From: Leucoraja ocellata
Lineage: Eukaryota
DNA: 64,000 nucleotides
Direction: 5' to 3'
Assembly (NCBI GenBank): GCA_036785375.1
Contig: JAWMAR010001091.1
Span: 310,001 to 374,000, forward strand
Of the stretch, positions 1-64,000 are shown in pieces (positions within the stretch are counted from its first letter, which is position 1; each line of letters opens with the position of its first letter). The position numbers and the translations under genes are program-made. Below the pieces are notes generated by a model. It saw nothing but the letters and a program-made list of their open reading frames with translations. It searched no databases and was not told the origin of the DNA.

Positions 1-199
1 CCCGACAAAGCATCCTCCCTTGACGCCCATTGATTTTAATTTTACTAGTGCGCCTTGTCGCCATATACTGTTAAATTCTGCCGTGTTGTCAAGGGGGTGT
101 GACTCTGACTTCATTACTGGAGATTAGCTCTTGAGACTAAGGCTGGGGTGAGATCTGGGGTCACGTTGTCCTGGTGAAACACAAACTGAGTGCCGTAAC

Positions 200-830
200 A
201 GATTTGCCGAGCACTTGCGCTTGATCTGCCAAAGCCTACTGGATCCCCCATCTTAACGTTCCCATGCCGACCATTTTGTGCAGGGCCTCTTACTGCCAGA
301 GTGTGGCCACATTCAAACTGGAGGAACAGCACCTCGTATCCCACTTGAGTAGCTTGCAACCCAATGGTATGAGCTGAATTCTCTAATTTTAGGTAACATC
401 TCACCCCATTCTTTCTTGTCTCTTCCCTTCTCCCTGACCCTGATGCACAACAATTCTCCATTGATCTCACTTCCCCCCCCCCGTTCAATCCCTCCTTCCA
501 CCAATATCCCTCCCTCCAGTTTACATTTCACTGCTGTAGACATAATCCCAAACTTTCAGACCTCTTCCCTCCTTCTCAACACCTTTGTTGTGTTCTTTAG
601 CCCACTTTTGTCAGCCGTATGTCTCCTTTTTATCTCTTGCTTTTGTCCACCCATCTGATAATCAAAACCTTATACCCAACGATCACTTGTCCCACCCCCC
701 AGCTCTTTTCCAACTCTCCCTCCCCACCACACTCAGCCTGAAGAAGGGTCCTGACCCGAACAATTGCCTGTGCTTGACCTCCAAAGATGCTGCCTGACCC
801 AGTGTATTACTCCAGCACTTTGTGTTCTAC
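200..830 (+). mobile_element. Penelope-like retroelement 3' fragment: degenerate GIY-YIG endonuclease C-terminus, pyrimidine-rich 3' UTR and pLTR with hammerhead-like motif
   Basis: Frameshifted translation RFAEHLRLI...ATFKLEEQHLVSHLSSLQPNGM..EFSNFR resembles the PLE endonuclease end. CTGAAGA-AGGGT-CCTG-ACCC-GAA at 738-760 is followed by the same tail as the many short copies. Confidence 0.75.
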
Positions 831-960
831 CGTAACGGATTAGATACTTTCCAGCTCCAGAATGCAAAACTGGCTGGAAGAGGTATTGGCACCACTTCTG
901 AACACAGAACATTTCAGTTACATCAACCCTTGTACATAACACGATGGAATTCGTCTTTGA

Positions 961-1258
961 CTTTACTTTGATTTAGAGATAAGGCATAGGTAGAAACAGG
1001 CCCTTCGGCCCATGGGTCTGTGCCGACCAGCAGTCAGTAGTGGTATCTTATACACACTAGTGACCATTGATAATTTACAGAAGCCAATTAACCTACAAAT
1101 CTGTATGTCTTTGGAATGTGGGAGGAAAGCGGAGCACCCGGAGAAAACCCACAGGGAGAATGTACAAACTCCGTACAGACAGCACCAGTAGTCAGGAACG
1201 AACCCGGATCTCTGGTGCTGTGAGGCAGCAACTCTATCACTGTGCCACTGTGCTACCC
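961..1258 (-). mobile_element. tRNA-derived SINE (V-SINE/HE1-like)
   Basis: The reverse complement has a tRNA-like A/B-box head, a central ggtttcctcccacattccaaaga-type domain and the CR1-type tail gggccgaagggcctgtttc. Confidence 0.8.
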
Positions 1259-1679
1259 ATGCTCACGCTTAGGATTTGGGGTTATCTGCATTAGTATGGC
1301 GGTTATCGATTTATTGTTTGTTTATTTATTTGAGTGTATTGTGTTTATAGGCCTGTTATTCTGCTGCACCCAGTTTAAATATTTTACTGCCTACTATATC
1401 GAGTTTACAAACGGTTTTGTTCCCTCTCTATTCCTGAGAAGCGGAACATCATGCCAGGATTCTCAATGGCGCAATCACCAGTGCAATGGAAATGTTTAGC
1501 AACAATAAATTAATTGGGAAGATTATGGCAAATTGCACTCCGATCAAGTGCAGTTCAATTAACGTACTAGTAGAACCTTTGTGTCACATTCTTCTCTGAT
1601 TTCAGATTTCACTAAAGCTTGGTGTGACAACTGTACTAGAATATTTTCTCAAGCATGTGGTGAGGTGGCATGGTATGGG

Positions 1680-2015
1680 AGGCAAAGATAGGGTAGACAG
1701 TCAGAACTTATTTCCCAGGGTAAAAATGCCCAACGCTAGAGGGCATAGCTATAAGGCGAGAGGGGGGAAATTCAATGGAGATGTGCAGGCCAAGTACTTT
1801 TTTTATACAGTGTGGTGGGGGCGTGGAACACATTGCCAGTGGTGGTGGTGGGGTCAGATACAATAGTGACATTTAAGAGGCTTTTAGGTATATGGAAGGG
1901 AATAGAAAAACATGAATGATGTACAAGCAGATGAGATCAGTTTTACCTGGCATCATGTCCAGCACAAAGATTGTGGGCTGAAGGGCCTGTTCCTGATGCT
2001 TTACTGTTCCATGTG
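1680..2015 (+). mobile_element. CR1-type LINE 3' fragment
   Basis: Translates to DRVDSQNLFPRVKMPNARGHSYKARGGKF, a typical CR1 ORF2 end, with a gggctgaagggcctgtt tail. Confidence 0.8.
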
Positions 2016-2439
2016 TAATCCTTGCTCCTGGTTGCAGTGTCTGTCATCAATGTATGCCAAGGTTATTTGCATATTAAGGACACAAAGTGGATGTGGCAGC
2101 ATCTCTGGAGAACATGGATAGGTGACGTTTTGGGTCGGGACCTTCCTTAGTATTTGCACACAGTTGTTGATTCTTATTGGTTAAAATTCAAAAATATTAA
2201 ACAATTTGGTTACATGATAAACAAGAGCTTCCTTGCAGAAATCATTTATATTTGTTTAATTCAGGAGAAGGTCCAACTTAACTAATAATGATATAAAAGA
2301 TGGACTAGCCATTTAATATAAATTAGTTTCAAATTTGAGGATAATGAATTAGAAGCAAGACTGGATGTGTAGTATTTGGATGATTATCTGTAGGTATTCC
2401 TACTACTTAATCGTTTTTGTTAGTAGATCAAGTGCATTT

Positions 2440-3120
2440 GTGAAATGCTGCTGAGAGACCTGGGTGAGTAACGGTGGTGCATTTTTGTTGATTCACATCA
2501 CCGCTGCAATGAAGGAAGGAGTGAATGCTTTGTGTGGTGGATGGCGTACCAATCAAGTATGGACCATTCAAACAGATGGAATTGCTATCTAGTGATCCTG
2601 ACCTCTGGTCTTGGCTGTGTTGAGCTGTGTTGTCTGTGTTGAGCTAGCATATTTTCTCTGTGATTATGTGAGTTGCCTCCCACGTCTCAAAGACCTACAG
2701 GTTCGTAGGTTAATGGGCCTCTGTAATTTGCCCCAAGTGTGTAGGGAGTGGATGCAATATTGGGAAAACATAGAACAGAAATGATTGTTGTTCAGCGTGG
2801 GGAGGTGGACCTTAAGGCCTGTTTCCATGCTGTACCCCTTCGATAAAAAAACGACTATCCTGCTCTTTTAGCCTCGGTGTCCATTGCCTGTTCCAGTTAA
2901 TGTTTATGGTGAAAAATGAATCCCAGGGACTTGATAATGGTAGCGGCGTTAGACTGTTTCATGCTGGAGGAGGACTTGCCCCAGCACTTCAGAAGCATAG
3001 ACATTATGTACCACCATAGCCCATGCCTGAATGTTGTTTGGATCTTGTTTCATGCTTCACTTTGCAAGGAGTTGCAGCTTGACATAGATCAACATGATCA
3101 TTATGCAAATGTCCCCCACC
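2440..3120 (-). mobile_element. Old LINE reverse-transcriptase fragment interrupted by a partial SINE (about 2675-2830)
   Basis: Recalled resemblance to shark LINE sequence (gtgaatg..tgtggtggatgg.gt.ccaatcaag; cccagg.acttgataatgg; gcctgaatgttgt). Highly degenerate. Confidence 0.45.
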
Positions 3121-4264
3121 TCTAACCTAATAATTATAAAATCCATGTAACTGATTTAATTTTAATTTGCTGCATTTTTTGAATATCCTCTTCCAGCATT
3201 GGGAAATTGTAGTCGGTCAACTTCTCCGTTTTGTTTTTACCTTAAATGTTTATTAGTTTAAAATATGCCAAGTGTTGGCACATCAAACATATTTCATAGG
3301 AAGAAAACACTAAATAATAAGTGATTAAAGTTTACAGTAGCTGAGGAATTTTGGAGCCTCGGGCACCATGACCCCCCCGTGTGAGTCAGCCTAATTATTT
3401 TCCCCCTTATATACAACAAATGTTATTACTGACAAAAACAAAAGAATAGCACATTTAAAAATGGTTTAATCAATACAAAATAATACCTGACAATTGACTG
3501 CTTCTTGTTGCAATTTCTCTAAATGTTTTAAACTCTGAGTAAGTCTTTTTATCTTATTGTAAATTAGATGCCAGTGAAACAGCTGTAAAAATGCCTACTG
3601 TGGTTGAGTTTGAACTCTTGATGTGACAAACTCCATGTAAAGTTCCAATGTGGGTGTCAGACACACAACCTGCATCTTCCTTGTGACTGGTGCATTCAAA
3701 CGCATACAATTCTCAATGTTTGAAGTGATTTGGCAAATGGTAATGTGATACTATTCTATGTTTGAAATCATTTGAAGTTATTCCTAATGGAACACCCAGT
3801 GGGAGAGCATGCAAACTCCATAAAAACAGCACGCAGGCTCAGAGTCGAGGCAGCAAGCAGCTCCAGAACTGTGCCATCCGCAAACTTTCTGCCTTCATTT
3901 GCAGCTTTCTTTTTCTGAATCTGTGCTCAGTTTCTCTTCTGCCTGTCAAGTTAGATCAAACCTTCACCAACATGACGAACAAGCTTGCAATAGTATTGGT
4001 GCTAATCCCACTGAGAAGGCACCCCTCAACCTCCCCCCCCCCCCCTCCCCCCTTCATCTGACCCATTCAGATTCAATCTTCCCCAGAACTGAGCCCAGTG
4101 CCCCAAGAATTCGAACATTTAAAGGTAACTTCTCATTATATTAATTTCAGTATTTTGTTGATATATTCTATACACATAATTATGATTGGCGAAAATGCCT
4201 CTTATTTCAATGCTTTTTAATTAACGAACAGCTGTAACCTGGATTGAACATAGAACAGAACAGC

Positions 4265-4615
4265 GCAGATAGATAGAATGGACAGGGTTGAGGCACAGAG
4301 TATTTTTAGCCAGAGCAGGGGAATCAACCAACGAGCGGACATTGCTTTAAGGTGAAAGAGGAAAGATTTAATAGGAACCTGAGACAACTTTTTCGCACAG
4401 TGGGTACATGGCGGCTATATGGAATGAGCTGCCAGAGGGGGTAGTTGGGGCAGCTGCTATAACAACATTTAAAAGACATTTGGATTGGTATATGGATAGG
4501 AAATGTTTAAAGGGATGTGGGCCAAACATGGGCAGGTGAGACTAATGTAGCTGAGGTATCTTGGTTGGCATGTGCAAGTTGGGCCGAAGGGCCTGTTTCC
4601 ATGCTGTGTGACTCA
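4265..4615 (+). mobile_element. CR1-type LINE 3' fragment
   Basis: ggacattgctttaaggtgaaagagg...gggccgaagggcctgtttccatgctgtg. Similar fragments at about 14895-15000(+), 15040-15330(-), 18255-18560(+), 22735-22940(-), 28975-29225(-), 31625-31815(+), 56060-56380(-) and 56876-57100(+). Confidence 0.75.
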
Positions 4616-5824
4616 GTAACAAGCCCTTCCATCCACAATGTCAATGCCAAACGTGGTATCAAGATAAACTAATCTCATCTGCCTGTACCTTGGTAAGTTA
4701 TTTAAATATAATATTTTCATTCTTATGTGTTTTGAAACAAAATGTAACTGAAATTATATATAAAAATATAAACCTCCTTGATAAAGTAAATAGTGTAACC
4801 ACAAAGTGAATTATAATTTAAAGATGTATTTTTACATGAATAATATATTAGTTGCTTGGTTTAAAAAAAAAAATGCTATCCTGTGTAATTATTTTTCTTA
4901 CCTTCCGGGAGTACTACCAAAAATCACCTGTTCACTCTTCATGCCATTTGCTTATCAGAAACGTAGTGAAGCGCAACATCTGTGGCAGGCTCTTTGTTAG
5001 CTGAAATAAACTCTCTGCGAGATCACTATAACATTCAGGGTAAGAATAAAGCACTGTGTCCAGGTAGTTAGAATGCCTGTCATTAGCTTGTCTATTTGCT
5101 AGGCTTTTCATCTAAGTAAACTATTTAGATCCTTCTAATGGTAACCTGTCTGAATTCACCTGGGAGATAGGTACTTGTGTGACCATTTTGGCACAGAGCT
5201 TAAGACTGTTGCTTTGATGATGTATTTCAATGATGAACTGAGTCCCTTAACTTCAAATAACCGAACAAAGGTTGATTCAAACAGGAATATTATATAATGT
5301 CCTTAAATTATCAATATCTCTTTATATTCCTAATTAAAAAAAACTAAGCCAAGTGTAGAATTTGACATTTAATAATGTATTCTTACCAATGTAAATGGTT
5401 AGTATAGCCCTTTGATTTAAAACTGGATAAATTCCAAGGTCGGGTATCAAGCTTACTTTAAAGTAGACTGCACTTATTGGTATTCGTAGAGCTGTGCCAC
5501 GTTACTTGTTGTGTGGTGGAACTATAAAGGAATAAGATATCAAAGGAATAATACAAAAAACTATTCAATATTAAGTTTGATTTCGGTCATCATTTTGCAT
5601 TTTTAGTGGAAAGAATTACTAGCTATTAACAAAGAAAGTGGTTTATACCATATTAAAAATTAAGACATTTATTTTCATCTTCAGATGTGATCCTAATATT
5701 TCCATACCATCCCCCACTTAAAATCTTAGATAATTTTGACTTTATCAAAAATATGATAACACTCTGTGATAGTTCAGGGAAATAATTTTCAATTATAAAT
5801 TATCACAAAACTATTAACAGTTGA

Positions 5825-6210
5825 ATTGGTTTAGTAATGTCACGTGTACTGAGATGCAGTGAAAAGCTTTTGTTTGCACGCTGTCCAGTCAAATCTTACC
5901 ATTCATGAGTACAATCGAACTATACTGAAGTACAATCGGGTTGTACACAAATACTACAGAGAAATGCCAGAGTACAGAATATATATTTACAGCATTCTAG
6001 CATTGCACTTACAGAGAAAATGGCTAACGTCTGCAATGAGGTAGGTTGGAAGATTGGGAGTACACCCTAGCCTATGAAAGGGCCATACAGTGGTCGGATA
6101 ACAGAGGCGAAGAAGCTATTCCTGCATCTGGTGGTGCATGCATTAAAGCTTTTATACCTTCTAGTAACAGTAGAGTGGGAAAAGAGGGAATGGCCAAGGT
6201 GATAAAGGTG
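5825..6210 (-). mobile_element. Rex1/Babar-like LINE 3' fragment
   Basis: The reverse strand gives HLGHSLFFPL...RRYKSFNACTTRCRNSFF (frameshifted), like the Rex1 HPGHSLF..LPSGRRYRS...TTRLRNSFFP ending. Related 3' UTRs at about 24725-24925(-), 62478-62670(+) and 12955-13060(-). Confidence 0.65.
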
Positions 6211-6826
6211 TACGTAATGCTATAGCCGCACGGTACCCGTGAAGTTCTAATATGCTTTCATAATCTGTTTATCATTAACTACTGTCTTCACTACTTTGAC
6301 AATTAGGATTTGGCACATTACATGAAGATCAAATTCATCTAAGCTGGCAGATGAAGTGCTAAATCATTGCTTCCGCATTGAAATGTTTGGAAAATCATTG
6401 ACCTTAAGTTGCAGGATTTTGATCCATAATTCAGTTTGATTATGTGGTTTGATTTGGCAATCAATTTAGAATAATGTTCTTACCCTGGTCCAAACACTCA
6501 AAGTTGAACAATGCCATGAAAAAGCAGTGTTCCTTTGCTTTTGATTATTTGGCTGCAGAAACAAATCACACTTTAGGAGACAAAGTTTTAACACCTGACA
6601 CTGCAGAAAGATTTTAAGATATCTTGGAGATGTCGCGAAAAAGCACTACTTTTCATTGCATATCTTGTGAAAAATTGTGCATCTGTTATTCTCCACTTCT
6701 CTTCCCATTCCACCTTGCACCTGCCCCTAGAGTCAATTTCATCTGCAATCTCTTCATTCTGCGAATAACAAGAAAACGAGAAGGGGCCTGCGTTGAAGGA
6801 GCTCAGCCAGGGGTCTTGTAGAGGGC

Positions 6827-7031
6827 AAAACACAAAGTGCTGGAGAAACTCAGCGGGCCAGGCAGCATCTTGAGAGGGAATGGATAGAGACCCTTCAGGT
6901 TGGGACCTTCTTCAGTCTGACCTGAAACGTTGTCTATCTATTCCCACCAAACCTGCTGCCTGACCCATTGAGTTCCTCCAGCACTTAGTGTTTTAAGGAT
7001 GATTCCAACAACCGCAGTCTCTTGTGTCTCC
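6827..7031. mobile_element. Fold-back Penelope pLTR element
   Basis: Inverted arms (cacaaagtgctggagaaactcagcggg... / ...tgagttcctccagcacttagtg) joined at cttcagtctg. Flanking direct repeat cttgtagagg at 6815-6824 and 7034-7043. Confidence 0.75.
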
Positions 7032-8004
7032 GGCTTGTAGAGGACATTGGGCCTGGCACAGTACAGCCACAATACAGCAAGTTCTAATCTTGCATGGTGA
7101 CCGGACTCCACCAGCTCAGTCCTATATTGGAATAGAACCTAGGCCTAGCCTTTTGTGCTTCTGGATTTTGAATTGAACCCTTGACCTCTTGACTTGGAGG
7201 CGTGTGAGCTAGCAACAGTACTGCAGCTGATACCTGACAAGGTGACCTGATAATCTGCTGTATCCAGGCTCCCCACTCTCTGACTTACAACTAAAATACT
7301 TTTCAGTCTGTCAGCAGCCTTGTGTTTTTCCTGGAGAATGCCACTTGGATTTGCATTCAATGGATCATATCTTTAAATATCACGGAAGAAGCCATTTTCT
7401 TGCATAATGTCCGTTATAATAACTTGCTAATCTATTTTGCTTTTGAAATTATGTTGGGGAGAAAAAAAAGATTTGAAAAAGTTACAGCGCGGAGATAATT
7501 CTGCGGGAAAGAGTTATTTTGGTGTTTTTACTTTTGTAGAAACAGGTGGACCCAATAGGATAATTTATTTGGCTTGAAACTGACTTTAGATTCCAATGGC
7601 TTATGCTTGGAGCTGAAATTATCATTGCTGTCTGCAAGCGATTGTGGAGAAGTGATTCATGCTCCCGACATGTTCTAGAAACATACCGGGAGATGATTGT
7701 TTTGCTGTTGTGCCTGAAGGAGAATTCCTACAAAGTCATTAATTTATATCTAGGTCTGATGCTTCACTGCTTGTCATTTTTTAAACATTTGTGTTGGATT
7801 CTAGATGGACCAATAAAATGTTTTTGATTTAAGCAGTGCTGTTTTTTTGTAGACCAAATGTGCACGATTAATAAACCAGCCTGTCACATGGTGGGAAAAT
7901 TAAATAATGATGTTTCGTTTTCTGGAGGTGCCGCAGCGCCGTTCCAATGCAATACAAACACAAAACAAACGGAGAAATTGTGTAACAATTTGGAGCAGCA
8001 TCGA

Positions 8005-8290
8005 GGTGCAGCACAGCACCAGAGACCCGGGTTTGATCCTGTGTATGGGTGCTGTCTGTGCGGAGTTTGTACATCCTCCCTGTTACTACCTGGATTTTCT
8101 CCGGGTGCTCCGGTTTCCTCCCACATTCCAAAGACGTGCAAGTTTGTAGGTTAATTATCTTCTGTAAATTGCCCCCTGGTGTATAGGATGTGCAAGTGGG
8201 ATAATATAGAACATGGGTATGGGTGATTGATGGTCAGTGTGGGCTCAGTGGGCCAAAGTGCTTGTTTCCACACTGAATCTCTAAAACTAA
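8005..8290 (+). mobile_element. tRNA-derived SINE (V-SINE/HE1-like)
   Basis: cagcaccagagacccgggtttgatcc...ccggtttcctcccacattccaaagacg...tctctaaaactaa. Confidence 0.8.
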
Positions 8291-9769
8291 TATACAGAGT
8301 TCCTCTCTGTAGAGCGTCAATAATTCTGAGGTAATAATTTTGCGGCCCATTTTACTCTTAGCTTTAAGCATTCTTTAAACTTTTATCATTATTGTGTTAT
8401 GATAAAAGCTATAATCATCTAATGGATAATCTTGTATCCAATGACAGTAACTTTTAATGTCTGGTTCCATTACTCCATCGCTGAGTTTGGTTACATTTTC
8501 CTACAGTCGAAAGCCAATATGAACTCATCATCTTTGGTATCTGGAATCTTGTGGCTCTATTTTCAGCTCCACATGTGATCCATTATAGTTACAAAGAAGA
8601 TATTAATTATGATTTGCTGCAACTGTCCAAAGCCGAACACGGCTCCACAATGTTTATTAGTAACGAGGATAGACCAAAGGATTATTTTTATTTGGTTGCT
8701 ATGTGAATGGTCCTACCATGGCAACATATATTGTCTATTACCAGTTGGCCTAAGAGGGCATCTATTGGGCTTTTGAACTGTACCACAAGATGACTTGCTA
8801 TTTCACTTCAGAGTATCATGGTTTAACCATCGATGGTGTAAAACACAGCCATGTGCAGCTAGGTGAGATCAACATGGTAAATCAGTATCCTTGAAGGAAA
8901 TTGCAAAATGGATTGGCCGTTGTCATTGATGTTTTATTTATTATCTTGGTGCCATTCATAAATAGCCAGATTTATTGAAATTGATTTGCAAGTTGTCATG
9001 ATGGACTTTGGTATTAGTGCCTCTGGATTACTAATCCAATTTGTCAATCTGAACCCGCAGTCACACAATCACATTGCATTTCATCTTAAACATTAGCTTT
9101 CATCTTCACACATTTATTTTTGTATTATGTTGGCAACATTCTGATAGTTTGGGGTAATTCAGCAATCCTTTTGCCCACTCATCATTGTTCTGAATTTGCA
9201 CTTTAAATGTGGGCATTCCTGGTCAATAGTTTGGATTGGATGTTGTTTATCATGAATCTGACAATCTTGCGGTTCAGACAAATACCAGGTTCTATCATGC
9301 TCATGTATGCCAAATAATAGATTAGATTACCAATAATAAAAGTTGCCTTTGGAATGACAATGGCATTGCTAGTTTGTCTGGATTATTTAACGTGTATGCC
9401 CCCCAGTGGTCCTCCCATGTGAAATAAAACATTTTAAAACGCTGACCAAGTGCAGATGTTTTTTTTCATCTGTTATTTCTGGTCTCGACAACAAGAAATG
9501 GTGGCATACTTGGCTAGTGTTATAAACACCATAAATGCATCTCATGTCATAGTTCTAGAAGCGACAGTATGGCTTTGATTTGCATCAAATGAATCCTAAT
9601 TTTAAATATGTAGATTAAAGCCTATTTCGGATCATGCTTTGAAGATAGACATGTACAGGTTTCTTTTCAGCGTACATCCAGAAGGCATGTACAGGTACCA
9701 GCCTGTGGTGACAGGAATCTACAGAATGACCTGCTATGTTTATGTTAGATCTGAAACTCTTAATTTTAC

Positions 9770-10058
9770 CTTTAGTTTAGTTTAATTCCGAGATACAGCA
9801 TGGAAACAGGACCTTTGGCCCACCGATTCTGTGCTGACCGATTACCCACACACCAGTTCTATCCTACACACTAGGGACAATTTCCCAAAGACAATTAACC
9901 TACAAACCTGCACGTCTTTGGAATATGGGAGGAAACCGGAGAACCCGGAGAAAACCCACAAGGGCACAGGGAGAACGTACAAACTACGTACTGTCGGCAC
10001 CCATGGTCGGGATTGAACCCAGGCAGCAACTCTACTGCCGCACCACTGTGCCGCTGTA
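9770..10058 (-). mobile_element. tRNA-derived SINE
   Basis: Same family, with a (tttag)n tail at the left end. Confidence 0.8.
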
Positions 10059-10606
10059 CCTCCAGAAAACATATCCGGAAACATGCATATATGCTAAATT
10101 ATGAATTAGCCCTCTGCTGTTAATATACCCTCTTAATTCTGAATGTTGTTATAATCTGGTTCTGCAAACTGTTTTGGAGAATGGATCCCATGAGATAAAC
10201 CAGTGTGTTGTTGTTCAGACCATGGTGCTAGAGTCGAGGATGTCAATACTAACGGGCTATTTACTTTTTTAATTCAGATTATGAAAGATCAATACATTGA
10301 TTTATAAGTTCTATTAAATTCAGTGAGCTAAGATTTCCTCAGGCCAGACTTTGATGAACGTATTTGTGATTTATTTTTTTTCTCCCTACACTCTAAATTC
10401 ACCATGTACCTTGTTTCATCTCTACCTTCAAAAAAACCTCCTAATCTTCAACAATATCTTCAGATCCATTGTAATTCTGTTCCCATTTGTTATTTTCTTT
10501 TTCTCCACCCGAGGCTATATGTAGCAATCTGTGACACCTCGCGGGAACACCATAGAAATATAAGTCTTCTGATCTTTTCATTATATTATTGCTTTTGGCT
10601 TGGGAA

Positions 10607-10871
10607 GGACAGCAGAGGGGGGTGGGGAAGAGGAGCAGAGGGGGGTGGGGAAGAGGAGCAGTGGGGGAGGGGAGCAGAGGGGGTGGGGGAGGGGAGCAGA
10701 GGGGGTGGAGGAGAGGAGCAGAGGGGGGGGGAGAGGAGCAGAGGGGGGTGGGGGAGAGAAGGAGAGGGGGGTGGGGGAGAGAAGGAGAGGGGGGTGGGGG
10801 ACAGGAACAGAATGGGGTGGGGAAGAGGAGCAGGGGGGAGGGGGGGAGAGGAGCAGAGTGGGGTGGGAGAG
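10607..10871 (+). repeat. G/A-rich minisatellite, about 22-nt unit (gaggagcagaggggggtgggga), about 12 copies
   Basis: Visible tandem degenerate repeats. They explain the Gly/Glu/Pro-rich ORFs at 10404-10954. Confidence 0.9.
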
Positions 10872-11587
10872 ACAGAGTGAATTTATTTTTGAATGACCAA
10901 TTTAAAAAGTCATTCAGTAACTTGCTCTGCTTGCGTGACCTTGTCATTTCATGAGGGACAGGAGCAGTGATGGTACTGGCATGTCACCAAAGAGCGGTCA
11001 GTCTCCTCTCCACTATTTACGTTGAATAATTTAACTTCTTGATTGTTTCAAACAACATGGAACGTTCAAAAATCAAAGAATGCAGAAAGTCGGGTGCTTT
11101 AGTGAGGATGGATATCTTGGTGGTATCCTGCACCTTTACCTAAGCTACCGACATTTCCGTAGCAAGAGGACTATTTGTGAATGGTGCAGGAAATAAGGAA
11201 TGCAAAAGCAATTTCAAGTACCATTGTATATTTATTTATTCCCTTCAAGGATGACAATATACCATTTTGATCCCTTCTGGCTACACATGATTGTATTTTG
11301 CATTAGGTGTTTAAATAATGATACTCGGGGTGGAATAGCCAGTCATTTTGTTGTACAGTTTACAAGTCGTATGGATATCCTCTGAGGCCAACTGGTAATA
11401 GACGATAAATGTTGCCACATTAGGACCATCCAGATATCCAACGCTTTGGTCCATCCTTGTACAAGTAAGCAACTTAAAGTCTCGTTAGCCTTTGGACAGT
11501 TGGAGTATATCAAATTTTTGTTGTTGTCAATATAATGGTTGAATATCATGATGATTTATCAAATCTATACCCATGTCCCTGAGGAAT

Positions 11588-11792
11588 GTCTGAAGAAGGG
11601 TCCCAACTTGAAACGTCGGCTGTTCATGACCTCCAGAGATGCTGCCTGACCTGAGTCTGAAGAAGGGTCTCGACCCGAAACATCACCCATTCCTTCTCTC
11701 CAGAGATGCTGCCTGTCCCGCTGAGTTACTCCAGCTTTTTGTGTCTATGCTGCCTGGCCTGCCGAGTTACTCCAGCACTGTTTGTTTTACCC
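11588..11792 (+). mobile_element. Two nested, same-orientation Penelope pLTR elements
   Basis: CTGAAGA cores at 11590 and 11657. The inner copy is flanked by atgctgcctg(a/g)cctg. Confidence 0.75.
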
Positions 11793-14700
11793 ATGTTTTT
11801 TGTAGCTCACATCCACAGGAAACATTGATCACTGTGCAGAAGGGTATGATATTTCTTCATGGAATGCAATGGCTAACCACAGGGCCAGATGGTGTTGGGG
11901 ACGGAGCTTAATTGACCTTGACTGAAAAGCTGGGACAAGTTACAAATCATTACTACGTATTAACATAATCTGAAAGAGCAAAGGTAATGTTAGAGCACAT
12001 ACTGAAGGACTTGAGTTCCTCCACTTCCGACTGTAGCTCAAGATGTCTTAAAGCACATTTTACACCCAATGAAGTCTTTCTATACGTGGGCATTATTATA
12101 ATGTAAGAAACATGCCTGGTGATTTATGCTGTAAAAATTGCTGCCATTTGGAGTCTATTTATATTATTTCCAAAAGTTCATTTGAGTAGATGTTAGACCC
12201 TTGACTGCTGCCAAGCTGTTCATGATGAAGAAGAAAAGATCATAAATATTACTTTCAAGATCAATTCTTTAAATATTTGTCAGATTTATGGCATAATTCC
12301 CACTCTAGAGATGTTTAAAACATCTTGTGAGATTGTTTCCTCAGTGTTTGATCATGCAACAAGCACAACTAAGAGCAAACCCAAGGTAAACACAAAGTGT
12401 TGGAGAAACTCAGTGGGCCAGCACTTTGTGTCTATCTTGAGTGTAAACCAGCTTCTGCAGTTCCTTTCCACATCTAAGAGTGAACCTATCTGAATTTGGT
12501 CTTATTACGCTGATATAATCCAAAGCAATCCCTTAAAGCTAAAAGGCTTGAATAAAAAGGCAGTAAACAGATGTGGCAACTGCTTGTGAAAGGGAAATGT
12601 TATCCAAATGAGAAGATTTTGTTTATTGAAGCGATCTAACATATTGTGTATGCTCATCTTACAAATGGTGTTGGCCTGTTTTCGGAAACAGACAAACACC
12701 GTTAGATTTGGTGGATTCACTCTGACGTCAATCTGAGACAGTTAACACGCCTGTAATTGAGCCATAATGATGTGTGTATAAACTGATCAAATGGAGGGCA
12801 GGCTGCATGACTGGCCAACAAGACCAAGAGTTGATTCAATCTGTCTTTGAATGTGTTCTTAATTCAGCAGGAATACACAAATGAAAGACATCTTTTTCAA
12901 TAGTCCAATTCCACTTCTGAGTTCATTACAACATGTAAAATAACAATGGTTCAATTATGCTTTTATTGTCATTTGTGTGAAGAGCAAATACACAGTGAGA
13001 TTATTTCTTTACAAACAGTCCAATAGAGTATTGCCAAACCTACGCACATCTCCAATTAGCAACTTGTACTGATCCTCCATGCAAGAGGCAAATACAGAAC
13101 AAATACTGTTTAATAACCTTCTCTGAGCGATCCTGAATATTGTTCACAATACTAATAACTAGAGTCTGTCAGTGGAACAAAATTGTAACTATGATAATTT
13201 TTTTTGTTTTAATGCTAAGATGATTCTAAATATACTTAACCAGTTACTATCACTGACTGTTCTTTGCCATTTCCCACTGTGAAAATCTATTAAAATAAGA
13301 ATTTAAAAGTAAGAATGTTAAAAGATAAATTTATTGTTGGAAATATCAATGAGGGCTACAGTAGGCATGGTAAGATTAGTCGCTGCTTAAATCAATTGTA
13401 TAATTAATGCCATATAACATTGAGTTTTTTATGACAACTTCAAGAACTAAGTGCCCAGGATTTATGACTGAATGATCTACTATTTTACCAATGTGCACAC
13501 ATAATGAGTCTCTCAGAGTTAATTTGGATATTTTGGATCCCCATTCAAGAAAATTGCCCTGAACGTTAGGATCCAAGTATGTTTTGCTCAGAGTATTACA
13601 ATCAAAGCAAAATCTGAAAAGAAAATTTCAACCAAAGAGTTCCATCCAGAGATTAATCCAAATTCTACATTTATTAGTGAAACATTAAGAGTGATGTACA
13701 TGTTCTTTGGTTCTTTAGATCTCCATTATGCCTCCTCATTTCTCCTAATCAACCTTGTTTTTTCTCAAGTCAGCCAATTACTTGTACCCACTTTTTTAAC
13801 ATTACTCCACCACCGCCCCTCTCATACATCCCAATGTCACAAGTTTGTGAGTGGTTCCATATTTTTAAAATTATAAACAATTAACATAAACCAAAACTAA
13901 ATATTAAATCAGGATATAGTCTGTTTCCTGGTGCTTACGTTGGAGATAATGGTAGAGGCAGGGTAGCCATTAGGAGCAGCTGCTAAGAATAAGAAAAATA
14001 TTTCCTAATAGACCTTTCCCAGAAATTACTATGTTGTTTTTTTTTAAACTTTTAACCATCTATAAATGTTCTGAGCAAGACTCATTCTGTGCAATTGGGA
14101 GACCCCAATTGCCAAGCCTATATGTGATGATTAAAATATGCATTGTGTTTCCCTTTGAGAAAGAGAATTAAAGCAAAAAGGGTGAAACAGCAAAAAAGAA
14201 CATCTTATGATTCAGCACAAGTAACCAGTCTTTCAATTTTGAAGAATCACTGTTCATATTTTTCTCTCTCCCAGCTTCATTACAGTTCAGATACAACATG
14301 GATGACTTGGTACCTGATATTTGCAATGTGGTAAAGGAACTACCACCTCGAAAACTACCACCTCCTGTGATTGAGGTACATTCACTGTTTCGGGAGCCTT
14401 TCTTGAACAGTAGGGCTTTGTGGATAAAGGGCAGAGTTGTTGTGGCAGGGGACTAGTTCCAACTTACTGGCATTTGCGTGAACATCAAGTCAAAAGGATG
14501 GAAGGTTAAGATACTGGCAAGTTCAGGATGCCCTGTGAAAGCCCACACATTACACAAGATAAAAAGGAGAGAAATCTGGCATAAAAAACATTTTGCTCTG
14601 TAAAACAAAACAATATATATTCTGTTAGCAACATTGGACAACACCGAAACTCGTCTGTGTTGCTATTTATGGGAGAGCGGAGGGTGCAGTGGAGTTTAAA

Positions 14701-15344
14701 ACTATGAAGAGTTGATTTTGTGGTGGATTTCATTGTAAGGACTTCTGAAACCTATTGGACAAAATATAATAAGAAATAAGCAAAATATTTTTGGTTGCAG
14801 GTTTGTTCAGCACTCATTTAAAAATAGGTCTGAGATTTCCAGCCTAGCTTTGGATTTGTGCATATTCTGTAGACTGTTTATTTGCTGAAATACATAAAAT
14901 TATGAGAGTCATAGACGGGGTAGACAGTCAGAACCTTTTTCTCTGTTTGGAAAAATTAAATACTAGAGGGCACAGCTTTAAGGTGAGAGGGGAAAAGTTG
15001 TATCCTTTGACAGCCACCTTCATGGTCTGCAACTCCACAAATGTTGATATCGTCTGCAAACTTAGTAATCAACCCATCTACATTCATATCAAACAATGAG
15101 GTACCAGTGCTGATCCCTGCAGAACACCACTGGACATAGACCTCCAGCCAGAACTGTCCTGTATGCTATGTCGAAGCCAGTTCTGAATACAGACTGCCAT
15201 GTCACCTCTACATCCTAATCTTCTGGATCAGCCTACCATGAGAGAACCAACTGCCATGCTGACCCTTGTATAGACAACATCTATTGCCTACTCTCATCGA
15301 TCACCTCTGTCATCGTCTCAAAAAAAGAATTGAGTTTGCAAGAC

Positions 15345-15542
15345 AAGAACGGCCTCAGTCCCCCTGCTGCCTCCTCCCATCCCCCAGCCTTCAGGCTCCT
15401 CCTCCTTTTTCCTTTCTTGTCCCCGCCCACCCCCGCCCCCGATCAGTCTGAAGAAGGGTTTCGGCCCGAAACGTTGCCTATTTCCTTCGCTCCATAGATG
15501 CTGCTGCACCCGCTGAGTTTCTCCAGCTTTTTTGTGTACCTT
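15345..15542 (+). mobile_element. Young Penelope pLTR element (UUCG subfamily) inserted in a CR1 fragment
   Basis: CTGAAGA-A-GGGT-TTCG-GCCC-GAAA-CGTT at 15448-15475. Nearly identical to the copies at 39451, 52013 and 62930. Confidence 0.8.
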
Positions 15543-15740
15543 GCATAAAGTTATCCTGACTGTCCCTAATTAGCCTTTTTTCACCTAAATGTGAGTAAAG
15601 CCTATGTTGGATTTCCAGCTTCTGGAGTTTATTGATTTCCATTGTGATAAAAGCATGCCATTTCCGTGTATTGACAACACCATGTCAGCCAGTGAGTCGG
15701 AAGTGGTTGTTGTGAGACATAATAGAACTAACAGCAAGTA

Positions 15741-16350
15741 CAATGGCGCAGTGGTAGAGCTGCTGCCTCACAGTGCCAGAGACCCAAGTTCAATCCTGAC
15801 TACGGGTGCTGTCCTATAGTTTAGTTTGGAGATACAATAGTTTAGTTTGGAGATACAGCGCGGAAACAGGCCCTTTCAGCCCACTGGGTCCGCTCTGACC
15901 AGCAATCCCCGCACATTAACACTAGGGACGATTTTTACATTCACCGAGCCAATTAACCTACATACCTGTACGTCTTTATGTGGGAGGAAACCGAAGATCT
16001 CGGAGAAAGCCCACGCAGGTCACGGGGAAAACGTACAAACTCCGTACAGACAGCACCTGTAGTCAGGATCGAACCTGGGTCTCCGGCGCTGCATTAGCTG
16101 TAAGGCAGTAACTCTACCGCTACGCCACCGTATCGGTCCGGAGTTTGTACCCTCTCCCCTGTAATCATGTGAGTTTTCTCTGGGTGCTCTGGTTTCCTCC
16201 CACATTCCAAAGGCGTGCAGGTTTGTAGGTTAATTGACTTCTGTAAATCGCCTCTAGTGTGTAGGATGTGAAAGTGGGATTATACAGAACTAGTGGTCGA
16301 TGTTCGATGTGGGCACGAACGGGCTGTTTCATGCTGTATCTCTAAACTAA
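15741..16350. mobile_element. Plus-strand SINE interrupted by an antisense copy of the same SINE family (about 15818-16130)
   Basis: The head ggcgcagtggtagagctgctgcc...ggtgctgtc breaks at about 15815 and resumes at about 16135 (cggagtttgtacc). Confidence 0.8.
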
Positions 16351-17683
16351 AGCAAACCATCCATTGTTTAGCAACTTTAATTTACACAGACAGAGTGGAA
16401 ATTCCAGGAACTTCCGTAAGTAGCAAGTGTAACCTCTCCAGTAAAATGCAATATGGACGATAGTTACAGAGGATATAAAGCAACTGGGAATACAGCAAAT
16501 GGCAGAACTGAGGGAGGAAAAAAGAGATCTCAGAGAGTCATACAGCTGGAACAGTTTACAGTGAAAGACAAATGCCCTGGTAGTTTCCAGCCTTCTCTTA
16601 AAATTACCTGAACAGGCATTGTTGAATATTATGTCTGAAAGACAACCGTAAACTAAGTGGCATGCTTCCAATGGAAAAACCTGGAACACCTCAGCGGTTA
16701 GGTAACCTCTAAAAGAGAATTTCAAAATGAGTGGAGCAGATCTTGCTGGTCTGGTCTTCCCAGCTTGGATCACCACGCATGGTCACTCCATGCCCCTATT
16801 TCAGTCTACATGGCTGGCCCACCTTGATGGCCCAAAGCAAGACTCCAGTGGTACAAACTACAGGAGCAGGACTCTGTCATACACTCATACACACTCCGTC
16901 CCTGAATCTGCCCTGAAATATTTAGTCCTGGAAAGGCTTTAAATCATTTCAGAATCATTTAGAAACATAGAAATTAGGTGTAGGAGTAGGCCATTTCTCC
17001 AGTTCTGTTTGCCCTTTTTTTAGAAACAAGGAACTGCAGTTGCTGCTTTGTACCAACAACAGACACAAAGTGCCCGAGTAACTCAACGGGTCAGGTTTGG
17101 GTCAAAATATCACCCATTCTTTTTCTCCAGAAATGCTGCCTGACCAGCTGAGTTACTCCAGCATTTCATGCCTATCACAGCGAAATAGCTGATAATGCAA
17201 ATGAGATGTGTTCTTGCGGTCATTAAATATGTTCCACCTTCTACAGCCAGGTCTTTGGGGCAACTCCCTCACAATTAACCTCTTTGACAACCTCCTATTG
17301 GTACGTCATGTTCAGATCCAGAGGGGTTCATCAGCGTACAGGGCCACTCCTCTGGCCTCCCCGCCCCTTTAACACAGATTTTAAGGTGTAAGTGAGGTGG
17401 CCACTGCTTTGTTTAGCTCGAGGTGGACACTTTGCAATGCCCCCCCAACAGCAATCACCAACACCTTAAAGAGCTCGGTGATAACTGTGCCAGTTACATG
17501 CAGCTGGGATTAGAAATTCTGCAATTATCAGCAATGGCAGAAATGGTGAAATCATTCCAGAAAGGCGTGAACGTGAGATTTTGGACACAAGATTCATGTA
17601 CAGGTACCAATTTATCAGTGGAACAAACTGACCTTGGTTTTCTATCACCTCTGACACTCATGACATTTATATCACCATTTCAG

Positions 17684-17717
17684 TGAGCGATTTTTAGCCC
17701 AGGAACTCTTATATAAG
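17684..17717 (+). CDS. Candidate short upstream FAM227B exon
   Basis: accatttcag|T GAG CGA TTT TTA GCC CAG GAA CTC TTA TAT AAG|gttcgt (ERFLAQELLYK) ends in phase 0, as the 17896 exon requires. A possible preceding exon at 17504-17603 ends in phase 2. No recognisable homology. Confidence 0.3.
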
Positions 17718-17895
17718 GTTCGTAATGGAGTTTAAGCAGAATTGAAGCAATATAAAGAATATAATTTGTTTTGAGGGTGATGCACTATTTGTTAAACTGA
17801 AAGCTCCTCCAATACTGTAATTTCCTGAAAAGAAACAAAAATCATTAAATGGTGTATATTAATTAACTAGTAATATTCACTCTTTGCCTTTACAG

Positions 17896-18056
17896 TCAGC
17901 CTACGCTGGTCGAGGCCCAGAATTCAAACACATTCGCCTCAGGCTTTCTGGTCGCAGCCCCCTGGTCGCTCACTTCCTCAACATGAAGAAGGTGCAGGGT
18001 AGAAGTTTGGGCACCGTCGGAACAACACTGAAACACAAGGAAATTTCCAAACAGCC
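17896..18056 (+). CDS. FAM227B: FAM227B-like coding exon
   Basis: SAYAGRGPEFKHIRLRLSGRSPLVAHFLNMKKVQGRSLGTVGTTLKHKEISKQ(P) resembles recalled human FAM227B SHYSSTGPEFNRVLFNFGGQSPLILYYLKM...KIFQEP. Acceptor ctttacag|TCA, followed by the U12 donor ATATCCTTT. Convergent with GALK2 as in mammals. Confidence 0.85.
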
Positions 18057-18767
18057 ATATCCTTTCATTGTATCGAGTCTGAATGTCTTTCTAACAAAAT
18101 ATTGCCTTTACCCCAAATCGGATGGAAAGTTCAATTTTATGCACTAGTAATATTGGGCCAAGTTGGGCACAATCTGATGATCAAAGTTGTTAAAAAAAAA
18201 AAAGCAATTCAAAAGGATTTATCCTTTTATAATTACTAAAAACAGTTACACATTTCTTGTGAGAGGAATAGATTGGGCAGATGCCCAGAGTAAGTAAATT
18301 GAGGACCAGAGGACATAGGTTTAAGGTGAGGAGAAAAGATTTAATAGAAATCTGAGGGGCAACTTTTTCACATAAAGGTTGGTGGGCCTAGCAACATTTA
18401 AGAAACTGTTAGACAGGTACATAGATAGGATTGGTTTTGAGGGATACGAGCCAAACGCAGGCTGGTAGGTAGGACTTGTGTAGCCGGGATATGTTGGCCA
18501 GTGTAGGCAAGTTGGGCCGAAGGGCCTGTTTCCACGCTGTATCACTCTATGACTCTATATACAATTCAGTGATAAAAGTAAATTAAATCATTTAAGATTA
18601 AGTAAAATGAAACACACCTGGTATTACACATTTACATTTTTGATTAGGTAAGCAAACCAATTTGAAATGTTGGGTTTGCAGAACCATGGGTGGTATACAG
18701 CTGAGGGGCTGAATAAATCCGGCCTCTCACTTCAGTTTGTTTGGGGTCTGACCTCAGTCTCAAAGGT

Positions 18768-19028
18768 TTTAGTTTTAAAGATACAGCGTGGAAACAAGTG
18801 TTTCAGCCGATCATTGATCATCCGCGTAGTTGTTCTAAGTTATCCCAGTGTTGCATCCTACACGAGGAGGAATTTTACAGGAGCCAATTAACCTACAAAC
18901 CTGCACGTCTTTGGAATGTGGGAGGAAACCGGAGCACCCGGAGAAAACCCACGCAGTCACAGGGAGAACGTGCAAACTCCATACAGACAGCACCCATGGT
19001 CAGGATTGAACCCGGGTCTCTGGCACTC
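18768..19028 (-). mobile_element. tRNA-derived SINE truncated by a MITE insertion
   Basis: The SINE body ends at ...ctctggcactc|TAA, followed by the MITE terminal repeat. Confidence 0.75.
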
Positions 19029-19031
19029 TAA

Positions 19032-19166
19032 TGCCCCTGTCCCACTTAGGAAACCTGAAAGGAAACCTCTGGAGACTTTGCGCCCCACCCAAGGTTTCCG
19101 TGCGGTTCCCGGAGGTTGCAGGTAGTGGAAGCAGGTAAGGAGACTGACAAAAACCTCCGGGAACCT
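19032..19166. mobile_element. Truncated MITE (left TIR only)
   Basis: TAA-tgcccctgtcccactt..., with an internal inverted repeat ggttcccggaggtt / aacctccgggaacc. Confidence 0.65.
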
Positions 19167-20987
19167 GGTTGTGCCACCCAGGTCAAGCAGTAAATAAAGA
19201 GGGAGATTAAAAGCATTGGTGTCAGGCCTCCAGCTGCTCTCTTGATTTCTATGCTGCACAGTTCAAGCAAGCATGTCGGAGATGAGCTGATCTACAAAGA
19301 GAGCATTACCAGCAGGACTCCACAGAGCCTCAGTAGTTCTAAACATATACAGAATTACGTGGCCAATATCTATTTATGCGTGTTCTACCCATATAGATTT
19401 AGATGGAACACATTTGAAATATAACCGATACAAAATAATTTAAAAGGTAGGATTCTAAAAAGTATAAACAAACAACTTAATTGATATAAATATTTGAGGG
19501 ATATAATGGGTGACTATTTTGAGTTTTCATAAGTTTTGTTTCCATATTGACATCCCCATTCAACTATAAGATTAATAAGTGACTGTAAAGATAATGCAGC
19601 TCTTAAAAATAATTAGGACATAAGACATTAATTTGTTAAATTAGCTTCTTTGACATGCACATCAGACTTAAAATAGGAAATGCAGATTCACAAAATGCAG
19701 ATAAACTTTAGATGCATTTATCCTAGTAATGCTAATCTGTCAACTTTTGGTAACGTGGACTTTGTTCTGTACATGAATTGCTTTAAAAATAATAGTTGAA
19801 AATATCATGGCTGAATTTGGAGATTTTCATAATTTTCCGAAACATCATTATGTTGAATGTCGCTGGAGGAAATGAGGAAAAGTACTTTGTAGCCATGTTG
19901 CCTTGTACCCAACTACATCTGTGGTCCCCTGACACCAAGGAGGCATCGTAGTTTACATATTAAACTAATGTCTTTCGGAACTAAAGATCATCTTAATTAG
20001 TATTATCCTTCCTAAATGTGTAATTGCTTCCAGCAGACAGGTTTGCCAGATAGTCAGATCAAATCAAAGTTTAGATGGTTTCCCAAGGCAGTGTCTTCAT
20101 TCAAATCATCATCTTTGTTATCTTCATTGCATCACCTCTCGTTGTTTGGCAAAATATTCCCAGCAGATAATTTACAACAGTTTACACAAAATTTAACCAT
20201 ATCAAACATGCAAGCCTCGTGCAGAAAGAAAATGACTGGCATGTAATCTTTCAAACTTTATATGGTCTAAAGTCCAATGGCAAGGGTCATTTAAATGCAA
20301 TATAAACATTTATGTTTTATCCAAGAGCATGGTGCTCATTTTTCTAAAAATGAAACTCAACAGTTAACAGTGCTTTACTGTCCAGTCTTATTAAAACTGC
20401 TTCTGACATTTTCAAGCTTTACAAAGCAACTTCTGTCATCTTTATGTAAGATTGGTTAAGGAAAGGCTGATGCCTAAACAAAATAAAATACCACAGAGTG
20501 AGATTAGATATGGTGATTACTGTATATTTAGTGGATTGTTTGGAAGTAATCTTCAAATTCAGCAAAAAATTAAAAGATGTCAATCTGGTGCAGTGACTTG
20601 TCATTCAAGTTTATACATCAGAGTGTTTATGTTCCTTCCAACAGCAATCTTTTTTTTCGTGCAAAGATTGATGCTTATTTACTTGGGCACAACTGACTTG
20701 TTGGTTGAGATTTTTGAGATGGGAATCCTTGGGCAAGATAAGTTTCTGTTGTTGAAGTGGGGTGCTGCCGTATTAATGTTCAAAGGAATGTAGGAAAAGG
20801 GGGACACCAGTTGGCCTTTTAGACCAGCTCCCCAGATGTGTACTGCATGTTGGCTCTTGCTTGGCTGTTAAGAACAGCTGTGTCTTTAACATCTGGATGC
20901 TTGTCTGCTAGTTCCTTGGTTCAAAACAGAGAATGTGCCATTGTCTATCTTGTGCACTATCTGCAGATAAATACACTTACATTTATT

Positions 20988-21206
20988 TGGAGATGCAAGG
21001 AACTGCGGATGCTGGAATCTAGAGTAAAACACACAGTAGGGTAGTATCTCAGCAGGTCAGGCAGCATCTCTGGAGGATGTGAATGGGTGCAGTTTTGGAT
21101 CGAGACCTTTCTTCAGACTAAAGAAGGGTCTTGACCGAATCTCCGCCCAGCCATGTCTTGCAGAGATGCTGCCTGACTCGCTGAGTTACTCCAGCACTTT
21201 GTTTTG
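20988..21206. mobile_element. Fold-back Penelope pLTR element inside the U12 intron
   Basis: Inverted arms joined at cttcagactaaagaagggtc. Confidence 0.7.
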
Positions 21207-22607
21207 CCATAAACCTCTTGATATTGTAAGACTTGGCACAGCATTTGTAAGATTGTATGTGTTTTGAATATGCCTAGTGAGGGCAATGCTAACTGCAAAG
21301 AGAGCAAAAGAAACTGAATACCTCCAAACCGGGTCTTGCATTGACAAGTAACAGCCTTGACAGTATTAATGGCTTTCTTCAATTGCTTTCTAGTTGACTT
21401 GGTGCTGAAGTGGAGCCATCTATTTGGCCACATTACAGCCATGATTACTTGTGTGTAATTTTACAAAATGGAACCCAAGCTTGAGCACATTTTCTATTTA
21501 CCTACCAAGTTATACCCAACAAGGAAATGAGGGAATCCAAGGCCACTTTCTCACGTATCAAGTGGTCTCATTGTTTTCTTCTTCACCTTACCATAAGCTA
21601 ATGCACTATTGAAACGAGGATCTCTCAGAATCCTAGACCCTTGTATTCAATGTTGACGTAGGAAATTCAGTGAGAGCCAAATATAAAATCAGCTAAGTAT
21701 CTCATTATACAGTGCTAAGATCTGGTACTACATTGAAGAAAATGTTTAACTTTCATTGTTATTTGGTCCAGTCAGGAATATTTAGACTATTTAATACCAG
21801 GTAGTTATGAATGAGATATTTAACTAGGTGATAGTTTCAATGTGTCTGTTCTTTCTCATCAGGTATTGAATTAAAACCAAAATAAGATTTGGAATTTAGA
21901 TTTCTTCATTAATCTAAAAATAATCTAACATCCATGTTTTATCTGGATAATACAACTTCATTAAGAGGACTATTAACAAAATGTGTTTTAATGGTTATTA
22001 AATGGAAAAATACATTTACTTGTTGAAAAATATTGTGAAAAAACATATTTCTAAAAAAGCATTTCACTTTAAGACCATTATTGGAACAGAGTGGCTCAGT
22101 GTTCAATGGACATTTGTGGGGGGGGGGGGGGGAAACACTTAATAGTAATGGTGTTGCTGTACCAATCTGACTTGTATTTAAAGATTATTCTTTGTTTCAC
22201 CTTTCCATCAACCTAAACCATTAATCTATAATTTGTTGGTGGGCTGTCATGGTGGTATGAACTTGTGGAAAGTAACGTACAGCTTGAGGTTGGCCTGCAG
22301 CATGAGTCTAATTTAGTCCTCAATTTAAGTTTTTAATTAATTTGGCGGTGATTAAGCTTCCAATACTAAGCCTTGACCTTTAATGATGCTGTGTTCATTA
22401 TCTCAAGAGATTTCAAAATTATGTTGACTAGCATTTGGACCCCATTTGAAAACATTTGCCCATGTTATTTTTGGCACTGTTTGTTACCTTGTCCTATGTC
22501 TTTAAGCATGAAACTCTAAGATTAATGAGACAACATAATGAATCAATTACTGTCGTAGGACACTAAATAGTCCTTAAATGTTTTAACTTTAACTGAAGTC
22601 AATGCAC

Positions 22608-22685
22608 AGCGCTCCATCCAACCTACCTCGAAGTTATCAAAGAAGCTGAGACTTTCAGCAAAGTTCTGCTACAGAAAAACATTGA
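22608..22685 (+). CDS. FAM227B: FAM227B-like coding exon
   Basis: ALHPTYLEVIKEAETFSKVLLQKNI(D) versus recalled human LPAPTYRDVIKEAKRQF. Donor GA|gtaagt. 78 nt, phase 2-2. Confidence 0.85.
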
Positions 22686-23012
22686 GTAAGTTAACAAATC
22701 ATCACTTATTTTGATTTAAGGCTACATTAGACATAAAATAAAACAGCATGGAAACAGGCCCTTCTGTACAACATCTCCATGCCGACCAAGTTGCCCCATC
22801 TAAGCTAGTCTCATTTGCCGCTGTTTGGCCCATATCTCTCTAAACGTTTTTTATTCATGTACCTGTCCAAATGTCTTTTAAATGTTGTTATGGTGTCTGC
22901 CTCCTCTGGCAGCTCTTCCCATTTACCTTTCACCCTCTTATGAGAAATCTCGTGATCCATATTTTAAAGAATATTATTGCTGTTAATCAGTGGGCTCTCT
23001 TCATCCTTATAG

Positions 23013-23087
23013 TGTACATGAGCAAACCAAGAAGGAAGTTGCAAAAATAAAGTGGGACCAGAAGCAGTTTAACAAAAGAATTGACAG
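23013..23087 (+). CDS. FAM227B: FAM227B-like coding exon (coiled-coil-like)
   Basis: ctcttcatccttatag|T GTA CAT GAG..., giving VHEQTKKEVAKIKWDQKQFNKRID(R). Donor AG|gtttgt. 75 nt, phase 2-2, in frame with the previous exon. Confidence 0.7.
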
Positions 23088-25400
23088 GTTTGTACTGCTA
23101 CTGATAAAATGTTATTGGTCAATGTAAGATCTTATTCAGTGCGTGAAGTAATCTGTCAACCGTTGACTGTATTAGCTTTAATGAAGCACATTAATAGTGA
23201 GATGAGAAATGTAGCCCCTAGGTTCAGTCAATACAGAATTTATTCCAACTTATCCAAAAACATGCATTACTTTACCAGGGGAGTTATTTCTTAAAATACT
23301 CAGTATTTGTAAATATATGCCACTAGCAGTAAGAACAGGGGACAGCATACAACTCAAGACACTGTAGATGCTGGAATTTTGAACAAAACACAAAGTGCAG
23401 GTCGAACTCAGCGGGCAGGGACTTTTCTTCAGACTTCCTCCATCACAAAAATGGTCCCGACTCAAAATGCCATCTGTCCATTTCTGCCCACAGCCACTGA
23501 GTTCCTCCAAAACAAATTTTAGCATAAAATCGAATTATGTTTTTAAGCAACTTGTGGAAAATAGTTAATCTAAAAACATTTAAATTATTTAAGAAGTGGG
23601 GCGGGCATTATGATCAGGTTTACTAAATCACTAGATAATTACGCTCGCTCTTATTCTAAACTCTCTCACCATTTGGGAATTAATTTGGCTCTTAAACATT
23701 TTCCAGGATTTCACTTTGTAAATAATTTCCAAATACATACAGTAGAACTTTAATAATCTGGTACGCTTGGGACTTTGAAAATGCTGGACTAGCAAATTTT
23801 AATGTTGCTTTTTTCACACGTTACAGCATGGTACAATCTAATTTTCTAGTGAACCGAGTGAGATTAAAGGGAGTTTGAAATTTACTTGTACTCCAGATTC
23901 TTTTCCAGTCTTCAAGCCAATCCATGTTTTTGACCCAGGGCGTTTTGGACCCAACCCCTTGCTCCAGCCACGCACATTGTACTGACTCCAGATTACAATC
24001 TGGAACAAAATTATACTATACATTTTGTATTTATTTTTCAAGGAGTTAGCATTTGTACTCTCTTGTGCTACTCGCCTAACAATAAAAGTGTGCTAAGTTA
24101 TTATTTTTTCTATGGCCTCCTTTCTTTTCAGCTGACGTTCACTTCTTAAGACTGAGAAAGTGGATGGAAATAATTTGATACTTTGTTTATCTGGACATTA
24201 CATTGTCTTTGATGAGGTAGCGAAGAATAGGTTACTTAGCCCGATGGTGTAATGGAGTAGGAATTTGTGACACTAGGATTCAGTTGCACCACCATGATGC
24301 TGTGGTAAATGTATAGGGTTTAGCCCAGAGGCATAGCGAGGTGTCACCCAGAGGTCAGTTGCTATTTACCCATCTTTGTGATTTGGATAATATTAATGTG
24401 AGAACTGTCCATAAGTTGGGAAATAAAATCAATGTCAAAAAACCTTGTATCCTTACAGCATCAAATATATAATGACAGATATATTTAACAGATAAATGTA
24501 GTGGTGACAAACAACACACTTTTTTGATTGCCAATAAAAGCTGTGGATAGATTTGGATATTATTAGGAATAGAACATTAAATATTCATCACCAATTAGAA
24601 ATTGTAGCTAATGTTAGCAAGGTGTTGGGTTTAATTTTTTTAAGAACAATGTAGAATGACTCGAAGAACACCATTTTGTCAGGCTTTCAGTTAGTTCTAA
24701 GGACTAGACTGCCCACTTTTGGTTCTTCAGTTTAATGGTTGAGTTTATTGTCACGTGTACCGAGGTACAGTGGAAAGCTTTTGTTGCGAGTTATCAGTCA
24801 GCAGGAAGACAATACATGATTACAATCGAGACATTTACAGTCTATGGATACATGACAAGGGAATAACTTTTAGTGCAAGGTAAAGCCAGCAATGTCCGAT
24901 CAAGGATAGACTGAGGGCCACCTCTGGATGACTATCTATCTCTTTGGTGAGCCATGAGAATAATTCTTGGGTGAAATGTATCTTGGTTAATTAGATAACA
25001 TTACAGTGCATGTGTCAAGGCTGGGAAACAGGTAAATTGTTTCACACTTAGATGAGTTGAGTTTCTGAATAGTATTCAATCGTTTCCAATCAACAGTGAA
25101 GGTTGTGTGTGTTGAGTGAGAACAGACCTAGCATGGTACAACACCCTCCACACTTGAATACGTGTCCTAATCTAATGTGAACAAGTAGACTATCCTTTTA
25201 GTACTGGCAGCAGCCTTTGGAACATTATCACAAAATGTATCATCGCCTTTAGGAATGACCAAGAGAAAAATAAATAAGAGGGACTTTACCTAACAATAGA
25301 TAATTTAAAAAATATTTAAAAATCATGAAGTCAATTTATTATAGAGTTTGTACATCTCTCAAGGAAAGAAAGTTAACCTATTTTCTCTACATTATGCAAG

Positions 25401-25467
25401 ACTGAAAAATGAGCTGAACCAAAATGGAAAATCACTTGAGTTGGCAAGTAAGACGCTCCTCAAAATG
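25401..25467 (+). CDS. FAM227B: Probable FAM227B-like coding exon
   Basis: ttttctctacattatgcaag|A CTG AAA AAT..., giving LKNELNQNGKSLELASKTLLKM. Donor ATG|gtatgt, with an alternative gtaag donor at 25448. Phase 2-0. Supported by phase and composition only. Confidence 0.5.
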
Positions 25468-26204
25468 GTATGTATGCATTAAAATAACTTCTAATTGTAT
25501 TCCATTCATTGATACTATTTGAGTTCTATTATTCACTTTGTGTAACCGATACATTCAGCTCTATTCTGTAATCACACAATGAAAAATACATCTGTACTCG
25601 TCTGATTTTTAAAACAGTTTATTCCTGTTGAGACATTACCTGCAAAAATAGGTGTGAGAATAATTCATGTGATCCATGCATGTATCCTTATTAAGTTTAA
25701 CTTTTTCTGCAGGATTAGGAAGTATATTACTAATTTTCAATTACAATATAGAAAGTAAGCATAATACATCCACAATATGTTTACATCTCAAAACCATTTA
25801 AAATCCTAAAATGGTTTACTTCCGTGGAATGTACAGGTGTCTTCAGAAACAGATTTGTTTTACAGTAGGTAAATAATGCTAAATAATGACTGTACAACTC
25901 CTCCCCCTTCTGTTGTGGGGTAGACCGACTCCCCTTCTTCCCCCCCCCCCCCCCCCCCAATCCTGGACTCTCCACTCGCCACTTCAATTTCATGTTGTGT
26001 TCTATTGTTGGAGGTCCTGTCCATGAGATGAGTTGTCGTTTTAGATCCCTATCTTCATATCCAGTTTATATTAAATTGGTAGAAATGTTTCTATAAAATA
26101 TTCTAGTCTTAATTTTATCAGGAATATAAAAGGAGGAACAGTTTGCATATGTTTAAGAACAACATTTCTTTCCTCTCATAATTGTTGTCATTGTTTGTCA
26201 TTAG

Positions 26205-26279
26205 ACCACATCTGAAGCTAATAGCGGGCAAAAGAACGAGAATTTGCCCAAGCCGGAAGAGAGAAAGAAACGAGAATAA
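26205..26279 (+). CDS. FAM227B: Candidate FAM227B terminal coding exon
   Basis: ttgtttgtcattag|ACC..., giving TTSEANSGQKNENLPKPEERKKRE*. Followed by ATTAAA (26401) and AATAAA (26468-26473). A competing acceptor at 25712 would give D-stop. Confidence 0.4.
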   Translation, partial: TTSEANSGQKNENLPKPEERKKRE

Positions 26280-26467
26280 TCTGTACAGATCGGAATCCTT
26301 GCATCAATTACAATTTGTTAAAGCCTCTAGTAAACCACTAAATATTACAACTTATCTTGCTACAAAAACAGCATTTTGAGGAATGGTACCAAGAAAAAAA
26401 ATTAAAAGGTTATTGCAGAAATGTTATATTGCAAACAGCCTTATTTTCTTCCAGGAATATGATTTTG

Positions 26468-26473
26468 AATAAA
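26468..26473 (+). promoter_or_regulatory. Candidate polyadenylation signal for FAM227B
   Basis: AATAAA about 190 nt after the candidate stop and 60 nt from the GALK2 stop codon. Confidence 0.4.
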
Positions 26474-26533
26474 TGCATCCTAATAATACAAACAAAAGGG
26501 GGAGAATCTAATTTCCTTGTTCTGGCACTTTAC

Positions 26534-26741
26534 TTAAACCTCGCGATACACTGCAGCTCCTCCGCCAGGCTGGGTGGCAAACAGATGTTGTGTCTGCTTA
26601 GCTGCTCTTTGACCATCAGCTTTGTAATAGATTTCTTGCACCTTTGCCAGAAAGCTGTCCAGCTTGTTGGTGGGCACCATTGACACGGTGCAGCCACCCC
26701 AGCCAGCACCAGTCAACCGCGAGCCCACAGCACCAAACCGT
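26534..26741 (-). CDS. GALK2: GALK2 terminal coding exon (about exon 10)
   Basis: [68 protein letters not shown], with the GHMP C-terminal [11 protein letters not shown] motif. Acceptor tcatttcag|A, phase 2, TAA stop. Confidence 0.96.
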
Positions 26742-29700
26742 CTGAAATGACAAAGAGTAAAATAAAATTAACCTTCGACAGAAGCTAAACATCACTCTTG
26801 CTTCTGGTTTTGTGGGAATTCATTTTTAACTGGCTTTTTCTTTTGTGTATTGAGCAAGGATGTTGATGCTTGTGGAATGGAACATGTTTCTCTAATGGGC
26901 AGCAGACCATTCAAAGCAGGCTTTTTATCTTTGCAATTTGTGGCAAAATAAAATCTGATTTTGTTTTTTAAGAAATTGTCAGCTACTGCTTTGAGAGAAA
27001 AGTGGAGAAAGTTGCAGATCAGCAATCTTTCCCCTGAAATCTTAGCTCTATTTCTAAGTCCAGGCGAAGGGTTTCAATTCAAACTGTTGAGCGTCCCTCC
27101 CAAAGTTTGCTTTTTGCTTTCTGTCTTAGTTCCAAAGACTGTGACTTGGAAACATTAAATGTATTTTCTTTCCACACATGCCTGACTAGCTGAGTTCTTC
27201 CAACATTTGCTATTTTTTCGTGTCAGAGTGCTATGAATGCTGCAATAGTTTGCATGCTATAAAGGAGATAATTTGCAATTTGAAAGGTTTCCGAATTAAT
27301 AGCACAATCATTGACTAGAGGAACAAAGACAGAGGGCATCAGTCTGATTCTGCTCAACAGATCAGTGCCCTACTCCAACAGTTACTTTACTCTGTGCAAG
27401 GTGAGTTACATAACATAGGAAACTTGCCAACTCTGTTTAAAGTAGTGGATCCATATGACATTATGTCGCGGCAAGGAAACAAATTAATGCCCATCCACTG
27501 CAAATGCCAGTCATAGCCCAGATGCATTAGCAGTTACTCTTCAAGTAGCGTTCATTGTTTTCCAAAAATATAGTTTGGGGTCCTTCATTAAAAGAAAAAT
27601 GCATATGAAATAGTTATGCATTGTTAAGCTACCTAATAATTTGTAATACATCTCACCACTCATCTAAGGACAGAGCCTGTCTTTAACCTGGATCATGTAG
27701 CAAATAACAGTCAATTAGTAGAGTACATTTTTGTAATGTAGAATGACATACATGCCTGGTGTGCAGCTTTTTAGGTTTCCCCGAAACAAAAGCTTCAAAA
27801 ACGCAGATTATCTTTCAAAAGTCGAGCATTCCTCATACTTTGTGTCAATAATCTGCAGGCATTCAGGACTGTGGGAGAGTTTTTCAGGACACCTGACCCT
27901 GTGCATAATGTAACTTTTCCTTTCGGCAGCCCATATTTTGTTTCCCTGACTTGAGGAAACCAAATTAATATCGCTCAAACGTAAGAAGAACAATGCACCT
28001 TTCTGTCTGGGCCTGTTATTTATTACATTTTTGTTTGACGTGATAAAAAGATACTTATTTAAACATGGGGCAGATTTAACTTGGAGACTGCTTTCTTACA
28101 CAGTGTGCTTCCATCTGAATTACTAGAGATATCTTAATATTTGATCATTAATAAAGCCTGAATTTTTAACCTGATATTTGTACTGGTGAATTATTTGGAA
28201 TTTCTGACCTAGATTCCTGAGCTCTGGAACATGATAATTTCTTACAATAAAACCAACAGAACACAAATGTATACTCAACAAAACATTCTCACAGACTGTG
28301 ACCTCTTCATAAATTAAAGAATAGCTATAGAGTAATTAACCGCCTGCCTGTAATACAATGTACTGAATAATCAGCTATCTTGAAATGTTGTTTGCAGCTG
28401 CTAGTATAGTTCAGCCCTTGCACACAAAGCTAGCTTGCTGGAAGGTGCACATTGGAGCTAACTTAAAACGACAACCAAACTGAAAACCATTTGGGAAAAA
28501 AAAGACTTCATAAAGTTGCAAAGGAAATATATACAATGGCCCTTGCCAATGTTTTCAGAAAGTAGGGGAGAATTGTTCATCAAACATGATCTTGCATGAA
28601 AATGCTTCCTGTTGGCAAATGTAATAGCTGACAGAAGGGACACAACTTAATGTGGACAGTATTTTCCCATCGGTCTGTTCCACACTTATTCTCAACCGTT
28701 CTAACCTTTACAAAGAAAGAATTTTGCAGTGAATTTCAGTACTGTGGGATATGGGTTTAAGCTGTAGCATGCAATGCTAAACCTTTTCTACACATTAAAT
28801 TTCACTTGAGATCTCCTTAAACTATTAACTTGTCCAAACTTCCTGAAATAATCTACAATCTAAATAAAAATCAGATTTTTCTAGCATGTTCAAATGACAA
28901 TCCGTCCCAAATTTGCAAGACCAGCTCCCATTCATATACAGTAAGTGCTTTCTCCAACCCTGATACCCAATGCCTTCCACAGCCATCTGCGGGAATGAAT
29001 TCCATGGATTCACCGCCCTCTGGAGATAAAGATGAATTTCTTTAGCCATTCTAAAGCTACATCCCTTTATTCTGAGGCTGTGTTCTCTGTCGCACATTCA
29101 CCCACTACTGGAAACATGCTCTCCACATCCATTCTATCTAGGCCTGTCATTATTTGGTAGGTTTCAGCAGGCCCAGAGCCTTCAAATGCTCCTCACTTTT
29201 AACCCCCTCTGGACCCTCTCCAATGCCAACAGTCAATTAAACTGGCAATTCCACGAAGGAAACACCATATGATTAGATTTTTCTGTGTAAAAACGGAGTA
29301 TATTTTGAATAAAAATGCATTTATTACTTTCCTTCTGTGAAAGATTATTTTACATATATCTCACTCATTTCAGCAATTGTATTGCCAATCCACAGAACTG
29401 AAATTGGTGAAATCTTTCCTAATAAACGTAAAATAGTATAGAGCAAATAACCAATTCATTGCCTTCCATTGAATGCTAATATTTCCATTCTATTTTTACA
29501 AACTATCTTTGCTTCAAATATAATTTTCAGATTGGCTTCAAAACTAAAGTACTGTGGTTACATTGACATTAAACAGACATACTCCAGGATTATGCTCTGA
29601 ATGTCATGTCTAAATTACTCCTTCAATAAACTCAGATAGCATTACGCCTTGTGGTTACTCTAATTGTTGGCTATAAACAGAGTTTGGATTTTGTTATTTT

Positions 29701-29789
29701 GATGCCATGGAAAATGTGAAACAATATATTCCTAGGTAGAATGAACGTATAATCAAATCATTTAGGTCTTACTCTTTTGGAAAACTTAC

Positions 29790-29991
29790 AGGCAGACATC
29801 CACCAGTTGATCAAGTTCTGGACAGCTGCATTCGTATATATCCCGGCAGCTGAGATGACTCTGATTCATCAGGTCCCCCAGCAGTTGCAATGCATTGGCA
29901 GGTGTCTCATCACAAACTCTCTTGAATTCGACAACACGTCGGGCTTCACTGTAAACATGCTTCGCACGCTGATAAAGTTTAAATGATGACA
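29790..29991 (-). CDS. GALK2: GALK2 coding exon (about exon 9)
   Basis: (V)[66 protein letters not shown](L). tttactcag|TG ... CT|gtaagt. 202 nt, phase 1-2. Confidence 0.96.
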
Positions 29992-32900
29992 CTGAGTAAA
30001 AAAGACAGTACACTTATCAATGAAAATTATCTTCAATTAACATGTTCATTAAATCATAGATGAATGTTAATACAACTGAAATTAACAATGCAGTTCAAAT
30101 CACCACTGGAGCTGAAATGATGGCCAAATATATTATTGCAATTTCAATGATGACTTTGGCTGGCAATGTTCTCTTCCAGTTATGCGTCGTTATTTCAAAG
30201 GAAAATTCATTGAAATGTGTTGCTTCTTTATGATCATCTTCCCCTTCTGTAATAAATTCCAGCAGTCAAAACTCCGTTGGTACTTTGTGAATTTACAGCT
30301 TTAATGCAGAGATAAGAAGCCTCCACTTAAAAGAAATGACAACTTTAATATTTATTGAAAGTTCATAATTTGAACGACATAGTTTCTGATTTGTAAGGTT
30401 GAAGCTGACCCAGAACATTCAATTCTCTCAATATAATATAACAATGTGATATAAATGAGAATATGTTCAGTCACAAGTGATCAGTGTATTACAATGAAAC
30501 AAGAATGGTTTCTGGTTAGACTGCAATTTAACGCTGTGAACTATTTAATTCGTACGAATTAAATTCTAAGCAATAACCAGAACAACATTTGCTACTTTCA
30601 ATACTTGTATCTCACTGGAAGAGATTAAATAAATAACACCATGTATAGGTCAATGTGCTTACATTGAAAATGAAAGATCTACAATTTATGCATACAGGTT
30701 TATTTAGATTATGGAAAAGGATGAGTGAAAGACTGGTCTGCACATAGACCAGCTGGGCAGTACAGCAAGATGTGATGAATTTCATGTTAAATGGAGATGC
30801 AATTGAAGACAGAAATCCTGCAACAGCAAAGTACTGTATCTTAGCAGGACCAGCAATGTGGGATCCACACATTAGAAAACTCTGCTACTGATCTCATCAA
30901 TATACGTCATCAAGGACGGGCTGTTTCATTTAAATAGTTCAGAAGATATTTACCTGCCACTCAGGGTAACTTACATATGCAAATTACTGAAGACATCAAC
31001 AACTAAGACATCTAATTGCTCCAGAGAATGCTGGACACACACACACACACAATACAATTAGAAACATAAATGACTGGTGATCATTATGCAAGAGGCTATC
31101 ACCTATCTCAAGGGACCTCAGTTTCTTAAATGTACAGAAATTACTCAGATGAAGATCAGGTGACTTGGGTGGGATGACTAACACAAACATTTACCATAAA
31201 ACAATAATGATCCCAAATACATATTTAGGCTTTTAGGCTTATATATATATAGTATATGTAGACATAAATAATATAGAATGAATGGATCCTCCAGGATCTA
31301 GTGAAAACAAGAACTACAAGTTTAATGACCAACAATCTTAAGATGCACGGGGCACAGTCTGGTCATTGCTGCAAAATCCTTCCCCATCACCAACTCAAAA
31401 TTGTCAAAGTGGGAAATGCAGTCATGCGGAATAGTCGACAATAGCTTGGCAGTTAGTTAACATTTCAGGTTAACCCAAAACTGTTTCAACCCGAAACGTC
31501 TCCTGTCCATTCCCTCCACAGGTACTGCCTGACGCTCAGAGTTCCTGCGGCACTTTGCTTTCCGTTCAAGTTTCCAACATCTGCAGTCTAATGTCTACAG
31601 TCTGACAGTCAGTGGAATCAAGACCTGGAGCAGTAGTTGAAGCAGATGCAATAACAACATTTCAAATGACATTTAAAATTCATTTGCCCGGGTACATGAA
31701 TAGGAAAGGTTCAGTGGGACATGGACAAATGAGACTGGCTTAGATGGGGCATCTTCATTGGCATAGACACGTTGGGCCAAAGGGCCCTTTTATGTGCTGT
31801 ATTACTCAATGACACTATGATAACATTGAGTATATCATATTTCACTGATATGGCAGAACCCCAAAGGTAGGAGCACAGAGATGGCCAGGAGGAGGCTAGT
31901 GTCTCTAGAAGCTTCCAAAATTAACTCCAGACTCCACAAAGTCTCATAGATCCAGACCAAACACAGACAAGGAAATGATCTAATGATTCACAATTCTTCC
32001 AATCCGTCTATGGGTATTCCTTAAAATTATTTTCATGGAAAGCAGAAAAATAAATCATCATGGTTGATTTAAATGGCAAAATGTCTCAAAAATCCGCTGC
32101 ATGTAACTTGGGAAAACCCTTGCATCTGAAATTAGTTATTTTCAAAACATAAACAGATTAAATGCCTGGTGATGTAAATATACACAAAGAAAATAAAATT
32201 CTTGGCTATGATCGTTCGCAACCTCAGGACATCCCATAGCTCTTTAAAGATAATTAAGCACTTTTAAAGCACAACGGTATTGCAGCAAATGTGGCAGCTA
32301 ATTTGCACAGAAAACTTACACAAACAGAAGGGGGATAACAACTTTGGAGAGTACTTCGACTGTCATTGATCAAAGGTGACGGGGGAAGAAAGGGAGATGG
32401 GCTATGGATATAGGGAGTAAAAGAGTGAAAGAAAATGAGAGGGACAGTGAGAGAGTGTGAGAGAGGAGAGCAGGGTTATCAAGCCTAGAAGGCCACATCT
32501 ATCACAGTTTGGAGAGATACCACCTCCTACCTGACTTTGATAACCAGAGTCTTCAGATTTTCCATGGGATCATTAATAGTCTGAAAGGCTGACTGAGAAT
32601 TTTTATTAATAGTTTTGTGTCTAGGTTGCTGCTTCTGTGGAGGTCGAGGTAACCTTGACTCCCAATGTCCTTGTTGCGAGATCTTTCAATCTATTGATGG
32701 CAGTTTTCAATGCACTGACAGAGCCTCCAATGATGAAATCTCTCCTTATTTCAGTCTTAAGTGGCCGAACTCTTACTTTGAGACAATGATTACCTATTTT
32801 TGATTCCTCAACCAGGAGTACACCCTTCCCAGGAGTGTGCAAGGAGTGCAGATGCAGGTGTGGACATTTGTGAGTGTAAGAGAGAACATGGCAGCATGAA

Positions 32901-33659
32901 GGATTGATACCTATATGGCTGTTGTGCTCATGTTCACATATGTGGTCAGATCATGAAACTTCTTCCCGCACTGATCCATTGTCATGGGTTCTCAGTGCAG
33001 GCAATGACTCTGTTAGACATCTCCTACCATGTCTTGCCAGTTGACACATATCAGGGTCTCTCATCCCTTCTTGTGCACAAGATCTCCCTCTGGGTCTCAA
33101 TCTCTGCCTTAATGTCCAGATGGGTGAAGGAGGTGCATACTCCATCTCCACCATAGCTCTCTTTCCCCCACTGTCACCATCATTGTCTACTGCTGTGTGG
33201 ATGCCAAGGGAAATGTACCATTAAGGGCTTATGCCCTCCACAGTGACGTAGCACCCCTGATGCTAAATTGGATGAGGCTCCTTCGGGAATGGCAAATTCT
33301 GAATGATTCTGGTACAAACTATGGCATTGAGTTTTTTCCCCATTGAAGAAAATTGGTTTTGGCCAATTTCGCGCAGATTTCTCAGGAGAAAATTGCAGGA
33401 AGTGGAGGGCAGTTGCGGGGGAGAAGAGGCCCATGCATTAGGGTGGTTTCCAATTCTGGCATCTGCTTTTGAAATATTTCATGGGACAATAGAAATGAGG
33501 AGCAGGATTAGACATTTTGTTTCTTTCGAGCCCATTCTACTATGACTGATCATTCAGTTTTGTTAACACTGATCTCAGGCACATATATTATTAAACCTTT
33601 TAGTTGCTCATTTATATCTGGAAAACCCTGTGTTTATCAGGGAAGAATGGGAATACTAA

Positions 33660-33923
33660 AGCCCCTGTCCCACGATGCGAGTGCTCTCCCGAGTGATACT
33701 TTCTCACGAGTATTTTTTTTCTTCTTGGAAATTTTTCACACTGTTGAAAAAACTTCACGAGTTTCTGCGTTTTCAGACTACCTGCCGTTAGCATTACGAG
33801 GAGCTACGAGACATCCACGAGCTCCGACGTTCCCGCTACGTACATTCTACGTACTTACCATGAGTGAATTTTTTTTAAACTCGGGAGAGCTCTTGGGTAA
33901 ACGCGCATTGTGGGACAGGGCCT
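33660..33923. mobile_element. PIF/Harbinger-like MITE
   Basis: TIRs agcccctgtcccacgatgcg / cgcattgtgggacagggcct. TAA at 33657-33659 and 33924-33926. Confidence 0.85.
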
Positions 33924-33939
33924 TAACTAAGAACAATGG

Positions 33940-34502
33940 AGACACAAGAAACTGCAGATGATGGAATCTTGAGCAAAAAACAAACTGCTGGAAGAACTCA
34001 AGCGGGTCAGGCAGCATCTGTGGAGGGAATGGACAGCTGGTGTTTGGGGTCCGTATCCTTCTTCAGACTAATTAATTTGTGGGGGAGAAAACTGGAAAAG
34101 GGAGGAGGGAAAGGCAAATACAATATATCGATTGGCAGAAGAATGGAGATAATGACAAAGACCAAAAGGAAATGAGGTAAGGTATGAGGTAAGGAAAGAG
34201 GAGGAGGAGTGAAATGTAAAGCCAAAGTGTGGGATATGGGTGGAACTGAACAGGATGGAGGGGAAAGAGGAGGATAACAAGAAAATATGGAATTCGGGGA
34301 AGGGAGATGAGGGCAGAGTAGAAAAATGAGCTTGGTAACTTTGGTAGATACAAAATGCTGGAGTAACTCAGCGGGACAGGCAGCATCTCTGGAGAAGGAA
34401 TGGGTGACGTTTTGGGTCCAGACCCTTCCTCAGACTGAGTTACTCCAACATTTTGTATCTACCTTCAATTTAAACCAGCATCTGCAGTTCTTACCGACAC
34501 AT
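33940..34502. mobile_element. Minus-strand Penelope pLTR/3' UTR plus a fold-back copy (34348-34502)
   Basis: The fold-back copy is bounded by the 16-bp direct repeat ttggtaactttggtag (34332-34347 and 34503-34518). Confidence 0.75.
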
Positions 34503-36994
34503 TTGGTAACTTTGGTAGTGGGAGCCGATGGGAGAACAAATCATTTGCAGTGCGTAACTTTGTATTCTTACCATAAAGCCAGTAATGTATGTTAAGTTTA
34601 CCATATGTCCAAGTGCTCCATAGAATGAAGATACATATGCTGTATATCAGATTGTGAAGTAGTGACTCTGGCAGGCCAAAGAGACAGCAATGAGTTGAAG
34701 TTGTAAGTGATCATAACCAATATTGAGTTCAAATATTATGACTGCTAAATAACGAGACAGAAAATAGCTTTTCTAATTAGTTTTGTCACAGTCTGTTCTT
34801 CTGGACACTGAATTACATACTGTAAAACATAAGCTTTCCAAAGAAAAATTAACAGCTGTTTCAATTTACTCCCAAATTACTTTCTCTTCTGGGAATATAT
34901 GTGTACCCAAAAGCCAATAACAAAACCTTAATCGTTTAATTAGACATTTACAAATAGACTTCTCAAAAGTACTTAAATTAACCAAAGATGATATTATTAA
35001 GAATAGTGGAATTATGAAAGCAGTAATTCTTCAACTTTTCTGAAAATGACTGCAAATTAGTTAGCAGAACAGCAAACTAAATATCGGGGGGGTTTTAGCC
35101 TGAATCCTGCAGGATATACTTACCCCTAAATGCTGTCTCTATAAAAATATTTCTCAATAGCAAGGCAGGCACGAGGGGAGCTGATTTCACAGTGCACACT
35201 CATTCAAGGCATAACTGAGTTGCGTGAGAAATTTCCATATCTCACATACCCTTGTAAATCACAGTTGAACAGTAGTAACCCAAAGAATGAAGAAAGCCAT
35301 GGCTGGTTTTAATTTTAATGCTGCATCCTTGCCAATGGCTGGGACTGATTCAGAGACTATCCTTTGGTAACGCAGGGCTTTATAAGCCAGATCACCTCAA
35401 AATACTTTATGATTTTGGTGCTCTCGTCACGTTATGCATTACGGGCCAGGGTGGTGTTCCAACTGCTGGCCGTGTACCAAGAATTACTCAGGAGGTCATG
35501 AAAGCTGTTTAGCGTGATTAGTCTGAGCAATTCTGGAGTAAACAACACACATCAACTGTACACCATATTTCTCTTTAAACATCATTGAAATTAACATTGT
35601 AAATGCTGCTTGATAGAAGTGGGAAAACTAAAAATCAAACTAATGCCTTTAAAGTATTTAGAGAATTAAAGTATTCAGAATTTGCCAGTTTTCTCAAAGC
35701 CGCCTGAACATTGACAAGTTGGATTTTTTAAAGACAGATTTACTGTCAGGTCAAAATAACCTGATAGAGGGAGTTGATGATCAAAATGCCGCACTACAAC
35801 TGACATTGAAGTGGGACATCCGTGTCATTGAGTCTCAGAATGTAGGGCCACATGTCTGGTTCTCCCACTTCCCCCACACCCCACCCCCAGAAACTCCAGT
35901 TCTCAGTCAGGTTGCCTGGGGGAGGGAGGGGGGGGGATGCTACATTGAAAAATATCATCTCCAAAAAACGAGAAGTAAGAATGGCAGGCATGCCAACCTG
36001 GGTCACAAAGTCCAAAAGACTACTAATGTACAACACGTGCATGGCCCAGGGGATACTTTGTCTGTCAAATTTCTGGAAAGAGCGTAGTGTGTGGCAAGAG
36101 GAAAATTGACATTGTATTTAAGTTGGGGAAATAATTAAACGTAACGGTAAAGAAACTTATTTACAGAAAAAAAAGTGAAACTTTCAGGATGGCCATTACT
36201 GGAACGCATATACACTTCTATAGTTAAATGTAATTTTGCAGCCAAGGGCTTCCTGGCTCAAATGCACTACCGAAGTAACTCTCTCTCACACACACACACA
36301 CGGGAATTACTGTAACCACACTGCAATCTACTGAGCTGCTAAATGAGTATTACCATCTGGTTTAAAGTGAATACTAGGTTTGCTTAAAAGGAACGGTCCA
36401 ATCCAGAGAAAATGCACACTCTTTACTGGGCCTGGCTTTAGAATTAAACTCCTCTTGCCTCTTTGCTGTTCTCTTCAAGTGAGCATCTTTGCACACTAAA
36501 TAATGTTCTTTTTATGATTGCTGTCTTTCCAAAATATTCCATCAAATCAGTGAAATAGGCTCAGCCCTTTACACACTATAAGCAGAGTGTAAATAATTGA
36601 AAAAAAAAAAATAGAAGTCCACATTATTTTTTAAATTGTCAAACATTAAAAAATATATTATTTTTGGAAGGATTTAAATATCCATTCTCAAAATGGATTT
36701 AGGAAATTGAAATTAAAGAGTAGAAGTGGATTTGCTTTACAACGCGAGACTACAGCAGACAAAATACAACTTATGACTGACTTATAATAGTTACCAAATT
36801 ACACTAAATTCAAAAGGAATTCAGAAGAAAATTCAAAGGAATACATGTTTTGTACATATTTGTGCGCGATGCAAGAAAGCACCATTTCTCCAAGCAGCCC
36901 ACTAATAAACTAATCAAGGTCTTTAGAGGATTTGTTGAAATTATATTCTATGCAATTTTACTGTGGCAGGTAGACCAACAAATCCCAAATAATA

Positions 36995-37350
36995 AGCAAA
37001 ACACAAAGTGATGGTGGAACTGGGTCAGGCAGCATCAGTGGAGGGAATGGACTGGCAACGTTTCGGATCATGGCCCCTCTTCAGTCTGATGTTCGCCAAT
37101 TACCTCCATAGCCAATGCCTGACCCGCCAAGTTCCACCAGCAGATAGACACAGGAGTAACTCAGCGGGACAGGCAGCATCCCTGGAGAGAAGGAATGGAT
37201 GATGTATCGGGTTGAGAGAATGGTCTAGGCACAAAAGTCACCCATTCCTTCTGTCCCGCTGAGTTACTCCAGCATTTTGGGTCTATCTTCGGTTTAAATC
37301 AGCATCTGCAATTCCTTCCTACACAAGTTCCTCCAGCCCATTTCTTTTTT
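36995..37350. mobile_element. Fold-back pLTR element nested inside another fold-back pLTR element
   Basis: The inner element is bounded by caagttcc(a/t)ccagc. Both elements have inverted arms. Confidence 0.7.
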
Positions 37351-37694
37351 TACTCAATGATGAAGAATTGGTGTATGAGGTCTAAAATACAATTCATAAT
37401 AACGTGGACAATTGTGCTAGGTAATTCAGGAGATTAGGGATGAAATTCTTTAAACTAGTTACTGGAGGCAGCAGAAACCGGAGAGAGTTTCCATGCTTCC
37501 AAGGTAAGAACCAAAAAGAGCGCCAGGAGTCTTCCATTATTTGAATCTGACAATTTACTGCAGTTAAGCTAACTTATACCCACTAGACTGGGAAAAATCA
37601 GGGAAATTGCCTGCAGAAGGAACTTAGTGGTATCCGCATGCCATAATGTGATCTGTTCTAAATATCCATGAAAGAGCGATCTTCATTACTTACC

Positions 37695-37960
37695 TGATCC
37701 ACCCTCCTCCTCCACCAATCTTCTCTCCCCCCCGCTGACTCATCTGCCAGTCTATCCTTTATTACCTGGACCCACCCATCACTTGCCAACTCCTGCCTCA
37801 TCCCTTCCCTTAGCCTCTTTCTAGCAGCTATTGCTCCTCTACTCCGTCAGTCTGAAGAAGGGGTCTTGACCCGAAACGTCTGTCCATTTCCCTCCACAGA
37901 TTCAGCTTGACATGCCGAGTCCCTCCAGTAGTTTTGAACATCTGCAGACTCTTGCGTCTG
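37695..37960 (+). mobile_element. Penelope 3' UTR plus pLTR
   Basis: Pyrimidine-rich UTR, then CTGAAGA-AG-GGGT-CTTG-ACCC-GAAA-CGTC at 37852-37880. Confidence 0.7.
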
Positions 37961-38754
37961 TGTTCTCATTCCTAGTTGATTGTGGGCTAGTGGACCTTAC
38001 AATTAACTGCAGAACTCCTAGGCTTGGATATTGCTTGGGGAATAGTTGGGGGGGGGAGAAGAAAATCAACTTCCAATTGTTTCCAGTGTGTCTATAGGAG
38101 GGTGTGAACATGTGGCCTTCAGGCAACACTGACAACATTTGGCTGTGGCACTCATTCAACAGCCCGCTGGCAATTTATATTCAGAGATGAAGAATGGGTG
38201 CTTGATAATGGAGAACAGATATCACCTGGCAGTCAGCAGCAATTACCAAGTATGGAACGGAGGACATTTGACACACGGGTCTCTTTGGCACTATACCTTC
38301 ACTTAGACGTTGGCTAATCTTGTCTCCCCTTAAAAACCAAGTTCAGCCCAGAAGTCACAGTCTGCAACTTATAACCTCATACTTATTACTCTGTAATCTT
38401 CCTTGTCAATTGTAGCCACACTCATTTTAATAAAATACAATTGTTTTGAAAGAATCTTTGATCATTGCTTTTAAATAAAAACTCACCATCTAATACTAGG
38501 TGTAAACTTTGTATATCTACTATACCATGAACGGTGAGAGATAGCTCTGCTCTTATGCCTTGCATAAAGATTACTTGCATTGATTTAGTACAGAACTCAC
38601 ACTCTAAATTAAGCAGCTTACGTTATTTATTATCATACCATTTCAAGATCTTTTTTAAAATCTATTTTTCTCAATATATTTTTAAAAGGTATAACTTTGA
38701 TTCAAACGGTGAGTGTTTGGTACTTTATGGGATTACAACAAAAATATGGAAAAG

Positions 38755-39029
38755 CACTAGAGACCCAGGCATGATCCTGATTATTGGTGCTGCCTGTGTG
38801 GAGTTTGTACGTTCTGCCTGGGACCGCGTGGGTTTTCTCCGGGTGCTACGGTTTCCTCTGCACTCCAGACATGTGGGTTTGTAGGTTAATTGGCTTCTGT
38901 AAATTGCCCCCAGTGTGTAGAATCTGAAAGTGGGATACCAGGGTACGAGTGCACTGATGGTGAATGGTTGTCATGTCTCGGTGGGCGGAAAGGCCCATTT
39001 ACACGCTGTATCCCCAAACTAAACTAAAC
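38755..39029 (+). mobile_element. tRNA-derived SINE
   Basis: Same family, with an (aaact)n tail. Confidence 0.8.
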
Positions 39030-39433
39030 CATGAATGAATAAAACTATGAAATACAACTGCAAATACAGACAATAATTGAAATTCTGCTTAAGGACTGAT
39101 TCATTACTTCAGTGAAAGCATACAGTTTATCTTCTTGGTAACCCAGAATGAGAGGACGACTCTTTAAAAAAAAAAAGACAACTGCCTGACCTATTGTGCT
39201 GGAAGAATTTTAAAACAGAGCTAGATAAATTCTTGACCACTATGGGTGTCAAGGATTATGTGGAGAAGGCAGGAGAATGGGGTTAAGAGGGAGAGATAGA
39301 TCAGCTACGATTGAATGGCGGTGTATACTTGATGGACCAAATGGCCTAATTCTGCTCCTATCACTTATGACAATGAATGCTCTTCTACAGGAGCGTCTCA
39401 GTCCTACTTCCCACAGAATGCAACAGATGTTAA

Positions 39434-39537
39434 GTGAGTCTGAAGTGAGTCTGAAGAAGGGTTTCGGCCCGAAACGTTGCCTATTTCCTTCGCTCCATAG
39501 ATGCTGCTGCACCCGCTGAGTTTCTCCAGCTTTTCTG
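39434..39537 (+). mobile_element. Young solo pLTR element (UUCG subfamily)
   Basis: 15-bp direct repeat tgcaacagatgttaa (39419-39433 and 39538-39552). Intact core at 39451. Confidence 0.8.
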
Positions 39538-40212
39538 TGCAACAGATGTTAACTTGCCTTCACCCTGAGCAAAGAACCCTTGACATTAACACCAAGACCA
39601 ACATTCTTCCAGCTCGGTATGTCAGCCAGTTGCCTTTTTTTTTTTTTTAATGTATTTTTTTTTTTTTTTTTTAAAGAGTCATCCTACCATTCTGGTTATG
39701 AAGAAGATGTACTTCATTTTGTTCCCACTTACTATAAGAGATATCAGGAAAATTTGTGCAAAACACACAATTCTCAGTAATTTACACCATTACGAGCAGA
39801 TTTACAATCAATTAATTGTATGGCCCATCCACCCACCACTGCCTGTGACTGTTTTTCCTATAAATGATTATCACTTATATCAGCAATATAATTTTACTTA
39901 TTACATATTGGTATTAGTCATTACCTACATATTATTAAATCAATTTTCAAAAATAGAAGGCAATTTTCTAGAAACAACTACTGACTACTTTTGATCAGGA
40001 CTTAGAAGTTTAGGAAAATACCTTTAAGTGACGTTTCATAGCATCAACAAGGTTCCTTTCAAATACATCATGATTAAAATGGTAGGACTACTGCATCAGC
40101 AATCAATATGATAGGGCATTATACAAAGAAAAATAGATTACCAAGCATACAGGCCAACATTTTTTTTTTGATGAACTAATGCCAAAGAACAATATGAATG
40201 AATCATTTTATC

Positions 40213-40523
40213 TTAGTTTAGTTTAGGGGCACAGCATGGAAACATGCCCATCAGCCCTCCGAGTTCAAGCCGACCAGTGATCACCCACACACCAGTTCCA
40301 AGCCAAACCATTTTTGCATCCTACACACTAGGGACAATTCACAGAAGTCGGCAATTAACCTGAAAACTGGCACATCTTTGGAATATGGGAGGAAACCAGA
40401 GAAAACCCACACAGTCACAGGGCGAACGTACAAATTCACCCAGACAGCACCCGAGGTCAGGATGGAATCCAGGTCTCTGGCGCTGTGAGGCAGTGGCTCT
40501 ACCATGTACACCACTGCTCTGCC
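40213..40523 (-). mobile_element. tRNA-derived SINE
   Basis: Full-length copy of the same family. Confidence 0.8.
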
Positions 40524-41659
40524 CACACATCGTTTTTTTTCCCCAAATAGGTAGTACTGCCATGGTATGGTTGTGATATCTACTTGCATAAAAATGTTAA
40601 AGCATTTCAAAAACTTAAGTCAGATATTGTAGAATGTTTCAGTAACATTGTGGGATGAGATTTTAAATTGATGAAACAAGTCTGCAACAATCTCCTAAAT
40701 GAATGCCGCCTGGTGGTGTTTACCTGCATTGCATTTGAATGATTTAATGGGTAAAATATCGACATTTGAATGAAGAAACAAGAAACTGCAGAAGATGGGA
40801 TCTTGAGCAAAAAAACAAAGTACAGGAGAAACTCAACGGAATAGGGAATGGACAGATGACATTTCAGGTAAGGACCTTTCATCAGACTGTAGTAACCTTT
40901 CATCAGACAAGTCATTTAAAGGCCAGCTGGTCAGAATTCAGGACCAACATTTTCCTGTGAGGAAGGTGTGGATGGCAAAGTTCAGGAACATTGGATGATG
41001 AGAGACGTTGAAATTTAATCACAAAGAAAATGAAGTATATGGAGATTATGGAAGCTGAAATTGGACTATGCCTTTGAGGAACACAAAGGAATCAGGTGAA
41101 AGCTTAAACAGGTACCAGGAAGGCTAAAAGCAGCCATGAAATGTGCTCTGCAGGTTTAACTAAAAAGAGAATCCCAGGGAACTTCGTACATACATTAAGA
41201 ACAAGGGAGTAACTAGGGAGAGGGTGGGACCACTCAAGGACAAAGGAAGATATGAAGCCAGAGGCAGCAAGTGAGGTTCTAACGAGTACTGTCTACTCCC
41301 TCCACTGATGTTGCCTGACCTGCTGAGTTCCTCCAGCACTTTGTCTTTTGCTCAAGATTCCAGCATCTGCAGTTACTTGTGTCAGGGGAAGTAAGCATGG
41401 TACTAAATGATAACTTCACATCGGCAGTCACCAAGTAGAGAGAAGGGCCTTTTCCTGTGCTGTATTGCTCCATGGTCTTCCTCACATCAGCTTAATTCTA
41501 CTCAAAAGCGAAAGTGATATCAATTATTTTCATAGCAATTATGGCCCAAGGATAGATTTCACAGAATGTTGTGAATACAACAAGCAAACAGAGATAATTT
41601 CTTCTTACTGCTGCAACTTAATTATTTAAATATTTGCCGCATTGATATACAGAGGAATC

Positions 41660-42395
41660 TTGTGACACAAGTTCGAAAGTGCTGAAAGTGGCTACAGTTG
41701 CAAAGAAGGTAAATTGCATACTTATCCTTCATCTGTCAGGTCATAGGGGATAAAAGTTGGGAATTCTTGTTCCAGCTTAGGTGACGTTTGATGTAATGTG
41801 TACAGTTCTGCTAGCCACACTTTAGGAAGAATGTAGAAGTTTTGGAGAGGGTGTAAAAGAAGTTGACCAGGATATTGATGGATTGGAGTGTATTAGCTAC
41901 AAGGAGAGGTTTCACAAACTTGGATTGTTTTCAGTGGAGCATTAAAGGCTAAATTATAGAAACATACAAAATAGGTGCAGGAGTAGGCCATTTGGCCCTT
42001 TGAACCAGCATCGCCATTCAATATGATCATGGCCGATTGATCATCCAAAATTGACCTGATAGAGGTATATGAAATTATGAGAAGCACAGATAGGGTAGAT
42101 GGTTGGAGTCTCTACCCCAGGGTATTATCGTCAAATACTTGAGGGCATTGGTTTAAGATAGAGGGTGAAATTTTAAAGGAGATGTACAAATCAAGTTTTT
42201 TTTTTCCACAGAGATTGGCAAGTGCCTGGAACACAATGCTAGGGCTGGTGGTAGAAGCAGATACGTCAGCAATGTTTAAGAAGCATTTAGACAAGGAATA
42301 CAGGGACACCGACCATCTGCAGACACATGGGATTAGTTTAGATCGGCGCAGACACGGTGGGCTGAAGGACTTGTTCCGGCACTGTGCTGCTCAAT
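41660..42395 (+). mobile_element. CR1-type LINE ORF2 3' fragment with a short antisense CR1 tail inserted (about 41958-42047)
   Basis: Degenerate CR1 C-terminal motifs (cagttctg..gccacac.ttaggaaga, gacctgatagaggtatat.aaattatgag). Confidence 0.75.
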
Positions 42396-43150
42396 GTAAT
42401 AATTTATCTATAACATTAGAAAGTGCAATTCACGTTAAAATGCAGAAAATTAGACAAAACAAAGAAAAACTAATGGGAATGAAAGCACAATAGCTAAGTT
42501 ATTGGACTAGCATTAGAGGACTGGACTATTGATCTCAAAACATAATTAAATCCTGCCATGGCAGATGGAAAATTTAATTCAAAATAATCAAATGAATAGT
42601 TATCATTAATGGTGACACATGCAAGTTCTCACTGCTGTGGCTCATATTCAAATCATTTATTCACACTTCAGGTGAGGGGAATCTGCAAGGGAACCTCAAT
42701 CCTGTATTCTCCCCACAACTCCCTATCCACACGCGCGCACACATACACACACGCACGCACGCAACTAAAGCTTATGGCATATTAAGCCAACATTTCCTAA
42801 CTAATACTGAATCGTGTTCGGTAAAAGTTTTAAAAGTTATGAAACCATAGAAGATGTAATTAAGATATCAGCTCTGATCTACTTTAATGGTGAAACAGGA
42901 TAGAGACCAGATTGCAATAAATTGCATGACCTTCAGTGCATTAAACACATTGATAAATATAATGATATAGATAATGAGTCTGATTTTTTTAGAAATTGTT
43001 GTTACAAAGTTTGATAAATACTTTAACATTTGTTTTTCACTTTTACTTTTTAATGTGATGAATTGAGTGAATTTGAATATTTTGCTTGTGAAATAATAAA
43101 TAGCATGATAGGAATGCAACAAGATTGTTGCAATATTTAGTTACTCATGA

Positions 43151-43366
43151 AGATAGACACAAAATGCTGGAGTAATTCAGCAGGACAGGCAACATCTCTG
43201 GACGGAAGGAATGGGTGACGTTTCAGGTCGTGACGCTTCTACGAGAAGAAAAAAAATATTTTTTTTTAAATCATTTTTTCCAGTGATGCTGTCTGTCCCG
43301 CTGAGTTACTCCAGCATTTTGTGTTTATCTTCAGTGTAAACCAGCATCTGCAGTTCCTTCCTACAC
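43151..43366. mobile_element. Fold-back Penelope pLTR element next to the GALK2 exon 8 donor
   Basis: 16-bp direct repeat atttagttactcatga (43135-43150 and 43367-43382). Inverted arms, with the tail on the right arm only. Confidence 0.8.
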
Positions 43367-43438
43367 ATTTAGTTACTCATGACTCTCCAAACCAAAAGAA
43401 TGCTATTAAACAAGATTTGACCAACAAGATCGACTCAC

Positions 43439-43646
43439 CATCCTGTGTGTTCTGAGTGAGAATGTTGTATAGTTCCTTCTGGCTTATACCAAGGCACTGA
43501 CAAACCTCCTCCCTGCTGTAAGGTTCCGGGTGCAGCACTTGTTCCACAGTTGAAAGCATTGTCTCCAGATCCACTCCAAGTCCATGCTGCAAGTCTCCCA
43601 GTTTTAAAAGTTTCTGCCACTCAAGCCCTTTAGCTTTTGCTAGGAC
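43439..43646 (-). CDS. GALK2: GALK2 coding exon (about exon 8)
   Basis: [69 protein letters not shown]. atttag|GTC ... GATG|gtgagt. 208 nt, phase 0-1. Confidence 0.94.
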
Positions 43647-43684
43647 CTAAATACCAAAAGAAAGGCACACAGTTAATATTACAC

Positions 43685-43870
43685 GGAGAAACAAGGAACA
43701 GCAGATGCTGGAGTCCTGATTAAAAACACAAAGTGCTGGAGGATCTCAGCAGGTCAGGAAAACACCTGTGGAGGGAATGGACAGGTGACATTTCAGGTCC
43801 CGGCCATTCATCTGAAGCAGAATCGTTGTCATTCTATTCCTCTCTACAGATACAGCCTGACCCACTGACA
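43685..43870. mobile_element. Fold-back Penelope pLTR element next to the GALK2 exon 8 acceptor
   Basis: gaaacaaggaacagcagatgctgg...gacatttcagg, then the inverted arm ...ctacagatacagcctgacccactga. Confidence 0.7.
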
Positions 43871-45070
43871 GCGTAAACTGATGTGACAGGAGAATTTGGG
43901 TGTCATTTTACAGTCACAACTGTGCCTTTACCCGTCTGCACATCTGTACACCCACAGCGACGGCTGCGGAGGATTGAGGTCCCGACCATGGGGGAAAATG
44001 GAGGAGGACTGACCAAATTTTGTGCCTTCCATCACAGTGATGAATGCTGTGGCGGATGTTTGTGTTAAATTTTTAGTGTGTTTGTGTGTGTTCTTTATCA
44101 TTGTATCGCTGCTGGCAAATTCATTTCACTTGCACTTGATGTGCAATGTGACGAATAAAGCCGTATTGTATTGTATTGTAGTTGGCTACAAAGGTCCGTT
44201 GCAGCCGTCTCCTCCTCTAGAACCCTCCAAACCTCTTCATTAAGATATCTATAAGATTAATCCATGTTCCACCACATAACTAAGCTTCTATTCATTGCAT
44301 CAGCAAATTTCTTTTGCAGCCTTTCTATGGTCTGTCTATATATCCTTTGTACACTCAAGCCGGGAATAATTTTATAATTCTGGCTTATCTGAGAGGGATA
44401 ATTCTATATTTTTTAAATTCAGTACCCCTGTTAGAAAAGTAGATTGGGCAAGCAGTAGAGCTATTGGCTCTCAATAAACACACTCGCCATTTGTCTCACT
44501 AAGTTATCCAAGTATAAAGTAAAAATGTGTAGGTAGGAACTGCAGATGCCGGTTTAAATCGAAGATAGACACAAAAAGCTGGAGTAACTCAGTGGGACAG
44601 GCATCATCTCTGAAGAGAAGGAATGGGTGACGTTTCGGTTCGAGACCCTCCTTCAGGCATAAAGAAAGAATGTTCACATGGACATTATCATGGCGTTATG
44701 GATTTACCTGTAGTATTGGGAGCCACAACTTGATGTAGCAAAAGCAGAATAAAAATACCTCCTCCTGAAGTTGCACAAAGTGAGATGTAGCAACCATGCT
44801 GCTTATTTATTTTTCATACTAGAATAACATTTATACCATTAGATTAGGACGCTGGACTGATTAGCAAAGGAAAAGGCATGCTGTTATGAAGTAATAATTC
44901 ACACTTCACAAATCAATAAGATTATTAAATGTTTGGAAAAGGATTTTAACTGTTGGAGGAAGATTTCTGAGGAAAGAAAACATTGCTACCAGCAGCCTGT
45001 TACATTCTAATTCTTACCAAGCTAGCTTTCAGCTCATCTCCATAAATGCAAGCTTATCCCTAACTGGTTG

Positions 45071-45400
45071 TTCAGAGATACAGCATGGAACCAGGCCCTT
45101 CGGCCCACATAGTCATGCCACTATTGATCACGCATTCACACTATTTCTATGTTATCCCACACTTTCTCATTCACTCCCCACACACCCAGGGGCTATTTAC
45201 CGAGGCTAATTATCCTACAAACCCTGCATGCCTTTGGTATATGGGAGGAGACCGGGGAACCAGGAGGAAACCCATGCGGACACAGGGGGATCGTGCAAAC
45301 TCCACACAGACAATACCCAAGGTCAGTATCAAACCCAGTTATCTGGCGATGTGAGCCAGCAACTCTACCAACCGCATCAGTGTGCTGCCCTTTGTGCCAC
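45071..45400 (-). mobile_element. tRNA-derived SINE (diverged)
   Basis: Same family motifs, more divergent. Confidence 0.75.
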
Positions 45401-48388
45401 TGTGCCAAAACTAGCTCGTTCTCTATACAGGTATAAGCAACACCATAATTTAAAAAATCTTCACCTTGTTTAAAAGCTCCTTTCTAATCTCACTCTGCTT
45501 AACCATGTAACCTTCTCTAGCCTAGAAGCCACAGATATTGCTTTCTCCTATTTCTAGCCTGTTTTCCATCCATTTCTCATCTTTCCATCATTGACAGCCA
45601 CGTTTCCAATTATTTCAATCAGAAGTTGTGAAACTCGGCCACAAATCTCTCAGACCCTTTTTAGTAAGTTTGTGAAGCACCTCTTTATTTAACCACTTAG
45701 CCATCTCTCCAAGGTGCTTGGCATTGTTTTGTTTGATAACTGTTCCTTCAAAGCAATTTACTGTGCTACATAAATGAAACCCATTGGTGCCTTTGAGTCG
45801 AGAATTAGAAAGAGACTAATTATTCTACAAATTCACTGGGAACGATCCCTGTATCTGGCTCACATGGATTATATCGACTGGGCTTTTCCCAATTTTTCTC
45901 CTTTGATATTAAGATTACTGTCAGCATGCTCTTTACAACCTTCCTAATTTATTTCCCCCCACAGTTCGTGTATGGCACCTCATACAAGAGAATTATGACA
46001 CTGCACAAATCACACTGCTAGCATTTTGAATACTTACCAGAACAATATAATACAGCAACCCAAACTATGCAGAAAGGATCAAGATTTCAGTTCCAGGCGA
46101 TCCATCCAAACACATTTCTCTAGAGGCAAGTGTCTAATATTTTCTATCATCTTGATTCATGGGTTTCAAACTGACATCGAGTGGGTGTCGATGTTCTCTC
46201 TGTGCCTCTTGTGCTACAACCTCACATTCCCACTCTCTGTCTAATTAATGATAGCCCATTGGTGTTGTTAACTAATGCACGATAAATTAATTGTGCCAAC
46301 TTTCGGGTTGTCTGGCAGCTCTCTGCATGTTGTTTTGCCAACGATCATGTACACTTGAAAGTTAATGGGATGCCACAACATTGTTGAAAGGTTAGGATGA
46401 GGCTTAACATTCCCGGGAATGCAGCCATTGGGGAAAAAGTGCACGCACTCCCTTCCTAATATATGCATTCCATTAGAAAATTGATGAAATCATCAGATTT
46501 GCCAAATAAGAAATCAGTGAACAGTATGTGGCAAAGCACTGCTCATCTGAGAACTCTGTCATCATAAGCAAACCAAGAGGAACCAGGCGCACAGACTGTC
46601 AGAGCTGCAAAAACTCTCATTAGCACAGGCAAAGCAAACTCTTTCCTGAACAAAATGGCAAATCATTCATAATATTGTGTATGGAGCCAAGCATTAATAA
46701 TTATCTGGGTTAGATGTGTCCAGTTTTTTGTGGCCAGGACATTGTTGGGCGGATGTTAATATTGTAGCTGTGCTGAGCAGTTTAGCTGAGCATCTTCCTT
46801 GTTCTGGAGCACCACATTTATGCTGTTGGGGGGGGGGAGAGGACATATACTACGTCCCATACACCCAGTTGTTTCTTGATATTATTTGGAGTTAAACAGA
46901 TTGACTGAAGGAGGATAGTAACCACAAAAAGCTAGAGTAACTCAGCAGGTCAGACAGCATCTCTGGAGAAAAGGAATAGGTGATGTTTCGGGTTGAACCC
47001 TCCAAATCAAAATGTCTTCCAGATATGCTACCTGACCCAGCACTGTGTGTTCTGCGCAAGATTCCAGTATCTGCAGTTCCTTGTGTCTACATTTGACTGA
47101 GAAATGTATTGATGAGCACCTAAGGAGGAGGTTAAGAATACCATTCGCTCCGTCCATCTTTCAATGGTGAGCACTGAAAGCAAAATCATCAATTGTGCTC
47201 TAATCTAATAAGCAAACAAAAGGCTGTAAAGCACCTAGAGCTAGAAAAGAACAGGTCTCACAGCAAACTTCATCTTACCACTGTGAAACTCACTTTTAAG
47301 GGTCCTTTCTGAATTGTCCAGAACTACTAGAAAATCTCAGGGTAGAGAGATTCTGTCATCATTCACATGCCTTCAATTTGTGGATTTCAACAGCAACACT
47401 TCTTGTCAAATGGAATGCAGGTAAAGGTGAAATTGTACATATTGACAAGAAAGGAAACAATAGTATATTCTCTAAATTAGGTGAACTTGCAGAGTCCCAA
47501 GAAGGCAACCACATCTTCCAACAATTTGATGATGATTGTAGTAAACTGACTGGGTCATAATTATTGGATTTTTGTGAGGACAACACACACACCTTAGGTT
47601 CCCTAATTCCCAATAGAACCTGCATTCTACTTTTTATGGCTCATGTACTGTGAAAAGTTGACCACGTTACCCATTACAGAACCCACAAAGCCAGAGTGGA
47701 TGTATGTCATCCTTGATCCCTAAGAATTGATGAAGATGAAGTTATATAAAGCACTGGTGAGGGACTGGTGAACATTAAGATGACGATAAAGATGAAGACA
47801 TCTTCGAAGACCCCAGATCCCTCTCCACCCAGGCCTCTGCAAATTCTCATAATTTAGATCATATGTTTTTTTTCCCCTTTCCTATTACAATGGACAATTT
47901 CACACTTTCTCATCTTATATTCTGTTTGTCAAACCTTTACCGATTCATTTAAGTGCTTGAGGAACTCCGCGGATCAGGCAGCATCTGTGTAGGGAATGGA
48001 CAGGCGAAGTTTGGGGTTAGGCCCCTTCTTTGGTCTGATGGAGTAGGGGGCAGAAAGCTGGAAAAGAGAGATGGGGAAGGACCCAGGAATGGGAGACGAG
48101 TGTACAAAGCTTTGTCTTTTAACTAGACGTATATACTTGTAACTAATTGTGTACATTTCAGTTTGACTTCTTTCACATAAAGGTGTTTGCCTCAGTTTTT
48201 ACTCCATGGCAAATTCTGAGCCATTAGCTAAACTAGTAGTTCACAAAAACTAATGTAGTCAATGGGTCAAATTACCGACACCATATACGAGCATGTAGTG
48301 CTGTTCTTTGGAATACCATGAGAAATTATTATTATATAACATACAACTGTTGTTTGTCAGGAAAAGCAATAAAATTGAGCAGTGATAC

Positions 48389-48541
48389 CTTTGCAGCAAT
48401 TCGACACTCCACTACTCTGATATTGAAGTGAGTTGTTGCAGCTTTATTCATTTCTTTGCAACTGTTCGCAATCACGAAAACTGCTCCGTTTGGAACCTTT
48501 ACATTGGTGGCACGGAGTGGGTTGAATTCAATCAACTTGGC
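48389..48541 (-). CDS. GALK2: GALK2 coding exon (about exon 7)
   Basis: [51 protein letters not shown]. tttcatag|GCC ... AAG|gtatca. 153 nt, phase 0-0. Confidence 0.96.
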
Positions 48542-51401
48542 CTATGAAAGATAAAATGGTCATTTGTAGATATGTAACCGGTAACACCATTCGACATGTA
48601 CGTTTAGACCAACCTGTACGAAGCTTTGCGTTACATAACAACAATGTCGCACGCACCTGCAATATTTGTAGATCATGGCTCAGAGTATTTCATGGTAATA
48701 ATCCCTTTCCCTTAAAGGTTAAAGGCAACGAGAACAAAATGAGGAAATAATTTCACGTTGACTAGCTCTCTGTTAGCCAATCAAAAATTGGACAGGAATA
48801 AGGCCAGCAAGTCGGGTTTCATTAAAACAAAATAAATGAAGTAGTGATTTCCGAGATGTTTACGAATATGAAGAGATGTCAAGAAGGCCACTTGATAATT
48901 TGCATAACATGAAAGCATTGAAACATGATTATGCATAAATAATTTGGGACAGAGAAGAACAAAATTACAGAGAGAAAATTATGAAATCGCAAAAGTCAGT
49001 GATTGAAGCAGAGACCATGTCTGCATTTCAGTTCGATAAGAGGCTGGGGCAACGGGAAATAATGCGATTTGAAAACAAGTCTGGCTGGTTATTGCTTGGG
49101 TGGAGGAAGAACATTCATATGGATTGGCTGGGCTGTAATGGCACATGTCCATACCGCAATTACTTCCCTTTGATACAAATGGCCTCAGTACACATGGACG
49201 GCTGTGGCAGTTCCACTCTGGTTTTCTTTCAATTACCTTCTGCTTAAACTGTAAAGAGAGACCATGATTATGCCCTACGTGGTCAAATGGCTCCCAAGTC
49301 ACTCGTACATTAAGAATAAACAGTGCAGTTAGGCACGAGCACTGCATCATGTTATCATGAGTCAGCATTTTCAGTCGAAGAACAGAGAATGAAATAAAAA
49401 GATGTTTGTGTGACAAATTTTTGGCAGAACTGGAAAAATTTTGTTTTTTATTTTCCACATATCCTTGGTCTTCTGAATCTGAATAAGAACATGGGCAAAG
49501 AACAGATGTACTTCGAGGCTCCTGGCAGCCATGGGTGTTCCAGGCAATTATAAATTTTCAGCTGACCCAACGTTCCACTCCATGTGATTTAAATTATATG
49601 TTCGAAGATAACGCACTGCATGGATCTCAATTAAAAACATGAAAGAAATGTACCATGATTGCAAGGTTTGTAGATGGGATGCTTTCAGTTGGCAGAATGT
49701 CCTACTGTTGTACAACTTGCCAAATCTTTTACAATAGGGTAATTGTGACTCCAGAAATATTTCTATTGAAGATCCCAATTGTGTACCAACCAAGGGATGT
49801 GTATATTACTCAGTCACTGCTGGTACTGCAATTGCATTAAATAATTAATTTGTACATTTGTACAAAAACTATTGCACATTCCAGTACAAAGATCACCCAT
49901 AATAATCTGCACTACCAGAGGGAAAATAAAATAAACAAATTAAACTCCAGTTTATTACAACCTCCTGGGACCTTTGACTAGTTGTTAATAATTCAATTTT
50001 AAAAGCAAATGCTGCTCAGCAAGCGGTTTAGAGATTATCATTTGTCAGTCCGTGTGAAATTCATGTACTGTACATGGTCTAATGACATTTCATCATGGAT
50101 TCTATTTCACTCATGGTAACTTGCAAGGATAAACACTTCATAAAATAGTATCCGTCCTTCAAATTTACTAAGCAATCACAGCATGTTGTCACCGACAGGC
50201 CACCTTCAAAGATGAGCATGATAACACTAAAATCTTCATGCTTCATGTAGTGCACGGTGACTTCACTTTCATGTGCCTGCTACATGGAAAGACCATGGAA
50301 TCAACGGCAAATTTCCCAATGATATGAACACACACTTATAAAGCTTGTGAACATCGTTCGAATTTGATGGTTCCTTCCTTAAACCTACTCATCATTTCTC
50401 TGGACAATCATTTATTACCAGTTCAGCTGCAAAGCTTTCTTCACCGCAGCTACCAAACAATTACCAACTTCATGAACTTATCCCTTCTATGAATATTTCA
50501 CAAAGACCAATGCTAGAAATCTTCTGAAAATACATGTTAGTACTTGCTGAAGCAGAATAACAGTGCATATCCTCAAGCACTTTGTGTCCTTTTTTGCAAA
50601 CCAGTATGTGCAGTTCCTTGTTCCTACATCCAAGAGTGCTTCTGGATACTTTTTCTGCTATATTTCTAAGAGTAACTGATCGAGAACATGCAGATAATGT
50701 CTCGATCTTTTCTCAATATGGTGAAAAAAATGTTCATACACCAATCCCAAGATACTTCCATGCTTTGTGCGAAACCTCTCTCATGTACTTAATGATATTA
50801 GGGTATTTTAGGAGAAACTGATTACCTGACATGCAACACATATCTGAAAAGGATGGTCTGAGCATCTTCTGACTTTTCATTTCTATTATTGGGTATGTTT
50901 AGAAGGAATTGCAGATGCTGGTTTATACCGAAGATAGACAGAAAATGCTGGAGTAACTCAGCGGGTCTGGCAACATCTTTGCAAAAAAGGAATAGGTGAC
51001 ACTTCGAGTCACCTATTCCTTTTCCCCAGAGATGTTGCCTGACCTGCTGAGTTACTCCAGCACTATGTGTCTATCCATTAACGGGTATGATAGACTCAGC
51101 AATGATAATGCAATAGTAGGTAACTAGATTTTCATGTTAGAGATGACCAATGTTGGGCAAATTTGCAAAATAAATGTTATTTTCTACTTGTAAGCCCATG
51201 CTTGAATTTTATTTTGTCTTGTATGCTTGAGAATCAAGTGTTTCATTTGCTGAGGATTTGCAAATGAAATTAAACTTTATGCAATCATAAGCAAACAACT
51301 TCAATTCAAACCTAATAAGGGAAGGAAGCATTATAACCAGAGGATTGTAATCACTTCATGCAAGTACTGATGTATCTCAGAAGTTTAAATAAAATGATTA
51401 C

Positions 51402-51500
51402 CATTCCCTTTTCTGCCAAGAATGAAATGGATTGGTCCATACCACCACCTTCAGTCCCAATGTAGCGCTCACATCTTGCACAGATTTCTGCAAGTTCTAT
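51402..51500 (-). CDS. GALK2: GALK2 coding exon (about exon 6)
   Basis: [33 protein letters not shown], with the catalytic GGGMDQ motif. ttatttatag|ATA ... ATG|gtaatc. 99 nt, phase 0-0. Absent from the ORF track. Confidence 0.96.
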
Positions 51501-51596
51501 CTATAAATAAATTGAAATGAATAATTACACATATTTAGTCTACACATCAGTCAATAGTGGAAAAAGAATACATTGATTCAGGAATAAACTGTTGAC

Positions 51597-51883
51597 TTAG
51601 TTTAGTTTAAAGATACAGCAGGGAAACAGCTTTGGCCCACCAAGTACGTGCTGATCAACGATCTCCCATGCACTAGCTCTATCCTGCACAATAGGGCCAA
51701 TTTTGCAGAAGCCAATTAAACTACAAACCAGTTAAGTGAGAGGAAACCGGTGCACCTGGAGAAAATGCACGCGGTCACAGGGAGAACATACAAACTCCGT
51801 CAGACAGTACCCATAGTCAGGATCGAATCCAGTGCTCTAGCCCTTCAAGGCAGCAACTCTACCATTGCACCACTGTGCTGCCC
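51597..51883 (-). mobile_element. tRNA-derived SINE
   Basis: Same family; the (tttag)n tail is about 100 nt from the GALK2 exon 6 acceptor. Confidence 0.8.
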
Positions 51884-52012
51884 CAAATTGATTACAAGAT
51901 TGGTAATGCTTGTAAATCAGATCCAGCTCAATGGTTAATTTCCAGTAAACCTTTGCATTTTCAATCACAATTTGTGTCGCTTATTGATTAAAACTATAAA
52001 GGAATAATCAGT

Positions 52013-52225
52013 AGGTACACAAAAAAGCTGGAGAAACTCAGCGGGTGCAGCAGCATCTATGGAGCGAAGGAAATAGGCAACGTTTCGGGCCGAAACCCTT
52101 CTTCAACGTTTCGGCCTGAAACGTTGCCTATTTCCTTCGCTCCATAGATGCTGCTGCACCCGCTGAGTTTCTCCAGCTTTTTTGTGTACCTTCGATTCTC
52201 CAGCACCTGCAGTTCCTTCTTAAAC
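52013..52225. mobile_element. Very young fold-back pLTR element (84-bp arms, 1 mismatch)
   Basis: Arms at 52013-52096 and 52108-52191, 34-nt unpaired tail at 52192-52225, and 14-bp direct repeat aaggaataatcagt (51999-52012 and 52226-52239). Confidence 0.85.
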
Positions 52226-52397
52226 AAGGAATAATCAGTGATGTGATTGGGGATTGACCAAAGTTGAAAACCACAATATGCAAAGAAGTGGAATGGCTGC
52301 AATAAAACAAACTGAAGGCAAAACTAAATTGTAAACTTTAAGAAGTTGCTGGAAATGTACAATTTGAATTTGCTTCTACCATAATTTTCCCTGGTAA

Positions 52398-52705
52398 TTT
52401 TAGAGTTTGGAGATACAGCGAAGAGACAGGCTCTTTGAACCACCGAGTTGACGTCGACCATCGAACACCTGTCCATTAGTTCCATATTATTCCACATTTG
52501 CATGCTACACGCTAGGAGCAATCTACCGAAGCCAATTAACCTACAAACCTGCATGTCTTTCGAATGAGGGAGGAAACTGGAGCGCTCGGAGAAAACTGAC
52601 ACGGTCACAGGAAGAACGTACAAGCTCCACAAAGACAGCATCTGTAGTCAGGACCAAACCCGGGTCTCTGGAGCTGCAAGGCAGCAGCCCTACCGCTGTA
52701 CCACC
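52398..52705 (-). mobile_element. tRNA-derived SINE
   Basis: Same family motifs. Confidence 0.8.
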
Positions 52706-54551
52706 TTAATTAAGCAGGGAAATTCTGCTCACAGACCTTGCATCACACTAGAAGTCTTTCTGAATAATGAGACCATACATCAGAATACAGATTTCACATT
52801 TGCATGGAAAGTAGCCGAAAGCAGTTACTTAGAAAATAAAATTACAAGCAATTAGATGTAATGTTATTTCAAATGTGATTTTATGAGCTTTTATTAAGAA
52901 AACGCACCAAATAATGTTTTAATGATTTGATTTTGTTTTTGAACATTTCTAAATGTCAGGGGCAGTCAGAAACATTGTGGCATAAGCCCTCAACACCATA
53001 GATGGTTTAATCAGTAGGGTCAGATGATAATATTTCCAGCAAATTATCCTTGCATGTACATTTGTGTAAGTGCAGGGCAATTGGGTATCAATTCACAATT
53101 TTGATTTCTTATTCTAATCTGCAACTCGCCAAAGAGTAGAATCAACTACCCTTTTTAGTATTTTGCTTTGCCTATTCTTAACAGCTTGTCCATTCCTGAT
53201 AGTTTTCATGCATTAACCATATTGCTGTTGGTATGAGCCACATATAGGCCAGAATAAGTTTGGTCATATTTTCTTTCATAAAAGGCCATTAGTAAACCAC
53301 ATAGATCACTATGACAATTTAAGTTGCAGACTGCATCAGTCTGAAGAAAGGGCTCGACTCAAAATGTCACCTATTCCTTCGCTCCATAAATTCTGCCTCA
53401 CCCACTGAGTTTCTCCAGCTTTTTTGCCAACCTTCGAATTTCCCAGCATCTGCAGTTCTTTCTTAAACATATTAATTTAAGTAGTCACTTTTGCTGACAT
53501 TAACTTTGTTTCGGATTCCCATCATCTGCAGCATTTTAGTTTTATACAGCTAATATTGCCATCTTTATATTTCAGATTTTCTTTAATTGAACTGAAACGT
53601 TAGTGCTCTGGATTAAAATTTGTAATACCCGTCTAGAAGAATGACAACTAAGCAAATGTAGATTGCAATTAATTAAACTTGTATGTATACAAGTAAAATA
53701 TATGTTACATTTACATTTCAATCCGTCTGGAGAAGAGCCCTAACCCAAAACATCTCCTATCCATGTTTCCAGGGATGCTGCCTTACCCACAAAATTACTC
53801 CAGCAATTTATCTTCCTATTTTTTGGAAACCAACATCTGCATTTCCTTTTTTCCACTGTTTATATATTTCAATTAATATTTTAAATATTGGCTTAACCAG
53901 TTCAAAAAGAGATATTAAAAAAAGTGTATTACGCAATCTTTAAAAATACAGATAAATGACCAGTAACGAGACTGGAAAGTTTTAAGAAAACTTCCTATTA
54001 TGTGTAAAGAGGTCTGGCTGGCCAATATTAACTTGAATGAAATGAAATACTGAGACTGCTCCAGTTCAATATTAAAAAATACATCTCTCTGGGGCTTTCA
54101 ATCTGCCAAGACGTTCTCCCCAATGACAATGACCACTGAATACAGAGATGAACTGTTCCCTCGTGCAGTAGATAATAATCAAAACAACAAGGCCACCCAC
54201 TGTTTTGCTGGATTCGTTCACACTGTAATTGCGTTATCCTACAATTTTCCTCATGACTGTGGGTACGCACACACAGAGCAAAATCTAAATGTAACCAATG
54301 AAGCATGTGGACAATTTAAAGAGGGCAATTGAAGAGATATCCATTTGGAAGCTAGTGGCAAATATTTCATATTTATTATTTTTATACAATTCTTTCCAGT
54401 GTGGTAATTGAAATAAAAACTAAAAGTGATATAATTTTGAATTAGTCAGCACCAGCACGGAAATCAGGAGTATTTTATTATCACATGCACCAAACTGGAA
54501 CAATATAACTCTTACTAGCTACAGCACAACAGATTACTAAACACAGTACTC

Positions 54552-54757
54552 AATAGGTCATTGAGGTCTGGAATGAGACCTCAATTGAGAACTGGAAACA
54601 TGCGACGCCTGTATGGTCGTGAGTAGTCGCCCTAAGAGTCGTACCTTTATCTGGTCGCCGCTGGATTTTCAACATGTTGAAAATTTTCGGCGATCTGCTG
54701 CGACTATGACGGGTGCCGGCAGTCGCCGAAAAAAATCGTGTAAATGGGACAGGCACT
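54552..54757. mobile_element. Truncated MITE (right TIR only)
   Basis: Ends ...aaatgggacaggcact-TAA. Internal palindrome attttcaacatgttgaaaat and a CpG-rich interior. Confidence 0.65.
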
Positions 54758-57121
54758 TAAGGCAAGAAGGCCAAACCAAACATTTCATTAACTTTGCTTC
54801 CAAATACTAGGAAATTATACCATTCATTTCAGCAGAAAGCAATTAACAGAGATCCCATGGAAGTGCCACGATGTCAACTTTCCATCTATTCCTGTCCTCT
54901 TCCATCTACATGTAAGTAATCCTCTCAAAAGTATAAAATGTTGATAGGAAAAAAATCAATTGACATCTGTTGGTATTAATAAACATTCTATTATACCCAT
55001 GAGATTAATAGTGTTTATAATATTCAAATTAAAATTGCTTTTGCAAACAATATATTATTTATTTTAAAAATTCAAGTCTAACACAATTTAGTACGAGCTC
55101 TATTATTGGTCTTGCATGGAGCAAAATAGCGTGCCGTATAAATATAAATCAGGAAAAGTACTTCTGGGTAAGCCTAAAACCAGTTAGCTCCTATTATACA
55201 CGAGACTAATTAAAGTCACCATCTGCTTCAACTTTGCATGCTAAGTTCCAATTTCCTGTTATTTCACATATGTTGTACAGTAATGGCACTTATTTTCATC
55301 AGGAGCTGGGACGTTTGTCAGACGTTATCTGGTTGTCATCATAGCCACCAGAATTAAGCAACGATGTTATCTATTCTAATAGGTTTTGCTCTCATGTCTC
55401 TACTATGCATGGCTCAGAGCGTTTAATGCAGATTTGCCACAAATCTGGTTTCAACATGCTTCATTTCTCACTTGCGTTAAGAAATAAACAAACCTGACAC
55501 AAAGACCGCTTCTCTTGTGCAACAGAATTCCACGTATACAAGTTTGTCCAGAATGCATAAAAAAATGAATAGTTTGAAAATAAGGTAATGTTTGGTCCAT
55601 TCTCAAATCCATCTTCGTTTAAAACATATACGCAGTATGCTGAAAGCATTTGTCCAATTTTATACATTAGAATTTTTTTTTTTTTTTTAAACTGGCTTTC
55701 CAATGTTTTTCAGCCAAGGGGCCTCTTACATAAAAGTGTTTCATAACCCTGGCACAACTAAGTATTTCTCCCACTTCTCCTCCAGAAGCGTTCTCCTTTC
55801 TCCTCCTTCATTGCTGCTTTTTCACTCTGTTTTTATGTTCCCACCTGTGGAAACTACTCTCATCCCTCAATCATTTCCGCTACGTAACGTGCATCATTTT
55901 TATCGGGCGGCATAGATTGTTTTCCCATATTATATTCCCAATGTACCATTGTCTTGCACTTGCGACTTCTATTTCAGCTGCAGGTGAAGAACTAAGTCTG
56001 CTAGTTTCACTGAGACTTTAACACTGCATAACACCTAAATTCATACATCACAGAAGCCCCAACTAAGCTAGAACTATTTGCCCGCATCCGGCCCATATCC
56101 TTCTAAATATCCCCCTATTTCCTCTCTGACCCTTCCAGTTTTCTTTCCCCCAACCCCTGCAATGTCTGAAGAAGGATCCCAAGCCGAAACATCACCTATC
56201 CATGTTCTTCAGGGATTCTGCCTGACCCGATGAGTTACTTCAGCATTTGTGTCTTACCTTGGTAAACCAGCATCTACAGTTCATTATCTTAACATTCCCA
56301 CTAAATCTTTCCTATCCACGTACCTGTCCAAGTGCCTTTAAATGTTGTTATTGTACCCATCTCAACTACCTCTTCAGGCACTTGTATGTTTTTCATGCAA
56401 GATCTTAATATCATAACAGTTAATAAAACTTTTTTAAAGCAAAGTAAAGTAAATGCTGGAATCCTGAATTAAAGGCAGAAACATCAGCCGCTTCCTTTCT
56501 CCACAACTACTAACTGGTCCTCTGCGGATTTCCAATCCATTACAACAAATCTGCAGAATGTTACCTGGTAATGTTTGTAAAATGGGGACATTGCTCATCA
56601 TCTCTTTTATCTTTCCCATTTGTCTATCTGAAAATCTGTGGTTCAAAGAATGATCATTCACTTGTCTCACCCCGAAGAGAAAGGACAAATCTTGAGTCAT
56701 TTCATCAAATGAGCACAAGAATCTGCTGTAACCCAATTGTAAGACAGCAATATCTGTTTGGGGTGTTTTAATTTTCTTCCAGTTTCTTCATTGCAATTTA
56801 GAGTGCATATAAATATGTTAAACTGTTTAAAGAAAATTAATTCAGGACAGAACTATCGCATATTTGACAACAGCTTTAAATTGAGAGGGGCAAAGTTTAA
56901 AGGAGGCGTGTAGGGTAGGTTTTCTTACACAGAGGTGTGAGTGCCTGGAAGGCAGTACTGGTGTGTGGTGGTGGAAGAAGGTACACTAGTGGCATGGAAG
57001 AGGCTTTTGGGTAGGCACGTGGATATACAGAGAATGGAGGGGTATGCATTATGTGCAGGCAGGTAAAAGTTGGTCTTGGAATCATGTTCGGTATAGACCT
57101 TTTTAGTTTTTTAATTTTATG

Positions 57122-57628
57122 GTTTTAGAGATACCGTGCGGAAACAGCCCCTTCGATCCACTGAAAAATCTGCGCCGCCCAACGATCCCCGCACATTAAC
57201 TCTAACCTACACACATTAGAGACAATTTACATTTATACAAAGCCAACTAACTTACAAAGCTAAACGTCTTCGGAGTGTGGGAGGAAACTGAAGGTCTTGG
57301 AGAAAACCCACGCAGGGAGAACATACAAACTCCGTACAGAGAGCACCCATCGTAAGGATCGAACCTGGGTCTCTGGCGCTGCAAGCGCTGTAAAGGGCCT
57401 GTCCCACTTTCACGACCTAATTCACGACATTTTTTACTCGTGGACATCCTTCGTCATGTTGAAAAAAACGCCCCGACCTACTTGATGCCACGAGTACCTA
57501 CGACCTCCTACGACCTCGTGAAGACCATGCTGTGAGTACGAGTCAAGGGCAAACTCGGCAGAGGTTGTGAATTCGATTGTGAAAGTGGGATAGGCCCTTA
57601 AGGCAGCAACTCTACCGCTGTACACCCC
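57122..57628 (-). mobile_element. tRNA-derived SINE interrupted by a MITE and itself inserted in a CR1 3' end
   Basis: The SINE motif gctgTAAggcagc is split by the MITE at 57394-57598. Confidence 0.8.
57394..57598. mobile_element. PIF/Harbinger-like MITE
   Basis: TIRs agggcctgtcccactttcac / gtgaaagtgggataggccct. TAA duplicated at 57391-57393 and 57599-57601. Confidence 0.85.
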
Positions 57629-58759
57629 ACATGGGCTCATGGGCCATCAGGCCTGTTTCTGCACTGTACTCTTCGAAGATCATTGTTGATTATCTGCAGC
57701 AGTGGCCCGTCGACCTCGTATACATGGTCATCCCTTCCACAGTTTAAAATTAATATAACCTTCACGAAGGCTGTATAGGTGGTAATACCTACTCTTGTTT
57801 TAGTCCATGCCGAGGCTTAAAATAAATGACTCCAATGTCTGGATCTAAGATGCAGGAAGAAGGAGCAAGTCTCCAGGGTTCATTATGGAAAGACGAGAGA
57901 GGGATTATGAGATATCACTAAGTAAAAAAAATGTAGAGCAAGTAGATTTGGCAACAGAAGACAGGAAATTACATCTGGAGTCAATCTTGGAAGATAAAGG
58001 TGGTGGTCAATATTTCTATGCGAATTAATAATTGTTTTTCATATTTCTATTATGTTAAGGATAAGAGCTGGCACAACAACGCAATGTCACAAAAGGTTCT
58101 TGCAAAACAGATTTTGTTTATGCTATTAAGCCAACTCAAAAATGACATTACCTGGATGACCAGGGGGAATTGATTTATTTTGGGGTCTGGAATCTGTTTT
58201 CTTTGAATGTGATTCTGTTATTGGACACGAGAAGTGTTTGCTATAAATATACACTACCACAGCCATAAAAATGTACAAAACCACTAGGGCCCAAGCATTC
58301 AATAACACTTAAAATCACTAGATACGATTAAATCTAATTAAATCCTACTGGTTAGGATGAAATCTAATTAGCTCAATTATCTGAAAAATTATCGTTACCC
58401 AAAAGTCCCTTTTCCTCTACTTTTCAATCAGAAATATTCAAACATTGAAACTCCTTGAAATTGTTTTAACAGTCTCTAACTGGGGAATGGTGTAGATGGC
58501 GATGGGGTGGAGGAAACATGTGGTGGCTTTGCTGGATATCAAAGCTTTTCTGTGAACAGGGCTGCCACTTACCGCCAGAGCCCTAATCACAAAGGGCTCC
58601 GACTCCACTCAATCATCACCAAATCCAGTTACTGCTTTCTGTGAGGTGCCCTTAATATGCCATGCCCAGTGTATCAAAAGCCCAGTGTACAATGCTGCTC
58701 ATCGGTCAACTCTCTCATAAACCGCGGATGGGGTGACGTTCATATTAGTTACACAGTAC

Positions 58760-58903
58760 CTTTGATAGGACCTTTCCATTCGCTATCACGGTGATGAGAC
58801 CTGCGCAGCAAACCAGTGCGCTAGAGCTAGAAAGTCCTGAGCTCGCTGGGATCGTACCATCAACCATACAGTTTATTCCACTGGAAATAGGGTTAAAATG
58901 CTC
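58760..58903 (-). CDS. GALK2: GALK2 coding exon (equivalent to human exon 5), GHMP kinase ATP-binding motif
   Basis: Translates to [48 protein letters not shown] (PxxSGLSSS motif). Acceptor tcatcag|GAG, donor AAG|gtactg. 144 nt, phase 0-0. I found no earlier exons in the window. Confidence 0.95.
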
Positions 58904-61900
58904 CTGATGAAACAAAAATCGTGCATTTTTGTATCTGTGCAAATAAAACATAAATCCTATTTCATATCTGAAAGTTTTAGCATGCATTTATTCTAAAGTA
59001 TTTAATCACAATGTAGTGCAATAATGAGACATTTAATATTAAAGACCTGGGGTCAGAATTTATTGACAGCCGCACTCGTACAACGATCGACTACGCCTGA
59101 ATGTACCATCCGTAAAGTCCACCAGTGAGAAATTATTTGCAGAAGCTATCCTTTCCTTATAAATTAGGCACTGTAAAGCTTTTGCGCCACATTTCTAACA
59201 CGTGACAGGAGCATTTAGTCTCTGACCTTTCTCAAGCTGCAGAAACTTTTATCATGTGTGGGATCAATGGCAAGCAAAGTGCTGTGAGCCTCAGCCTTTT
59301 TATTCGACATTATGTCCAAACCATTACTTCTGAGAAATACCCGCCCTCCCAATAATTCAGTTAATTATAACTTATCAAATGCTGCTCTCCCTGTACATTT
59401 ACAATCAAGTTTAATATTTAGATTGGCTCAGTGGTGCAACGATAGATCAGAAAAGGTCAAATTCCCTATCCGAGTCTTCTTAATTCACATCAGTCAGTGA
59501 AATGCTAGAGGAGTGGCAATTGTGCAGACTTTATGCATTAGAATTGGGAAAAACCGACTTCAGATTGCAAGAGATGCATATCTTTGGGAACATTGGGCAA
59601 GGTCTACATTGGGATGAGCTGGATGCTAACAAAGTATGAACCACAGAGATGCAAGAAACTGTATATGTGCAAATTTGGAGCAAAACACAAAGTGCTTTGT
59701 AAACTCAGCTGGTCAAGCAACATCCGTGGAGAAAATTGATAAGCACCATTTTGGGTCAAGTTCTGAAGAAGGGTCAGATCAAGGGTCTTGATCTGAAATG
59801 GCGTAAATCCGTTTCCCCCACAGATGCTGCCTGATCCACAAAGTATGGACATCTGAAAGAAAATCTGGAAAAAGAAATTTAACACTAGGTGACAGAAGTA
59901 GCCAGTATGTAAGTGCAAGGAATACACTTTCCTAAAATATAACCCCTAATTTCTCTCCACTGCAACAGAGAAAGCAAAGGGAGAGTCTCAACAGTTTGTT
60001 CAAAAGTGTCACAATAGATATCACGAGATTTAAAAAAAAATTAAATCATTGCTTTACGCTTGCCGAATAATTTTTTTAATGGTATTTAAACTGCATCTAG
60101 TAAGTACTGTTTTACAATTGCCAAGACCGCATGTGTTCAAAAATTGTGAAAGATGGCAGCAATACGAGGTCAGCCTACATGAAATATAAAATGTAGAATA
60201 ATTATATGAAATTATTAAGGGAATAGGAAGCAAAGACTGACATGGGCCTAGATGGAAATGAGATACTGTTCCTCATCTAGTCTCAATAATTTTAGATTTT
60301 CATAATTCATGTTACCATTTTAAAGTATTTAACTAATAGTGATTTATGAAATACTGCTCAGAAATTCAATGAAATCATATCTGCAGAACTCCTTTTGTCT
60401 GTAAGCTTGATACTGTTTGCAAATTCACTCATTTACCAAAGTATTATCTATTCTGCACAAATCAGTGTTCACAGCCCTAAAATGGTCCATAACTAATATT
60501 TCCAATCATTCGGCAAAATGATTGATAATTATATATATGTTTGTGTGAGTATGAATACATAAATATACACTAAACTTTTTTTTCTTTTTCTTCTTTTTTT
60601 CCTCTCGCTTTTCATATTGTTTACAGAGTACTATGTTTCCATATTCTGTTGTGCTGCAACAAGTAAGAATTTTGTTGTTCTATCTGGGACATATGACAAT
60701 AAAACACTCTTGACTCAAACCAGCCTCCTGCCATTACACAGTTCTTCCTCATGGCTATACTTAAATGCTCCCCAAACATCTACCTTGAATACATTTCACA
60801 GTTCTTGCTTGGCCTTTTAACTTAATTTAATTGTGTTATTTCCAAAGTGTGCCCCATGTGAGTGAAACGGCCAAATATTTTGTAGGTACATGGTAACCCT
60901 GCTTAACCTTCATTACGAAAAATCAAATAACAATAGTTACTGCCAAATATAAATATCCATTTGTGGAAAAATAGAAATTACATGAAATGAGGTCAGGCCA
61001 CTCAAAGCGCGATACACTTTTAACCTTCATAGCAGAGATTCCGTGACAGTACTATTTTCCCATAGCCAGTTAAAATTGGCTGGGTTGGGGAGGAAAATAC
61101 AATTATGGGTAATATATTTTACTCCAGAGTAAACTGGATATTTAAGTCTTAAGATTTGTTTTTAGGGTCAGGACAGTTGCACAAATAATAATAATACGGA
61201 AATGTGTCTAGTGACCAAAAATGTTGCCCTTTGCCAATATACATAAGCACAAAGAATCCCTTGGATATAGCTATTTGTTGGCACAAATAGGCAAAAAGTA
61301 ATAGAAATTCTTGACATTTTCAGCAGAAAACAATCAAGTCTATTTTATAGAGCTCTACCCTGCTGACATGCAAGTATAAAGTTTCAAATTATTTACAGAA
61401 AATATAAAAATCCACTGAAAATAACATTTTGTTATAAAAATTAGTAATGTTCCCATAGCAGTTTGCGAGCAAATTACGAGTTGATATATATATGGATGCC
61501 AGATATTTTGTCCTAGAGAACTCCAGCCAAATCTAGAATGAAAAAAAAGGTTTGAGCAATATGTCTGGGCAGCACTGATCCACAGGGTTCGGCCCTTGCA
61601 TGGATGTAGCTTATAAAACTATCACGCAATGTTTCACAAAGTGCTTTGGTTTCAGCAAATAAAGTCTGCCAAGTATTGCTCTACTCGTATCCCAGTGGAG
61701 TTAGAAATTCAAATTAATATAAACAGGCTATACCCTTGGAACCTTTTAACACTCCTACTTTAGTCTGCAGTGTTTCAAACTACTTTAGGGACCTGCTTGG
61801 TTGTGCAAAAACCCGAGTTATGCAATCCCCCCCCCTCCCATCCCAGCATTGTGTACTGATATTATGCATAATGTGGGCTCTCAAATGAGTTTGAGGTTTT

Positions 61901-62924
61901 AGTCTGCAATTTCTCCCATTAAAAATCTCTAATCCATGCGAACGGTTGCCAAATAAAAGGGAAACACTTACTCCGTGGATGGGAATAATTATAATGGAAC
62001 TAAACCAGTGCAGGTTTCAGAACAATTCCTCAGATGTGGTTCAAGAATGTCATCAAGAGACATCCAGAACCAAGTCATGGTGAACATTAAAAACACTATT
62101 TGCTCGAGCACAAGGAAGAGTGAAGTCCCAACCAGCTGTTTCTCTCCCTAGAATACAATGACTGATCATTTGCATGGTTAAGGAACTGACTGCTGGCAAT
62201 ATCGGTACAGTTGCGCTTGTTCGAGCTTTCCCGTCCCGTATATTAATTGCTAACTCTTTTCAGGCATTTTCCCCACTGGGATCAAACATTTATTTCCACC
62301 CAAAGCTGCAAAATTAAGATGCCAGAACAAAGTTAAAGGAAACTTTAAATCAACCAAATTACTAGTTTACCATTGTTTTCAGAACTTTGTAAGTATCCAA
62401 AAATTGCTAATGTGGCATCCAAATGTAATCCTGTTCCACATATGGTGAGAGCACACACACCGCAAAGGAAGTCTTTCCTTGATCGGACTTTGCTGGCTTT
62501 ACCTTGCACTGAACGTTATTCCCTTGTACTGTACTATAAATGTACCATAATACACTGTACATACACTGTGAATGGCTCGATTGTAATCATGTATTGTCTT
62601 ACTACCACTGGATAGCATGCAACAAAAGCTTTTCCCTGTACCTCGGTACATGTGACTATGTAAACTAAACTAAGCCATAAACAGGAATTACTTTCACTAT
62701 TCACTGGGATGCTAAACACACATCGCCAGAGATCAACTATGTTTTGTGGAAAGACTGTTGGTCTCTTTTCAAATTTATTTAATCATGTTTAAGTTAGACT
62801 CAATGACTGAAATTGGAGAAAGAAAAATATACATAGGTGCTGCCATTCATTAGTTAGTGCAGCATACAATTCTTTCTCTGTTTCATACCACCCAAATAGT
62901 CTTGCAATATCTTCCCTTCAAGTG

Positions 62925-63126
62925 TTCAAGATGGAACTGCAGATGCTGGAAAATCGAAGGTACACAAAAAAGCTGGAGAAACTCAGCGGGTGCAGCAGCA
63001 TCTATGGAGCGAAGGAAATAGGCAACATTTCAGGCCGAAACCCTTCTTCAGAAGAAGGGTTTCAGCCCGAAACGTTGCCTATTTCCTGCGCTCCATAGAT
63101 GCTGCTGCACCTGCTGAGTTTCTTCA
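62925..63126. mobile_element. Young fold-back pLTR element (UUCG subfamily)
   Basis: Inverted arms joined at cccttcttcagaagaaggg, with the tail on the left arm. Confidence 0.8.
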
Positions 63127-64000
63127 TTAAAAGTGTCTAATTAATGAACATCTTGATTTATCACTCACCTTCCCATTTCTACCTTACTTTGAAGTGAATT
63201 ATCCTTATCAAGTGCTGTGCTTTAACACTCATTATTTAAAAGCGGCCATTTTGTCTTCCAATATATTTATCTCATGCTCAATAGATAAATATTGTTCTGC
63301 CCGTAATAGACCAATCGAAATGTGGATTTGGAAAGAAAGCCAATGACTCCTTCCCCATCTTGCAGGAATATTTCTGCAACAATGGGAAGGCAGGTACCCA
63401 TGTTGAGGTACTTCCTCAAAGGAATCCCAGGAATACATTTGCATTATAAACGCTACATGTTCGTAAAGATTTTTTATAGCGAGTCACTTTTAAACAGTAT
63501 TTCATTTGTATGTCTATGAATTCAATGAACACTTCTAGTTTAAGACGTGGATATATCAGCTGAAATATTTCATCCACTAAACAACAATTTGAAACAAATC
63601 AAATTAGTATTATCTTGGCATCTATCTGGTAAATTACCCATGTATGCATTGTGCACAAAAACAGATCATGTATAATGCAGTCATTTGCTACCCTATCAAT
63701 CTCTTAATCATCAGTTAGCTACTGGAGGTATTATAAATAGCAACAGCGAGTGACACTTTTTCCAATTAGGTCCCCTGATGTTCAGTTTGGATCTGTCAGA
63801 AACACATTTCTAAATAAATCACAGCTTTTGTCCAAACGTGGATAGAAGAAATGCAGGCCAAGGATGACAAGAGAGATGTTCCCCTCAACATCAATACAGC
63901 ATTCAGCCAATTATGTAGAAATACATCACAGCAAAACACACATAATGTGATGAAAGGAAAATTCTCTGGAGACTCTGTTATTCATACTAAAAAGAAAGCA

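Follow-up and report, generated by a model that had tools for sequence, protein, structure and literature searches.

Minimal type I hammerhead ribozymes in the pseudo-LTRs (pLTRs) of Penelope-like elements (PLEs) are already in print, along with dispersed single motifs, opposite-strand pairs, tails and solo pLTRs, in the compared parts of the sources used here (PMC4209133, PMC11167929, bioRxiv 10.64898/2026.07.22.740005, PMC8557442, PMC3846280, PMC2377424, PMC6765202). As given in the compared part of the metazoan survey, the consensus runs from helix I through CUGANGAH, a helix II opening with a G-C pair, GAAAN and a palindrome to NUH, and the alignment includes GUU triplets and examples with a 2-bp helix I (PMC4209133). 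The compared sections of other work place PLE start sites within pLTRs (PMC8557442, PMC2377424) and describe a CX2-5CxxC linker between reverse transcriptase (RT) and endonuclease (EN) as common to Neptune and Nematis (PMC8557442). For PAc, the Poseidon element of Anolis carolinensis, the compared description reports that in vitro both strands are nicked and extended, that two internal RT starts define the tail, that the ribozyme is protein-assisted, and that RNA left unprocessed serves as the main substrate for insertion (Frangieh et al. 2024, PMC11167929). Animal non-LTR retrozymes have been reported from one chondrichthyan genome, according to the compared part of a recent preprint (bioRxiv 10.64898/2026.07.22.740005). 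In the literature outside subscription journals, Dfam and Repbase, we found no paper on the present family or on 5' ends at helix I, nor, in the literature outside subscription journals, any on a Penelope hammerhead in a skate or shark or on Neptune in elasmobranchs.

Here, we propose that the motif at 15445-15480 of the window (the whole 64,000-nt stretch of Leucoraja ocellata DNA analysed) is very probably the pLTR hammerhead of an autonomous PLE, and that the many short elements sharing it are truncated or inverted insertions of that element, likely copied from uncut RNA. Motif and host class having both been published, the identification itself is ordinary; the unexpected detail is a pile-up of the 5' ends of short copies at helix I. 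The letters and positions of the motif agree with those described in a first-pass annotation of the window, as do all five stem variants that it quoted (at 15448, 39451, 11657, 37852 and 738), the copy at 738 having a broken GAAA box and that at 11657 a CpG-decayed stem III. Table 1 collects the features of the window.

Table 1. Positions of the hammerhead motif at 15445-15480, its parts and its related copies within the window
Feature	Position	Strand	Basis or remark
Minimal type I hammerhead motif	15446..15477	+	sequence; fits published consensus, scored intact
Helix I of the hammerhead motif	15446-47 with 15476-77	+	
Hammerhead core	15448-15454	+	unpaired extra A at 15455
Helix II	15456-59/15464-67	+	UUCG loop between arms
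GAAA box	15468-71	+	followed by CGU
Palindromic helix III	15471-74	+	H17 = U at 15475
Predicted cut site	between 15475 and 15476	+	
Kept stretch 3' of the ribozyme, reaching the nearer of two 3' end sites (where reverse transcription likely starts)	15476..15542	+	3' ends of young copies
5'-truncated 3' end (3' UTR and pLTR), very probably of an autonomous PLE	15353..15542	+	blastn
Solo short insertion, first base 3 nt 5' of core, 15-bp target-site duplication	39419..39552	+	
Three older-subfamily fragments, same-strand cluster	11587..11792	+	profile; two with motif, 67 bp apart
Decayed older-subfamily copy, broken GAAA box	734..832	+	
Older-subfamily copy, complete motif	37848..37943	+	
Young head-to-head inverted pair, joint at ribozyme, longer tail on one arm	52016..52226	both	
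Young head-to-head inverted pair, joint at ribozyme	62921..63128	both	
Older head-to-head inverted pair	6823..6999	both	
Further head-to-head pairs	~17060-17176, 21019-21206, 34341-34465, 37150-37289		
Further head-to-head pairs	~43721-43868, 46918-47055, 50931-51075, 59675-59845		

A search profile built from 13 window copies matched the window 47 times at E<=1 and 40 times at E<1e-3. The annotation had reported many copies in 64 kb, and indeed 26 of the 40 matches at E<1e-3 span the motif from core to triplet; five shuffled windows together gave 3 matches, with a best E of 0.027. The complete motif is retained in 3 of 21 near-full window copies, and the solo insertion at 39419..39552 also bears a short repeat of its own 5' end. 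Two neighbouring features were seen in passing. On the minus strand at 174-374, tblastn (E 7.7e-5) detects the decayed remains of a related PLE's GIY-YIG C-terminus, which precede the plus-strand copy at 734. Adjoining the 15445-15480 copy, at 15745-16330, are several short interspersed repeats in both orientations with a tRNA-like head, which we take to resemble the HE1-type SINE of sharks and rays; ARAGORN reported no tRNA over the window.

The family is as highly amplified as the annotation supposed. Three exact subfamily patterns of 36-38 nt match the genome 27,177 times (a single 36-mer), 4,800 times and 7,643 times, with 0 matches to the reversed controls. In 400 kb of genome taken from arbitrarily chosen places, the profile found 193 matches, 126 of them spanning the motif, which extrapolates to ~1 million motif-bearing fragments in 3.44 Gb. 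The complete motif is kept in 19 of 123 unselected near-full copies; extrapolated from these 19 in 464 kb, ~140,000 complete motifs would be present genome-wide, compared with the 4,000-9,000 reported for coelacanth and Xenopus in the compared part of the metazoan survey (PMC4209133). Most genomic copies are likely decayed passengers.

What element do these copies come from? Upstream of many of the 20 best genomic matches to the 15445-15480 copy lies a frame that ends in a GIY-YIG-type C-terminus and, beyond it, an RT. An RT query returned 30,803 candidates, of which 150 were scored, and 20 of those with long open frames were taken for locus study. The motif lies ~110 nt 3' of the stop position in all 20, the longest frame stopping earlier or reading through in two. 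Several of the 20 loci have an inverted second copy upstream and one, L053, a direct one (a partial tandem); the window sequence at 15353-15542 is 93.9-97.1% identical by blastn to the pLTRs of L053. At another locus, L226 (C1:8664490-8672495), two or more whole 3,985-bp units follow one another head to tail and contain one intact frame of 1,234 aa, whose ATG lies 164 nt behind one core and whose stop lies 116 nt before the next; it is the sole setting seen in which two ribozymes share one coding transcript. The frame carries DKG at aa 640, YIDD at 881, CX4CX2C at 1101 and YIGET at 1151. Pfam matches it to RVT_1 (E 1.5e-6) and GIY-YIG (E 0.013), both below the curated cut-offs, and the Atlas neighbours of its last 720 aa (score 0.98) carry RVT_1, GIY-YIG and HTH_animal; a PDB sequence search with the frame gave 0 matches at E<=1. 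A long Pro-rich low-complexity N-terminal region occupies aa ~230-560 of the L226 frame; it contains short peptides repeated in tandem, in numbers that differ from copy to copy.

By its motifs, not by a tree, the element is likely a Neptune-type PLE. As in the compared description of Neptune EN+ PLEs (Craig et al. 2021, PMC8557442), a single frame encodes RT followed by a C-terminal GIY-YIG, with a CX2-5CxxC linker and a DKG motif, and there are partial tandems, inverted 5' copies and an optional tail of 30-40 bp. The traits of EN+ PLEs present here include pLTRs in partial tandems, inverted 5' copies, the optional tail and a target-site duplication (TSD). Set against that description, the N-terminal part is long here (~560 aa) and Pro-rich; the linker is compatible with either Neptune or Nematis (PMC8557442). 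Among unselected copies outside the young family, 11 of 104 lie directly behind GIY-YIG remnants, 9 of the 11 having the older stem. An older subfamily (L050:100-125; unselected copies R76, R80, R88 and R104) has a different recurring sequence upstream of its motif. Because that older subfamily too lies behind GIY-YIG remnants, at least two autonomous lineages must have supplied the repeats. The annotation had seen a non-autonomous family; instead, the short copies are best read as 5'-truncated or inverted insertions of autonomous RT and GIY-YIG elements, the young family being linked to intact or long frames and the older stem also found behind GIY-YIG remnants.

The annotation's assignment of the motif to the PLE-type minimal type I hammerheads with a palindromic stem III stands, since the motif fits the compared consensus (PMC4209133): CUGANGA with its unpaired nucleotide, G10.1-C11.1, GAAAN and NUH are all present. 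In common with the metazoan motifs in the compared part of that work, it has CUGANGAH, G10.1-C11.1, GAAA, palindromic positions 15.2-16.2, NUH and a type I arrangement, and occurs in pLTRs, mostly as single motifs of truncated elements and as opposite-strand pairs (PMC4209133). Helix II at 4 bp and helix I at 2 bp are at the short end of the published range, as compared, and cartilaginous fish are absent from the compared part of the published alignment (PMC4209133). The extra A and the GUU triplet, which the annotation had treated as anomalies, belong to the published pattern of CUGANGAH and NUH. Two of its caveats therefore fall away, because the compared consensus has CUGANGAH and NUH and lists GUU triplets and a 2-bp helix I.

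Pairing was followed in 271 near-full copies, 123 of them unselected and 148 from loci fetched for other reasons. The helix III palindrome, which is compatible with dimers, has its A-U pair in 244 of 265 copies and its C-G pair in 179 of 266, and most departures are CpG decay. Helix I and II pairs are formed in 82-90% of copies, with one-sided changes only. A longer helix I was considered and rejected, the third pair being formed in just 8% and the fourth in 30% of copies, so that helix I ends at 2 bp. Six to seven subfamily consensuses, built on columns outside the motif, have the core in common, CpG-type changes excepted; their differences inside the motif concern loop II, the choice of C or U at H17, and U-A to U·G changes, one in helix II and one in helix I. 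Of the "structure-preserving substitutions" noted in the annotation, the tolerated U-A to U·G changes lend weak support, while no change among the subfamily consensuses is compensatory. Two of its proposed checks were negative: for covariation among 22 window copies, the score was reached by 413 of 500 shuffles, and Rfam models had 0 matches in the window at the gathering score. The tail blocks are as invariant as the core among the subfamily consensuses, and hence conservation does not single out catalysis.

In predicted folding, the active hammerhead fold is not the minimum. The helix II pair probability in 32-mers is 0.99 for the older family and 0.14 for the young one, in which a competing hairpin is predicted to depress it even at this length; in 97-mers that include the tail it falls to 0.07 (older) and 0.001 (young), since predicted pairing there joins the core to the pyrimidine tract downstream. 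This tract, at 15476-15497, closes in YAG 3' of the predicted cut in all subfamily consensuses and resembles a splice acceptor, besides being the partner in the predicted inhibitory hairpin. We consider it likely that the ribozyme is weak and relies on either a partner RNA or the element's protein.

Might the motif be catalytically dead in this lineage, and kept solely as a protein-binding or promoter sequence? A helix I of 2 bp with a third pair in 8% of copies, the competing hairpin predicted for the young family (helix II at 0.14 even in the 32-mer) and the lack of covariation would all fit. We nevertheless consider this doubtful, as the changes within the motif that define subfamilies are limited to loop II, H17 (C to U) and pairs that tolerate wobble, PLE motifs with a 2-bp helix I exist in the compared alignment (PMC4209133), and the PAc ribozyme, as described in the compared part of that study, cleaves only with protein (PMC11167929).

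The ends of short copies were placed relative to core C3 as position 0, the predicted cut then lying before +28. Among 41 young copies from unselected DNA, located by their tails, 16 have 5' ends in the interval -7..+1, all of them at -6..+1; 13 have them in +2..+24, the actual positions being +4..+22 (mostly arms of inverted pairs), and 10 far upstream (78-236 nt). No copy begins between -77 and -7. The predicted cut seldom coincides with an end: 2 of the 41 fall in +25..+32, at +28/+30, and 4 of all 177 young copies lie in that interval, a larger set that was chosen by a pattern from +7 and under-samples such ends. In 145 copies from loci chosen by the +7 pattern, the modal 5' end is -2 (25 copies), the helix I base G-2. 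Across the genome, G-2 is preceded by a base other than A in 4,425 exact copies, and 2,468 have A-3 without C-4, about the chance expectation from A's in the flank; the preceding bases are C36/G32/T32 in the first 100 of the 4,425 and A46/G27/T27 in the first 100 of the 2,468. The hint of a cap-derived extra G in 6 of 12 copies was not borne out by these counts; among inserted junction bases, 8 of 21 are G. A shift of the 5' end between subfamilies (-5/-6 as against -2) was seen in 4 of 14 versus 4 of 28 solo copies, both small samples.

The 3' ends of 177 distinct young copies fall at +88..99 in 96, at +120..135 in 57 and elsewhere in 24. Target duplications of 7-18 bp flank 42 of 63 solo copies, as against 5 of 300 mismatched controls, and 92 of 233 unselected matches have a head-to-head partner no more than 60 nt away. 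Most short copies begin at -7..+1 and bear either such a duplication or an inverted partner. The gap between duplication and element is empty or holds a few bases, repeated stretches of the element's own 5' end, or short pieces of tail in inverted orientation. At five loci (L140, L145, L163, L205 and L214) the inverted 5' arm consists of just 20-35 nt of tail sequence, making them miniature head-to-head structures; three of the five lie inside a target duplication. A fixed spliced exon joined to the motif was sought and seen neither in 38 TSD-resolved copies nor among the 15 listed of 151 RNA joints. In sequencing runs of related organisms, loose ends occur at the same -2/-3 boundary, with counts of 544 and 791 reads for X24 and 112 contigs for X15, and their RNA reads have no site where many molecules start or end, the reads being unstranded and 88% of those in X24 continuing into unrelated sequence.

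How would such copies form? In the mechanism that we favour, the element's endonuclease would nick the target and RT would start inside the RNA at one of two sites, ~95 or 130 nt behind the core. It would then copy through the uncut ribozyme and either continue into the coding frame or end where helix I has its first base pair, the most likely reason being that a transcript initiated in the pLTR starts at this point. Head-to-head pairs would follow from priming on both strands of the target. Uncut RNA is the likely template because young 5' ends pile up at -7..+1 and not at the predicted cut, and a transcript start at helix I would also explain why that helix has 2 bp. Against such a start, the counts of preceding bases carry no cap signature, and G-2 is not a usual initiator base.

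The nearest described behaviour is that of PAc. As in the compared part of its description, the two internal 3' end sites are separated by ~35 nt, the ribozyme is uncut and read through in inserts, and head-to-head structures would fit extension of both strands (PMC11167929). Here, in contrast, the ribozyme and both end sites precede the ATG, whereas in PAc they overlap the frame, and the pile-up of 5' ends at helix I does not figure in the compared PAc description (PMC11167929). More tentatively, the element RNA may begin at the hammerhead's first base pair, making RT's first product the counterpart of a retrovirus-like "strong-stop" cDNA. An RT start just 95-130 nt downstream of the RNA 5' end would give a short first product, which, inserted singly or twice head-to-head, would yield roughly a million SINE-like fragments; long copies would arise only when copying continued into a preceding unit.

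A block or a cut is a possible, if less than probable, source of the same pile-up, whether through a lariat adenosine at -3, splicing factors sitting on the pyrimidine tract and AG immediately upstream, or resolution of the cDNA by the element's own endonuclease. Because there is no cap-G signal, a branch point, splicing factors and endonuclease resolution stay live rivals to a transcript start. The modal 5' end lies exactly one base 3' of A-3, the 5' ends have no extra-G signal, pyrimidine tracts with AG stand just 5' of the core and 49 nt behind it, and in the compared part of the metazoan survey an intron of the D. virilis Penelope ends at helix I (PMC4209133). On the other hand, no GT-AG joint occurs among the 15 listed of 151 RNA-read joints, no constant exon intervenes between TSD and element, and the ends spread over ~8 nt, which is closer to dispersed initiation.

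That the ribozyme instead cuts the transposition RNA, by dimer cleavage followed by circularisation, so that genomic ends record the cut, was proposed by Cervera and de la Pena in the compared part of their work (PMC4209133), and the subfamily consensuses do keep the core, NUH triplet and palindrome, CpG-type changes apart. We regard it as improbable here: few 5' ends, 2 among the 41 unselected copies and 4 among all 177 (the larger set under-sampling them), lie at +25..+32, copies pass through the site unchanged, and PAc ribozyme mutants insert normally according to the compared part of that study (PMC11167929), although a circular template could hide the cut.

Animal non-LTR retrozymes, as compared, likewise have a type I hammerhead and a PLE pLTR origin, but theirs are tandems of at least two ribozyme units, whereas the copies here are dispersed monomers or inverted pairs (bioRxiv 10.64898/2026.07.22.740005). 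Tandem non-coding units with a complete ribozyme in each, by which retrozymes are recognised, were not found, the only tandem arrays seen being of whole coding units. A separate non-autonomous SINE- or retrozyme-like family borrowing PLE enzymes, or in weaker form short RNAs from solo pLTRs being re-copied, is very unlikely. In its favour, long copies are far fewer than short ones (110 of 123 unselected near-full copies have no GIY-YIG remnant within 350 nt upstream), short copies have sharp ends and TSDs, and PLE pLTRs are given as the source of animal retrozymes in the compared part of a 2026 preprint (bioRxiv 10.64898/2026.07.22.740005). Against it, the short copies of the young family share 94-100% identity with the pLTR of coding copies, young and older stems both occur behind GIY-YIG sequence, no short-unit tandem array was seen bar one three-fragment cluster, and 38 TSD-resolved copies have no constant extra 5' sequence.

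Thus, reading the short copies as pLTR stubs of coding PLEs corrects an annotation trap, in which these ~1 million apparent "SINE" fragments (an extrapolated count) would pass for a family of their own. The 5'-end pile-up is the only part that a specialist might follow up. The young family, whose near-identical copies number in the tens of thousands and which has an intact frame and sharp 5' and 3' ends, is a convenient system in which to ask if the transposition template is ever cut by the ribozyme and what sets the 5' boundary of the pLTR. If the strong-stop reading is true, the genome would document, in high counts, both where PLE RNAs have their 5' ends and the failure of the ribozyme to cleave.
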